Shown: positions 1-64,000 of the stretch, one piece after another | Position numbering within the stretch: the first letter of the stretch is position 1 | How the letters are laid out: every line of letters starts with the position of its first letter | Source: Myxococcales bacterium | GTDB lineage: Bacteria; Myxococcota_A; UBA9042; JABWCM01; BTVJ01 | Assembly (NCBI GenBank): GCA_045863395.1 | Contig: BTVJ01000005.1 | Coordinates: 128,001-192,000, forward strand | Direction: 5' to 3' | Length of the DNA stretch: 64,000 bases | Translations under genes and position numbers: made by a program | The notes under the pieces: model-generated | The model's input: only the letters and a program-made list of their open reading frames with translations | What the model was told of the DNA's origin: nothing | Databases searched by the model: none

Positions 1-1019
1 ACACAGCGCTGGCCCTCGTCGCAGTCGACGTTGGTGATGCAGGCGATGGGCTTGCCATCCTTGCCGAAGGCGGGCTCGAACGTCTGGGACTTTCGCCAAA
101 GGTTCCAGAGCTGGGCCTTGTAGTCGCGACCGCTCTCCGTCACTCCGTCGAAGTGGTCGTAGTCGTGGCGCTCCGCCTGGAAGTAGCCGAACTTCTCCTG
201 GTGCTCGCGGTTGGTGTAGACCCGCGTGATGAAGTCGTCGTCGGGGAGCGCCATCTTGAAGCTGTGACGCACCTTGACGATGGCGCCGGCGCAGTCGCCG
301 GGAGCCTGGCCATAGGCAGCGCACGCATTGTAGCTGGGCGTCGCGAAGTACTTGGTCACGATGTCGAAGTAGTCCGCCTCGAAGGTCGGCGCATCGGGAT
401 TGAGCCCGTTCGCCTCCCAGTCCTGGACGTAATGGACGGGCTGGGCGGACGCGCTGCCGGTGATGAAGCCGGTCTCCCGCACCATCTCAGAGCCCCAGTC
501 CACACGGACGTAGTCGCGGAGGTACCAGGGGCGGTCCGACGTGTTCTCCGAGATCACGTTGGTCTGCTCACCGGTCGCGGTGCTGTACTCGCGCTTGATG
601 TCGAAGTGGCTCGTGATGGGCCACATGGCCACCGGCGAGCTCACGTAGACCTCGATGAACTCGTCGCGGCGGTCCTTGTCCCAGTAGCGGCGGATCTTCT
701 GCTTGACGAGCTTGCCCTCCGAGCCCTTGACGGTCTCGAGGATGGGGTAGGCGACCAGCAGCTTCTCCTGGACGTCGAAGATGACCTTCGCGCTGTTGCC
801 GAAGTTCGTCTCGCCCTGGAACGTGAAGGCCGAGCTGTACGGGATGTCGGAGACGGTCTTCACGTAGTACCAGACCCCGTGAAACTGCTCCTTGCTGAGC
901 GAGTTCGCCTGGGTCCGGTCGATGTCGCCAACGTCCTGCACGCACGCCGCGACAGGGAACAACAGGGCCGCGAGCGTCGCCGCGACCAGGCCCTTCGAGG
1001 TGCCCTTGAACCACTTCAT
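1..1019 (-). CDS. Large myxobacterial-type lipoprotein, partial (runs off the left edge); the family often carries a downstream zinc-metalloprotease-like domain, not visible here
   Basis: Absent from the ORF track (no stop in window). Manual translation from ATG at 1019: MKWFKGTSKGLVAATLAALLFPVAA-C-VQDVGDIDRTQANSLSKEQFHGVWYYVKTV...; lipobox-like VAAC; SD GGAGG upstream. Confidence 0.7.
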   Translation of the reverse strand, partial: MKWFKGTSKGLVAATLAALLFPVAACVQDVGDIDRTQANSLSKEQFHGVWYYVKTVSDIPYSSAFTFQGETNFGNSAKVIFDVQEKLLVAYPILETVKGSEGKLVKQKIRRYWDKDRRDEFIEVYVSSPVAMWPITSHFDIKREYSTATGEQTNVISENTSDRPWYLRDYVRVDWGSEMVRETGFITGSASAQPVHYVQDWEANGLNPDAPTFEADYFDIVTKYFATPSYNACAAYGQAPGDCAGAIVKVRHSFKMALPDDDFITRVYTNREHQEKFGYFQAERHDYDHFDGVTESGRDYKAQLWNLWRKSQTFEPAFGKDGKPIACITNVDCDEGQRC

Positions 1020-1075
1020 TCGCACTTTCCTCCTGTCGAGCACAGACCAGCCCCGAGCGGGGGCAGGGCCTCTGG

Positions 1076-2227
1076 CTAGAACGTTGCGACCACGTCCAGA
1101 TAAAAACTCGTCAAGTTGTCGCTGGTCGACCGGTAGTCGAAGAACGGGAACCGGAAGCCCTCGTTGTCCAGCGTCTTGGGTGTCTGCAGGGTCGTCGTGC
1201 CGAGCGCGATCCCCAGCTCGTCCAGCACTTGGTAGCTGACCTCGAAGGTGCCGGCCGTCAGATCGCGCTGCCCGATGCCGGGCTTGGCGTTGGCCGAGGT
1301 GAACGCGTCCTCGGGCATCTCGTAGCCGAAGGCCGTGTAGATGATGAAGTCGACGGTGATGCCCAGGCGCTCGACGGGCACGAACTCTGCCGTGAGGCGG
1401 TTCATGAACTGGAACTGGGTGTTGGACCGGGAACCGCACACGGCGCCGCCGCTGTCGAGGGTCTTCGCGCCGAGGCACGGAGGCTCGGCGTTGTTGGCCA
1501 CGTCGAAGGCGGGGTGCTTGCTGCGGTTGAAGTTGTAGTCGAAGCGGAACTGGTAGCTCAGATTGAGCCAATCGAAGCTCTTGCTCAGGCCAAGGCCCCC
1601 TCGCAGCGTAAGGATGCGGGTCTGCGTCTGGGAGGCCAGCGAGGTCGGCGCCAGCAGGTCCACCCACCCGGCGAGCTTGAGGCCCGTCACGGGCTCGCTG
1701 ACGATGGGGCTGACGGACCACGTGAGCGTGAAGTCGCTGAGCAGGGTCTGGCCCCGCGTCGTATTGGCCGAATCCGCGTTCTCGATCAGGGACTTGATCA
1801 GATCGATGCGCGCGATGAGCCGCATGTTGTCGGTGAGCCGCACGAACGGGCGCAGGCTCAGGAGCATGTCCCACTGGGGCCGCGCGTTGTACTCACCGGG
1901 GACGAAGGTCCCGATGCCCAGGGAGTTCTCGTAGATGATGGTTGCGCCGATGGGGAAGACGCTCTTGGCCTCTTCAGCCTCCTCGCCCGCCGGGGTGGCC
2001 TCCTCCTGGACCGTGTCGGTCACCGCCACCTGGGCGTCTGCCGGGGCGGCGTCGGCCCCGGAATCTGCGCCACCGCTGTCCACCGCGGGCGCTGCGCCGC
2101 TGGCCTGCTTCTCTGGAGTGGTGACGGTTGCCTGCTCGGCCTTCGGGGCCGCGTCGTCCGCGTGCGCCGCCGTGGCGGAGAGCACGAGGGCCGCGGCGAG
2201 GCCCGACATCCAGACAGTGGCTTTCAC
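1076..2227 (-). CDS. Putative outer-membrane beta-barrel protein
   Basis: GTG start after GGAGG; signal peptide (..TAAHA), acidic Ala/Pro linker, alternating amphipathic strands, C-terminal ..FYLDVVATF (terminal Phe). Confidence 0.65.
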   Translation of the reverse strand: MKATVWMSGLAAALVLSATAAHADDAAPKAEQATVTTPEKQASGAAPAVDSGGADSGADAAPADAQVAVTDTVQEEATPAGEEAEEAKSVFPIGATIIYENSLGIGTFVPGEYNARPQWDMLLSLRPFVRLTDNMRLIARIDLIKSLIENADSANTTRGQTLLSDFTLTWSVSPIVSEPVTGLKLAGWVDLLAPTSLASQTQTRILTLRGGLGLSKSFDWLNLSYQFRFDYNFNRSKHPAFDVANNAEPPCLGAKTLDSGGAVCGSRSNTQFQFMNRLTAEFVPVERLGITVDFIIYTAFGYEMPEDAFTSANAKPGIGQRDLTAGTFEVSYQVLDELGIALGTTTLQTPKTLDNEGFRFPFFDYRSTSDNLTSFYLDVVATF

Positions 2228-2328
2228 ATGACCTCCTGGGCGGAGTCGATCCGCTGGTCGTGACGGAAGGGGCCGCGTCGGGTGCGAGATGCTGCGGCTC
2301 GCGTGCGTCACCGGGCTGGGGACGCGGC

Positions 2329-2356
2329 ATCATACCGACGGTCCGGATCCTGTCAA
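2329..2356 (-). promoter_or_regulatory. sigma70-like promoter
   Basis: Minus strand TTGACA-N16-TATGAT, ~100 nt upstream of the barrel gene. Confidence 0.5.
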
Positions 2357-2428
2357 GGGACAGCTTGACGCGCGGCCGCTTGCCACTGCGTCGGGATCCG
2401 GACACCTCCGTCACTGGAGGGATGACAA

Positions 2429-2444
2429 AGCAACCAGCGTGCCA
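2429..2444 (-). promoter_or_regulatory. sigma54 (-24/-12) promoter
   Basis: Minus strand TGGCAC-GCTGG-TTGCT, matching consensus TGGCAC-N5-TTGC, intergenic and pointing to the barrel gene. Confidence 0.7.
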
Positions 2445-2590
2445 GTGGCACGTCCGGAGCCAGCCGAGTGCCCCTGGCGCCCCTGGGACGCGGTCCCGCT
2501 CGCACCGAGGTACCAGAGCACGGACCCTGGAGGCGCGTCAGCGACCTGACGGCGTAAGAAATCCGACGGTGCCCAAGTACCGTGCCCCGA

Positions 2591-5500
2591 TCACGCCAGG
2601 TACACCGCGTCGCGGCCAACGAGGCGCTCTACCTTCCCGATGAGGTCGTCGGAGGGCGTCACGCGCCACCGGTCTCCGCACGCGACGACGACCTCCGTGC
2701 GGTCGGGGAGCTGCAGTGACAATTCCGCCTCGCAAGGCCCCTGGAAGTGCAGGAACGCGGCCTGGAGCGCCTCGACCAGCTTCGGGTCGAGCCCGCCCAC
2801 TGGGACCCTGACCCCCACGCGGCGCGTGAGCTGGCGCCGCGCCGCCGCGATGCTCGAGACCTCCGTCGCCCGCACCTTGCGGACCTTGGCGTCCCCCTCC
2901 CCCTCGATGCGGACCTGGCCCCTCACGAGCAGCGGCTCGTCGCTCTTGATGACCGGCTCCATGTCCGCGTACTGCTTGGAGAACACGATGACCTCCGCCT
3001 GCCCGAGGTGATCCTCGAAGGTCACGAAGGCCATTCGGCCGCTCCCGTCCTTCAAGGGCCGCTCGCGGATCGCAGCGACCACGCCGCCGAAGGTGACGTC
3101 GGCGTTGTTGGGGAGGTTCTCCAGAGACTCGGTGTTCACGTTGGCATAGCGCCGCAGCTCGTCCAGGTAGCGGTCGAGTGGGTGCCCCGTGATGTAGAAC
3201 CCCAGGGACTCCTTCTCTCGCTGGAGCCGCTCGCGCTCGCTCCACTCCGCATCGTCGGGGAGCGGGTCGTACTCCGCGCCCTTCTTGGCGGGCGTCGCCT
3301 GCGTCAGCATCCCGAAGAGGCTCATCTGGCCGCTCTCCCGGTCCCGCTGTGTGGACTGCCCGCGCTCGATGGCCTTGTCGAGGGTGTGCCACAGGACGTC
3401 GCGCGGCTTGCCGAAGGAGTCGAACGCCCCCGAGGCGACCAGCGCCTCGAGCACCCGCCGGTTCACCTTCCTGAGATCGATGCGCTCGCAGAAGTCGAAC
3501 AGGCCCTCGAAGGGGCCATCGGCCCGCACCTTCAGGACGGCCTCGATGGCGCCCTCCCCTACCCCCTTGATGGCGCCGAGCCCGAAGCGGATCGCGCCCT
3601 CGCTCACCGAGAAGTCGAGCACGGACACGTTGACGTCCGGCGGCCGGATCACGATGCCCATGGACCTGGCTTCGGCGATGTAGCGCACCACCTTGTCGGT
3701 GTTGTCCTTGTCGCAGGTGAGCAGGGCCGCCATGAGCTCGACGGGATAGTGGGCCTTAAGGTACGCAGTCTGGTACGATATCAGACCATATGCGGCTGAG
3801 TGTGACTTGTTGAAGCCGTATGAGGCAAACTCCTGCACCAGATCGAAGATATGCCCCGCCTGTGCAGCATCTACGCCGTTCTTCTTGGCTCCATCGACGA
3901 AGATGTCCCGCTGCTGGGCCATCACGTCGGCCTTCTTCTTGCCCATGGCGCGGCGCAGGAGGTCCGCCTGGCCGAGGCTGAACCCGGCAAGGATGGACGC
4001 CAGACGCATCACCTGCTCTTGATAGATGATGGTGCCGTAGGTCTCGCCAAGCACGCCCTCCAGCGAGGGGTGCAGGTAGTCGACAGCCTCCTGGCCGTGC
4101 TTGCGCGCGATGAAGCTGTCGACCATGCCGCTCTGGAGCGGGCCGGGACGGTACAGGGCGACTGCGGCGATGATGTCCTCGAACTTGTCGGGCTTGAGCT
4201 TGCGCATCAGCTCCTTGAAGCCCGAGGACTCGAGCTGGAACACCCCCGTCGTGTTGCCGGAGCTGAGGAGCTCGAACACCCCCGGATCGTTCATGGGGAT
4301 CTCGCTGAGCTCGAACGGCCGCTCCTCGGCCCTTTGCCCTTGGCGGATCAGCCGGACCGTCTGGTCGATGACCGTCAGTGTCTTGAGCCCGAGGAAGTCG
4401 AACTTGACGAGGCCCGCCTCCTCCACCTCGTTCTTGGCGAACTGGGTGACCAGCTCGCCGTTGTCGCCCGTGAGGACCGGGACGTAGTGCCAGAGCACCT
4501 CGTCGCCGATCACGATGCCAGCAGCGTGTACCCCTGTGTGGCGGTACAGGTTCTCCAAGGCGAGCGCCGTGTCGAACAGGCGCTCGTGCTCCGGCGCCTC
4601 GGCCATCCACTCCCGAAGGCGAGGCTCCTGCTTGAGAGCGTCCTCCAGCGTGATGTTCAGGACCTCCGGAACCAGCTTGGCGACCCGGTCCGCATCGCCG
4701 AAGGACATCTCCATGACGCGCGCCACGTCACGGATCACCCCGCGGGCCTTGAGGGAACCAAAGGTGACGATCTGGCCGACGTTGTGGGCGCCGTACTTGT
4801 CGGTCACATACTTGATGACCCGGTCCCGCGTGTTCATGCAGAAGTCGATGTCGAAGTCGGGCATCGACACGCGCTCCGGGTTCAGGAAGCGCTCGAAGAG
4901 GAGGTCATACTTGATGGGGTCGATGTCCGTGATGCGGAGCGCATACGCCACGATGGAGCCGGCGCCCGACCCGCGCCCCGGACCGACGGGGACCCCCATC
5001 TCCTTCGCCGCGTTGATGAAGTCCCACACGATGAGGAAGTAACCAGGGAAGCCCATCTGGTTGATGATGGACGCCTCGAGCTCCAGGCGGTCCCTGTACT
5101 TCTGCTCGTCGACCTCGATGCCCAGGCGCCGGAAGGTCTCGAGCCGCGCGGCGAGGCCCTGCCGTGCCAGGTGAGCGAGGTAGCCCGCCTGGTCGAAGCC
5201 CTCGGGCACCTTGTACTGCGGCAGGAACACCTCCCCAAGCACCAGCTTGACGTTGCAGCGCTCGCCGATTCGGATGGCAGCGTCGATGGCCTCGCCGTGG
5301 TCGGGCAGCCCGGCGCGCATCTCCTCGCCCGACCGCAGGGTGAAGCCGTCCGGGATGTTCGCCAGGCGGTCGAGGTCCTGCATGCTCTTCTGCATCTGCA
5401 GGCACATCAGCGCCTTGTGGACCTGCGCGTCCTCCCGCGTCAGGTAGTGGACATCGTTGGTGGCGACCAGCGGCACGCCACAGGACTCCCCGATCTCAGT

Positions 5501-6085
5501 GACTCCCCGGCGCACCGTCTCGTGCTCGGCCACGCTCGACGGCTGGACCTCCAGGAAGAAGCACGGCTCCCCGGCGTGGTCCGGCGGGAACATGGCCCGC
5601 AAGCGTGACGCGACGCGCGCGGCCCGGGCGGTGTCCTTGCGCAGCAGCGCCTGCTCGATCTCACCTCCGAGGCCTCCGGACAGCGCGATGATGCCCTCCG
5701 CCGCCTCTGCGAGCACCTCCGGGTCGATCCGGGGCCGGGCGGCGTCGGGCTCGCGGCCCCGGAGCCAGGCGTCGCTGACGACGCGGAGCAGGTTGCGATA
5801 GCCCCGATCGGTCGCGGCCAGCAAGACCAGGTGATAGCCACGGCGGTCGGTCGCCTGCGCCTCGGGATCCATCGCCGGGGCGTACACCTCGCAGCCAAGG
5901 ATCGCCTTGACGCCGGCCTTCTTCGCCGCCTTGTAGAGCTCGACCGCCCCGTAGAGGTTCGCGTGGTCGGTCATGGCGACCGCCGGCATCCCGAGGGCGG
6001 CGGCGCGCTTCACCAGGTCGGGAACACGGACCGTGGAGTCGAGCAGGCTGTAGTGGGTATGGACGTGGAGGTGGACGAAGCTCAT
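2591..6085 (-). CDS. dnaE: DNA polymerase III alpha subunit
   Basis: MSFVHLHVHTHYSLLD (PHP domain), GPGRGSGAGS, PDFDIDF, KFDFLGL, YGFNKSHS, C-terminal OB fold; no intein seen. Confidence 0.98.
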   Translation of the reverse strand: MSFVHLHVHTHYSLLDSTVRVPDLVKRAAALGMPAVAMTDHANLYGAVELYKAAKKAGVKAILGCEVYAPAMDPEAQATDRRGYHLVLLAATDRGYRNLLRVVSDAWLRGREPDAARPRIDPEVLAEAAEGIIALSGGLGGEIEQALLRKDTARAARVASRLRAMFPPDHAGEPCFFLEVQPSSVAEHETVRRGVTEIGESCGVPLVATNDVHYLTREDAQVHKALMCLQMQKSMQDLDRLANIPDGFTLRSGEEMRAGLPDHGEAIDAAIRIGERCNVKLVLGEVFLPQYKVPEGFDQAGYLAHLARQGLAARLETFRRLGIEVDEQKYRDRLELEASIINQMGFPGYFLIVWDFINAAKEMGVPVGPGRGSGAGSIVAYALRITDIDPIKYDLLFERFLNPERVSMPDFDIDFCMNTRDRVIKYVTDKYGAHNVGQIVTFGSLKARGVIRDVARVMEMSFGDADRVAKLVPEVLNITLEDALKQEPRLREWMAEAPEHERLFDTALALENLYRHTGVHAAGIVIGDEVLWHYVPVLTGDNGELVTQFAKNEVEEAGLVKFDFLGLKTLTVIDQTVRLIRQGQRAEERPFELSEIPMNDPGVFELLSSGNTTGVFQLESSGFKELMRKLKPDKFEDIIAAVALYRPGPLQSGMVDSFIARKHGQEAVDYLHPSLEGVLGETYGTIIYQEQVMRLASILAGFSLGQADLLRRAMGKKKADVMAQQRDIFVDGAKKNGVDAAQAGHIFDLVQEFASYGFNKSHSAAYGLISYQTAYLKAHYPVELMAALLTCDKDNTDKVVRYIAEARSMGIVIRPPDVNVSVLDFSVSEGAIRFGLGAIKGVGEGAIEAVLKVRADGPFEGLFDFCERIDLRKVNRRVLEALVASGAFDSFGKPRDVLWHTLDKAIERGQSTQRDRESGQMSLFGMLTQATPAKKGAEYDPLPDDAEWSERERLQREKESLGFYITGHPLDRYLDELRRYANVNTESLENLPNNADVTFGGVVAAIRERPLKDGSGRMAFVTFEDHLGQAEVIVFSKQYADMEPVIKSDEPLLVRGQVRIEGEGDAKVRKVRATEVSSIAAARRQLTRRVGVRVPVGGLDPKLVEALQAAFLHFQGPCEAELSLQLPDRTEVVVACGDRWRVTPSDDLIGKVERLVGRDAVYLA

Positions 6086-6321
6086 GGACGACCCTCGGGC
6101 TTGGGACACGACGGCCCCCATGGTTCACAGCGCGCCAGGGCAATGCAACCGCTCGATTGCAAGCTCTTGGTTTTGCGAAGCAGTGGCGCCCGGAGCCGCG
6201 CGGAATCCTGGCGCGGACGATCCAGGCCTCGGTCCCGCCATGGGGGCGCGCGGCCAGGCGATGGGCGAGCAACCAGGCGAAATCACATGACAACATCGGT
6301 TCTGGTGGGTGGCAACTTCCC

Positions 6322-6351
6322 TTGACACCCCGTTCGAGGGGCCCGTAGAAT
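6322..6351 (+). promoter_or_regulatory. sigma70-like promoter
   Basis: TTGACA-N18-TAGAAT, ~60 nt upstream of the ATG at 6412. Confidence 0.55.
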
Positions 6352-6411
6352 CCGGCGTCGCCGCGGATGCTCCGTGAGCGTCGCGGTCCTTCGTACTGTG
6401 GAGGTGTGTCG

Positions 6412-6942
6412 ATGCGCTCCCTGGTTGGTGGCTCTGCAGTGCTTCTCCTGGCCGGGGTGGTCGGAGCGTCCTGTACCTTGCGCGCGACCAACCCGGTCCC
6501 GGACGGGCCGCCCGAGCAGGATCCGGTGGAGCACCCGATGCAGCGCGCTGGTGCTGCCACGTTCCCGTCGGGCTACGACCAGTGGCGCCGCCTCAACGAC
6601 GAGATCATCATGCGCTCCGAGGAGGGCGAGGCGCGCTGGCTCTACGTCAACGGGGCTGCCGAGGGGGCCAGCGGCAGATCCATGCCCGTAGGCAGCATCC
6701 TGGTCAAGGTCCAACACCGGCTCTTCGTCGACAAGGCGGGCAACTCCCAAGTGAGCGACCTGTACAAGATCGCCACGATGGAGAAGGGCGAGGCAGGCCC
6801 CAACAACGGCTGGGTGTTCCGGGCGTTCGATCCAGAGAGCCGCGAAGAGCTGGGGGGCGAGGTCGAGGCGTGCATCGTGTGCCACTCCCAGCGCGCCGGC
6901 GACGACTACACGTTCCGCGCCCTCGAGGACCTCGCTCACTGA
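6412..6942 (+). CDS. Cytochrome P460/c'-beta family c-type cytochrome, lipoprotein
   Basis: SD GGAGG; lipobox VGASC; family-like motifs PSGYDQW, PVGSILVK, MEKG..GWVF; single C-terminal CIVCH heme motif followed by DYTF. Confidence 0.75.
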   Translation: MRSLVGGSAVLLLAGVVGASCTLRATNPVPDGPPEQDPVEHPMQRAGAATFPSGYDQWRRLNDEIIMRSEEGEARWLYVNGAAEGASGRSMPVGSILVKVQHRLFVDKAGNSQVSDLYKIATMEKGEAGPNNGWVFRAFDPESREELGGEVEACIVCHSQRAGDDYTFRALEDLAH

Positions 6943-6961
6943 TTCGGGGGTGCTCCCGCCG

Positions 6962-9019
<2,058 letters not shown>

Positions 9020-9051
9020 TGCCCGGAGCCTGACCTGCCGTCAGGGGACCG

Positions 9052-9906
9052 TCAGAACGTCAACCGGCCCTGTAAACCGCCGCCGTCCGCGCCCGCCGCG
9101 GGCGTGATGGCGAAGGTGGGCGATGAGCCGGCACCAGACGCAGCGGATGGCGGCGCCGTGGCATCGACGATGATGAGCACGACCCCTGCTACGAGGGCCG
9201 CCGCGCCGACGCCGATGGTAACGTCCGACGCGAGCGCCAGGGTCTTCGCGTCGTCGCGATAGGCTCGCTTCTCGTTGAGGGCGGTCGCCCCATCGAAGTC
9301 CGACTGGGCCCCAAGGGCGAGCCCCCCGAGAACGCCCCCCGTGATCGCGGTCGCTCCACCGACGCCGAGGAGGACCCAGCCTGTGGCACCCAGGGCCGAA
9401 CCACCGGCCTCGGGGCCGCCCGTGGCGCCGATGCCCGTCGCGTCGACCCCGGTGGTCGTCGGATCCCCCTGGCTCGAGGACCCTGCGCGCGCCGCAAGCT
9501 GGGCGCGCAGGTCGGTCAGGCGCTCCCGGGCCTGGTCCCGCGCCGCCGCGTCGGCGTCCGGCGCTCGCTCATACCGCTCGTAGTAGGTGACCGCCTCGGA
9601 CAGCTCGCCGAGCTTCTCGTGGATGCGCGCGATGTTGAAGAGCAGGTTTGCGACGGGCTGGAGCGCGAGGGCCGCCTTGAACCGGGCGAGGGCCTCACGA
9701 TAGCGGCCGCTCTTGTACGCCTCGACCCCCTCCGCGGACAGGACCTCCACCCGTCGGGTGACCGCCGAGGCATCCAGCTCCGTCTCTTGCGCCAGGGCGT
9801 CTGGGCGCACCCCTGCCAGGGCAAGCGCCAGGAGGCCAGCCAGAGCCGCACGCGAGGGTCGATGCCCGCCGCCGGACGTACTGTTCGATTGATCCAATGG
9901 ACTCAT
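9052..9906 (-). CDS. Secreted TPR protein with hydrophobic Gly-rich C-terminal region
   Basis: Signal peptide; TPR motifs (GVEAYKSGRYREAL..., LLFNIAR...EAVTYYERY); two hydrophobic segments; ends GLQGRLTF. Confidence 0.8.
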   Translation of the reverse strand: MSPLDQSNSTSGGGHRPSRAALAGLLALALAGVRPDALAQETELDASAVTRRVEVLSAEGVEAYKSGRYREALARFKAALALQPVANLLFNIARIHEKLGELSEAVTYYERYERAPDADAAARDQARERLTDLRAQLAARAGSSSQGDPTTTGVDATGIGATGGPEAGGSALGATGWVLLGVGGATAITGGVLGGLALGAQSDFDGATALNEKRAYRDDAKTLALASDVTIGVGAAALVAGVVLIIVDATAPPSAASGAGSSPTFAITPAAGADGGGLQGRLTF

Positions 9907-9933
9907 GCCTCGGCACCTGGTTCGCACCGGCGC

Positions 9934-9962
9934 AGTCTAGCACCCGCGGTCATGACCGGCAA
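9934..9962 (-). promoter_or_regulatory. sigma70-like promoter with overlapping palindrome
   Basis: Minus strand TTGCCG-N17-TAGACT with TG extension; perfect 12-bp palindrome CGGTCATGACCG at 9947-9958. Confidence 0.45.
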
Positions 9963-10002
9963 GACGCACCGGAGAGCGCGGCCAGACAGCCGGCCGCGCC
10001 AC

Positions 10003-13000
10003 CTATCGCGCAGCGAGGCGATCATGGTCGGCCCTGGCCTGCGTGCCATAGCGCCCGCTCGGATCCACCCTCATCGCGACGGCGTAGTTGAGGATGGCGC
10101 CCTCGCCATCCCCCAGCTTCTCGAGGACCTGGCCCAGGTGCCAGTAGCTCTCCGACAAGGATGACCCGAGCTTCTCCTCCATCTGCCGGATGCTGGCGCG
10201 GATCAGGTCCGCCGCCTCCTCATAGCGGCCGAGCTGGTAGAGCACCCAGCCCTCGGTGTCGAGGTAGTAGACGTTCTGCGACGGGTCCAGCGCGCGCGCC
10301 CGGCGGACCAGCGCGAGCGCCTCCTCCAGGTTCTCGCCGCGTCGCGCGAAGAGATAGGCCAGGTTGTTGTGGAGCGCCGAGTCGGCGGGCCACCGCGCCA
10401 GGGCCTCGCGGTAGACGGCCACCGCGCCGGGCACGTCCCCGCTGGACTCCAGGACATCCGACTTCAGCGTCACGAACCAGGCCGCGGAGGGGTCCGAGCG
10501 GAGCAGCTCCGACACGTACCCGAGGGACAGGGCGCGCAGAGCAGCCCGCTGCTCGGGGAGCAGGGCCACGTCGGTGCGGTCGTTGACCTCGCGAATGACG
10601 GACGCAATGCCCTGTAGCACCGCAGAGCGATCATCGCTGAGCTGCGCCACCCGATCGAAGTGGGCGCGGGCGAGCTCGATGTGACCGGCGAGCAGGGCGC
10701 GCTTCGCATACTCCAGGTGGCCATCCGGCAGGTTGTAGCCGAGGGCGTCGAAGCGGGCCATGGCGCGCTCGGCATCGTCACCGCGCCCGAGGCCAAGCAA
10801 GGCGGCTCCGCGTACCAGGAGGGCGCCCGGCAGGTCCGCCCGGCGCGCCAGCGACAGGTCGGCCAGGTCGAGTGCGAGGGCCGCGCTCATGTCGATGCCC
10901 TCCAAGTACTGGTAGGCGGCCTCCATGAGGGCGAGCTCTGGCAGGGGCGCGAGGCGGGCGGCTTCGACGAAGGCCGCCCGCGCACCGGGCTCGTCCCCGG
11001 CGCGGAGGCGGCCCAGGCCTCGGAGCTGGTGGAGCCGCCAGGCGTCGGGCTCCACCTCGAGGCCGCGGTCCAGGACGAGTGCGGCGTCCTGAGCGCGCCC
11101 CGCGGCCAGGAGCTCCCGGGCCACGTGGCGGTAGGCCGTGGGCTTGCGCCCGCTCAGCTCGATGAAGCGCTCGAAGGACTCCCGCGAGAGGTCGACACGA
11201 CCCGAGCGCAGGGCCGCGTCGGCCACCTTGAAGGCCAGATCCGCGCTGCCACGGTCCTTGACCAGCAGCCTGCGCCGGGCCTCGGCCGCCAGATCCCAGC
11301 GGAGCCTCCGCGCCATCTGGTCCGCGAGGCGCCCGAGCTCCTCGTCGGGATCCGGCGAGCGCTCAAGCAGCCCCTCCACTCCCCGCCACAGCGCCTCGTC
11401 ATCGCCCCCGAGCAGGTGCACCGCCACCATCTGGCGCCAGGGCTCGGGGCTTGCCGGGTCGATCCGGGCCCAGCCCTCCAGCGCGCGAGCGGCTTGGGGC
11501 CACTGCTGGACCTCGAACATCACTGACGCGAGCCCACGCAGGGCGTCGAGGCGATTGTCCTGGCTGGCGAGCACCGCATCGTAGAGGGCATCGACGCCTG
11601 AGCGATCACCGCGCAGCAGCAGGAGCTTGACCGCGAGGCCCAGGCCGGGGCCCCAGGTGCGCGGGTCACCCGAGAGGGCAACCGAGCGCGCGAGGGGCTC
11701 CGCGAGGTCGGAGTAGCCGCCGTCGAAGCAAGCCGCGGCGAGGCGCAGGGCGATGCCGGGGTCCCCAGGAATGACGCGTTCGCGCAGGCGCTCGATCTGG
11801 GTCCGCGAGGAGGAGACGTCACCCGCCCGCAGGGTCAGCTCCAGCAACAGCACCGATGCGGCGGGCATCATCCGCTGCTCCAACGCCTCGGCGAGCACCT
11901 CGATGGCCTCCGGCACGCGCCCAGCCGCAAGGACGTGGGCCCCGAGCACCCGCGCGGTGGCGTCGTCGAGGAGCCCGCCCCGCGCCAGGAACGCGCGCAG
12001 CTCCGCGAGGGCCCGTGGCGCGTCTCCCTCATCCAGCAGCAGCGCGACGAGCGCGACCAGCAGCGTGGGGTCGTCCCCGACGGACTCGAGGGCTCCCGCC
12101 AACACGGCGACGGCGTCGGCGGCCAACCCCGCGGCGCGGTAGGCCTGCGACGCGGCGATGGCCCGGCTCGCAGGGTCGTCCTGGCCGTCCTGGCCGGGTG
12201 GCATGCCGGCGGCTCCCGCCTCACGCTGGGGAGGCGCGTGCAGGTAGAGCTCGAGCCAGCGGCGACCCTCGTCCGTCTTTCCATCCGCGAGCAGCCGCAG
12301 CGCGATGATCCGTCGGATCTCGGAGCGCGGACGCACCCGGTCCGCCTCGATGAGATAGCGCACCATCTGATCGAAGCGGCTCGCCTCCGCGTACGCCAGC
12401 GCCGCATCCCAGTATGCCTGCTCCATGTCCCTGGCCGTCACGAGGTACTGGGCAACCGCTGCGTCCAGATCCCCCCCCTCGCCCGAGAACAGCAGCGTGC
12501 GGGCGAGCTGCTGCAGCGCGTCGCCAGAGGCGCCGACCAGCGGCTGCTCCAGGGCCTTTCGATAGTGGGTGATCGCCTTGTCCAGCTCGTCGTGGCGCTG
12601 GTACACGTCGGCGAGCTTCGCGGCGCCGAGCTCGTCCAGGCGCAGGTAGCGGAAGGCCGCTTGATCCGCCTCGGCGGACTGACCCACCTCCAGCAGCAGG
12701 TCCACGAGCTGGAGCTGGTACGCAGGCTCCTGCGGCGCTTGGGCGATGGCACGCCGGGTCAGATCGATGGCGAGGTCGATGCGCTCCGTCCGATCATAGA
12801 GGGCCCGGGCCCGGTCGAGGACCTCCTTCGGGTCCTTGGAGAGCCCGAGCGCCAGCACCACGTCATCGTGGGCGGCCTTCATGTTCCCCTCCCGGGCGCT
12901 CAGCTCCGCTCGGGCAAAGTGGAGCCATGGGTCCTTCCGGCCCTTCGAGAGCGCCTGATCGATCAGGGCCCGCGCGCGACCGTGCAGCCCCCGACGCTCC

Positions 13001-15849
13001 AGGAGCTTGATTGCATCCAGCACTGCGCTCACCGTGAAGCCCCGCAGGCTGACGAGGCGATCGAGCTCCTCCACGCCCGCCCGCTCGTCACCGGCGAGGA
13101 GCAGCTCCTCGGCGATGTGGGCCATGGCCTCCTGGTCGCCGGGCCGGTCGACCAGGATCTCGCGATAGACGCGGATGGCCTCCACGCGCAGACCCAGTGA
13201 GCGCAGCTGCTCCGCTGCCCGGGAGCGGGCGGACGTGCGGTTGCCCTGCAGCAGCACATAGTTGCGCGCCAGCTCTGGGACCTCGTCCCGGCGCCCCGCC
13301 TTGACGAGGGCGTCCGTGTACCGCGGGAAGAGGTTGTCCAGGTTGCGCCGGTTCTCGGCCACGAAGGCCGCCTCGAAGTGCCTCAGCGCCCTGGTGAGCT
13401 CGCTGGCCTCGTAATACTGTTGGGCCACGCGGACATGGGCGCCGGGCTTGTCGGGCTCCGCCTCCACCACCTGGGCAAACGCGCGCTCCGCGCGCTCGGT
13501 CTGGCGCAGCTTGAGCAACGCCACTCCCTGGTTGAAGGACACGGCCTGTCGCTCCGACGCGGAGGCCATCGCCAGGTCGTAGGCGCGCACGGCCAGATCC
13601 CAGAGCTGCGCGTTGAAGAGCTGGTCACCGAGCGCCCGCATCTCTCGTGGCTTGGCTCCGCCAGCGTCGAGGAAGCGCTCGAAGTGATGCCGTGAGCGCG
13701 CGATGTCGCCCCGCTTCGCGTACATCCTCGCCAGGCGGCGGTGGACCTCCGGGTCCTTGACGTCGTCGGCGCCGAGCGCCCCGACGACGCGGGCGGCCTC
13801 CGCCTCGTGGCCCTTGCCGATCAGGTACAGAGCCACCTTCTCTACGGCCGCACCCCTCTCTGGCGCCCGCTCCACGTAGCGCTGGAACGCGGTGATCGCC
13901 TGGTCGAGGCGCTTCGCCGCGACGTAGGCCTGGCCGAGCAGGAAGCTCGCCTCGGCGTCGGCCGGGTCCAGGCGGGCGATCTCCTCCTGAACGAGGACCT
14001 GGAGCTCCACCATCGTCGCCTGCGGGCGGATGCGCTGCGCGATGAGACGGGCTGCGGCGAGGCGATCCGGGGATCGCTCCAGCAGGGCGCGGAAGTAGAC
14101 TGCCGCCTTGTCTGGGTCCCGGCGCTTGCCCGACAGGAAGGCGGACCCCAGGAGCTGGAGCGCCTCGGCCGCCTCCGCGTCTCGGCCCGGGGGAGCCGCA
14201 GCCACCGCCTCCAGCAGCGGGACCCCGCGGTCCGCGTCACCGCGGTCCATGTACCGGCGCCCGACGGCGAGGCGGGCGCCGATGGGATCGGACGCGGACG
14301 CCATGAAGCGGTCCATGGTCTTGGTCTCGTTCGAGTGGTCATCGCGGGAGCGGTAGATGTCGGCCAGCGCGACGGACGCGCGCTGGAGCCCCGGGCGGGC
14401 CTCCAGCGCCCCCTGGAGCGCCACCACCGCCTTGTCGTGGAGCTTGAGGTCGGCGTAGAGGAGCCCAACCTCCTCATGCGCGATGGCGCGGTCCGGTGCG
14501 CGGCCGACGTAGGCCAGGAGCTCCTTGTCCCGCGCGTCGTCATGGCCCAGCTCGTGCTCCAGCCTCCCCACCTGGAGCAGGAGCGCGGGGTCTGCACCCG
14601 GGAGGGCCAGGGCGCGCCGGTAGAGGTCGATGGCCTCCTGCTGCTGCCCCAGGGACGCCAGGGCCTTGGCGGCGTCCTCGGCCGCTGCTCGGGTGCCGGC
14701 CAGCTCCACGAAGCTCAAGTAGAGGGGCACGAGCTTGTCGCGATCACCGACCCTCAGGTAGAGGCGGGCCAGGACGTTGCGAGGCTCCAGGTTGGTCGGT
14801 TCGAGTTCGATCGCCTCTTGGAGCGCCTCGATGGCGAGCTGGGGAGCCTGGAACTTGATGTAGAGGCGCGCCGCGGCCTCCCGAGCCTCCACCTGTGCGG
14901 CGGCGGGGAGCGTCGCGTAGTGGCGACCGAAGGCGGCCTTGGCGTCGTCGAGGCGGCGTAGCTTCAGGTAGAGCACCGCGAGGTCACCGAACAGCCCCTC
15001 CTGGGTCGGGTCCAGCTCGGCAGAGCGCCGGTACGCCTGCTCGGCTGGGTCGAACTTGAAGTTGGACTCGTAGAAGTTCGCCAGCTCGCGCAGCACCCGC
15101 GCGCTGCTGGCCTGGTCCACCCCCTTGCCCTTGAGGTACGTGTCGAGCTCGCGGGCGGCCTCGTCGGCCTGGCCGAGGAGGGTGTGCACGCGGCCCCGAC
15201 GAAAGGCCAGATCCACCGGGTCGGCAAACGGGGCGGCCTTGTCGTATGCGGCCAGGGCGTCGCGGTAGTAGCCGGCGTCATAGGCGGCATCGCCGGCCCC
15301 CAGGAAGGCAGCGGCGATGCGGGCCCGGTCGGCCTCGTCGGGAGCCCCCGCTGCCGCCAGGCGCCCAGCGTACCCGGACGCCTCCTTGTACGCCCCTCCC
15401 GCGAGCGCCTCGTCGATGGCCCCGCGAAGGGCGGCCGCGCGAAGGTCGCCGGGGTGCTCCGCATAGCGCGGGTCCAGCGCCTCGGCCGCCGCCACGTGCT
15501 CGGCCGCCTCCGCCGCCCGCCCACGGGCCAAGGCGTTGACGGCGAGCCAGTGGAGCGCGTCCACGCTGCTCGGAAGCAACGACGTCGCCTGGCGCAGCGA
15601 GGGCTCCGCCTCCTCGTGGCGCCCGGCCTGCTCCAAGGCGATGCCGAGCCGCAGCGCGGCCTCCCCGTCCCCCGGGGCCTGCGCGGCGGCGGCGCGAAGG
15701 GCCGGCTCGGTGGCCTCGATGGGACCATCGGGGAGCAGGTCGTCTCGAAGCAGGGCCTTGCCGCAGCCCGCGCTCGCCAGGAGGGCGAGGAGCACGACGC
15801 AGGCGGGTGCGTAGGAGGAGCGGAGCCGGCGGTTGAGTGTGGCGGTCAT
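10003..15849 (-). CDS. Giant TPR-repeat lipoprotein (~1,950 aa)
   Basis: Lipobox LASAG-C; TPR-like helical repeats throughout; C-terminal NNLAY...YLDTEGWVLYQLG...YWHLG repeats; alternative start 15900. Confidence 0.85.
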   Translation of the reverse strand: MTATLNRRLRSSYAPACVVLLALLASAGCGKALLRDDLLPDGPIEATEPALRAAAAQAPGDGEAALRLGIALEQAGRHEEAEPSLRQATSLLPSSVDALHWLAVNALARGRAAEAAEHVAAAEALDPRYAEHPGDLRAAALRGAIDEALAGGAYKEASGYAGRLAAAGAPDEADRARIAAAFLGAGDAAYDAGYYRDALAAYDKAAPFADPVDLAFRRGRVHTLLGQADEAARELDTYLKGKGVDQASSARVLRELANFYESNFKFDPAEQAYRRSAELDPTQEGLFGDLAVLYLKLRRLDDAKAAFGRHYATLPAAAQVEAREAAARLYIKFQAPQLAIEALQEAIELEPTNLEPRNVLARLYLRVGDRDKLVPLYLSFVELAGTRAAAEDAAKALASLGQQQEAIDLYRRALALPGADPALLLQVGRLEHELGHDDARDKELLAYVGRAPDRAIAHEEVGLLYADLKLHDKAVVALQGALEARPGLQRASVALADIYRSRDDHSNETKTMDRFMASASDPIGARLAVGRRYMDRGDADRGVPLLEAVAAAPPGRDAEAAEALQLLGSAFLSGKRRDPDKAAVYFRALLERSPDRLAAARLIAQRIRPQATMVELQVLVQEEIARLDPADAEASFLLGQAYVAAKRLDQAITAFQRYVERAPERGAAVEKVALYLIGKGHEAEAARVVGALGADDVKDPEVHRRLARMYAKRGDIARSRHHFERFLDAGGAKPREMRALGDQLFNAQLWDLAVRAYDLAMASASERQAVSFNQGVALLKLRQTERAERAFAQVVEAEPDKPGAHVRVAQQYYEASELTRALRHFEAAFVAENRRNLDNLFPRYTDALVKAGRRDEVPELARNYVLLQGNRTSARSRAAEQLRSLGLRVEAIRVYREILVDRPGDQEAMAHIAEELLLAGDERAGVEELDRLVSLRGFTVSAVLDAIKLLERRGLHGRARALIDQALSKGRKDPWLHFARAELSAREGNMKAAHDDVVLALGLSKDPKEVLDRARALYDRTERIDLAIDLTRRAIAQAPQEPAYQLQLVDLLLEVGQSAEADQAAFRYLRLDELGAAKLADVYQRHDELDKAITHYRKALEQPLVGASGDALQQLARTLLFSGEGGDLDAAVAQYLVTARDMEQAYWDAALAYAEASRFDQMVRYLIEADRVRPRSEIRRIIALRLLADGKTDEGRRWLELYLHAPPQREAGAAGMPPGQDGQDDPASRAIAASQAYRAAGLAADAVAVLAGALESVGDDPTLLVALVALLLDEGDAPRALAELRAFLARGGLLDDATARVLGAHVLAAGRVPEAIEVLAEALEQRMMPAASVLLLELTLRAGDVSSSRTQIERLRERVIPGDPGIALRLAAACFDGGYSDLAEPLARSVALSGDPRTWGPGLGLAVKLLLLRGDRSGVDALYDAVLASQDNRLDALRGLASVMFEVQQWPQAARALEGWARIDPASPEPWRQMVAVHLLGGDDEALWRGVEGLLERSPDPDEELGRLADQMARRLRWDLAAEARRRLLVKDRGSADLAFKVADAALRSGRVDLSRESFERFIELSGRKPTAYRHVARELLAAGRAQDAALVLDRGLEVEPDAWRLHQLRGLGRLRAGDEPGARAAFVEAARLAPLPELALMEAAYQYLEGIDMSAALALDLADLSLARRADLPGALLVRGAALLGLGRGDDAERAMARFDALGYNLPDGHLEYAKRALLAGHIELARAHFDRVAQLSDDRSAVLQGIASVIREVNDRTDVALLPEQRAALRALSLGYVSELLRSDPSAAWFVTLKSDVLESSGDVPGAVAVYREALARWPADSALHNNLAYLFARRGENLEEALALVRRARALDPSQNVYYLDTEGWVLYQLGRYEEAADLIRASIRQMEEKLGSSLSESYWHLGQVLEKLGDGEGAILNYAVAMRVDPSGRYGTQARADHDRLAAR

Positions 15850-15915
15850 CGCGTCCTCGAACAACGGGCTCGGGTGATCGGTTCCCGGCAGGGCCACCAT
15901 GGCTCAGCCTCTACG

Positions 15916-17466
15916 TCAGCTCATCAGCGCGCGCGCGACCGCGTCGGCGAGGCCGTCGGCGGTGTGCGGCGAGGCCTCCGCGTGGACCGGGAGGCCGAGC
16001 GCGCGCGCGGCCGTCGAGGTCGTCGGGCCGATGGTCGCGATCCGGACCCGCCCGAGCAGGTCGAGGGCCTCCTCGCCCCCACCGAGGCGCCCCACGAGAT
16101 TGCGCACCGCCGACGGGCTCGTCAACGTGACGGCGTGGAGGGCACCACTTCGCAGGGCCTGTAGTGCGGGCCCCGGGTCCGGCTCCTCCGGGCAGACGGT
16201 GCGGTAGGCGGTGACCACGTCGATGAAGCCCCCCAGGGCCGCGATGCCCGCCGGGATGACGTCGCGTCCCTCGGCGGCGCGGGGCATGAGGAAGCGGCCG
16301 CTCGCCAGGCCCGCGCGTCCGAGCGCCTGCTCCAGGGCCGAGAGGACCCCCTCGGCGGTCGCCTCCTCGGGAACGAGATCGGCGACGATCCCGTGAGCTT
16401 CCAGGCGCTCTGCGGTGGCCGGACCCACTGCGCAGATGCAGACCGGCGCAAGAAGCCGGGCATCTCCGTTGAGCGCCCGAATCCGCTCGAACAAGGCATC
16501 GACGGCGTTGGCGCTGGTCAGGATGACCCACCCATAGGTGTCGAGACGCGCCAGGGCGCTGTCGAGGGGCGCCGTCGACTCCGGCGGCGCGAAGGCGAGC
16601 ACGGGCAGGACGAGCACGTCGGCCCCCAGCGCCTCGAGGGCCTCGACGAGGCCCCCGGCCTGCTCTCGGGCCCTCGTCACCAGCACCCGCGCCCCGTGCA
16701 GTGGCCGTCGATCGAACCATGCGATCTCGCTGCGGAGCGCCACCACGTCCCCGACGACCAGCGTGGCGGGAGACCCGATGGCGGCCGCCGCCGCGCGAGC
16801 CGCGATGTCGGCGAGGGTGCCGGTCACAGTGCGCTGGGCCGCCGTCGTGCCCCACTGGACCACCGCCGCGGGGGTCGCTGGAGCGCGCCCTCCGGCGACC
16901 ATGGCCGCCGCGATGGCGGCCAGGCGCCGCGCGCCCATCAGCACGACCAGCGTGTCGGCCGCCGTCGCCATGCGCTCCCAGCGCACCCGATCCATGGGGC
17001 GGGCCGGGTCCTCGTGGCCGGTGACCACCAGCAGCGAGGAGGACGCGCGGCGATCCGTCACGGGGATCCCCGCATAGGCCGGCACGGCGAGGGCGGCGCT
17101 CGGCCCGGGGACCACCTCGAAGGGTACGCCGTGGGCAGCCAGCCACGCGGCCTCCTCGCCGCCCCGCCCGAAGAGGAAGGGGTCGCCCCCCTTCAGTCTC
17201 ACGACGAGGCGCGCGCGGCGGGCCCGGTCGACGAGCAGCTCGTTGATCTGCTGCTGGGAGAGGGCGCGCGCCCCGGCCCACTTGCCGGCGTAGATGCGCT
17301 CGGCCTCCGGTCGCGCGGCATCGAGCAGCGCCGCGGACACCAGGTGATCGTGGACCACCACGTCGGCGGCCCGGAGGCGCTCCATTCCACGGACCGTGAT
17401 GAGCCCGGGGTCACCAGGACCAGCCCCCACGAGGGAGACCAGCCCGACGGCGCGTGCCTCACGCAC
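15916..17466 (-). CDS. cobA: Fused uroporphyrinogen-III C-methyltransferase / uroporphyrinogen-III synthase (CobA-HemD)
   Basis: LVGAGPGDPGLITVRG, RLKGGDPFLFGRGGEE, then HemD region VLVTRAREQA, TSANAV, TSPSAV, IGPTT. Confidence 0.95.
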   Translation of the reverse strand: MREARAVGLVSLVGAGPGDPGLITVRGMERLRAADVVVHDHLVSAALLDAARPEAERIYAGKWAGARALSQQQINELLVDRARRARLVVRLKGGDPFLFGRGGEEAAWLAAHGVPFEVVPGPSAALAVPAYAGIPVTDRRASSSLLVVTGHEDPARPMDRVRWERMATAADTLVVLMGARRLAAIAAAMVAGGRAPATPAAVVQWGTTAAQRTVTGTLADIAARAAAAAIGSPATLVVGDVVALRSEIAWFDRRPLHGARVLVTRAREQAGGLVEALEALGADVLVLPVLAFAPPESTAPLDSALARLDTYGWVILTSANAVDALFERIRALNGDARLLAPVCICAVGPATAERLEAHGIVADLVPEEATAEGVLSALEQALGRAGLASGRFLMPRAAEGRDVIPAGIAALGGFIDVVTAYRTVCPEEPDPGPALQALRSGALHAVTLTSPSAVRNLVGRLGGGEEALDLLGRVRIATIGPTTSTAARALGLPVHAEASPHTADGLADAVARALMS

Positions 17467-18403
17467 CCGTGCCCTCGGGGGTCACGCCGATGGCGGCGAG
17501 GATGTCGAGCCCCCCGTCGGCGAGCAGCCGGTCGGCGAGGCGCAGGCCGATGACGGCCGCGTCCTCGGGCGCCCCGGAGTCCTCGCCGCGCACGATGCGG
17601 GACCCGTCCGGGGCGGCGATCAGCGCTCGCAGCCGGAGCGCGCCGCCCTCGACCACCGCGAACCCGGCGACAGGGGTGACGCAGCTCCCGCCGAGGCGCC
17701 GCATCACGGCGCGCTCCGCTGTGACCGCCGCGGCGGTGGCCGGGTGATCGAGGCGCGTCAGCCCCTCGCGCAGGGCGGCGTGGTCCTCGCGTGTCTCCAG
17801 CGCGAGCGCCCCCTGCCCGATGGCCGGGAGCATCTCGTCGGCGCTGAGCACCGCCCCCTTGACGTCGTGCAGCCCGAGGCGCCGCAGCCCGGCGTGGGCC
17901 AGGATGGTCGCGTCGAAGTCGCCCCGATCCACCTTGCCGAGGCGCGTCTCCACGTTGCCGCGGAGCTGCTCGACGCGCAGATCTGGCCGCAGCGCCAGGA
18001 TCTGCGAGCGGCGCCGCAGGCTGGACGAGCCGACGAGGGAGCCCGCGGGCACCTCGGCGAGAGGGCGACCGTCGCGGGTGATGAGCACATCGAAGGGGCT
18101 CTCCCGCTCCAGCGTCGCGGTGAGCACGAAGCCGGGCGGCAGGACCCCCGGGACGTCTTTCATGCTGTGGACCGCCAGGTCGACCTCGCCGAGGGCGAGA
18201 GCCTCTTCAATCTCTTTGATGAACAGCCCCTTGCCGCCGATCTCCGACAGGCTCCGGTCCTGGATGCGATCCCCGCTCGTCTTGATGATCTGCAGGTCGA
18301 CCCGCCCGGCGATGCCCGTGTCGACGAGCAGCTTCGCGATGTGCCGCGACTGCACGAGCGCCAGGTTGCTGCCCCGTGTCCCGATCCTGACCACTGGAAT
18401 CAT
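17459..18403 (-). CDS. hemC: Hydroxymethylbilane synthase
   Basis: RIGTRGSNLAL, GGKGLFIKEIE, AVHSMKDVP, SSLRR, LRGNVETRL, LGGSC. Confidence 0.97.
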   Translation of the reverse strand: MIPVVRIGTRGSNLALVQSRHIAKLLVDTGIAGRVDLQIIKTSGDRIQDRSLSEIGGKGLFIKEIEEALALGEVDLAVHSMKDVPGVLPPGFVLTATLERESPFDVLITRDGRPLAEVPAGSLVGSSSLRRRSQILALRPDLRVEQLRGNVETRLGKVDRGDFDATILAHAGLRRLGLHDVKGAVLSADEMLPAIGQGALALETREDHAALREGLTRLDHPATAAAVTAERAVMRRLGGSCVTPVAGFAVVEGGALRLRALIAAPDGSRIVRGEDSGAPEDAAVIGLRLADRLLADGGLDILAAIGVTPEGTGA

Positions 18404-18414
18404 CGGTCCTCCGC

Positions 18415-19755
18415 CTACGCGCTGTCGCGTGCCTGTTCGCTCCCGCGCTCGCCTGCCGCAGGCTCGGGCGCATGTGGCTCCTCGGCTGGCAGCGCGAACA
18501 GATCGCGCACGGCCTCCACCAGCCTCTGCCCGTCCACACCGCTGCTCTCGCGCTTGAGGCGCACGGTGGGCTCGTGCAGGAACTTGTTCACCATGGCCAT
18601 GGTCATGCGCTCGACCACCGCCCGCTGCTCGTCGGTCAAGGCGCGCAGCGTCTTGTCACTGCGCTCCAGCTCCGCGTCTCGAATCGCCATCACCCGCTTG
18701 CGCAGCGAGGCGATGGTCGGGGTGATCGTCGCCTCGGCAAGCCAGCGGGCGTGGCGCTGGACCTCGTCACGCACGACGAGGATCGCCTTGTCCACCTCGC
18801 GCTGCCGGTCCTCCTGGTTCTTCTTGGTGATCTGCTCGAGGTCGTCCACGTTGTAGAGGTAGACGTTCTCGATCTCGCCCACCCGCGGGTCCACGTCGCG
18901 CGGGACCGCGATGTCCACGAGGAACAGCGCCCGGTACTTGCGGCGCCGCATGACCTTGGCGACCAGGTCGGGCTCGATGACGAACAGCGGGCTGCCCGTC
19001 GACGAGATCACGATGTCCACGTGCTCCAGCAGAAACGGCAGGTCGCCGAAGGCCCGCGCCTGCCAGCCGTGCGCCTCCGCCAGCTTCACCGCGCGCTCGT
19101 AGCTCCGGTTCGCGATGAACACGTTGGAGGCGCCGTTCTCCTCCAGGTTCTGCGCAGCCAGCTCGGCCATCTCGCCCGCGCCGACGACCAGCACCGAGCA
19201 CTTGTCCAGGCTCTCGAAGATGCGCCGCGCCAGCTCGACGGCGACCCAGCTCACGCTGATGGCCCCCGCGGCCACCTGCGTCTCGGTGCGGACGCGCTTG
19301 GCAGCCCGGAACGCCCGCTCGAAGAGGGCGCGCAGCTCGGGGCCGACGGTGCCTGCGTCGGAGGAGCCCGCGAACGCCTCCTTGACCTGCCCCAGGATCT
19401 GGGGCTCGCCTACCACGAGGCTCTCCAGGCTGGACGCCACCCGGAAGAGGTGCTCCACCCCGTCGCCGCCAAGGATCGTGTAGGTGTGGCGGGCGAGGCG
19501 CTCGGTGGGGATCCGCTTCTCGCGGGCGTAGAAGTCGAACACCGCGGTCGCCAGGTCCTCCAGGCGGACACCGGGCCGTGCCACGGCATAGGTCTCGACG
19601 CGGTTGCAGGTGGACACCACCACTGCCTCGCCGACCTCCGGGCACTCGCAGAGGCGGTGCAGGACGCCGGGTAGATCGTCCCGCGCGATGGCCATCTGCT
19701 CGCGCACGTCGACCGGCGCAGACTTGTGGCTGAGCCCGAAGCACAGGAGCTTCAT
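18415..19755 (-). CDS. hemA: Glutamyl-tRNA reductase
   Basis: GLSHKSAPVDVRE, STCNRVE, SLVVGEPQILGQVK, GAGEM, DIAVPRD. Confidence 0.97.
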   Translation of the reverse strand: MKLLCFGLSHKSAPVDVREQMAIARDDLPGVLHRLCECPEVGEAVVVSTCNRVETYAVARPGVRLEDLATAVFDFYAREKRIPTERLARHTYTILGGDGVEHLFRVASSLESLVVGEPQILGQVKEAFAGSSDAGTVGPELRALFERAFRAAKRVRTETQVAAGAISVSWVAVELARRIFESLDKCSVLVVGAGEMAELAAQNLEENGASNVFIANRSYERAVKLAEAHGWQARAFGDLPFLLEHVDIVISSTGSPLFVIEPDLVAKVMRRRKYRALFLVDIAVPRDVDPRVGEIENVYLYNVDDLEQITKKNQEDRQREVDKAILVVRDEVQRHARWLAEATITPTIASLRKRVMAIRDAELERSDKTLRALTDEQRAVVERMTMAMVNKFLHEPTVRLKRESSGVDGQRLVEAVRDLFALPAEEPHAPEPAAGERGSEQARDSA

Positions 19756-19765
19756 CGTCCCACCC

Positions 19766-20569
19766 TCAAGCCATGGTCCGCGACATGTAGATCAAGACGA
19801 CCGACAAGGAGCTCAGGAAGCCGATGATCGTCAGCACGGCGGCGCGTCGCCCCTTCCACCCGATCGTGAGCCTGGAATAGAGGAGCAGACCATAGATGAC
19901 CCATGCGGCGATGGCCAGCACGTATTGGGGCGGGATACCGTGGTGCGCCATCTTTCCGACCCAGACCGCGCCGAGCACGATGCCGACGGTATAGACGGGG
20001 AACCCGATGAGGATCGCCCGGTGGTTGGCCCGCTCCAGGGACCCGAGGGGCGGGATGCGGCCCCGGGACGACACCAGCAGCTTGTGTTTCTTGAGGTTGT
20101 GGTCCTGCACGAGGTACAGGATGCTCACGACGAAGGCGACGGTGAAGGCGAGCACGCCGATGATGCTCGCCCCGATGTGGAGCGGCGTCACGAGCCCGAT
20201 GACCTGGTCGCGCACGGTCCCAGCCTGGCGGGCCCCCTCCCACACGCTGTAGAGCACGACCGTCACCACGGGTGTCAGGAAGGCGCCGCCCATGTTCCCG
20301 GGGCGCTTGAGGCTGGTCACGATGTACGCGCCCACGGCGATGAAGGACGCGACCAGGAGCAGATCCGTCGGGAGCCCCTCTGCGCCCCCTGCCCCCAGGA
20401 CGAAGCGCGCGATCAGCGCGCACCCGTGCAGCAACCATGCGCCGATCATGGTCGCCCTGCCGAAGCGGAGCGCGACCTCACGAAACCGGAGCAGGTACGC
20501 CATGTAGAAGACGGTGCTGTTCAGGTACCCGAGGCATGTCGCGATGATCAGCCACCCGACGGGGCTCAT
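19766..20569 (-). CDS. ccsA: CcsA/HemX-like cytochrome c assembly family membrane protein
   Basis: ~8 TM helices, conserved His (PLHIG), YLVQDHNLK, GAVW, GWKGRRAA; lies directly upstream of hemA. Confidence 0.8.
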   Translation of the reverse strand: MSPVGWLIIATCLGYLNSTVFYMAYLLRFREVALRFGRATMIGAWLLHGCALIARFVLGAGGAEGLPTDLLLVASFIAVGAYIVTSLKRPGNMGGAFLTPVVTVVLYSVWEGARQAGTVRDQVIGLVTPLHIGASIIGVLAFTVAFVVSILYLVQDHNLKKHKLLVSSRGRIPPLGSLERANHRAILIGFPVYTVGIVLGAVWVGKMAHHGIPPQYVLAIAAWVIYGLLLYSRLTIGWKGRRAAVLTIIGFLSSLSVVLIYMSRTMA

Positions 20570-21237
20570 GGGCTCCCTCCGTCCAGCAGGGACGTGACCC
20601 CCAGAGACGCCGCGGTGACCGCGGGGCCCAGCGTGTCGGCCAGCAGCCGATCCAGCGCAGCCTCGTCGCGGCGCCGACACGCCTCGAAGAGCGCGTCGCC
20701 CACCAGCCGCTCGTAGGCCTGGCGCGGGGGCGGGCCGTCCTGGCGCAGGCGCTCGCGCGCGGCGGCCACCACCTCCAGCGCGGTCGCCACCTCGGGCCCG
20801 ATCAGGCCGTCGAGCCACTCCTTGAGGGCGTGCGAGAAGCCTGGGCACGCGCCGCCGGTGGACAGCGCCACCGTGAGACGCCCGCGGCGCAGCACCGCTG
20901 GGACGTGAAAGTCGCTGGCATCGGGGTCATCGGCCACGTTCACCAGCACTCCGCGCGCCCTCGCCGCGCTCACCACGGCGGCGTTCGTGTCGCGGCGGTC
21001 CGTGGCGGCGATGGCCGCAAAGGCCCCGTCCAGGTGGTGCGGCTCGAAGCGGGCCTCGACGAGGTCGGCCCTGGCCGCTGCCCAGGTCCTGACCTCGTCC
21101 GACGGCGCGGCCGCGACGATGCGCAGCGCCGCCCCCGTCCCCTCGAGCAGGCGGAGCTTTCGTCCGGCCACACGACCGCCGCCGACGACGACGATCACCC
21201 TGCCCGCCACGCTCATGTTCATCGGATATCGCAGCAT
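20566..21237 (-). CDS. Precorrin-2 dehydrogenase / sirohydrochlorin ferrochelatase (CysG N-terminal / SirC)
   Basis: YPMNM..VVVGGGRVAGRK, AATD, NVADDP..DFHVPA, STGGACP; C-terminal part of track ORF 20566..22689. Confidence 0.9.
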   Translation of the reverse strand: MLRYPMNMSVAGRVIVVVGGGRVAGRKLRLLEGTGAALRIVAAAPSDEVRTWAAARADLVEARFEPHHLDGAFAAIAATDRRDTNAAVVSAARARGVLVNVADDPDASDFHVPAVLRRGRLTVALSTGGACPGFSHALKEWLDGLIGPEVATALEVVAAARERLRQDGPPPRQAYERLVGDALFEACRRRDEAALDRLLADTLGPAVTAASLGVTSLLDGGSP

Positions 21238-21262
21238 GCGCTCCTCGCCCCACGGGCGCCTG

Positions 21263-21291
21263 AGTATAGGGAGGGCCCCTCGCGTTGTCAC
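21263..21291 (-). promoter_or_regulatory. sigma70-like promoter for the tetrapyrrole operon
   Basis: Minus strand GTGACA-N17-TATACT in the rodA-sirC gap. Confidence 0.45.
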
Positions 21292-21308
21292 TGGCCCCTG
21301 GGAGGCCA

Positions 21309-22427
21309 TCACGAGATCTTCCCTCGACTGACGCTCACGTTGAGGACCATGCCGATGCCGATGAAGGTGGTCAGCACGCTCGACCCCCCGTAGCTCAACA
21401 GCGGCAGGGTCACGCCGACCACCGGTAGGAGCCCGATGACCATGCCGATGTTCACGAAAGCGCCACTGACGATCATGGTCGCGACGCCGGCGGCAAGCAT
21501 GGCGCCGAACCTCTCCCTCGCCGCGCGGGCGACGCGGAACATCCACACGGCAAAGGCGAAGAACACGAGGGTCAGCCCCGCGCAGCCAACGAACCCGTGC
21601 TCCTCCGCGAACGTGGCGATGATGAAGTCGTTGTGCATCTCCGGCAGGTACTTGAGCCGGCTCCGTGCGCCTCCCTTGATGCCCTTCCCCATCACCTTGC
21701 CGCTCCCCACCGCCCACAGGGCCTGCTCGGGCTGGAGCTTCTTGTCCAGGACCTTCTTCCCCTCCGGGTCCAGCTTGAACTGGTCTTCGTTGAGCCACAG
21801 GCGCACCCGATCCTTCTGGTAGTCGTGGATCACGTCGAACTGCCAGGCGAGAGGGAGCACGAGCATGACGACGGCGAGCACGGTCAGGAGGCTGCGCATG
21901 CGGATGCCCTCGAACAGCAGCATGCACGCGGCGACGATGACGAGCATGAGGGTCGTACCGAGGTCCGGCTGCAGAAGGACCAGCGCCGAGGGAACGCCGA
22001 TCATGATCGTAGGCACGATGAGCTCGCGGAGGGTGAACTTGCCCGGCTTCTTGTTGCGCTGGATCCATCGGGCCAGCGCGAGGATCATGCCGATCTTCAT
22101 GAACTCGCTGGGCTGGATCACCATGTTGCCTATCTCGATCCACCGCTGGCTGTTGTTCACCTCGCGGCCGAAGAGCCGGGTCGCCAGCAGCAGCGCCATG
22201 ACGGCGAAGTAGACGAGATACGACAGGCGCTCGAGGACGCGCAGGTCCACCGCGGCGATCAGGAACGCGACGATCACGCCCAGCAGCATCCAGATGACCT
22301 GGGACTTGTGGAACTGGTCGCCCGAGTAGTAGTCGCTGCTGGCGAGGTTGACGAGCCCGAGGGCTGACACGCCCAGCAGCAACAGCAGCCAGAGCCAGTT
22401 GGAGCGGATGGCACGGAGGAACTGCAT
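21309..22427 (-). CDS. rodA: Rod shape-determining SEDS glycosyltransferase RodA
   Basis: SQRWI..IQPSEFMK, LQPDLGT, YQKDR, LPEMHNDFI, VGVTLPLLSYGGSS; follows mrdA. Confidence 0.95.
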   Translation of the reverse strand: MQFLRAIRSNWLWLLLLLGVSALGLVNLASSDYYSGDQFHKSQVIWMLLGVIVAFLIAAVDLRVLERLSYLVYFAVMALLLATRLFGREVNNSQRWIEIGNMVIQPSEFMKIGMILALARWIQRNKKPGKFTLRELIVPTIMIGVPSALVLLQPDLGTTLMLVIVAACMLLFEGIRMRSLLTVLAVVMLVLPLAWQFDVIHDYQKDRVRLWLNEDQFKLDPEGKKVLDKKLQPEQALWAVGSGKVMGKGIKGGARSRLKYLPEMHNDFIIATFAEEHGFVGCAGLTLVFFAFAVWMFRVARAARERFGAMLAAGVATMIVSGAFVNIGMVIGLLPVVGVTLPLLSYGGSSVLTTFIGIGMVLNVSVSRGKIS

Positions 22428-22429
22428 CG

Positions 22430-24724
22430 CTAGGGCAGCTCCTCTTCGCCCATGGGCCTCGGGACGTCCCGCCGTGCAGGGGCGGCGTCGGGGGCAGCGC
22501 TGGGAGCGTCGGCGCCCGCTCCGGCCCTGCGGGCGTCGTGGGAGCCCGCGCGGGGCACCACCTTCCCGAGGCCGCGACGGAAATACTGATCGATGACGTG
22601 CTGGGCGACCGGGGCGGCCATCTGACCGCCCGACCCGCCGTGCTCCACGAACACGACGACCACGATCTGGGGATCCTCGATGGGCGCATAGGCCGCGAAC
22701 CACGCGTGGTCCTGCTTCAGCCACTCGGCGACCTCCTCCGATGCGCCCTTGCGGCTCTGCGGCGCCTCGGCCGTGCCGGTCTTCCCAGCAAAGATCACGT
22801 TCTCCAGGCGGGCGCTCCGCGCCGTCCCGCGGTCAGGATCGTTGACCACGCGCTCCAGACCTCGGCGCACGGCGGTGAGGTGCTGTTCGCTGAAGGGGAG
22901 TGTGCGCTCCACCTCCGGCTGGAAGGTCCGCGTCACGTTGCCACCCGCGTCCTCCAGGCGCTTGACGATCCGCGCGCGCATCACCTTGCCGCCGTTGGCG
23001 ATCGCCGCGTAGACGCGCGCCATCTGGAGCGGCGTGGTCAGGAGCGACCCTTGCCCCACCGACACGGACAACGTGAAGCCGGGCTGCCAGCCGAGGGGCT
23101 GCTGCCGGTGCCACTCCTTGGTCGGCACGCGCCCGACGCGCTCGTTCAGCTCGATCCCCGTGGGCTCGCCCAGCCGGAACACCTCGTGGGAGTAACGCGA
23201 CAGCACGTCCATGCCCATGAGCTCGCCCACCTGGTAGTAGTAGACGTCGCACGAGAGCATCAGCGCCTCCTCCAGGGCGATGTCGCCACCGTGCCCGCCT
23301 CGCGCGTGGCACCGGAACCGTCGGCCGCCAAACGTGTAGAAGCCGGGGCAGGTGGTGTGCCACGACGGCGCCACGACCCCGGTGTCCAACGCCGCCAGGG
23401 AGGTGACGACCTTGAAGATGGAGCCCGGCGCGTAGGCTGTGAGCGCCTTGTCGTAGAGCGGCCCGTAGGGGTTCTCGTCCACCTCGCGCTTCGCCTCACG
23501 GGTCAGCCGCCCCGACCAGATGTTGGGGTCGAAGGAGGGCTTGGAGTACAGGGCGAGCACCTCGCCAGTCGCGGCCTCCATGACGACCACTGCACCGCTC
23601 CGGTGGTACCGCATGGCGTCCTTGATGATGCCCTGGAGCTCCACGTCGAGCGTCAGTACGACCGTCTGCCCGGGCACCGCCTTGGTGCCGCCGAGCCCGC
23701 GGAAGAGCTTCTTCAGCAGCTCCGGATCCTGGGAGGCACCCCGCGAGTCGCGGACGGAGACCTCCTCGCCGCTCTGCCCGCGCAGGGCCTCCTCCATGGC
23801 GCGCTCGATGCCGGTGCGCCCGATCCAGTCGCCCGGCCGGTAGGCGCCGGGCCACTTCTCCATGTCCTCCCGGTTGACCTCGTTCATGTAGCCGAGGACG
23901 TGGCTGAGCCTGTAGCGGTATGGGTACTCGCGGCGCATCTCCGTCACGAGGCGCACGCCCGGCAGCCGGTGCAGGTTGGCGGTGATGATCGCCTGCTCGC
24001 TGTTGAAGCGGCGCTTGCACATCGGGCACTGCAGGTTCGTGGTCGGGCGCTCCAGCGTCGCCCCGTCGACCGGGCACCGCGCCGCGTGCTCCCCGGGCGG
24101 CAACCACGACGAGCCGCAGGCGGAGCAGTGGAGCGCGTGGCCGGCGCCACCCGGCTTGAGCGGGCGCTTGTCGTTCGGGCACTTCTGGGCACCCGCCGGG
24201 AGCTCGTGCCACACCCCACCGCACTCGGGGCACCACAGGTGGGGGACCTCGTCGACGAGCTTGAGCTCGGCCGAGTCGAACGGGCAGGAGCCGGCCACCA
24301 GGTCCCGCGCCACGGAGATGGGGTTGAAGCGCTTCTCCTTGACCGACCCCTCCTCGATGCGCTGCTGGAGCGACGCATACTCTGTGTTGGTCAGCCCGAG
24401 GAGCTCCCGGAGCAGGGGCAGGGTCTTCTCAGGCTCCTTGAGATAGTGGGGGGTGATGGTCAGGTGGTGGGCGTCGATGTTGCGGGCCACGACCCGACCC
24501 TGGCGATCCTTGATGACGCCGCGGCGCGCAGGGACCCGTTCGTCCGAGATGTAGTTGATCTGGGCGAGGCGCTCATACTCGCCCCCCTTGACGACCTGGA
24601 GCTGGAAGAAGCGCCCGACGAGCACCAGCGCCAGGATCCCAGAGAACGCGACGGCCCACAGGTACTGCACGCCGTACTCGGTGCGCCCCGATCCGTCGAT
24701 GTCCAGGTCCAGCCGATCCAGCAT
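22430..24724 (-). CDS. mrdA: Penicillin-binding protein 2 with Cys-rich insertion
   Basis: TM anchor, RRGVIKDRQG, REYP, GRTGIE, SIFK (SxxK), SCD, KTGT; mre operon context. Confidence 0.95.
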   Translation of the reverse strand: MLDRLDLDIDGSGRTEYGVQYLWAVAFSGILALVLVGRFFQLQVVKGGEYERLAQINYISDERVPARRGVIKDRQGRVVARNIDAHHLTITPHYLKEPEKTLPLLRELLGLTNTEYASLQQRIEEGSVKEKRFNPISVARDLVAGSCPFDSAELKLVDEVPHLWCPECGGVWHELPAGAQKCPNDKRPLKPGGAGHALHCSACGSSWLPPGEHAARCPVDGATLERPTTNLQCPMCKRRFNSEQAIITANLHRLPGVRLVTEMRREYPYRYRLSHVLGYMNEVNREDMEKWPGAYRPGDWIGRTGIERAMEEALRGQSGEEVSVRDSRGASQDPELLKKLFRGLGGTKAVPGQTVVLTLDVELQGIIKDAMRYHRSGAVVVMEAATGEVLALYSKPSFDPNIWSGRLTREAKREVDENPYGPLYDKALTAYAPGSIFKVVTSLAALDTGVVAPSWHTTCPGFYTFGGRRFRCHARGGHGGDIALEEALMLSCDVYYYQVGELMGMDVLSRYSHEVFRLGEPTGIELNERVGRVPTKEWHRQQPLGWQPGFTLSVSVGQGSLLTTPLQMARVYAAIANGGKVMRARIVKRLEDAGGNVTRTFQPEVERTLPFSEQHLTAVRRGLERVVNDPDRGTARSARLENVIFAGKTGTAEAPQSRKGASEEVAEWLKQDHAWFAAYAPIEDPQIVVVVFVEHGGSGGQMAAPVAQHVIDQYFRRGLGKVVPRAGSHDARRAGAGADAPSAAPDAAPARRDVPRPMGEEELP

Positions 24725-24751
24725 GGTGCGTCCCGTCGCGCCCCCCTCGGG

Positions 24752-25267
24752 TCAGGGGAAGAAGACGTTGTCCTTCCGGCGGCGCGAGAACACGGTGTCA
24801 GCGAAGCCGCAGAGCCAGAAGACCATCGGCGCGAAGGGCGCCGAGATCAGGGCCTGGGGCACGATCATCGACAGAATCGACCCATAGGTGTCAAACCCCC
24901 GGTCGAAGATCATGGTGAGCAACAGGAACAGCACCCCCGCCACGAGCACGCCCAGAAAGGCCAGGATCATCTGTGACACGACGCCACGGAGCGTCACCTT
25001 GTGAGCGAGGAACCGGAACAGGTAGTACACGAGCACGGAGATCTCCGTGAACATCCCGACCGGCGAGCCAAGCGCGAAGCCGTCCTTCATGAGGCCGATG
25101 GCGAAGGCCACGAGGGCCCCGGTCAGTCCACCGATGTTCACCGCGAGCCAGATCACGACCAGGATCGCCAGATCCGGGGCATAGAGGCTCAGGTTGAGCT
25201 GGTGGAGCAGGGGCGACTCCAGCCCGAGGAGCAGGTAGGTCAACACCAGGATCAGCAGCACCCTCAT
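24752..25267 (-). CDS. mreD: Rod shape-determining protein MreD
   Basis: Hydrophobic ~171 aa (MRVLLILV..PDL..GLMKD) between mreC and mrdA; ATGA overlap with mreC. Confidence 0.85.
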   Translation of the reverse strand: MRVLLILVLTYLLLGLESPLLHQLNLSLYAPDLAILVVIWLAVNIGGLTGALVAFAIGLMKDGFALGSPVGMFTEISVLVYYLFRFLAHKVTLRGVVSQMILAFLGVLVAGVLFLLLTMIFDRGFDTYGSILSMIVPQALISAPFAPMVFWLCGFADTVFSRRRKDNVFFP

Positions 25268-26136
25268 CGCTTCTCCTGAGGTCGGTCGGCGGTGGGGTCG
25301 GGGCTGCGGTCGACGACGATCAGCACCTCCTCCAGGGTCGAGAAGTTGACCGCGGGCGTGACGTCGTAGACGTAGTAGAGCCCATCCTGGTGTTCCGAGT
25401 CCGACGCGATGTAGCCCACCTCGAGACCAGGGGGGAACACCTTGTCGTGGCCGCTGGTGACCACCGTGTCGTCCTTCTCCACGGGCTGGCTCTTGTGGAG
25501 GAAGCTGAACTTGCCGCCGTACTCGTTGCGGTCCCCCCGGCCGGTGAGGACGCCGGTGACCCCTTTGCCGGCGATGGTCACGTTGATCTGGCTCCGGGCG
25601 TCCACGGCGAGCATCACGTCGCTCCAACCGGCACCCGTGTTGGAGATGCGGCCTACGACCCCCTCGTGCGTGATCACGGGCATCCCCTCGGTCACGTGGT
25701 CGGAGGCGCCCGTGTCGAGGGCCACCTTGAGCACCCGGTAGTTGGGCGAGATGTCCCGTCCGATGACCCGCGCCGCGATGGTGCGCACGTCCGTGCGGGC
25801 CTTCTTGAACTCCAGGAGCTTCTTGAGGCGCTCGTTCTCGAGGAGCAGGGTCTTCGCTCGCAGCGCCTCGCCGAGCAGCACCTCGTGCTCGCGCAGGAGG
25901 CGCTGGTTCTCCTCGGCGAGCCCCACCAGCCAGACGTAGTCGGACCACACGCCCTCGACGGCGCGGAGCACCTCGTGCGCGACGGCCTGGACGGGCGAGG
26001 TCAGCACGAGCAGCCCGGTCTCGATGGGCGAGTTGCCGGGCCGCCGCTTCCCGTGAAAGTAGAGGGAGAACAGCGGCAGCGTCAGCACCAGGAAGGTGAG
26101 CGCGATGGCGCGGTAGCGGCGGAGGGTGTCTCTCAT
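25264..26136 (-). CDS. mreC: Rod shape-determining protein MreC
   Basis: Coiled coil ENERLKKLL, ARVIGR, GMPVI..GVVGRI, VVTSG..FPPGL. Confidence 0.93.
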   Translation of the reverse strand: MRDTLRRYRAIALTFLVLTLPLFSLYFHGKRRPGNSPIETGLLVLTSPVQAVAHEVLRAVEGVWSDYVWLVGLAEENQRLLREHEVLLGEALRAKTLLLENERLKKLLEFKKARTDVRTIAARVIGRDISPNYRVLKVALDTGASDHVTEGMPVITHEGVVGRISNTGAGWSDVMLAVDARSQINVTIAGKGVTGVLTGRGDRNEYGGKFSFLHKSQPVEKDDTVVTSGHDKVFPPGLEVGYIASDSEHQDGLYYVYDVTPAVNFSTLEEVLIVVDRSPDPTADRPQEKR

Positions 26137-26168
26137 CGTCCGGGGGGGTCACCCTGGGTGCGGGCGCG

Positions 26169-27269
<1,101 letters not shown>

Positions 27270-27316
27270 TCACCACGGCCGCGGAGGAGCCTCCGGCGCA
27301 GCATCGAGGCGTGCAG

Positions 27317-27345
27317 CTTATAGCACTCCCCCCGGGGCCGTTCAA
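27317..27345 (-). promoter_or_regulatory. sigma70-like promoter for the mre operon
   Basis: Minus strand TTGAAC-N17-TATAAG with TG extension. Confidence 0.45.
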
Positions 27346-27461
27346 GAATGCTTGCCCTGGGGCGTCGGCCAGCGGATCGCGGCACCGGAGCGCAGGCTGC
27401 GCGCCGAGCTCGCCTCGCCCGAGCACCTCGTCCGTGGCCCTGCCAGGGCCCCGTGGCGGTC

Positions 27462-27490
27462 TTGACCTTTGGGGGCGGGTCGTCTAGTAT
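27462..27490 (+). promoter_or_regulatory. sigma70-like promoter
   Basis: TTGACC-N17-TAGTAT upstream of the ATG at 27568. Confidence 0.5.
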
Positions 27491-27567
27491 CTGCCCCTTC
27501 CGGAGCCGGGGACTGCCCGAAGCTCGAAAAACATCAACGATTTCAGACATTTAGGAGCGAACGGGCC

Positions 27568-29649
27568 ATGCTCGACCTCCTGCGCAAGCACTCCCGCTCC
27601 ACGATCATCTACGTGCTGTTCGGCATCATCATCGCCGTGTTCGTGTTCACGTTCAACACGACCGGCAGCGGTGGGGGCGGCGGCTGCGGCGGAGGCGTGG
27701 ACTCCACCACCTTGGCGCACGTCGGCAAGGAGAGCATCGACAACGCGACCTTCGACATGGCGCTCCTGATGGCCCAGGACCCGCCCCGCCCCGGGCGTCG
27801 GGACGCGCGGTCCCTGCAGCAGGAGTTCCTCTACAAGGCGACCCGCTTCGTGGCGGTGCCGCCGGACGTCAGGTTCGCGGGGTACGTGCGTCCGGACCCG
27901 AGCCCCATCAAGGCCGAGAAGGTCATGCACGACGTGATCGAGACGTGGCTCGTCAGCCAGAAGGCCAAAGAGATGGGCCTCCGGGTCACCGACGAGGAGC
28001 TCGCGCGCCGCGTGGTCCAGGAGAGCTGGCGCAACCCGGACACCGGCAAGATCGACCCGGCCACCTACGACAACTTCGTCCGCTACGGGCTGCGCACGAC
28101 CAAGGCGCGCTTCGAGGACTTCATGCGGCGGGAGATCCTGCGCGAGAAGATGATCGCCGCGCTGACCGCCCACGTGAAGGAGTCACCCGCGACGATCGAC
28201 TGGTACGTGTCCCAGATGAGCGACAAGGTGAACCTGGAGTACGTGGAGCTGGACGCGGGCACGCTTGCACCCCTGGTGACGGTGGCCGACGCCGAGGTCA
28301 CCCAGTGGCTCGCGACCAATGAGGCCAAGGCCAAGGAGTGGTACGACCAGCACCGCAGCGAGTTCGACAAGCCGGAGCGCGTGAGCCTCCACGGCATCTT
28401 CAAGAAGGCGCCGCTGCGTGTGCTGATCGACCGCCAGGAGGACGCCGCCAAGAAGGCCGAGATGGAGACCCAGCGGGGCACCGCGCAGGCGGCCGCCGAG
28501 ATGCTGCTCGCGCAGCTCCGGCTGGGCGAGCAGGGCATGGCGCCCGGACCAGCGCAGGTCCCAGCCCCCCAGGGTGAGCCGGAGGCGGCTCCCGAGGCGG
28601 CCGCGGAGGAGGCTCCGGCCGCGGAGGAGGCTCCGGCCGCGGAGGAGGCTCCGGCCGCGGAGCCCGCAGCGGAGGTGGGAGACGCCCCCCCTGCCGGCGA
28701 GGCCGCCGAGCAGCCCGTCGAGGCGCCGGTCCCCAGCCGCGCGGAGGCCGAGGCGGCGCCCACCGAGGCGCCCGCAGCGGTCACCTTCGAGGCCCTCGCC
28801 GAGAAGGAGTCCGATCACGTCGAGAGCAAGTCGAAGGGCGGAGCCCTGGAGGTCGAGAGGTCCCGCACGGAGCTGGCCAACTGGCCCTTTGGCCCGGCGG
28901 TGGCCGAGGCAGCCTTCACGCTGGACAAAGGCAAGACGAGCGACGTGCTGGAGGTCGACGGAGGCTTCTGGATCATCCGGGTGAACGCGAAGCTCCCGGC
29001 AGAGAGCAAGACCTTTGAGCAGGCGAAGGCCGACATCGCCCGCCGCCTCCTACAGGAGGAGCGCGCCGCCAAGAAGATCGAGGAGGTCGGCAAGGAGCTG
29101 CTCACGCTGGCGAAGGCCAGCACCGACAAGCCGCTTGCGGAGATCGTCGCTGCATGGAACACCGCCAACCCCGGGCCCGAGAAGGACGGCGAGCCCCAGA
29201 AGCTCCTGTCCGCGGCAGAGACGGGTCCCTTTGCGCGCATGGAGCCAGGCTCCATCCCGCGGGCCTTCGACACGTTCGGCAACATCGTGGGCATCGGCAA
29301 GAGCCCGGAGCTGGTCAAGGACGCGTTCACGCTGACCGAAGCCGCCCCCGTCCCGGACCGCCTCTTCAGCATCGAGGGGTCGGACCGCAAGCTCGTCGTG
29401 CGCTTCAAGGAGCGCGTCGAGCCGACCGCGGAGGAGCTTGCGACCCAGAAGCAGCAGGTGGCCGAGCAGCTCACGCAGTTCAGGAAGATCCAGACCTGGC
29501 AGGCGTGGTACCGGGCGACCCTCGAGGAGGCCATGAAGTCGGAGACCGTGGAGCTCGAGAGCGCCTGGCTGTCGTTGCTGGCGCAGGAGCGCAAGGCCTA
29601 CGAGGACGCCATGGCCCGGTCCAACCCGCTGGCGGCGCAGGGGGGCTGA
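27568..29649 (+). CDS. PpiD/SurA-like membrane-anchored periplasmic chaperone with parvulin-type domain
   Basis: MLDLLRKH..IIYVLFGIIIAVFVF anchor, SurA-N (AKEMGLRVTDEEL), parvulin-like FEALAEKESD..KGG..EAAFTL..GFWIIRV. Confidence 0.8.
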   Translation: MLDLLRKHSRSTIIYVLFGIIIAVFVFTFNTTGSGGGGGCGGGVDSTTLAHVGKESIDNATFDMALLMAQDPPRPGRRDARSLQQEFLYKATRFVAVPPDVRFAGYVRPDPSPIKAEKVMHDVIETWLVSQKAKEMGLRVTDEELARRVVQESWRNPDTGKIDPATYDNFVRYGLRTTKARFEDFMRREILREKMIAALTAHVKESPATIDWYVSQMSDKVNLEYVELDAGTLAPLVTVADAEVTQWLATNEAKAKEWYDQHRSEFDKPERVSLHGIFKKAPLRVLIDRQEDAAKKAEMETQRGTAQAAAEMLLAQLRLGEQGMAPGPAQVPAPQGEPEAAPEAAAEEAPAAEEAPAAEEAPAAEPAAEVGDAPPAGEAAEQPVEAPVPSRAEAEAAPTEAPAAVTFEALAEKESDHVESKSKGGALEVERSRTELANWPFGPAVAEAAFTLDKGKTSDVLEVDGGFWIIRVNAKLPAESKTFEQAKADIARRLLQEERAAKKIEEVGKELLTLAKASTDKPLAEIVAAWNTANPGPEKDGEPQKLLSAAETGPFARMEPGSIPRAFDTFGNIVGIGKSPELVKDAFTLTEAAPVPDRLFSIEGSDRKLVVRFKERVEPTAEELATQKQQVAEQLTQFRKIQTWQAWYRATLEEAMKSETVELESAWLSLLAQERKAYEDAMARSNPLAAQGG
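28603..28662 (+). repeat. In-frame 18-bp tandem repeat, 3 copies plus a partial (AEEAPA)
   Basis: GCGGAGGAGGCTCCGGCC at 28603, 28621 and 28639, then GCGGAG. Confidence 0.9.
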
Positions 29650-29854
29650 CCCACCGGCCAGCTCACGTCAACCCCGCCCACTCCCCAATCGGCGTCTCCA
29701 AAGCTCCCGTCGCAGCGCATCGAAAACAGCTCGCTCCCCAGACTCGCCGGCACCCCGCGCCAGGTGTACGCGGCATCCAGACCTCTGACGCTCGTGCTCC
29801 CCCGGAGGCCGCCCCCCAAGCGTCCCCCGGCAGGTCTCGCCCCTCGTGCTGACG

Positions 29855-31000
29855 TCAGCGCAGCTTGGCGGACGGCGCGCGCGCGTCCTCCTCATCCATG
29901 CGGCGCTCCTCCTCGATGCGGCGCTCCTCGTCCCGAAGCAGGCCGCGCAGGTGCGCCAGGTGCTTCTGGGTCTTCTCGGCCCACTCCGTCCCCCGCGCCC
30001 CCGCTCGCTCGCTCATGGTGAGGTTGCGCTCGTAGATCTCCACGGCGCGCTGCACAAGCGGCAGGATGTTCTTCTTGAGCTCCGAGAAGTAGAGGGCCAC
30101 CTCCTGCTCGCCCAGCTCGGCCGGGTACTCGGCCTCGACCATGTCCGTGTAGAAGTCCTCGTACATGGCGCCGAGCCGGAAGCCCGCTGCGATGGACCAC
30201 TGGGAGTTGTGGAGCCGGACCGTCCTCAGGTACGCCGCCTGCGCCTTCAGGAAGAGGTTGCTCTTGTCCTCCAGGTCGCGCTCCATGCGCTCCACCGGGA
30301 GGCGGAAGGCGATGCCGTCGAACAGGGCCCGGTAGATCTCACCGAGCTGGAACTGAGCCATCGACACCCAGTAGCTGCCCTCAAAGACGCGCAGGTGGAG
30401 GTTGTCGTTGTAGACCTTGAGGCACTCCTTGTAGGCGCGCTCCGCCTGGGTGAGATCCCCGAGCTTCTGGTAGGCCCAGCCCCGGCGGACCCAGGCCTCC
30501 GCGCGGTCCATGACGGAGAGCTTCAGCGCGAGGGCCGCCTCGAAGGTGTCCTCCATGGCAGCCCACTGCTCCAGCTTCTCCTGGCAGTTGCCGATGCGGA
30601 ACAGCGCGTCCACCCGGTCGCTCTCCTTCGTGAAGCCAGCGAGCGCTCGCTGATGGAGCGTCAGCGCGGGCGCCCACTGCTGGAGCTCCTCCCGGCCCAG
30701 CCCCGCGTTGAACGCAGCGAGCGGTGCGGCGCGATCCTCGGGAAAGTGCTCCAGGAACACCTCGTACTTGGCCACGGACTCGGCAAACTTCTTGTCGGTG
30801 AAGAGGCGCGCAGCCTCCTTGAACAGGACGTCCGGGTCGAGCGTGTCGACCTCGACGCGCTCGTCGGCCTGGCGGGCGCGGAACTCGATGGCGTCGAGCT
30901 CCACGATGGACCGTGTGGTGCTGCCACAGGCCTGAAGGGCGAGCCCCGCCGCGAGGGCGAGCAGGAGCGACTTGTGGTGCGAGATGTGCGCTGTTCGCAT
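29855..31000 (-). CDS. TPR lipoprotein
   Basis: Lipobox LQAC; BamD/YfiO-like TPRs (YEVFLEHFP, DALFRIG, AQFQLGEIY). Confidence 0.8.
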   Translation of the reverse strand: MRTAHISHHKSLLLALAAGLALQACGSTTRSIVELDAIEFRARQADERVEVDTLDPDVLFKEAARLFTDKKFAESVAKYEVFLEHFPEDRAAPLAAFNAGLGREELQQWAPALTLHQRALAGFTKESDRVDALFRIGNCQEKLEQWAAMEDTFEAALALKLSVMDRAEAWVRRGWAYQKLGDLTQAERAYKECLKVYNDNLHLRVFEGSYWVSMAQFQLGEIYRALFDGIAFRLPVERMERDLEDKSNLFLKAQAAYLRTVRLHNSQWSIAAGFRLGAMYEDFYTDMVEAEYPAELGEQEVALYFSELKKNILPLVQRAVEIYERNLTMSERAGARGTEWAEKTQKHLAHLRGLLRDEERRIEEERRMDEEDARAPSAKLR

Positions 31001-31303
31001 GACGTGCTCCGATCAGGGGGTCGAGGTCCGAGCCTCGGGGGGGTATCGGCCACCTCAGGGTAATCCTGAAGCCTCGCGCGATCAATCGAGCGCCGCGCCG
31101 TCGGGCTCCGACACCCCGACGGGGCATCGGTTCCCTCAATCCCCGACGCGCAGGAGGCCAGAACCCTGCCGGTCGCACGACGTCACCCCCGTAACCCCAG
31201 GTATCGAGGTGATGCGGGAACCCGCGCCCGGCGAAGCATCGCCCCCTGCCGGGCTTGCCACTCCTGCGCCTCAAGCTGCTAGGATGTGCGCACGGAGGAC
31301 ACC

Positions 31304-32308
31304 ATGCCGACTGCACCCATCGAGCTCTTGCCATCCGCGCCGCTGGCGTTGAGACCGACACCCATGCACCGCCTCGCGCGGTTGTCCACGGAGGTCGGCG
31401 TCGACCTCTGGGTCAAGCGTGACGACCTGACGGGGGCTGCCCTGTCCGGCAACAAGGTCCGAAAGCTGGAGCTCCTGCTCGGCGACGCCCTGGCCCACGG
31501 AGCCGACACCGTGATCACCTGCGGCGGAGCCCAGTCCAACCACGCCCGCGCCACCGCCATCGCCGCCGCGCAGCTCGGCATGAGGAGCGTCCTGATCCTC
31601 CGTGGCGCCGAGCCGGAGCGCCTGGAGGGGAACCTCCTGCTGGACCGTGTCGTCGGGGCGACGATTCGGTGGGTGACGCCGGAGCAGTACCGGGAGCGGG
31701 GCGGCGTCTTTGCAGAGGTGGAGGCGCAGGTGCGGGAGCGAGGTGGGAGACCCTACTCCATCCCCGAGGGCGGGTCGAACGCGCTCGGGGCCGTCGGCTA
31801 CGTGCGGGCATGGGACGAGATCCAGGCCCAGGCGGCCGCGGCTGGCGTCACCTTCGATGCGGTGCTGTGCGCAGTGGGCTCTGGTGGCACCCTGGCGGGG
31901 CTGGTCGCGGGAGCGAGGCGCGCCGGCTTTGGCGGCCGGGTCATCGGCGTGAACGTCTGCGACGACGCGGCGACCTTCGAGCGCATCACGTCGGCGCTCC
32001 TCGCCGAGATGGGCGACCGCTGGGGGGTGCCGCCGACCGGGGCCCACCCCGAGCTCCTCGACGGCTTCGTGGGCCGCGGCTACGCCCTGTCGTCACGCCA
32101 GGAGCTCGACGCACTAGGCCACGTCGCCGCCTTGGAGGGCCTCCTCCTGGATCCGGTCTACACGGGGAAGGCCATGTACGCGATGCTGAGCCAGCTCCGG
32201 GCGAACCGGGCCACCTTTGGCGAGCGCGTCCTGTTCATCCACACGGGGGGCATCTTCGGCCTGTTTCCGAAGGCAGGGGACGCAAGAACCGTCCTCGACG
32301 AGGACTGA
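31304..32308 (+). CDS. dcyD: D-cysteine desulfhydrase / ACC deaminase family PLP enzyme
   Basis: PTP, WVKRDD, SGNKVRKL, QSNHAR, PEGGSN, GSGGT, LDPVYTGKA, HTGG. Confidence 0.9.
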   Translation: MPTAPIELLPSAPLALRPTPMHRLARLSTEVGVDLWVKRDDLTGAALSGNKVRKLELLLGDALAHGADTVITCGGAQSNHARATAIAAAQLGMRSVLILRGAEPERLEGNLLLDRVVGATIRWVTPEQYRERGGVFAEVEAQVRERGGRPYSIPEGGSNALGAVGYVRAWDEIQAQAAAAGVTFDAVLCAVGSGGTLAGLVAGARRAGFGGRVIGVNVCDDAATFERITSALLAEMGDRWGVPPTGAHPELLDGFVGRGYALSSRQELDALGHVAALEGLLLDPVYTGKAMYAMLSQLRANRATFGERVLFIHTGGIFGLFPKAGDARTVLDED

Positions 32309-32312
32309 CGCG

Positions 32313-33053
32313 ATGACGGACCTGGGGGTCGGGCTCCTCTTGTGCATGGGGCCTTCGCTCTTCTTCCTGGCCTGGTTCTACTTCCGGAGCCAGTACGGGC
32401 GCGCCAGCGCTGCGCCGCTGGTCATGGTGTTCCTGGGGGGACTCATCGCCGGCCCCGTGAGCCTGCTGACCTTCCACCTCCTGACCTTGATCCCGTTCTA
32501 TCGGGACCTGACGGGCATCTACCAGGCCCCGCCCGATGTGCAGTTCGCCTGGTGCCTGTTCGCCATCGGCCCCGTCGAGGAGCTGACCAAGTTCGTGGTC
32601 GTGTGGGCCCTCGTGTTCCGCCGCTCATGGTTCGCCGTCCCTCTCGACGGCCTCGTCTACAGCGCCGCGGCCGGCCTCGGGTTCGCGTCCGTCGAGAACT
32701 GGTACTACCTCATGGAGAACGACACCATCCTGTGGGCGCGCGCAGTCACCCTCCCCTTCAACCATGTGCTGTTCTCGTCCTTCTGGGGGGTGGGGCTCAG
32801 CTTCGGCAAGTTCGGGTCCCCGGCGCGACGGACCCAGATGGTGATCATCGGGCTGCTCCTCGCGTCGGTCTTCCATGGCGTCTACGACTACATCCTCGTA
32901 GCCGAGAACGTACCGGATCTCATGATCTTGCCCCTGGTCCTGGTCCTGTGGATCTGGGTCTCCGCGGTGCACGGGCGCATGAAGGGCCGGACGAACCTGG
33001 ACGCAATGAGCCTCCGCAAGCGCGCCGGCGACGAAGGGAGCGACCCGCATTGA
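32313..33053 (+). CDS. PrsW-family intramembrane glutamic protease
   Basis: VEELTK, GLGFASVEN, HVLFS, HGVYD motifs within TM helices. Confidence 0.88.
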   Translation: MTDLGVGLLLCMGPSLFFLAWFYFRSQYGRASAAPLVMVFLGGLIAGPVSLLTFHLLTLIPFYRDLTGIYQAPPDVQFAWCLFAIGPVEELTKFVVVWALVFRRSWFAVPLDGLVYSAAAGLGFASVENWYYLMENDTILWARAVTLPFNHVLFSSFWGVGLSFGKFGSPARRTQMVIIGLLLASVFHGVYDYILVAENVPDLMILPLVLVLWIWVSAVHGRMKGRTNLDAMSLRKRAGDEGSDPH

Positions 33054-33090
33054 CGCAATAAATCCGAACCGTTACGCAACAACGGCGCCC

Positions 33091-33120
33091 TTGACAGGCA
33101 TCCGGCACTGGGACTACGCT
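33091..33120 (+). promoter_or_regulatory. sigma70-like promoter
   Basis: TTGACA-N18-TACGCT upstream of the GTG at 33145. Confidence 0.5.
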
Positions 33121-33144
33121 CGTCGCTTCAACGGAGGGACCACC

Positions 33145-34422
33145 GTGAGCAGCATCAGAACCACCTCATCACGCGCGACTCTGGCCGTGGCGCTGGCCGC
33201 GTCGTCTGCGGCGCCGGCATGGGGGGCCAACACGGCGTACACCCGGGCCGAGCGCTTCGCGGCGGAGGCGCGCCTGTCGCTCCACGCTGGCGACGGCGCG
33301 GCGGCCGGACGCTCCTACGAGGCGGCCTTCGCTGCCCTCCCGAACCCGGCCTGGCTCCTGGAGGCCGGCGCGGCCTACGTGCGAGCCGAGGACTGGGCCA
33401 GCGCCGCGCGGGTGTACCGCGAGGCTGTAGAGCTCGGTCTGGCTGGCTCGCCGGGGCAGCGCGCGCGCCAGGGTCTCGACGAGGTGCTCGCGCGACTCCA
33501 GGCAAGCCGGGGACGAGTCGCCATCGCTGTCTTTCCGGCGACGGCCAAGGTCACCGTGGATGGGGTCCCGGTCCAGGTGGGCACGGGCGGCGGCGTGACG
33601 TGGGTGGAGCCCGGGTCGCACAAGGTCCGGGCAGAGGCGGAGGGCTTCGAGCCCGCGGAGCGGGCCATCGAGGTTCCGGTCGGCCAGTCCCTGGACGTCA
33701 AGCTGTCGCTGGCCCCAGTGGCGGGCGCGGCGCTGCTCGTGATCAGCGCCAACGTCCCGGGCGCGACGGTGTCCGTGGGCGGCAAGGCGGTCGGGGTGAC
33801 GCCGCTGGAGGCCATCCCGCTGGACGAGGGCACCGTCGAGGTGCGCATCGAGAAGCCCGGGTATGAACCATGGGCTCGTTCCATCACGGCCACGCCAGGG
33901 GAGCCAACCCGTCTGGACGTCACGCTCGCCACCGCGGTGGCGGCGACGGCCTCCGCGGCGACGACGACCCCCACACCCACGGCCACCGTGGAGTCGACCT
34001 CGTCGGGTGGCGACGCCATGGTCACCTGGGGCTGGGTCGCAGCCTCGGTGGGCCTTGGCGCGGTGGGCGGCGGCGTCGCGATGCACATGCTCTCCATCGA
34101 CAGCAAGAACAAGGCGAACGCCCTCAGCAACACTCCGGCGGAGGGCTCGGGCATCGATCCGACCCAGTACTACAACGAATACTACGTCCCTGAGTACAAC
34201 CGCCTGGTGGACGACTCGTCGTCCAAGCAGACCATCGCGTTCATCCTGGATGGGGCCGGCGGCGCGCTGGTGGTGACGGGCGTCGTGCTGCTGGTGCTGG
34301 GCTACACCGACTCGGGCCCCTCCACGGCGAGCACGGAGGAGCCATCCAAGGTCCGCCTGACGGGCTTCGGCATGGCGCCGGTGCCTGGCGGCTCGGTCCT
34401 CTCGTCTGGCTTCAGCTTCTAG
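33145..34422 (+). CDS. Secreted TPR + two PEGA domain protein with hydrophobic C-terminal region
   Basis: Signal peptide; TPR-like helices; PEGA motifs (AKVTVDG..PGSHKVRAEAEGF; GATVSVGG..VGVTP..EKPGY); ends GFSF. Confidence 0.8.
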   Translation: MSSIRTTSSRATLAVALAASSAAPAWGANTAYTRAERFAAEARLSLHAGDGAAAGRSYEAAFAALPNPAWLLEAGAAYVRAEDWASAARVYREAVELGLAGSPGQRARQGLDEVLARLQASRGRVAIAVFPATAKVTVDGVPVQVGTGGGVTWVEPGSHKVRAEAEGFEPAERAIEVPVGQSLDVKLSLAPVAGAALLVISANVPGATVSVGGKAVGVTPLEAIPLDEGTVEVRIEKPGYEPWARSITATPGEPTRLDVTLATAVAATASAATTTPTPTATVESTSSGGDAMVTWGWVAASVGLGAVGGGVAMHMLSIDSKNKANALSNTPAEGSGIDPTQYYNEYYVPEYNRLVDDSSSKQTIAFILDGAGGALVVTGVVLLVLGYTDSGPSTASTEEPSKVRLTGFGMAPVPGGSVLSSGFSF

Positions 34423-34425
34423 AGT

Positions 34426-35583
34426 CTAGAACGTGAAGTAGGGCTCGACCTTCGCCAGCTCTTCGAGCTTCTGTCGGAGGGGATCGAAGTTGATCAGGTC
34501 GGCGGTGGCCTTCAGCTCCAGGATGCCATCCGCGACGCGCCCGAGGGCCCCCTCCTGGAGCGCGTTCTCCATGGGGCGGAGCTGAGAGCCGAAGTCGACG
34601 ACCACGATGTCGGTGGTCAGCACCCGCTGGCCCTTGTCCTTGCCCTCCTCCAGTACGGCGACCTCCCACTCCGGCTTCACCGTCGCCGGGTCCACACCCT
34701 CGGGCACCTGGGGCGGCACCTGCTCCGGATCCATCACCTGGGCGAGGAAGGAGCCCGTGTTCCAGGGGACCCCGTTCAGCTCGGTGGGCTTGACCAGGAT
34801 GCGGCGCACGGACGCCTGGGGGTTGGTGGTACGCGCCTCCTGCATCATCTGCACGTTTGCGATGAGCGCGGCCTCCTTCGCAACGGCCTGGGTGCGCGCA
34901 TGGAGCAGCGCCACCTGGCCAACGAACGCGTTGATGACCGGGACCAGCTCCGCCGCGTACCACCCCTCGCGGAAGATGCCGCTGGTGTCGAACACGACCT
35001 GGGAGCCCCCGTAGCTCGCCGCGGTGCCCAGGAACTCGAGCAGCTCGGCCTGCATCGAGGCCAGGCCCTCGCCGGCGCGCGCCTTCTCGATGCGGCCGGC
35101 GATGTCCGCCAGGCTCGCCTTGTAGGCGTCAATCGTGGCGAGCGTCTTCTCGCCGGTCTCGGCCACCTGGTGCTTGGTGAACCAGTCCAGCACCTGGTTG
35201 GCCTCGGCGATCTTCATGTTGCCGATGGTGCGCTCCTTGAAGATCTTGCCCGCCAGGTACCCGAGGCCGAAGAACAGCGCGATGCCGAACAGCGCCGCGA
35301 GGAGCATGGCCCCGCGGCCACTCTTTGCCGCGCTCTCGTCCACGTGGACGTCGTGCACTTCGGTGGGGGGACGAAACTCCGGGGGGGGCGCCGGAGCCCT
35401 GCGGGTCGGCTGCGCGGAGTCGGCGGGGAGCGGCCCAGGAAGAGGAGTCGCGTCCCCCTCCTCAGCGGCCTGGGGAGGCTGCTCCATGACAGGCTCTGGC
35501 TTGGCTGCCGCAGCAGCCTTCGCCTTCTGCAAGCCGAGGCGAGCTTTCAGATCCTGGATGTTCTTGTCGTTCCCGTCCGCCAC
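34426..35583 (-). CDS. Hypothetical single-pass membrane protein
   Basis: SD GAGGAGG; Pro-rich N-terminus, TM (MLLAALFGIALFFGLGYLAG), helical remainder; GC3-biased codons. Confidence 0.75.
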   Translation of the reverse strand: MADGNDKNIQDLKARLGLQKAKAAAAAKPEPVMEQPPQAAEEGDATPLPGPLPADSAQPTRRAPAPPPEFRPPTEVHDVHVDESAAKSGRGAMLLAALFGIALFFGLGYLAGKIFKERTIGNMKIAEANQVLDWFTKHQVAETGEKTLATIDAYKASLADIAGRIEKARAGEGLASMQAELLEFLGTAASYGGSQVVFDTSGIFREGWYAAELVPVINAFVGQVALLHARTQAVAKEAALIANVQMMQEARTTNPQASVRRILVKPTELNGVPWNTGSFLAQVMDPEQVPPQVPEGVDPATVKPEWEVAVLEEGKDKGQRVLTTDIVVVDFGSQLRPMENALQEGALGRVADGILELKATADLINFDPLRQKLEELAKVEPYFTF

Positions 35584-35666
35584 GTCGGCTCCCTCCTCAG
35601 CGCTATCGAGGACCCTGAAGTCTTTGAAGTTCCATGATTTCGGCGCGTTCTGAGACCAGCGCGGCG

Positions 35667-35695
35667 AGCGTAGCCGGTTTTCGCAGAGGGGTCAA
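35667..35695 (-). promoter_or_regulatory. sigma70-like promoter
   Basis: Minus strand TTGACC-N17-TACGCT. Confidence 0.5.
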
Positions 35696-35813
35696 GGACC
35701 AGTCCACGGCCAGCCGGCGCAACGAGGACTCTCGGACGCCCCTGGGATTTTGACCGAGGACGGGGTCCGTGCGAGCATTTCGTGCCCGCGACCTTGGACC
35801 GTAGGAGCCCACC

Positions 35814-37259
35814 ATGAGCGAGTCACCCCCGGTCAACCTTGCGAAGGTACGACGGATCCACCTGATGGCCATCTGCGGGACCGGCATGGGTGCCTTCGCG
35901 GGGATGCTCCAGGCGCACGGTTACGAAGTACGGGGCTCAGACGAGGGGGCCTACCCGCCCATGAGCGAGCGCCTCGCCGCGTGGGGGATCCCCATCATGG
36001 AGGGCTTCGCGCCCGAGAACCTGGACTGGGGGCCGGACCTGGTCATCGTGGGCAACGTCATCCGGCGGGTGAACCCGGAGGCGACGGCCATGCGGGAGCG
36101 AGCCATCCCGCACATGAGCTTCCCCGAGGCCCTCTCCGCGTTGTTCCTCGCGTCTCGACACCCCGTGGTGGTCACCGGCACCCACGGCAAGACCACGACG
36201 ACGTCGCTGACCGCCTGGCTGCTCGCCCACGCTGGTCGGAGCCCGAGCTTCCTCATCGGCGGCATCCCGAGCAACTTCGGGCGCTCGTTCCACCTGGGCG
36301 ACGGGCAGGAGTTCGTCATCGAGGGCGACGAGTACGACACGGCCTACTTCGACAAGGGCCCGAAGTTCCTGCACTACCAGCCGCGCACTGCGATCCTGAC
36401 CAGCATCGAGTACGACCACGCGGACATCTACCGCGACCTGGACCACGTGATCAGCGCCTTCGAGCGCTTCGTGGCCATCGTCCCACCCGACGGAGCCCTG
36501 CTGGTGTGCGGCGAGCGCGAGCTGCCGGTGCGGGTCGCGCGCGGCTGCCGGGGAGCCGTGGAGACCTACGGCGTGGACGGCCCCTACGACTGGGTGGCGC
36601 GGGACGCGCGGCCGGACGCAGGCGGGTGGCGCTTCACCCTGGAGCACCGAGGAGTGGCCCTCGGCGAGCTGTGGAGCCCCATGGCTGGACGGCACAACGC
36701 CCAGAATGCGGTGGCCGCGCTGGGGGTGGCGCACCGACTGGGGGTGCCCCTCGAGACCCTCGCGGCGGGGCTAGCCGGGTTCGCGGGCGTGGTCAAGCGC
36801 CAGGAGGTCAAGGGCGAGGAGGACGGCGTCCTGGTCATCGACGACTACGCCCACCACCCGACGGCGGTCGCCGAGACCATCGACGCCATCCGGGCGCGCT
36901 ATCCGGGGCGCCCCCTCTGGGCCCTGTTCGAGGCCGAGTCCAACACGTCGCGGCGGCGCTTCTTCCAGGACGACTACCCCGTCGCGCTGCGCGGGGCGGA
37001 CCACGTGGTGCTCTCGAAGCCGCTGAAGAAATGGGACAAGCTGTCTGCCGATGAGCAGATCGACTGCGAGCGGATCGTGGAGGACCTGCGCGCGACGGGA
37101 GTGGACGCGCGGCACATCCCCGAGTTCGACGACATCGTGGCGTGGGTGGCGGAGCACGCTGTCCCTGGCGACGTGGTGCTCGCCATGAGCGGGCGCAACT
37201 TCGGCGGGCTGCATGGGCGGCTCCTGGCGAGGCTCAACGCTCGGGCTGCCAGCCGGTGA
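35814..37259 (+). CDS. mpl: Murein peptide ligase (peptidoglycan recycling)
   Basis: ICGTGMG, YPPMS, GTHGKTTT, EGDEYDTAYFDKGPKFLHY, DHADIY, DDYAHHP. Confidence 0.9.
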   Translation: MSESPPVNLAKVRRIHLMAICGTGMGAFAGMLQAHGYEVRGSDEGAYPPMSERLAAWGIPIMEGFAPENLDWGPDLVIVGNVIRRVNPEATAMRERAIPHMSFPEALSALFLASRHPVVVTGTHGKTTTTSLTAWLLAHAGRSPSFLIGGIPSNFGRSFHLGDGQEFVIEGDEYDTAYFDKGPKFLHYQPRTAILTSIEYDHADIYRDLDHVISAFERFVAIVPPDGALLVCGERELPVRVARGCRGAVETYGVDGPYDWVARDARPDAGGWRFTLEHRGVALGELWSPMAGRHNAQNAVAALGVAHRLGVPLETLAAGLAGFAGVVKRQEVKGEEDGVLVIDDYAHHPTAVAETIDAIRARYPGRPLWALFEAESNTSRRRFFQDDYPVALRGADHVVLSKPLKKWDKLSADEQIDCERIVEDLRATGVDARHIPEFDDIVAWVAEHAVPGDVVLAMSGRNFGGLHGRLLARLNARAASR

Positions 37260-38373
37260 TGCGCCTCCCCCGGACCACCTGGGCGAGAGCGATCCAGTAG
37301 GCCACGTTGACCACGGCGAAGAAGAGCGGGAGCCCGAGGAGGGGGAGGCGGCGCGCCAGGGCGCCCGCGCCGAGGCCGATCAAGGCCAGGCAGACCCCAA
37401 CGGCGACGAGCCCGGTGGCGGCCGAGGCAAGACGGGCCCCCAGGGTGAGGCCGACGGGACCCAGGATCGCGAGGAGCAGCAGGGCAATGGTCCCTAGCCA
37501 CCGCGCGACCTTGTGGAAGAGAACCTGCACCAGATAGCTTCGGCTGGTCACATTCCGCCATCTGTGGGCGAGGAGCCCGAGGAACAGCCAGCACCGCACT
37601 CCGATGCGGACGCGGGCCCGCAGCTCGCTCCGCAGGCTCCGCCGCGACGCCTCGACGGCGACGGCGTCCGCCACGTAGACCGCGCGCAGCCCTCGCTCGG
37701 CCGCCAGCAGCGGCAGGACCAGGTCGTAGCTCTGCCAGGGGTCCACGGGGAGCAGCAGGAGCTCGCGGCGCGCTGCGTGGAGGGCCCCGCTGACGACGGA
37801 CGCAGTGCCAGCGCGCGCCTCCGCCTGCCGCTGGGACACGACCACGTGCTGGTAGGAGCGGAAGCCCACGGCGAGGGGGGCATCGTCGTAGGTATAGACG
37901 ATGCGGCCCGTGGCGCACCCGACGTCGGGGGCGAGCAGCGCCGGCGCCAGGCGCCGGAGGGCGTCGGGTCGGAGGCGGGTGGTCGCGTCGGTGAACACCA
38001 GGATGTCCGCGCGGGCGCGGGTGGCGGCAGCTTGGGCCGCAGCGGTCTTGCCGAAGTGCGGCAGGTCCAGGACCGTGACCTCCGTGAAGCAGCGAGCCTC
38101 CTCCACCGTACCGTCCGTCGACCCATCGGAGGCGACGAGGATCTCCAGGCGCTCGGCCGGGTAGTCCAGCGCGAGGCACGCGGCGAGCTTGTCGGCGATG
38201 GCGGCGCGCTCGTCCCGCGCGACGACGATCAGGCTGACGTTGGGCGTGCCCTCCTCCGAGGGGCGCGGCGGGGCCAGACGCGCGGCGATGGCTACCGCGA
38301 GAGGCCAGACCACGTAGGCCGCGGCCAGGACCCCGAGGCAAGCGCCGAGCACCAGATCCAGCGCGACGATCAC
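37234..38373 (-). CDS. Glycosyltransferase family 2
   Basis: N-terminal TM, ASDGSTDGT, GKTAA, VFTDA, SGALHA, C-terminal TMs; GTG start overlapping wecB stop. Confidence 0.88.
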   Translation of the reverse strand: MIVALDLVLGACLGVLAAAYVVWPLAVAIAARLAPPRPSEEGTPNVSLIVVARDERAAIADKLAACLALDYPAERLEILVASDGSTDGTVEEARCFTEVTVLDLPHFGKTAAAQAAATRARADILVFTDATTRLRPDALRRLAPALLAPDVGCATGRIVYTYDDAPLAVGFRSYQHVVVSQRQAEARAGTASVVSGALHAARRELLLLPVDPWQSYDLVLPLLAAERGLRAVYVADAVAVEASRRSLRSELRARVRIGVRCWLFLGLLAHRWRNVTSRSYLVQVLFHKVARWLGTIALLLLAILGPVGLTLGARLASAATGLVAVGVCLALIGLGAGALARRLPLLGLPLFFAVVNVAYWIALAQVVRGRRITGWQPER

Positions 38374-39473
38374 GCCGTAGGCCACGCGGAGGCCAGCACG
38401 GCGGCGATGCGCTCGGCCGTGCGGCCATCCCACAGGGGAGGCACCGCACCGCGCCGCGCAGGCCCGTCCAGCGCCTCTCGGGCGGCGGCGATGATCGCGT
38501 CCGTGTCGCTCCCGACGATGACATTGGAGCCCACGTCGACCGTGACGGGGCGCTCCGTAGAGTCGCGGAGCGTGATGCACGGGACCCGCAGGGCGGTCGT
38601 CTCCTCCTGGAGCCCGCCCGAGTCCGTCAAGACGAGCCGCGCGTCGCTGGTCAGCGCCAGGAACTCCAGGTAGCCCATGGGCTCGACCAGGCGCATCCCC
38701 GGGATGCCGGAGAGCCGCTCCCAGAGGCCGAAGGCCTCGAGCTGCTTGCGCGTCCGGGGGTGGACCGGGAACACGATGGGAAGCGAGGGGCCGATGGCGG
38801 CGAGCGCATCGACGATGCGCCCGAACGGTGCGGCGTCGTCCACGTTGGAGGGCCGGTGGAGCGTGAGCACGCCGTACCGGCCCGGCTCCAGCCCCAGTGA
38901 AGGCAGGACGCCCAAGGAGCGGGCCTTGCCGAGGTGGGACAGGAGGCTGTCGATCATGATGTTGCCGACCCGGTGGATCTTCTGCGGAGACACGCCCTCC
39001 CGCAGCAGGTTCGCGTCGCCGTCCTCGGACGGGGTGAACAGCAGGTCGGCGATCTGGTCCGTGAGCAGGCGGTTCACCTCTTCGGGCATGCGCCGGTCGT
39101 TGGAGCGCAGGCCCGCCTCGACGTGGGCGACCGGGATCCACAGCTTGGCGGCCACCAGGGCACACGCGATGGTGGAGTTCACGTCCCCGACGACCACGAC
39201 GCCGGACGGGCTCTCCGCCGCGCACACCTGCTCGAAGCCGATCATCACCCGCGCCGTCTGCTCCGCGTGGGAGCCGGAGCCCACGCCCAGGTACACGTCG
39301 GGGGCAGGCATGCCCAGGTCCTCGAAGAAGACGCGGCTCATGCGGTCATCGTAGTGCTGCCCCGTGTGGACCAAGCGCTGGGGCAGGCCCAGACGCCCGA
39401 GCTCCGCATGGAGCGGCGCGATCTTCATGAAATTTGGCCGGGCGCCCACCACCAGCAGGTACGGTCCAGGCAT
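38370..39473 (-). CDS. wecB: UDP-N-acetylglucosamine 2-epimerase (non-hydrolysing)
   Basis: GARPNFMK, HTGQHYD, HVEAGLRS, PEEVNR, LHRPSNVD, TDSGGLQEE, TERP. Confidence 0.95.
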   Translation of the reverse strand: MPGPYLLVVGARPNFMKIAPLHAELGRLGLPQRLVHTGQHYDDRMSRVFFEDLGMPAPDVYLGVGSGSHAEQTARVMIGFEQVCAAESPSGVVVVGDVNSTIACALVAAKLWIPVAHVEAGLRSNDRRMPEEVNRLLTDQIADLLFTPSEDGDANLLREGVSPQKIHRVGNIMIDSLLSHLGKARSLGVLPSLGLEPGRYGVLTLHRPSNVDDAAPFGRIVDALAAIGPSLPIVFPVHPRTRKQLEAFGLWERLSGIPGMRLVEPMGYLEFLALTSDARLVLTDSGGLQEETTALRVPCITLRDSTERPVTVDVGSNVIVGSDTDAIIAAAREALDGPARRGAVPPLWDGRTAERIAAVLASAWPTA

Positions 39474-39554
39474 CGCTCACCCTCCGCGGTCGGGCGCACA
39501 GTGTCTGCACGCCCGCCACCGGCTGTCAACCGGCCAGTCCGCATCCCGGCGGCG

Positions 39555-39592
39555 TTGACGTGCCTGGACCGCATGGATATGGTCACCCATAT
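39555..39592 (+). promoter_or_regulatory. vapBC promoter and operator
   Basis: TTGACG-N17-TATGGT; inverted repeat ATATGG-TCAC-CCATAT (39577-39592) spanning the -10 box and the ATG. Confidence 0.55.
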
Positions 39593-39827
39593 GAAGACAA
39601 CCATTGATATTGCCGACGCCTTGTTCCTCGAGGGGAAGGAGGTGGCCGCGCGCTCGGGCATGACCTTTCGGGAGCTCGTGGAGCAGGGGCTGCGCCTTGC
39701 TCTCCAGCAGCGCAGACAGGCCGAGGAGTTTCGGCTGCGCGACGCCTCCGTCGGGGGACGGGGGCTGAAGCCGGGTCAGTCCTGGGACCTGCCCCGTGAG
39801 CTCGCCTACGACGACGGGCGGACATGA
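39591..39827 (+). CDS. vapB: VapB-type antitoxin (RHH-like)
   Basis: MKTTIDIADALF..ELVEQGLR..FRLRDASVGGRGL; ATGA overlap with the PIN gene. Confidence 0.85.
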   Translation: MKTTIDIADALFLEGKEVAARSGMTFRELVEQGLRLALQQRRQAEEFRLRDASVGGRGLKPGQSWDLPRELAYDDGRT

Positions 39828-40264
39828 TCGCCGTCGACACGAATGTGCTGGTGCACGCACACCGCTCCGACTCACCGTTTCACCCGCAGGCGGCTCGAAA
39901 CATCAGGACGCTGGCAGGGGGCCCCTCCCCATGGGCGATCCCATGGCCCTGCATCCACGAGTTCTACGCGAAGGCGACCCACCCCCGGCTGTTCGACCCT
40001 CCCTCGACGCCCGAGCAGGCGCTCGACCAGATCGCGAGCTGGTTGGAGTCACCCAGCCTGTGGGTGATCTCCGAGGCCGCCGACCACTGGACGCGCCTGG
40101 AGGGCCTCCTGTCCGCAGCCCACGTCCAGGGTCCCATGGTCCACGATGCGCGCATTGCAGCCATCTGTCTCTCCCACGGTGTCTCCGAGCTGTGGACGGC
40201 GGATCGCGACTTCGCCCGCTTCCCTGCGCTGACCACCCGCAATCCGCTCGTCGCTCGAACCTGA
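39824..40264 (+). CDS. vapC: VapC PIN-domain toxin
   Basis: MIAVDTNVLV, EF, VHDARIAA, TADRDF. Confidence 0.92.
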   Translation: MIAVDTNVLVHAHRSDSPFHPQAARNIRTLAGGPSPWAIPWPCIHEFYAKATHPRLFDPPSTPEQALDQIASWLESPSLWVISEAADHWTRLEGLLSAAHVQGPMVHDARIAAICLSHGVSELWTADRDFARFPALTTRNPLVART

Positions 40265-40491
40265 GGGACCCCGGGCATGGCGCGGCAGTCCACGAGCACC
40301 GACGCGGACCCAGAGCGCAGCGTGGCGGCCGTGATGACGTGATCCTTGGCGGCCCGTCGGGCAGCCCCCCAGCGGAGGCCCGGCCTGGGCGCGCAACGTG
40401 CTCCAGTGTCGGCCTGTCGGGCCCTGGACCGCGCAGACGTCGCTGATGCCGTCGGGGCAATGAGCCCCAGCCTCGCTGCCCCACGGCCCGG

Positions 40492-40521
40492 TTGTCCGCA
40501 CACGCCACCTGCCCCTATACT
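40492..40521 (+). promoter_or_regulatory. sigma70-like promoter
   Basis: TTGTCC-N18-TATACT upstream of the ATG at 40548. Confidence 0.4.
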
Positions 40522-40547
40522 CGCCGAACCTCTGCTGCGCCGGACCC

Positions 40548-41429
40548 ATGGACGAAGCCATCAACGTGCTCACCATCGACGTCGAGGACTGGTTCCACCT
40601 CATCGACGTCCCCGTGCCCGACTTCGGGCCCGCCCGCTGGGCGCGGCTCCCGTCGCGCGTTGCCGACGGGACGCACCGCCTGATGGACCTGCTGCAGGAC
40701 GCGGGCGCTGGGGCCACCTTCTTCGTGCTCGGCTGGGTCGCCGAGCGCCACCCGGCGCTCGTCGCCGAGGTGCGCGCTCGAGGCTTCGAGGTGTGCTCCC
40801 ACGGCTGGGGGCACGAGCCGGTCCCGCGGCTCGGACGCGACGCCTTCGAGGCGGACCTGCAGCGCTCCGTCGAGGCCATCACCGCCGCCTGCGGGGTGCG
40901 CCCAGCGGGCTACCGGGCGGCGGGCTTCTCGATCACGTCGCGCACGCCATGGGCCTTCGAGGTGCTCGTCGCGCACGGCTTCACTCACGACTCGTCCGTG
41001 GCACCTGGCCGCATCGGGCACGAGGGGTGGCCAACACGCCGCCGCGCCCCCTTCACGTTGGTGACCTCCTGCGGGGACCTCGTCGAGTTCCCGCTGGCCT
41101 CCGTGGACTTTTTTGGACGCCCCCTCTCGGTCGGGGGGGGCGGCTACCTGCGCCTGCTCCCCGGGGCGGTCGTTCGCGCTGCCGTCCGGCGCATCAACGG
41201 CCGGGGGGAGCCGGCGACCATCTACGTCCACCCGCGGGACCTGGACACGGGCCAACCGCGCCTCCAGGGGCTCCCCCTCGCGCGGACGCTGCGCTCCTAC
41301 CTGAACATCGGGGGCACGGCCGCGAAGCTCCGCGCGCTGCTCCGGGCCTTCCGCTTCACGAGCATCGCCGGCTTCCTGTCGGACCCGGGGCGGCGTGCGC
41401 ACATCGCCGCCGCGCGGGAGGCTGCGTGA
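40548..41429 (+). CDS. Polysaccharide deacetylase (DUF3473/PEP-CTERM-associated type)
   Basis: TIDVEDWF, ATFFVLG, SHGWGH, GYRA, GGGYLRL, YVHPRDLD. Confidence 0.9.
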   Translation: MDEAINVLTIDVEDWFHLIDVPVPDFGPARWARLPSRVADGTHRLMDLLQDAGAGATFFVLGWVAERHPALVAEVRARGFEVCSHGWGHEPVPRLGRDAFEADLQRSVEAITAACGVRPAGYRAAGFSITSRTPWAFEVLVAHGFTHDSSVAPGRIGHEGWPTRRRAPFTLVTSCGDLVEFPLASVDFFGRPLSVGGGGYLRLLPGAVVRAAVRRINGRGEPATIYVHPRDLDTGQPRLQGLPLARTLRSYLNIGGTAAKLRALLRAFRFTSIAGFLSDPGRRAHIAAAREAA

Positions 41430-42736
41430 GCCGCGCCCTCCTCATCGCAGCGCTGCTGCTCGCCTTGCCCGCGCGCGCGAGCCTGCTCGACACCTACGGC
41501 TTCGGCGCCCGTGGCACGGCCATGGCCAACGCCTCGACCGCGCCGAGCGAGGACTACGAGGCGGTGTTCTACAACCCGGCGAACCTCATCGCCCGCAAGG
41601 AGGTACACTTCGGCTACGGCCTGAACTGGGTCGCGCCCATGCTGACCATCGACCGGCGCCAGACGGACAGCACGTGGGAGTCTGTGGTCCCCGAGGACAA
41701 CCTGGTCGTCCACGCGGGCATCTCCGTGCCCTGGGGCGGCGTCTTCGAGAGGAAGGTGTCCTTCGGGGCGGCCCTGCTCCTGCCGCTCCTGCGCCTGACC
41801 CGCGTCGAGTCCATCGACTGGCACGTGCCCCAGTTCTCACTCTACGAGAACGTGCCCGACAAGCTGGCGCTGTTGCTCGGGGTAGCCTACGAGCCCATCC
41901 CGGAGCTGCGCCTGGGCGTGGGCGTCCAGATCCTCGCCGAGCTGCAGGGCGCCGCCCGGGTCAGCATGAGCTTGCTCGACAACCGGGTGACGAGCCGGGA
42001 CATCCGCCTCGACGTGTTCGGCGCCGCCGCCCCCACGGCGGGCGTCACGGTGCTGCCCGTCCCGGAGCTGCGCATCGCCGCGTCGTACAGGGCGGCTCTG
42101 TCGCTGGACTACGCGCTGCCGGTGCAGGTGGTGGTCGAGGAGATAGGCAACCTGGACATCGTGATCCGCGGCGTGTCGCTCTATACGCCCCACCACCTGA
42201 CCTTGGGAGTGAGCTACCTGACGCCCGTTGCGCTGACGGTGTCCGCGGAGCTCGGCTGGGCCATGTGGAGCCTCGCCCCCTCTCCGGCGGTGGACGTGCA
42301 CGTGACTCTCGACGACTCGGCCCTGGTGCATGGGCAAGCCGGCGGGACCGTGGCCGATCTGATCCGCGTCGACAGCCCCGCCGTGGACATGGGCGCGCGG
42401 GACATCCTGAGCCCGCGCGTCGGCCTGGAGTGGGTGGCCAACGAGCTGGTCACCGTGCGCGGCGGGTACGCCTTTCGCCCGACGCCGCTGCCGGCGCCCG
42501 TCCACCAGACCAACTTCATCGACTCTCCCGCTCACACGACCTCCCTGGGCGCGAGCTTCACCTTCGCGGACCCGCTGGAGCACCACCGGAAGCCACTGAC
42601 CGTGGGCATCGCACTCCAGTGGACCCTCCTCGAGGAGCGCGCCGTCGACAAGCCCGACCCGAACGATCCGGTGGGCGACTACACGGCGGGTGGCTCCATC
42701 TTCAACCTGGGCATCGACTTCAGCCACGACTTCTGA
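41426..42736 (+). CDS. FadL/OmpP1-like outer-membrane transporter
   Basis: Signal peptide then YGFGARGTAMANA..AVFYNPA; RGGY; C-terminal Phe; GTGA overlap with the upstream stop. Confidence 0.8.
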   Translation: MSRALLIAALLLALPARASLLDTYGFGARGTAMANASTAPSEDYEAVFYNPANLIARKEVHFGYGLNWVAPMLTIDRRQTDSTWESVVPEDNLVVHAGISVPWGGVFERKVSFGAALLLPLLRLTRVESIDWHVPQFSLYENVPDKLALLLGVAYEPIPELRLGVGVQILAELQGAARVSMSLLDNRVTSRDIRLDVFGAAAPTAGVTVLPVPELRIAASYRAALSLDYALPVQVVVEEIGNLDIVIRGVSLYTPHHLTLGVSYLTPVALTVSAELGWAMWSLAPSPAVDVHVTLDDSALVHGQAGGTVADLIRVDSPAVDMGARDILSPRVGLEWVANELVTVRGGYAFRPTPLPAPVHQTNFIDSPAHTTSLGASFTFADPLEHHRKPLTVGIALQWTLLEERAVDKPDPNDPVGDYTAGGSIFNLGIDFSHDF

Positions 42737-42827
42737 CGTGGCAGAAACTCCACACTGCGCTCATCCGATGCACACGGGTTGACGGGGCGCTTGGCGCCCC
42801 CACAGCGAATTCGCTGGACATTCCCGC

Positions 42828-42843
42828 TGGCATGCGCATTGCT
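42828..42843 (+). promoter_or_regulatory. sigma54 (-24/-12) promoter
   Basis: TGGCAT-GCGCA-TTGCT, ~60 nt upstream of the Cys-rich gene. Confidence 0.65.
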
Positions 42844-42901
42844 ACCCCGATCTCAGGGCAACGATCTGCGGCACCAGGCGGCCGTGACCAGGAGGATGGA
42901 C

Positions 42902-44362
42902 ATGAAGTGGAACAGGACTCGAAGCACCCTGAACGTGGTCGCCCCGCTGGCGCTGCTCGCTGGCCTCGCCATGATGGTGACCGGCGCCAAGAAGGGCTGC
43001 GTCCCCGTACCCGTCGAGCCGGAGCCCGAGTGCACGGTGGCCGCTGACTGCAACGATCTCGTACCCCCGTACAAGTGCGTCGGCTACTGGAGCTGCGAAG
43101 ACGAGCTCTGCAACTACAAGTGCGGCACACCCGAGCCCACGTGCAACACGGCCAAGGACTGCGAGGGGCTGCCCGCCTACGTCGACTGTGTGGGCGCCTG
43201 GGCGTGCACCGAGGGCATCTGCGATTTCCAGTGTGGCGGTACGGGGCCCACCGGCTGCTATGGCGACCAGGACTGCCCCTCCGGCACCACGTGCAACGCG
43301 GGCACGGTCTGTCAACCGCCACCCGGCTGCAAGCCCGGCATGGCCTGCCCGGCGGTCTGCTACGGCTGGTGTGAGGCCAAGCCCACGACGTGCAAGTCCG
43401 ACAGTGAGTGTGCGCCTGGCCAGATCTGCCAGATCGCGGACTACTGCCCCATGATCTGGTGCGCCCCTGGCACCCCATGCGACCCCTGCCCCACCGAGGG
43501 GACCTGCGTCGACGCTCCAAAGCCGTATGAGTGCAGCAGCGACGCGGACTGCGGGTGGGGCAGCTATTGCCAGTTCGAGGTCTGCGCCTCCTGCTACTGC
43601 CCGCCGGGCGCGTACTGCGACCCCGCGGACTGTGGCTGCTGGGGTCACTGCGCAGAGGTGGAGCAGCCGGTCACCTGCAACACGGACAAGGACTGCCCCG
43701 CCGGCACCACCTGCCAGTGTGGCATGGACCCGACCTGCCCGATGTGCGCGGTGTGCCTGATGCAGTGCATGCCCGACCCGAACCCGCAGGGCTGCTCCTA
43801 TGACTGGGACTGCGGCCCGGGTCAGGTGTGCGAGCTGGAGGTGTGCGCCGGCTGCGCGTGCCCGGACGGCACGATGTGCGAGTGCCCGGAGCCGAGCTGC
43901 TGGGGCACCTGCAAGGACGCCCCACCGGTCCTCGATTGCAGCACGGACAAGGACTGCCCGGCCGGCACCACCTGCCAGTGCGGCCAGATTCCGGGCTGCC
44001 CCAACTGTGACGCCTGCTGGATGCAGTGCCTGCCGGCGCCGACCGTCCAGTGCCTGAGCGACGCGGACTGCGGCAAGGGCCAGGCCTGCGTGCAGGGCCC
44101 CTGCCCCATGGGCCCCTGCACCCCCGACTGGTGCCCCCCCTGCTACGGCACGTGTCAGGACGTCCAGCCGGTCGGCTGCGTCGTCTCCGGCTGCTCGGGC
44201 GAGATCTGCGCCGCGGAGCCCATGGCGTCCGACTGCAAGTGGGACGAGTCATATGAGTGCCTGCAGCTCACGTCCTGCGGCAACTACGCCCCCGACGGGA
44301 GCTGCGGCTGGGCCAAGACCCCCGAGTACCAGAAGTGCATGCAGAAGTACGCCGCCCCGTGA
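42902..44362 (+). CDS. Cys-rich modular lipoprotein with C-terminal eight-cysteine-cluster-like domain
   Basis: SD GGAGG; signal ending GAKKG-C; nine C-x2-D-x-D/E-C-like modules; terminal CVVSGCSGEIC...CGW domain. Confidence 0.8.
   Translation: MKWNRTRSTLNVVAPLALLAGLAMMVTGAKKGCVPVPVEPEPECTVAADCNDLVPPYKCVGYWSCEDELCNYKCGTPEPTCNTAKDCEGLPAYVDCVGAWACTEGICDFQCGGTGPTGCYGDQDCPSGTTCNAGTVCQPPPGCKPGMACPAVCYGWCEAKPTTCKSDSECAPGQICQIADYCPMIWCAPGTPCDPCPTEGTCVDAPKPYECSSDADCGWGSYCQFEVCASCYCPPGAYCDPADCGCWGHCAEVEQPVTCNTDKDCPAGTTCQCGMDPTCPMCAVCLMQCMPDPNPQGCSYDWDCGPGQVCELEVCAGCACPDGTMCECPEPSCWGTCKDAPPVLDCSTDKDCPAGTTCQCGQIPGCPNCDACWMQCLPAPTVQCLSDADCGKGQACVQGPCPMGPCTPDWCPPCYGTCQDVQPVGCVVSGCSGEICAAEPMASDCKWDESYECLQLTSCGNYAPDGSCGWAKTPEYQKCMQKYAAP
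43681..43984 (+). repeat. Internal duplication within the Cys-rich gene (261-bp period)
   Basis: A 43-bp block CACGGACAAGGACTGCCC-GCCGGCACCACCTGCCAGTG-GGC occurs at 43681 and 43942 with 2 mismatches. Confidence 0.85.
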
Positions 44363-44366
44363 CCCC

Positions 44367-45347
44367 TCACTCCGGGGCGAGCACGCTGTGACACCACGCC
44401 GTGCCGCCCCGGCCATCCCGCACCACGATCCACACGTCGACCGGCTCCGTCGGGGTCTCGTCCAACGTCCACTTGATGCGCCCCGCCTGTGACGACTTCA
44501 CGATGTCCGGCGAGATGCTGCCAGCCGTGCTGAAGGTCGAGTAGAACCAGGTCTCCTCCGTGAAGAGGAGCTCGAAGGGGCGCTCGATGCTGGTGCCGCC
44601 CACGATGACCGGATAGGGCTCGCCGGGGTCCGGCATGTTCAGCGCCTGGATGACCCACTCCCCTGCCTCGATGGCGACTGGCGACACGAAGCACTCTCCC
44701 TCGGGAGCAGTACCGGCCTTGGGTGCCTCGCTCTGGTCGTCGGCGCGCCGAAGCGCGAAGGCGATCCCCGTCGGATTCTTGTTGGCGGGGCTCGCGAGGG
44801 AAACGTTGAGCCGCTTGAACGCCTCCAGGGGCTTCGCGCCCGGGACGGTGGCGACCAGCGAGATGGTCGTGTTGACCCCAGCCACGGTGAGCAGGCCGAT
44901 CTGCGCCTCGATGGGGAGGCGCCCGTCCTCGGGCAGGCCGTAGGCGAAGCGGATGGCCTCCTCGGAGAGCGCATCCAGAGGCACCGTGTACGAGACGGTG
45001 GGCCCGGTGCCCAGGCGGACGGACGCCCCCGCCGCGATCAGCTCCGGGTCGGCGCAGGAGCTCTTGGAGTCGAGAGCATACCCGCCTCCGCCGCTCGCGC
45101 TGGACTGCCCTCCCCCCTCGAACAGCCCCTGCCCCCTCTCCGGCACCTGGCAGGCGTACCACTCCAGTTTCACGGGCCGCCCCTCCGGGTCGGCGACCAG
45201 GGCGCGCAGCTCCGTCGTCCCACCCGGAGCGAGCTCCGGCGGCTCGGCCTGCACCCCCAGCACACGCAGCCCGTCGACCTTGCTCGGCTTGGGCAGCTCC
45301 TCCAGGCAGCCGCCCAGCAGGGCGGCCATGATCGCGAGTCGTCTCAT
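44367..45347 (-). CDS. Lipoprotein associated with the TonB-dependent receptor
   Basis: MRRLAIMAALLGG-C; LRVLGVQAEPPE, ETWFYSTFST, VVRDGRGG; starts 2 nt after the receptor stop. Confidence 0.8.
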   Translation of the reverse strand: MRRLAIMAALLGGCLEELPKPSKVDGLRVLGVQAEPPELAPGGTTELRALVADPEGRPVKLEWYACQVPERGQGLFEGGGQSSASGGGGYALDSKSSCADPELIAAGASVRLGTGPTVSYTVPLDALSEEAIRFAYGLPEDGRLPIEAQIGLLTVAGVNTTISLVATVPGAKPLEAFKRLNVSLASPANKNPTGIAFALRRADDQSEAPKAGTAPEGECFVSPVAIEAGEWVIQALNMPDPGEPYPVIVGGTSIERPFELLFTEETWFYSTFSTAGSISPDIVKSSQAGRIKWTLDETPTEPVDVWIVVRDGRGGTAWCHSVLAPE

Positions 45348-45349
45348 GC

Positions 45350-47923
45350 TCAGAACGTCGCCTTCACTCCCAGGGTAGGCAGGATGGGCAGCCCGATGCC
45401 GTCGGTCTTGATGGTGTAGTCGTAGCTGTACCGCCGGCTCTCGGGGTTCATCTGGTTGTACACGTTCTGCACGTCGATGTAGGCGCCGAGCAGCCAGGTG
45501 TCGAAGCGCCACGTCTTGTCCACGCGCAGGTCCAGGCGGTGGAACACCGGCAGGCGCTCCTCCGTGTCGCCGAAGAGCGGCTGGTAGCGGTCGCGGTCCG
45601 CGTCGTAGCGGGCACCAACGACGGGATACGCCGGGTTGCCGGTGGTCAGCGTGAAGCGCGCCCCCAGCGACCAGCCTTCGCCCAGCAGGAAGCTCCACGC
45701 CAGGTTGAGCACGTGGGCCTGGTCGATGCCCGTCGCGCGCCAGTCGTTCGGGGGGATCAGCCGCTCGGAGCGCGACAGGGTGTAGCTCAGCCAGCCGTAG
45801 GCCCAGGAGCCAAGCTGCCGCCGCAGCATGACCTCCAAGCCGAAGGCGCGCCCCTCGACGTCCGCGACGAAGCTGGCGCGCCGCACGTCGCCCTCCTCCA
45901 CCCGATAGGTCTGGTTGGCACGGGCGATGTCCCCGTAGTGGTTGTAGAAGCCCTCGACGGACAGGTCCCAGCCCTCGAAGAACGCCCACTCGGCCCCGAG
46001 GCTGGTCTGGAGCGACGTGACCTGGGGGATGTTCGGGTCGCCGTAGGGCTCCTCCACCTGGAACACGGGCGGAGACTGGTGCGCGAGGGCCACGGCCGCC
46101 TTCAGGGTCCAGTCCGGGTGGAAGCGCCACCGGACGGCGACCTTCGGATCCACGGAGAGGTGCGTCGCCCCCGCGTAGCGCTCCACGTTGAAGCGCACGC
46201 CGGGCAGCAGGTTGACCCCCGGGGCCACCTCGAGGGTGGCGCCGATCCACGGCGCCACGCTCAGCATGGGGCCCGTGAAGCCGAAGGACAGGGTGATCGG
46301 GTCGAACTGGGGCGGTCGAGGATCACCGAGCGGCGGAAACGAGGGCACGGTCAGGTCGGACTCCACGTGGGTCCACAGCAGGTCCACGCCTGTCTGCATC
46401 GCCACGACGTCGGACGCCTCCCAGTCGAACCACGCCTTGGCGTTGAGCCCGTAGGCGATGAGCGAGACCTTGAGGTCCTCGTCGTCCTCCGCGACGCGCT
46501 GCCCCGCCGTGTGGTCCACCTCGAAGGCCACGCTGGTCGAGAACGACGTGGTCCGGTCCAGGTCGACCACCGCGCCGAGCTGAAGCCGATGAAAGCCCAA
46601 GCCCAGGTCCTGCGCCGACTCGCTCCCATCTTGCGAGTCGCCGGCGGCCGCCGAGAACCGATCCTCGGCGCCGAGGGCCATGGCGAGGAGCCGCACCGAC
46701 GGGGTCGCCTGCCAGGTGACGCGGAGCATGTAGTCGGTGTAGCTGAGCTCCACGTCGTCGATGACCAGCGGCAGCACCAGCTCGTAGTAGCTGCGGCGCA
46801 GCGACGCGGTGAGCAGCCCCCTCCCCTCGTCGAAGGGCAGCGTGAACAGGACGGACGCCTTGAGCACGTCCAGCTCCACGTCCAGGTGCCAGCGATCCTC
46901 GGGCGGATCCTTGATGTCGAGGGCGATGACGCCCCCGGCGAAGCGCCCGAACTCCGGTGGGTAGCCTCCGGGGTAGAAGCGGAGGCGCCCGACGGCCTCG
47001 GGGTGGATCACCGCCGGCCCGCCCACCAGGTGGTAGAGGTACAGCGCCGGGTGGCCGTCGATGAAGAAGCCGGTGTTCTCCAGGTTCGCGCCGCGGACCA
47101 CATAGTAGCCGAGGCCGAAGGGCGTGCGCGCGACGCCCGGCAGAGACGCGACCACGCGGGTCGGGTCGCCGAAGGTGCCTGGGGTGCGGGTCAGCTCGGT
47201 CTCCTCCAGCAGGACCTCGGTGGCGGCGGCCTTCTTTCGCTCCCCCTGGATGACGGTGCGGTACTGCTCGCTGCCGTCGGGATCGAGGCGCAAGGGGTCG
47301 ATCTGGAGGGGACCCGTCGCGACGCCAGGCACATCCAGGGCGGTTCGAAGCGGCAGATAGCCCCCCTGCGCCACCTCGAGCTGCACGGTGCCTGCGGGGA
47401 GCCCCTCCAGGGTGAAGGCGCCGTCGTCCCGGGTGAGGGCCTCCCACGTCGTCACCCCGTCGGTCGCCCGCACCAGCGCCCCATACAGCGGGGCCCGGGT
47501 GCCCCGCTCCTGCACCTCGCCGCGCACCCTCGCCCCAGGAACCGCCTCGCTGTCCCGCCGCTCCGCCCGCGCAACGCCGAAGCGCCCCCGCTGCTTCGGC
47601 TGGATGAACGCGTAGCGGAAGGGCACCTTGACGGGCGCCGGCACGCCGTCGACCAGCGCAGGGGAGAACTCCAGGCTCAAGGCGGCCTCTGCGGCGGCCT
47701 CGTCCCAGGGCGAGCCCGCGGGCTCCTTGACCTCCACCTCGGTGACCGCGCCGGCTGCGTCGATGACGAGCCACAGCTCCACGACGGCGTCCCGGGCGGG
47801 CGCGTCCGCCGGCAGGCGCGCCTCGACGAAGCGCGTCATGACGGGAGGTGTGACGACGGGCTCGGCGGCGGCCGTTGCAGCCACCAGCGTCAAAGCCACG
47901 AACAGGGCGCGACAGAGGCGCAC
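45350..47923 (-). CDS. TonB-dependent receptor with N-terminal TonB-C-like and carboxypeptidase-regulatory-like domains
   Basis: Signal; IDAAGAVTEVEV..DEAAAEAA..FSPA..GVP (TonB C); plug PGTFGDP..LPGVA..VVRG; barrel ending RLDLRVDK..DVQNVYN..LGVKATF. Confidence 0.9.
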   Translation of the reverse strand: MRLCRALFVALTLVAATAAAEPVVTPPVMTRFVEARLPADAPARDAVVELWLVIDAAGAVTEVEVKEPAGSPWDEAAAEAALSLEFSPALVDGVPAPVKVPFRYAFIQPKQRGRFGVARAERRDSEAVPGARVRGEVQERGTRAPLYGALVRATDGVTTWEALTRDDGAFTLEGLPAGTVQLEVAQGGYLPLRTALDVPGVATGPLQIDPLRLDPDGSEQYRTVIQGERKKAAATEVLLEETELTRTPGTFGDPTRVVASLPGVARTPFGLGYYVVRGANLENTGFFIDGHPALYLYHLVGGPAVIHPEAVGRLRFYPGGYPPEFGRFAGGVIALDIKDPPEDRWHLDVELDVLKASVLFTLPFDEGRGLLTASLRRSYYELVLPLVIDDVELSYTDYMLRVTWQATPSVRLLAMALGAEDRFSAAAGDSQDGSESAQDLGLGFHRLQLGAVVDLDRTTSFSTSVAFEVDHTAGQRVAEDDEDLKVSLIAYGLNAKAWFDWEASDVVAMQTGVDLLWTHVESDLTVPSFPPLGDPRPPQFDPITLSFGFTGPMLSVAPWIGATLEVAPGVNLLPGVRFNVERYAGATHLSVDPKVAVRWRFHPDWTLKAAVALAHQSPPVFQVEEPYGDPNIPQVTSLQTSLGAEWAFFEGWDLSVEGFYNHYGDIARANQTYRVEEGDVRRASFVADVEGRAFGLEVMLRRQLGSWAYGWLSYTLSRSERLIPPNDWRATGIDQAHVLNLAWSFLLGEGWSLGARFTLTTGNPAYPVVGARYDADRDRYQPLFGDTEERLPVFHRLDLRVDKTWRFDTWLLGAYIDVQNVYNQMNPESRRYSYDYTIKTDGIGLPILPTLGVKATF

Positions 47924-47926
47924 AGG

Positions 47927-49144
47927 TCAGACGTGCTCGAGCAGGTGACCGAGCTTGGCCTTCTTGGTGGCCAGGTAGTGGCGATTGGTGGCGTTGGCCT
48001 CCATCTCGATGGGAACGCGGCCCGCCACCTTGACCCCGAACTGCCCGAGCCCGTCGATCTTGCGCGGGTTGTTGGTGATGACGCACACGCTCTCGACGCC
48101 GAGGTGGGACAGGATCTGCGCCCCCACCACGTACTCCCGCAGGTCCGGCACGAAGCCGAGCTCCAGGTTGGCCTCGACGGTGTCCTTGCCCCGGTCCTGG
48201 ATGCCGTAGGCCTTGAGCTTGTTGACGAGGCCGATGCCGCGGCCCTCCTGGCGGAGGTAGATCAGCGCCCCGACGCCTCGCTCGGCGATGGCGCTCATCG
48301 CCGAGTCGAGCTGCTCGCCGCAGTCGCACCGCAGGGAGTGGAACACGTCCCCCGTCAGGCACTGGGAGTGGATGCGCACGAGGACCTTGGCCTGCCCCTG
48401 GAGGTCCCCCCGGGTCATCACCGGGTGATACCGACCGTCGAGCTTGTTCTGGTACACCCGCAGCACGAAGGGACCATGCTCGGTCTCCACGGGCGCCTCC
48501 TGGACGCATTCCACGAAGATCTCCCGCTCCATGCGCCAGCGCACCAACTCTGAAATGCGCACCACCTGGAGGCCATGCTCCTCGGCGAAGCGCTCCAGCT
48601 CTTGCGGCCCCGCCGCGGCGCCGTCAGCGGTGAGCACCTGGCACAGCGCCGCGACGGGGCGGCAGCCAGCGTAGCGCGCCAGGTCAACGGCGGCCTCCGC
48701 GTCGCCGGGCCGCGCGAGGGACCCGCCCTTCCAGGAGCGCATGGGGAACACGTGCCCCGGGCTCACCAGGTCGTCGGGGCCGGCGTCGTCGTCGGCCAGG
48801 ACCTCGATGGTCCGCGCACGGTCCGCCGCGGAGATGCCCGTGGACACCCCCTCCCGCGCCTCCACGGACACCGTGTACCAGGCCCGGCGCGACGCGCTGT
48901 TGCGCCGCGGCATCAGCGCGAGACCGAACCGCTCCACCCGCTCGGGCGTCATGGCGACGCAGACGAGCCCCCGCGCGTGGGTGGCCATGAAGTTCACGAT
49001 GTCGGGGGTCACGTGCTCTGCCGCGACGACCAGGTCGCCCTCGATGGACGCGCCCTGCTCGCGGCGCTCCCCGTGATCGTCGATGAGGACGACCAGCTCG
49101 CCGCGCCCGATGGCCTGAAGGCCCGCCTCGATGGAGTTGCTCAT
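47927..49144 (-). CDS. ribBA: GTP cyclohydrolase II with N-terminal DHBP synthase-like domain
   Basis: EGDL, NFM..GLVC, PGHVFP; RIHSQCLTGD, RCDCGEQL, QEGRGIG, TNNPRK. Confidence 0.93.
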   Translation of the reverse strand: MSNSIEAGLQAIGRGELVVLIDDHGERREQGASIEGDLVVAAEHVTPDIVNFMATHARGLVCVAMTPERVERFGLALMPRRNSASRRAWYTVSVEAREGVSTGISAADRARTIEVLADDDAGPDDLVSPGHVFPMRSWKGGSLARPGDAEAAVDLARYAGCRPVAALCQVLTADGAAAGPQELERFAEEHGLQVVRISELVRWRMEREIFVECVQEAPVETEHGPFVLRVYQNKLDGRYHPVMTRGDLQGQAKVLVRIHSQCLTGDVFHSLRCDCGEQLDSAMSAIAERGVGALIYLRQEGRGIGLVNKLKAYGIQDRGKDTVEANLELGFVPDLREYVVGAQILSHLGVESVCVITNNPRKIDGLGQFGVKVAGRVPIEMEANATNRHYLATKKAKLGHLLEHV

Positions 49145-49377
49145 AGGACCGTCCAGATGACGACGGCAAGGATCGCCAGCGCACCCACAGGCACCCACAC
49201 CCGCTGCCGGGGGTCGGGGTCCATGCGCCGGAGCAGCCTGTCCGTCTCGTCTCGCACCTCGTCGCCCGGTGGCAGGAGCCGCAGGGGCGCGAGCAGCGCG
49301 CGCGCACAGTGGTAGTCGCCCGCGTCGAAGGCGTCAAGGGCGGCGATGAACCGGTCCTCTTCGTCCTCGGACGCCAC
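49141..49377 (-). CDS. Small hypothetical membrane protein
   Basis: Fills the rel-ribBA gap tightly; AFDAGDY..AR helix; C-terminal TM. Confidence 0.6.
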   Translation of the reverse strand: MASEDEEDRFIAALDAFDAGDYHCARALLAPLRLLPPGDEVRDETDRLLRRMDPDPRQRVWVPVGALAILAVVIWTVL

Positions 49378-49380
49378 GGC

Positions 49381-51555
49381 TCACGTCCGGACCCGCTCGA
49401 CGGTGTAGACACCCTTGATGCGCTCGATGGAGCGCATCACGGAGCGGAGCTGATCCAGGTTCGCCACGTGGATCTGGAACAGGTTCACGGCCTTGTGGTC
49501 GTCGGTCGCGGAGCAGTGGGCCTGGGAGATGTTGACCCCCTCGTTGGTGAACGACTGGCTGATCAGCGCCAGGAGCCCCGGCGTGTCCGAGCACACGACC
49601 CGCAGGTTGATCGCGTGGGCCGCCGACGCGCCCGTGTCCCAGACCACATCGATCATGCGGTCCGGGTCGCTGTCGGCGGCGTGGGCGCAGTCGCGGGTGT
49701 GCACCGTGACCCCGCGCCCGCGCGTGACGAAGCCCACGATGTCGTCGCCGGGCACCGGGTTGCAGCAGCTCCCGTAGCGGACGAGCAGGTCCTCGATGCC
49801 GTCGAGCTTCACGCCGCCCTTGCGCTTGCCGAGGGACTTGAGGAAGGAGGTGATGCGGCCCTCCTCCTTCGGCGGCTCCAGGCCGCGCGCCTGCCGCTCC
49901 TCTGGCGGAAGCAGCGCCTCGCTGACCTGCTCTGCCCGCACCTTCCCGTAGCCGACCAGGACGCAGAGATCCTCCAGGTTCGCCGCGCGGAGCTTCTCGC
50001 ACACCTCCTGGAAGTTACCGTTCTTGCTGATCTTGTTCAGGTTCAGGCTGTACTTGCGGAGCTCCTTCTCCAGGATCTCACGCCCGATGGCCAAAGAGCG
50101 CTCCCGCTGCTCCGCGCGCAGGTATGCCTTGATGCGGTTCTTGGCGCGGGCCGTCTGGACGAAGCGCACCCAGTCCGCGCTCGGCCGCTGCGTCTTGCTG
50201 GTCAGGATCTCGACGATGTCGCCGTTGCGCAGCGTGTGGGTCAGGGGCACCATCACGCCGCCGACGCGCGCGCCGGTGCAGTGGTGACCGACCTCCGAGT
50301 GCACCGAGTAGGCGAAGTCCACCGGGGTCGCCCCCTTCGGGAACACCTTGACGTCGCCGGCGGGGGTGAAGACGTAGACCTCCTCGCTGAAGAGGTCGAC
50401 CTTCACGGTGTCCAGGAACTCGTTCGGGTCCTTCAGCTCGCGCTGCCACTCCATGAGCTGCTTGAGCCAGGCGAACTTCTGCTCGTCCTTCATGTTCATC
50501 GCCGCGCCCTCTTTGTACTTCCAGTGGGCGGCGATGCCCTCTTCGGCGATGCGGTGCATCTCCTGCGTGCGGATCTGGACCTCGATGCGCTCCCCCCGCG
50601 GCCCGATGACCGCCGTGTGCAGCGAGCGGTACATGTTGGGCTTCGGCAGCGCGATGTAGTCCTTGAAGCGGCCCGGGATGGGCTTCCAGTGGGTGTGGAT
50701 CACCCCGAGCGCCTCGTAGCAGTCCTTCACCGAGTCGAGGATCAGCCGGAACGCGATGGCGTCGTAGACCTGCTCGAACTCGATGTTCTGCTTCTTCATC
50801 TTGCGCCAGATGGAGTACAGGTGCTTCGGGCGCCCGCTCACCTCCGGCTTGATGCCGTTCTCCGCCATGACCTCGACCAGGATGCGGACCACGTCGTCCG
50901 TGTACTTCTCCCGGTGCTTCTTGGTCTTCGCGACCTTCTCGGCCAGGTCGTAGTAGTCCTCTGGCCAGATGTAGCGGAAGGACAGGTCCTCGAGCTCGGT
51001 CTTGATCCACGAGATGCCGAGCCGGTTGGCCAGCGGCGCGTAGATGTCCAGCGTCTCGACGGCGATGGTCGTGCGCTTCTGCTCGGGCAGGTGCTTGAGC
51101 GTGCGCATGTTGTGGCAGCGGTCCGCCAGCTTGACCAGGATGACGCGGATGTCCCGCGACATGGCGATGAGCATCTTGCGGAAGTTCTCGGCCTGCCGCT
51201 CCTCCTTCGTACGGAAGCTGACCTTGGCCAGCTTGGTGAGGCCATCGACCAGGTGCGCGATCTCGGCCCCGAACAGCTCGGCGAGGACCTCGACCGTCGC
51301 GAGGGTGTCCTCCACCGTGTCGTGCAGCAGGGCGGCGCAGATGCTCGCCTCGTCCAGCTTGAGGGTCGCAACGATGTCGGCCACCGCGAGCGGGTGCATC
51401 AGGTAGGGCTCGCCGCTCTTGCGCGTCTGGCCCTCGTGGACCTTCGCCGCGAACACGTAGGCGCTCTTGATCAGATCCAGATCAGGCGTGGGGTTGTAGC
51501 TTGCGACCTTGTCCAGGACGTCGCTGAGCTTGAGCGTCTCCAATGCAGCACCCAT
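49381..51555 (-). CDS. relA: Bifunctional (p)ppGpp synthetase/hydrolase
   Basis: RKSGEPY, HDTVED, KLADR, RFKDYI, YRSLHT, EVQIRT, TGS (DFAY) and ACT domains. Confidence 0.97.
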   Translation of the reverse strand: MGAALETLKLSDVLDKVASYNPTPDLDLIKSAYVFAAKVHEGQTRKSGEPYLMHPLAVADIVATLKLDEASICAALLHDTVEDTLATVEVLAELFGAEIAHLVDGLTKLAKVSFRTKEERQAENFRKMLIAMSRDIRVILVKLADRCHNMRTLKHLPEQKRTTIAVETLDIYAPLANRLGISWIKTELEDLSFRYIWPEDYYDLAEKVAKTKKHREKYTDDVVRILVEVMAENGIKPEVSGRPKHLYSIWRKMKKQNIEFEQVYDAIAFRLILDSVKDCYEALGVIHTHWKPIPGRFKDYIALPKPNMYRSLHTAVIGPRGERIEVQIRTQEMHRIAEEGIAAHWKYKEGAAMNMKDEQKFAWLKQLMEWQRELKDPNEFLDTVKVDLFSEEVYVFTPAGDVKVFPKGATPVDFAYSVHSEVGHHCTGARVGGVMVPLTHTLRNGDIVEILTSKTQRPSADWVRFVQTARAKNRIKAYLRAEQRERSLAIGREILEKELRKYSLNLNKISKNGNFQEVCEKLRAANLEDLCVLVGYGKVRAEQVSEALLPPEERQARGLEPPKEEGRITSFLKSLGKRKGGVKLDGIEDLLVRYGSCCNPVPGDDIVGFVTRGRGVTVHTRDCAHAADSDPDRMIDVVWDTGASAAHAINLRVVCSDTPGLLALISQSFTNEGVNISQAHCSATDDHKAVNLFQIHVANLDQLRSVMRSIERIKGVYTVERVRT

Positions 51556-51736
51556 CAACGAGCCCCTTGTGCCGCTGGCAGGTTCGGTTCCCCGGCGACT
51601 AGCCCTGCCCGACCTGACACGAGGGCAGGGGTACTGTGCGCCTTCTCACAACGCGAGGCAAGACGCAAGGTGTTCCACGCCCCCGCGGCCTACGGGATCT
51701 GGCGCGCCGTCGCTGTCAGATGGGGATGAGAGGGGG

Positions 51737-53179
51737 CTACTGCTGGAGCACTGCGGCGGCGCGGCGGAAGCGATCCTGGCACAGGGCCTTGCCCATGGCC
51801 TCCATGGTCTCGAACAGCGGGGGCGACGCGACGCGCCCCGTGACGAGGACACGGATGGTCATGAACAGGTCGCGGACCTTCCAGTCCGGGTTCTTTTCGG
51901 GCCAGGCGCGCAGCACGGCCTCGATCTCCGCCGTCTTCCACCGGTGGAGCGCGTCGAGCTGCTCCCCGATGTCGCGGACCATGCGGTAGGTGTCCGCCTT
52001 GTCGTGGCCCTTCTTGGGGATGAGCTGCTCCGCCGTCACGGCCACGTCCGTGGTGAAGAAGAAGTCCGCCAGGGGCACGAACTCGTCGAGGCGCCGCATG
52101 CGCTCCTGCACGAGCGGCATGATGCGTGCCATCAGGTCCGCGTCGAACACCTCGGCCAGGACCCGCGCCCGGAGCTCCTCGGGCGACAGGTCGCGGATGT
52201 AGTTCCCGTTGAGCCACTCCAGCTTCTCGATGTTGAAGACCGGCCCGGACAGGCTCATGCGCTCCCAGGTGAAGGCGCCGATCATCTCGTCGAGGGTGAA
52301 CTTCTCCACGTCCCCGGGCATGGACCAGCCCATCATCGCCAGGAAGTTGAGCATCGTCTCGGGCAGGAAGCCGGCCTTGCGAAAGAACTCCAGGCTCACC
52401 GGGTTCTTGCGCTTCGAGATCTTGCTCTTGTCCGCGTTGCGCAGGAGCGGCATGTGGACGAAGGTCGGCGGCTCCCAGCCGAAGGCCGCGTAGAGCATCA
52501 GGTGCTTGGGGGTCGACGGGATCCACTCCTCGGCGCGGATCACGTGGGTGATCTCCATGAGGTGGTCATCGACGACGTTGGCCAGGTGGTAGGTGGGGAA
52601 GCCGTCGGACTTGAGGAGCACCTGGTCGTCGATCTGCTCGTTCTCATAGGCGATGGCGCCCCGGAGCAGGTCGTTGACGACCGTGACCCCCACGCCGGGT
52701 GTCTTCAGGCGCACGACGTGGGGCTCGCAGGCGTCGAGGCGTGCGGCGACGTCCGCCGCGGACAGGTCGCGGCACACCCCGTCGTACCGGGTCGGCAGCT
52801 TCATGCGCCGCTGCTGGTCCCGGAGCCGGTCGAGGCGGTCGGCGGAGCAGAAGCAGCGGTAGGCCGACCCACCGTCGATGAGCGCCTGCACGTGCTCCCG
52901 GTAGAGGTGCGTGCGCTCGGACTGGCGGTAGGGTCCGTAGGGGCCGCCCACGTCGGGGCCCTCGTCCCAGCGCAGGCCGACCCAGTGGAGGCTCCGATAG
53001 ATGGCCTCCTCCGACTCCCAGGTCGAGCGGGTCTGGTCCGTGTCCTCGATGCGCAGCACGAAGCGCCCGCCGTGGTGGCGCGCGAAGACCATATTGAACA
53101 GCCCGATGTAGGCGGTGCCCACGTGGGGGTCACCAGTCGGGCTCGGGGCAATGCGGACGCGCACTGGGCGGTCGGTCAT
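51737..53179 (-). CDS. gltX: Glutamate--tRNA ligase
   Basis: RIAPSPTG..HVG, RIEDTD, YRQSER, PTYHLANVVDD, KISKR. Confidence 0.96.
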   Translation of the reverse strand: MTDRPVRVRIAPSPTGDPHVGTAYIGLFNMVFARHHGGRFVLRIEDTDQTRSTWESEEAIYRSLHWVGLRWDEGPDVGGPYGPYRQSERTHLYREHVQALIDGGSAYRCFCSADRLDRLRDQQRRMKLPTRYDGVCRDLSAADVAARLDACEPHVVRLKTPGVGVTVVNDLLRGAIAYENEQIDDQVLLKSDGFPTYHLANVVDDHLMEITHVIRAEEWIPSTPKHLMLYAAFGWEPPTFVHMPLLRNADKSKISKRKNPVSLEFFRKAGFLPETMLNFLAMMGWSMPGDVEKFTLDEMIGAFTWERMSLSGPVFNIEKLEWLNGNYIRDLSPEELRARVLAEVFDADLMARIMPLVQERMRRLDEFVPLADFFFTTDVAVTAEQLIPKKGHDKADTYRMVRDIGEQLDALHRWKTAEIEAVLRAWPEKNPDWKVRDLFMTIRVLVTGRVASPPLFETMEAMGKALCQDRFRRAAAVLQQ

Positions 53180-53230
53180 GTGTCCTCCTTGGAGGGTGCC
53201 GGCATCATCTACACCGAAGCTCCGCGAGGT

Positions 53231-53884
53231 TCAACCCATAGCGGCGAGCGCGTCGATGGCCCCCGTCATGCGCTCGGTGCGGAGCTCCGCCGCCCGGATC
53301 ACGGCGAGCAGGTCCGCCAGTGCGGCCTCCAGCACCTCGTTGACGATGACGTGGCCGTAGTGGCGGGCCCAGCCGACCTCCTCCCGGGCGACCGAGAGGC
53401 GCCGCGCGACGGCCTCGGGGCTGTCCGTGCCGCGCCCCCGCAGCCGCTGCTCCAGCACGCGGAGGTCCGGCGGCAGCACGAACACGCTCACGGCGTCAGG
53501 AAAGGCCCGCATGATGGACATGCCACCCTGCACGTCGATGTCGAGCAGGACGTGGCGGCCACCACCTCGAATGCGCTGGATCTCGGCGCGGGAGGTGCCA
53601 TAGCGGTGGCCATACACCTGGGCCCACTCTGCCATCTCACCTTGCGCGACGAGCCGATCGAAGGCCGTGTCGTCGACGAAGCGATACTCCACGCCGTCAC
53701 GCTCGGCGCCCCGAGGGGCGCGCGTCGTGTGCGAGACGGAGAGGTCCACGTCGCCGCGGCGCTCGCGCAGGAGCTTGATCAGCGTGGACTTGCCGCCACC
53801 GGACGGGGCGGACACCACGATGATCAGCCCAGGCGGGCGCTGGCCGGACGTGTTCGGGGGCGACCCGGGCACCGTCAAGCTCAC
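53231..53884 (-). CDS. gmk: Guanylate kinase
   Basis: [46 protein letters not shown] overlap with remA. Confidence 0.95.
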
Positions 53885-54177
53885 TTGTCGGCGACCTCTT
53901 CGTCGACCTCGCCGCCCTTCTTGCCGTTGTTGCCGAAGCGCTGGGCGACGGTCTCGGCCTGGACGGCGGACAGGACGACGTGGTCGCTGTCCATGACGAT
54001 GATCGACCGGGTGCGACGCCCCTGCGTCGCGTCGAGGAGGCGGGCGCGCTCCTTGGCGTCCTCCTTCAGGCGCTTCATGGGCGCCGATGACGGCGTCACG
54101 ATGGCGATCACACGGTCGGCGACGACAAAGTTGCCGTAGCCGATGTTCAGTAGGGGATTCTTCATTGACTGTGCCAC
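53881..54177 (-). CDS. remA: RemA/DUF370 family regulator
   Basis: [36 protein letters not shown]; yicC-remA-gmk synteny. Confidence 0.9.
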
Positions 54178-54180
54178 TCC

Positions 54181-55074
54181 TCACTCCAGGTTCATGACCT
54201 GCTCCCGGATCCGCTCGACCTCGCACCGTGCGTCGATGCAGAGCCTCGTGACCGAGAGCCGCCCCGATTTCGCGGCGATCGTCGCCGTCTCCCGCTGCAT
54301 CTCCTGAGCCAGGAACGCCAGGCGGCGCCCCACGGGCTCACCATCCACCAACCCGAGCAGGGTCACGGCTTCGTGCGCGTGGGCGCGAAGTCTGACGATC
54401 TCCTCGGTGATATCCGCTCGATCCGCGATGAGGGCAAGCTCTTGTTCCATTCGCCTGTCCGCCGGTCCCCCATCCAACCCGGCGGTCAGCTCCCCCCAGC
54501 GCTCGGTCAACCGCTGGCGTGCGTCGAGGCGGCCAAGCTCGGCCTCCCCCTCCAGCAACTCCGTCAGCGCGATCAGCGTCGACGCGCGCCCCTGCAAGTC
54601 GAGCGCCAGGCGCTCGCCCTCGGCGGCCCGCGTGGACACGAGCTGCTCACAGGCGACCGCCAGGGCTCCCAGGAGTGGCCCGCGCACACTCGCGAGCGCG
54701 GGGCCGCCCTCCTCGATGCGGATCAGGCCCTCCAGCGAGACCAGAGCATCGAGAGTGACATCCCCCTCCAACTTCAGCTCCGCCCGCAGGCGGCGGAGCA
54801 CCTCTACGACCGACGCCGCGAGGGTCTCGTCGACGACGACACGCACCGAGGAGGCTCCGCCGTCCTCGGGACGCACGAAGACCTCCACTGAACCGCGCTG
54901 CACGTGGGACCGCACGAGGGCCCCCATCTCCGGCTCCAGCGCGAGGAGCTCCCGAGGGAGCCGCAGCTTGATGTCCAGGCCCTTGTGGTTCAAGGCGCGG
55001 ACCTCAACCCGGTACGGGATGCCCGTCGCCTCGACGGAGGCCGCCCCGTAGCCGGTCATGCTGCGCGTCGTCAC
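54181..55074 (-). CDS. yicC: YicC/YloC family endoribonuclease
   Basis: RSMTGYG, NHKGLD, DITEEIVRL, GRRLAFLAQEMQRE, REQVMNLE. Confidence 0.92.
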   Translation of the reverse strand: MTTRSMTGYGAASVEATGIPYRVEVRALNHKGLDIKLRLPRELLALEPEMGALVRSHVQRGSVEVFVRPEDGGASSVRVVVDETLAASVVEVLRRLRAELKLEGDVTLDALVSLEGLIRIEEGGPALASVRGPLLGALAVACEQLVSTRAAEGERLALDLQGRASTLIALTELLEGEAELGRLDARQRLTERWGELTAGLDGGPADRRMEQELALIADRADITEEIVRLRAHAHEAVTLLGLVDGEPVGRRLAFLAQEMQRETATIAAKSGRLSVTRLCIDARCEVERIREQVMNLE

Positions 55075-55124
55075 TGCAAGCTCCTGAAACCGCGACAATT
55101 TCCGCAGCGCCAAGCCGGAGGGGG

Positions 55125-55153
55125 ATAGTAGCAACGCGCCTCCGGGGATTCAA
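55125..55153 (-). promoter_or_regulatory. sigma70-like promoter for yicC-remA-gmk
   Basis: Minus strand TTGAAT-N17-TACTAT with TG extension. Confidence 0.5.
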
Positions 55154-55320
55154 GCATTCCCGGCACGGGTGGAGCACCAATCGGCGGACGAACGAAACCG
55201 GATGACGTCGCGCCATCCTCTTGGACTTCCGGCGCTCTCAGACCGACTGGGGCGATCAGCGTGCCCCGGGGAGTCGGTTCGATTGCGGCGCTCGCTCGTG
55301 CTGTGCGTGACGGCGGCGCG

Positions 55321-56262
55321 TCACACCGAGAAGGGGTGCCGCTCGTACCAGGCGACGGTGGCGCGCAGGCCCTCCTCGAACGGGACCACCACCGTGTAAC
55401 CCAGGTCGCGCTGCGCCCGCTCGATGTCGGCGAGGGAGTGGCGGATGTCACCAGGGCGCGCGGCCTGGAGGTCCGGCTCGATGTGCGTGCCCAGGATCTC
55501 GTTGAGGAGGTCCACGAGCTGGAGCAGGTCATACCGCACGCCGCACGCAACGTTGTAGATGTTGCCCGGCGCCGCGGGTGCGGTGCAGGCGAGCAGGTTC
55601 GCCTGGACCACGTTGTCGATGTAGGAGAAGTCGCGGGACTGGAGTCCGTCGCCGTACACGATGGGACGGAGCCCCGCCTGCATGCGCGCGATGAAGCGCG
55701 GGATGACGGCGGCGTAGTGGGAGGCGGGATCCTGGCGCGGTCCGAACACGTTGAAGTAGCGCAGTGAAACGACCTCCAGGCCATAGAGCTGGGTGAAGAC
55801 CTGGCCGTACATCTCTGCGACGAGCTTCGTGATGGCGTACGGGGAGATGGGCGACGGGGTCATGGTCTCCACCTTGGGCAGGACCTCCGTCTCGCCGTAC
55901 GCCGACGACGACGCCGCCATGACGACGCGCCTGACCCCCGCGTCCCGGGCCGCAAGAAGGACGTGCAGCGTCCCGTTCACGTTGGCGTCGTTGCTGGTCA
56001 GCGGGTCCTCGATGGAGCGCGCGACGGACGGGACCGCCGCCTGGTGCAGGACGTAGTCCACGCCGGTGACCGCGCCGCGCACGGTCGCCAGGTCGCGGAC
56101 GTCGCCCTCGATGATGGTCGCGCCCCTGGCGTCGGCGAGGTTCTCGCGGCGCCCCGAGGAGAAGTCGTCGAGGACCCGCACGTCGTGGCCGGCCGCCAGC
56201 AGCGCCGTGACCAGGTTGGAGCCGATGAAGCCGGCGCCGCCGGTGACGAGGAAGGTGGTCAT
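55321..56262 (-). CDS. NAD-dependent nucleotide-sugar epimerase/dehydratase (extended SDR)
   Basis: VTGGAGFIGS, HQAA, ASSSAYG, YAITK, RYFNVFGPRQ, GDGLQSRDF. Confidence 0.93.
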   Translation of the reverse strand: MTTFLVTGGAGFIGSNLVTALLAAGHDVRVLDDFSSGRRENLADARGATIIEGDVRDLATVRGAVTGVDYVLHQAAVPSVARSIEDPLTSNDANVNGTLHVLLAARDAGVRRVVMAASSSAYGETEVLPKVETMTPSPISPYAITKLVAEMYGQVFTQLYGLEVVSLRYFNVFGPRQDPASHYAAVIPRFIARMQAGLRPIVYGDGLQSRDFSYIDNVVQANLLACTAPAAPGNIYNVACGVRYDLLQLVDLLNEILGTHIEPDLQAARPGDIRHSLADIERAQRDLGYTVVVPFEEGLRATVAWYERHPFSV

Positions 56263-56293
56263 TGGTGCCCTCTCCGGGGGTTGCTGGCAACGC

Positions 56294-57655
56294 CTAGTCG
56301 GCGATCTCCCACGCCCGGTCGGCGAAGGTGTCAAGGATGCCGAGGTCGTCGGCCAGGTCGAGCACGGTGTAACGGGAGCGCATGTCGCGCGCTACGCGGA
56401 CCGTCTCAGCGAGCGTCGTGGGGTCGATGCCGAGCGCGGCGGCGTGCACCGGCGCCCCCGCCTGGCGAAGGGCGGACTCGATGGCCGCCGCCGAGATCCC
56501 CGCGCGGGCGCGGATGTCGGGCCACCGCTCGACGAGGCGCCCCAGCAAGGCGCGGCGCTCCCCGGGGGGGCGGAACTTGGCCAGGGACTCCGCCACGACG
56601 CCGTCCACGATCTCGGCAGGCAACAGCGGGTGGCGGGCGCGCACCTCGCGCTCCCGCTCGGCAGGGGTCTGGGGACCGGCCGCCGCGAGGGCGTCCAGGT
56701 CCAGACGCTCGGCTGGCGTAGCCAGGATATCCTCGTAGAGGCGCCCCGTGATCACCGTGGCGACCCCGACCTGGAGGCCGTGAAGGGCACGAACCGGGCG
56801 CCCGGCGGCGTGCTCCACCATGTCCCAGTAGTGGCTGATCAGGTGCTCCCCCCCCGAGGCCGGTGACGAGGAGCCGGCGAGAGCCATGCTGAACCCGCTG
56901 AGGAGCAGCGTCTCCGTCAGGCGATGCACCGCGGACGGCGTGCCCTCCCCGATGCCGCGCGCGTGGTCGAGCAGCTCGCGGAAGGCGCCGTCGAGCAGCT
57001 CGGCGGGGAGCGCGCACCAGTACTCGTCGAGCAGGGCGTGGGCCAGGTACCAGTCCCCGTTGGAGAAGGGCTTGGAGCACAGGTCCCCGAAGCCGGCCAG
57101 CCTGAGGACGCGAGGCGCCGCGGCGAGGACGTCCACGTCCGCGAAGACCGCGAGCGCCTGGCGCGCGGGGAGCGTGCGCTTGACGCCCCCCGACAGGATG
57201 GCGGCGATGGCGGACGTGTAGCCGTTCATGGACGGCGCCGTGGGGCACGTGATGTAGGTCAGCTCGGCCCGGTGCGCCGCGAGCTTCGCCACGTCGTTGA
57301 CCGTGCCGGCGCCCGCGGCGACGACCAGGGACGGCCGCGCCGCGGCGATGGCGGCGAGCGCCCGATCCACGGTCTCGTCGTCGGCGGTGGGCGGGTGCCC
57401 GTGGTGATCGGGGAGCACCAGGGCCGACGTGGCGACGCTCGCGCCCTCGAGGAGTGCTACGATGCGATCACCGGCGGCCGCCATGGTGCGCGTGTCACCC
57501 ACCACCAGCGCCGCTGCGTGACCCTGCGCGGCCACCCAGGCAGGGACTCGCTCCAGGGCGCCGGCCTCCACGTGGACCGCTCGGGTGCGCGTCACGTGGG
57601 CGCGGCCGCATGCACAAGGGAGCTGGCGATCCAGGATCGATGCGATCATGCTCAC
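56294..57655 (-). CDS. sn-glycerol-1-phosphate dehydrogenase-like protein (EgsA/AraM family)
   Basis: CACGRAH, GAGTVNDVAK, PTAPSMNG, AGFGDL, SSPASGGEHLISH, LHGLQVG. Confidence 0.82.
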   Translation of the reverse strand: MSMIASILDRQLPCACGRAHVTRTRAVHVEAGALERVPAWVAAQGHAAALVVGDTRTMAAAGDRIVALLEGASVATSALVLPDHHGHPPTADDETVDRALAAIAAARPSLVVAAGAGTVNDVAKLAAHRAELTYITCPTAPSMNGYTSAIAAILSGGVKRTLPARQALAVFADVDVLAAAPRVLRLAGFGDLCSKPFSNGDWYLAHALLDEYWCALPAELLDGAFRELLDHARGIGEGTPSAVHRLTETLLLSGFSMALAGSSSPASGGEHLISHYWDMVEHAAGRPVRALHGLQVGVATVITGRLYEDILATPAERLDLDALAAAGPQTPAEREREVRARHPLLPAEIVDGVVAESLAKFRPPGERRALLGRLVERWPDIRARAGISAAAIESALRQAGAPVHAAALGIDPTTLAETVRVARDMRSRYTVLDLADDLGILDTFADRAWEIAD

Positions 57656-57684
57656 GGTCGGTCCCTCCGGCGAGGTGCGGCTGG

Positions 57685-57713
57685 ATGATGTCGCGCCCGC
57701 CAGACGCTGTCAA
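57685..57713 (-). promoter_or_regulatory. sigma70-like promoter
   Basis: Minus strand TTGACA-N17-CATCAT. Confidence 0.35.
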
Positions 57714-57727
57714 CGCAGGGAGGAGTC

Positions 57728-58351
57728 GTGGAGCCCTACGGATCCCTCGAGAGCGCCGTGCGAGCGCTCCTGGACCAGCACGAGTGGGTGGCGCTGGCCG
57801 CGCTGGCGCTCTCCTCGGTAGTGGAGTACGTGTTCCCGCCCTTCCCGGGGGACACGGTCACCCTGGCGGGCGCCGTCCTCGTCACGGGGTTCGGGTGGGC
57901 CTTCCTGCCCGTGTTCGCCGCGGTCACCCTCGGCTCCATCGCCGGCTCCGCCCTGGCCTTCGCCGCCGGCCAGTGGCTCTACCGCCGAGGCTTCCTGAGC
58001 CCGACCGAGGGCTCCCGCGCCAAGGAGGCCCGGGGCACCCTGCTGCGCCTCGTAGGGCGCTTCGAGCGCCACGGAGAGGCGTACCTCATCGTCAACCGCT
58101 TCCTGCCGGGCATCCGCGCCCTGTTCTTCGTGGCCGCCGGGCTCGCGCACATGCGCCTGAGCCGCGTGCTCTTCTACTCGGCGGTCAGCGCCACACTGTG
58201 GAACCTGGCCATCATGGCGCTGGGGCTGGCCATCGGGAGCAATCTGGAGGCCATCGAGCGCGTCGCGTCGAGCTGGTCCCTCGTCATGGGCGTGGTGATC
58301 GGGGCCGTGCTCCTCTACGTCACCGTGAGGTGGGTGCTGCGGCGCCGGCGG

Positions 58352-58360
<9 letters not shown>
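57728..58360 (+). CDS. DedA family membrane protein
   Basis: EYVFPPFPGD, GSIAG, RFLPGIR, SATLW; SD GGAGGAG. Confidence 0.9.
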
Positions 58361-59674
<1,314 letters not shown>

Positions 59675-59799
59675 GTCATGCTCCCGTGGGCGCCGAGCGA
59701 ATGCTTTTCGCAAGGCGAACGCTATGATACCCTCACCGCCTCGCGTGGCCAACAGCCCCTGGTCCAATGGTCCCGGATGGGCTTGGAGGTGTGCTCCCG

Positions 59800-62091
59800 A
59801 TGTCAGGCAACTTCCCGCAACAGTTCGGGAAATATTACCTCCTCAACAAGATCGCCCTCGGCGGCATGGCGGAGATCTTCCGCGCCAAGACCGTCGGGGC
59901 GGAGGGCTTCGAGAAGGAGCTGGTCATCAAGCGCATCCTCCCGCACTTCACGGAGGATGAGGCGTTCCGCTCCATGTTCATCGACGAGGCGCGCCTGGCG
60001 GCTCGGCTCGCCCACGCCAACATCGTGCAGGTCTTCGACTTCGACCTCCAGGACGGCATGTACTACATCGCCATGGAGTACGTCGAAGGCAAGGATCTCA
60101 AGAAGATACAGGATACCGCGCGCAAGGCCGGCCGACGCCTGACGCCGGGCCAGATCGTGTGGATCATCGCCGAGTCGTGTAAGGGCCTCGACTACGCGCA
60201 CAAGTACAAGCACAGAAACGAGCCCATGCACATCGTCCACCGTGATGTGAGCCCGCACAACATCATGGTGAGCTACAACGGCGAAGTGAAGATCATGGAC
60301 TTCGGCATCGCGAAGGCGGCGTCGCGGTACACGAAGACCCGAGCGGGCACGGTCAAGGGCAAGTGCGCCTACATGTCCCCCGAGCAGGCGAAGGGGGTCG
60401 AGCTGGACGGGCGGAGCGACATGTTCTCCCTGGCGGTGGTCGCGTGGGAGCTGCTGACGGACAAGCGCCTGTTCGCTGGCGAGACCGACTTCGAGACCCT
60501 CTCCAACGTGCTGAAGTGTGAGGTGACTCCCCCGAGCTCCATCAACTCGGAGGTGCCCCCGGAGCTCGACGAGATCATCCTGAAGGCCCTGGCCAAGGAG
60601 CCGGAGGACCGCTACGCCTCGTGCGCGGCCCTCCACGACGCCCTCAACCGCTTCTACTTCACCCACGTCAAGCACGCCGACGAGGGGCGGCTCGAGCGGG
60701 TCATGCGGGAGCTGTTCGCGGCGGACCTCCAGACCCTGGCGGCCATGCAGGCCCAGGAGAGGACCACCTACATCGTCGCCGCCAGCAACCCGGGCATGGC
60801 GGCCGCGAGTGCGAACGACCTGGCCGAGGCGCCCACCATGGCGATCCCGGCGAGCCAGGTGTTCGACAACGAGGCGAAGACCATGGCCGTGGACGCGGCC
60901 CAGATGCTCATGCAGCAGCGGGCCACCGGATCGAGCCGGCAGGTGGGGGCGCAGACGGGCTCCGGTGGGTTCGCGACACTCCCGGCGACGGGCACCCACA
61001 CGGGGATGCCGCCGCGCCGCTCTGCCGCGGTCTACCTGCTCGTCGGGCTGCTGGCTGCCGCGGTGGCTCTGGCTGGGGTGTTCCTGTGGTTGGAGTACGG
61101 TGGCAATGGAGAGGCGGCCAAGGGGGGCACGGCCAGCGCCGGGACAGGAAGCAAGCCGACGTCGGGTGGGGAGCCTGGTGGCGACCCTGACAAGCCCGCG
61201 CCCCCGGTCGACCCGAAGACCGGGACGCTGACAGTGGTCGCCGTCCCGTCGGAGGCGACGCTGTTCGTGGACGGCGAGCCCCTGGTCGGCGGAACGTTGG
61301 CGGACGTGCCCATCGGCAGGACGCTGGTCGTCCGCGCGGAGCACGACGGGCGCAAGGCGGAGCAGAGCGTCACCATGAGCTCGGTCGCACAGACCGTAAA
61401 ACTGGAGGTGCCCGTCGCGACCCAGGCGCCACCGGCGACCATCACCATCCAGGCGCCGGAGGACGTGCTCCTGCGGGTCGGAACGCAGGAGCTGGGCAAG
61501 GGCACCCAGAAGTTCACGGCCAAGGAGGGTGACGAGCTGCTGGTCGAGGCCTGGCGGGAGGGCGCGCCCCCCTTCAAGCGGCGGGTGACGGTCAGGAACG
61601 ACGGGATGAGCGTGGTCATCGAGGACTCGGAGGTCCCCCAGAAGAAGGTGCTGACGAAGGTGACCATCGAGGTGTCCCCGGCGGACGCGACCGTGACCGT
61701 GGACGGCCAGCCCGCAGCCCCCACCGACGGCAAGCTGACGCTGGAGCGGGAGCGGGGAGGCAAGGTCGTCCTGGAGGCGAGCGCCAAGGGCCACCGCGCC
61801 GAGAAGAGAGAGGTAGAGCTGAGCTCCGCCGAGGTCGCCGTCCAGCTCAAGCTGCGCAAGGAGTCCTCCGAGCCCGCCGTGACCGGGACGGGCTACGTCA
61901 CGATCAACGCGAAGCCCTGGGCCAACGTGTTCTACAAGGGGCAGTCGCTGGGCCCCACCCCCGTGCGCCGCCGCCAGTTGCCCGCAGGCCCCCAGCGCTT
62001 CACCCTTGAGAAGTCCGGCATCCGCAAGACGGTGACCATCGTCGTCGAGAAGGACAAGGAGGTCACCAAGCTGTTCGACATGACCAACTGA
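59800..62091 (+). CDS. Membrane Ser/Thr kinase with periplasmic PEGA-like repeats
   Basis: [37 protein letters not shown] / ATVTVDG / KPWANV..GPTP repeats. Confidence 0.93.
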
Positions 62092-62117
62092 CCCCCCACC
62101 CTGCGAGCGCTTCGAGC

Positions 62118-64000
62118 ATGAACGATCTGACGCGACAGGTGCATGATCAGGACCCCGACGAGACCCGGGACTGGCTGGAGTCCCTCGACGCGGTGGTGGA
62201 GGCACAGGGGCCCGAGCGGGCGCACTTCCTGCTGGCGAAGCTCCTGCAGCACATGCACGTGGAGAAGATGCCCCTGCCGGCGCTGATCCAGACGCCCTAC
62301 GTCAACACGATCCCGCCGTCCAAGGAGCCCGGCTACCCGGGCGACGAGCACATCGAGAAGCGCATCCGGCGCTACATCCGCTGGAACGCGGTGGCCATGG
62401 TGGTCAAGGCGAACCGCAAGTACGGCGGCATCGGCGGGCACCTGTCGACCTACGCGTCGGCGGCGACGCTCTACGAGGTGGGCTTCAACCACTTCTTCCG
62501 CGGGCACGACGATGGCCCCGGGGATCAGCTCTTCATCCAGGGGCACGCGAGCCCGGGCATCTACGCGCGCGCCTTCCTGGAGGGGCGCATCGGCCAGGAG
62601 CAGATGGAGCACTTCCGCCGCGAGGTGGGCCGGAGGGGGCTCTCCAGCTACCCGCACCCGTGGCTCATGCCGGGTTTCTGGGAGTTTCCGACGGTCTCCA
62701 TGGGCCTCGGGCCGATTACAGCCATCTACCAGGCGCGCTTCAACCGCTACCTCCAGGCGCGCGGCATCGCGAACACGGAAGGGTCGCGGGTGTGGGCCTT
62801 CCTGGGGGACGGGGAGACCGACGAGCCGGAGGCCCTGGGGGCGCTGCACCTGGCGTCCCGGGAGCGGCTCGACAACCTGGTGTTCGTGGTCAACTGCAAC
62901 CTCCAGCGCCTGGACGGGCCCGTGCGGGGCAACGGCAAGATCATCCAGGAGCTGGAGGCGGTGTTCCACGGCTCCGGGTGGCGGGTCATCAAGTGCATCT
63001 GGGGGCGGGAGTGGGACGCGCTGCTCGCCGCAGACCGGGACGGCGTGCTCGTGCGCCGCATGGGAGAGACCGTCGACGGCGACTGGCAGAAGATCGCCAC
63101 GGAGACGGGCGCCTACGCGCGGGAGCGCTTCTTCGGGGCAGACCCCAAGCTCGCGGACATGGTCGCCCACCTGACCGACGATGACATCCGCCACCTGCGC
63201 CGCGGTGGTCACGACTTCCGCAAGGTCTATGCGGCCTACAAAGAGGCGTGCGCGCCGACGGGCCGGCCCACGGTCATCCTGGCGAAGACGGTGAAGGGCT
63301 GGACCCTCGGCGAGGGAGCCGAGGCCCGCAACACCACGCACCAGCAGAAGAAACTGGACCTGGAAGAGCTGCGGGCCTTCCGCGACAAGCTGCACCTGGA
63401 CATCCCGGACGAGCAGCTCGCGGACCCGCCCTTCATCCGCTTCCCGGAGGGGAGCCAGGAGCACCGCTACCTGGTGGAGCGACGGCGCGCGCTTGGAGGC
63501 TTCGTGCCGCAACGCACGGTGCGCAAGCGTCCGCTGGGTGCTCCGGCGCTCGACGCCTTCGAGCGCTACCTGGCGGGCAGCGGGGACCAGGACGTGTCGA
63601 CGACGGGGGCCTTCGCCCGCATGCTGGCGGATCTGCTGCGCCACAAGGAGCTCGGGCGCCGGGTCGTGCCGATCATCCCGGACGAGGCCCGCACCTTCGG
63701 GCTGGACGCGCTGTTCAGGACCTATGGCATCTACTCGTCCAAGGGGCAGCTCTACGAGCCCGTCGACGCCGCCATGCTGCTGTCGTACCGGGAGGCCAAG
63801 GACGGCCAGGTGCTGGAGGAGGGCATCACGGAGGCGGGCTCCACGGCGAGCTTCATGGCCGCGGGATCGTCCTACGCGACCTTCGGCGAGCCGATGATCC
63901 CCTTCTACATCTTCTACAGCATGTTCGGCCTCCAGCGGACGGGCGACCAGGTCTGGGCGGCCGGAGACCAGATGGTGCGCGGCTTCCTGCTGGGCGCCAC
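62118..64000 (+). CDS. aceE: Pyruvate dehydrogenase E1, homodimeric type, partial (runs off the right edge)
   Basis: Absent from the ORF track. Manual translation: [23 protein letters not shown].., [65 protein letters not shown]. Confidence 0.95.

Follow-up and report, generated by a model that had tools for sequence, protein, structure and literature searches.

A cysteine-rich insert of predicted zinc ribbons in the PBP2 head of an uncultured class of Myxococcota

Introduction

The closest described relatives of the protein studied here are the MrdA (PBP2) proteins of the Rod complex (PDB 7kis, 8tj3 and 5lp5). In the H. pylori complex, MreC binds PBP2 between the head and the anchor (PMC5626683), and MreC has been proposed to promote PBP2 opening and activation (bioRxiv 10.1101/2022.11.07.515454, PMC12625996, PMC10449877). 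The head is the least resolved part of RodA-PBP2, and opening and activation by MreC is an active question (PMC10449877). Some penicillin-binding proteins (PBPs) also bind metal. Cys-liganded zinc has been measured in PBPs of A. baumannii, at a transpeptidase-domain site of PBP2 (PMC9974482), and of C. difficile, where SpoVD/PBP3 has a Cys-Cys-His-Cys form of the site and a redox role was speculated (PMC9334274).

Here we describe an MrdA encoded in a 64,000-nucleotide stretch of a Myxococcota contig (the window, to which all coordinates refer). It is like the Rod complex proteins in operon, membrane anchor, anchor/head/linker pedestal and transpeptidase motifs, but it differs by a 98-residue Cys/Asp insert in the head. 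A first-pass annotation, made from the DNA letters and their translations, had noted this insert and knew of no described PBP2 that carries it; likewise, we found no description of a ribbon insert in PBP2 in searches of the open-access literature. The main text of a 2025 survey of class B PBPs (PMC12516126) does not contain Myxococc, zinc, insertion or cysteine. Judged by its sequence, the protein is an otherwise ordinary MrdA, and with its insert a new variant of the cell-elongation machine.

Results and Discussion

An MrdA with an insert in its head

The operon lies inside the window in the order mreB-mreC-mreD-mrdA-rodA, all on the minus strand: mreB (26169..27191, TIGR00904), mreC (25264..26136, 290 aa), mreD (24752..25267, TIGR03426 at 37.2 bits, cut-off 34.85), mrdA (22430..24724) and rodA (21309..22427, TIGR02210 at 355.5 bits, cut-off 336.7). 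The mrdA product, penicillin-binding protein 2 (class B, 764 aa), scores 580.5 bits against TIGR03423 (cut-off 455), contains PF03717 and PF00905, and gives a model that resembles PBP2 structures. Its N-terminal membrane anchor is a hydrophobic stretch at about residues 19–41. As first reported, the transpeptidase motifs S435xxK438 (23411..23422, minus strand), S491xD493 and K648-T-G650 (22775..22783, minus strand) are all intact. The genes adjoining mrdA are its cognate rodA and mreBCD, so that by each test run (score, motifs, anchor and cognate genes) the protein is MrdA. An FtsI-like paralogue on contig C35 of the same genome is without the insert. Other genes in the window include a haem/sirohaem biosynthesis cluster on the same strand, close after rodA (15916-21253; sirC-like, ccsA-like, hemA, hemC and cobA-hemD, names based on open reading frames), a TPR-rich probable lipoprotein of 1965 aa (10003-15900) and, upstream of mreB, a membrane-anchored chaperone of SurA/PpiD type that has a long insertion rich in Ala, Glu and Pro (27469-29649).

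The insert comprises residues 144–241 (24002..24295, minus strand), between a head strand and the MreC-facing helix. Alignment with P. aeruginosa PBP2 stops at query residue 138 and restarts at 240, which are its own residues 135 and 139, and the E. coli MrdA alignment places the insert at L138-T139-E140, 98 residues net, between the head strand and the next helix. The first-pass claim of a Cys-rich insertion in the PBP2 pedestal is borne out by both gaps; its range of 24017..24286 placed C147 and C236 exactly but was a few residues too narrow. The nine Cys lie in six alternating CxxD and CxxC knuckles (CPFD/CPEC/CPND/CSAC/CPVD/CPMC), all on the minus strand: C147-P-F-D150 (knuckle 1, 24275..24286), C165-x-x-C168 (knuckle 2, 24221..24232), C182-P-N-D185 (knuckle 3, 24170..24181), C200-x-x-C203 (knuckle 4, 24116..24127), C217-P-V-D220 (knuckle 5, 24065..24076) and C233-x-x-C236 (knuckle 6, 24017..24028). 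This alternation, also noted at first reading, appeared in 0 of 200,000 shuffles of the insert, and six knuckles in any order in 11 of 200,000.

RNA-library contigs from two studies cover the insert and both junctions, and because they cross both junctions the insert is not an assembly artefact, although contigs of this kind are no proof of transcription. GC3 is 0.97 in the insert versus 0.92–0.93 across the remaining gene. These contigs and GC3 values, together with the class-wide matches described below, rule out a one-genome oddity, a misassembly or a recent transfer.

Distribution across the class and phylum

Sequence matches indicate a trait of the whole class whose states are three, one or zero ribbons. 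A profile of the insert and its flanks matched 103 of the 107 genomes of the host's uncultured Myxococcota class, 82 of them in the three-ribbon form (15 families) and 21 in the one-ribbon form (all 20 genomes of family f8, plus f17). Besides the window, 61 three-ribbon and 17 one-ribbon loci were read directly, and the rest were classed by match coordinates. Four class genomes gave no match: G006, which is 95% complete, has an insert-less MrdA, and the other three are 62–67% complete.

The taxonomic range, which the first-pass annotation had proposed to search, ends at the class in our sample. Among 401 phylum genomes, with 10 candidates scored per genome, 323 lay outside the class; 34 of these matched the profile, each on ribbons alone or flank alone, and we found no MrdA with the insert in the 323. 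None of three inspected ribbon-only matches was a PBP (one was seen only to residue 700), and five inspected flank-only matches were insert-less MrdAs. We found CxxC or CPxD in 0 of 81 insert-less MrdA heads, and the insert in 0 of 41 further MrdA heads reached in other classes (13 more were not reached, and one was without MrdA). A search of 1.84 billion representatives gave 212 matches, the best 150 of which included 22 MrdA and 11 other inspected proteins that were C2H2 arrays or tandem-ribbon proteins. The named database records carrying the insert are labelled Myxococcota MAGs, and a Bradymonadia-labelled and a Polyangia-labelled MrdA are without it. The insert would make a clean signature for this uncultured class.

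In a tree of 48 sequences built without the insert columns, the insert-bearing proteins and G006 formed one group (100/100) with a polytomy at its base, and the one-ribbon proteins formed one subgroup (100/99). The fragment P0022, whose shortness kept it out of the trees, seems to be a one-ribbon case of its own. With a polytomy at the class base, the tree fits one or three ribbons as the ancestral state, and either loss or original absence of the insert in G006.

MrdA heads depart from the ordinary form in other ways as well. In family f20 of another class (L225-L231, L236, L238), a two-Cys loop, probably a disulfide, lies just before the insert-site strand. G009 (L006 / L173) has a second head insertion of about 34 residues near query residue 100, and the MrdA of L086 has a long Cys-free head segment that is apparently duplicated.

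Ligand sets and metal

The knuckles are well conserved, in support of the first-pass view of a zinc-ribbon-like module at the MreC-binding head. All six are kept in 59 of 75 three-ribbon sequences (one duplicate pair included) and in 26 of 29 further ones, at about 45% overall identity. As in a zinc ribbon fold, two knuckles supply four ligands and the models are confident and all-beta; the set CCCD is found in 63/75 sequences at the site formed by knuckles 1 and 6, 61/75 at site 2-5 and 61/75 at site 3-4. Substitutions stay among ligands (CCDH, CCCH, CCCE), and CCDH at site 2-5 occurs in five sequences, all from f4, with Asp in knuckle 2 and His in knuckle 5. The presence of three Cys plus Asp per site and the exchange of Asp, His and Cys argue for a metal, and ribbon chemistry suggests zinc; each site is a predicted Cys3Asp metal site.

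The insert cysteines might instead form periplasmic disulfides without metal, as their extracytoplasmic location would allow. Of the 107 class genomes, 104 encode VKOR and none encodes DsbB. Given VKOR, the periplasm probably oxidises thiols and a periplasm without oxidative folding is ruled out; class cells appear to make disulfides. Decayed sites with exactly one Cys per partner knuckle (G013, G005, G017) may have turned into disulfides, which fits such a switch in those lineages. For the insert as a whole, however, we regard disulfides as very improbable. The Cys count is odd, with three and a conserved Asp per intact site, Asp, His and Cys interchange at the fourth ligand position, and eight kinase-like proteins of the same genome, presumably cytoplasmic, start with the same CxxC..CPxDG unit. 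As a separate observation, many of the class-wide VKOR matches lie in open frames of 800–900 aa, suggesting large fusion proteins.

It is even harder to credit that the insert is a near-neutral passenger that was acquired once and has stayed only because PBP2 would suffer if it unfolded. No region of MrdA is less conserved than the insert (36% identity versus 40–52% elsewhere), the 95%-complete G006 does without it and 21 genomes have one ribbon, all of which would suit a passenger. Yet clean deletion, though possible, is rare, the six knuckles persist at the frequencies and the overall identity given above, and MreC has changed at the modelled contact. We consider this reading extremely unlikely.

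Pairing of the knuckles

Paired losses and AlphaFold2 models favour a fully nested pairing, with knuckles 1-6 forming an outer site at the base, 2-5 a middle site and 3-4 a tip site. We assigned site 1-6 from co-loss, the model and one-ribbon relatives, site 2-5 from co-loss, and site 3-4 from co-loss and the model. The first Cys is lost in 12 of 75 sequences: from knuckles 2 and 5 in six, 1 and 6 in two, 1 alone in two, and 4 in two that retain a shifted Cys. Knuckles 2 and 5 lost it jointly in 6/6 cases, which fall in f3 and f10, two families forming separate clades. G003 and P0014 have lost knuckles 2 and 5 but have 1, 3, 4 and 6 intact, a combination that only full nesting fits. All 20 of 20 one-ribbon sequences have one CPxx and one CxxC/D knuckle, with flanks as in the three-ribbon form. 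The raw co-loss correlations (phi of 0.88 for 1-4, 0.80 for 2-5, 0.75 for 1-6 and 0.50 for 3-4) are noisy and muddied by lineages decaying several sites, and the 29 additional sequences held no further loss events. The nesting proposed in the first-pass annotation is supported for the outer site; its two inner ribbons, 2-3 and 4-5, are disfavoured by the joint losses of 2 and 5 and by the model, as is tandem pairing.

AlphaFold2 modelled the periplasmic part at pLDDT 92.2 and the isolated insert, nearly all beta, at 81.9; per 10-residue block across the insert, values were 82–93. On superposition, single ribbons of ~35 residues (NrdR, RNA-polymerase subunits) spanned model residues 6/7–105/106, desulforedoxin 22–89 and MqsA 41–87 (Z ≤3.4), which are the ranges predicted by sites 1-6, 2-5 and 3-4. 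This modelled pairing follows from where weak matches align (Z 3.4 at best, none reaching 5), and the sequences behind the model are also those of the co-loss table.

Look-alikes and a possible source

Likeness to named ribbons is weak. All 25 listed of 27 weak matches to Pfam ribbons (DZR PF12773, HypA, ADK_lid, Zn_ribbon_NUD and others) fell under the cut-off, with DZR PF12773 scoring 16.7 versus 27.3; the NCBIfam YgiT_finger barely passed (22.6 versus 20.2), over 20 residues only. The insert alone had 0 matches to PDB sequences, and no fold match reached Z 5 or E 0.001, which does not establish a new fold. The best whole-insert look-alikes, below significance, were the PriA Cys-rich region (Foldseek E 0.047, TM 0.27; structure-atlas TM 0.38–0.40) and the MetRS knuckle domain (Foldseek E 0.14); structure-atlas feature scores of 0.75–0.77 serve as leads only. 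The ribbon inserts of PriA and MetRS are nested zinc ribbons, and like the PBP2 insert they are placed into an enzyme as a single excursion. They differ in being cytoplasmic with two sites, and the likeness is below any homology bar.

A match in motif is found within Myxococcota. Eight open reading frames of the same genome, kinase-like by their glycine loop, begin with a CxxC..CPxDG unit. Such ribbons, at the N-termini of myxobacterial Ser/Thr kinases and in tandem-ribbon proteins, have the knuckle types and Cys3Asp set of the insert, but their units are contiguous and in tandem, whereas those of the PBP2 insert are nested and periplasmic. Tandem ribbon arrays are present elsewhere in the phylum, and kinase-type ribbons are a plausible donor pool for the insert. 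Two further proteins, P0038 and P0055, carry three CxxC..CPxDG ribbons in tandem behind a hydrophobic N-terminus and suggest that other ribbons of this type are exported.

Contact with MreC

We modelled PBP2 residues 55–372 and three Zn with one MreC beta-region (MreC 96–281). The model scored 0.80, and the best of three controls 0.00. Of 157 solved pairs 116 attain the mark it passed, as do 2 of 215 mismatched ones; the mark is roughly applicable to PBP2-MreC, and the pass may reflect resemblance to the H. pylori complex, which is solved. Runs shared at least 85% of contacts, partner pLDDT was at least 85, and no Zn contacts were reported from the model. MreC is docked against the head helix and the anchor, which matches H. 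pylori (PMC5626683). The modelled interface comprises anchor residues 62–65, helix 241–253 directly after the insert (23966..24004, minus strand), which is its centre, and insert-base residues 145, 156, 159, 228, 230 and 231; the inner part of the insert is free of it. The docking role that the first-pass annotation considered for the insert is thus supported for the base. MreC H230 (25447-25449) is predicted to contact PBP2 L231, S242, A245 and I246, and L231 is two residues from C233 of the base site.

The residue at this MreC position largely follows the insert, and His there is a signature of the class. Among 63 insert-bearing loci, 56 have it (42/48 three-ribbon and 14/15 one-ribbon; two unreadable loci dropped), a correlation that amounts to about one gain and a few changes on the tree and not to 63 independent cases. 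None of 59 insert-less loci has the His, and G006, one of the 59, has Leu; of 49 further out-of-class loci, one has it (six unreadable, and one genome also in the 59-locus set). The docking loop reads TSG-H in the host versus TSG-L or SSG-L in three solved MreCs. The His is kept in G065 despite full loss of the outer site; f17, one locus of f16 and five of f10 lack it, some of them with the outer site intact. A compensating V-to-A change at PBP2 245 was ruled out, as Ala occurs in 56 of 81 insert-less MrdAs. No Cys-rich or truncated operon partner was found, and MreC, MreD and RodA are of ordinary length in the zero-, one- and three-ribbon states.

A structural role is the reading we think probable. 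The insert would form one long finger of two strands that three structural Zn(Cys3Asp) sites clamp one after another, and it would grow from the head beside the MreC-binding helix. Its base ribbon would enlarge the surface on which the MreC beta-domain docks, the docking loop having moved from TSG-L/M/I to TSG-H along with the insert, and the module would tune MreC capture and opening of RodA-PBP2 in this class. The two outer ribbons, the outer two-thirds of the finger, would be a stiff, variable, sequence-tolerant and deletable strut rather than a specific ligand site. Only ligands and core residues are conserved in the insert. The inner part has 27% identity without Cys columns versus 34–35% for the outer part, net charge ranges from -7 to +8, and both inner ribbons are absent in f8, f17 and P0022; this low identity, variable charge and deletability suggest tolerance in the distal part.

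A purely passive strut leaves unexplained why 82 genomes in 15 families keep three ribbons. That retention, and about 71% conservation of R205 and R238, would suit distal ribbons acting as a specific docking arm for another partner, be it peptidoglycan, an envelope protein specific to the class, or a second protomer or coiled coil of MreC, and the inner part is free in a model that held one MreC beta-region only. We think this unlikely: the surface is poorly conserved, the charge varies, knuckles 1 and 2 are separated by insertions of up to about 29 residues in some sequences, the lineages named above have lost both inner ribbons, and MreC, MreD and RodA keep ordinary lengths in all three states. 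The class offers a natural zero-, one- and three-ribbon series, plus degenerate sites, at the MreC interface with a matching MreC residue, which makes graft-and-swap experiments straightforward.

The thiol-rich sites adjoin the modelled activation interface, and the proximity of H230 to C233 raises the idea of a zinc- or redox-gated switch. The base ribbon and the MreC His would form a metal-dependent clasp, possibly with H230 exchanging into the base site, so that zinc supply or thiol oxidation gates MreC-dependent activation of RodA-PBP2. An oxidising system is probably present, as VKOR indicates, and a redox role was speculated for the C. difficile site (PMC9334274). If so, cell elongation would have a built-in environmental switch, and the number of stacked ribbons would set its reach or sensitivity. 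Nevertheless, we judge this quite improbable. Insert sites are intact with and without haem-copper oxidases, in oxidase-poor f11 (3/13 genomes) as in oxidase-rich f7 (32/37) and f16 (8/8), so the metal- or redox-sensitive module of the first-pass annotation gains no positive evidence. In addition, each site already has four ligands, several lineages have lost whole sites, and the MreC His outlives loss of all outer-site Cys and is absent beside some intact sites.

A separate zinc motif in the transpeptidase domain

A further predicted zinc site lies in the transpeptidase domain, formed by C459, C472, H478 and C492 (23249..23350, minus strand), with C492 as the x of SxD. These residues are invariant in 39 of 39 aligned sequences, and the motif was matched to published PBP sites by motif and spacing. 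The host thus keeps the site of zinc-binding PBPs as Cys-Cys-His-Cys with the SxD cysteine, like SpoVD/PBP3. Those enzymes have one Zn beside the active site (PMC9974482, PMC9334274), whereas the host PBP2 has three more predicted in the pedestal; the C. difficile PBP2 pedestal insert is a helical cluster (PMC9334274), unlike the ribbon insert. Measured Cys-liganded zinc in extracytoplasmic PBPs is a precedent for zinc in the same enzyme type. If all sites are filled, this would be an unusually Cys-rich extracytoplasmic zinc module, with up to four Zn per PBP, in cells that apparently make disulfides. The first-pass annotation had missed this site, formed with the protein's other three Cys, as well as the three-, one- and zero-ribbon class trait and the MreC residue change. 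Several MrdAs of Desulfobacterota and Acidobacteriota also show Cys-containing transpeptidase motifs of a similar kind, a wider range than PMC9974482 gives.
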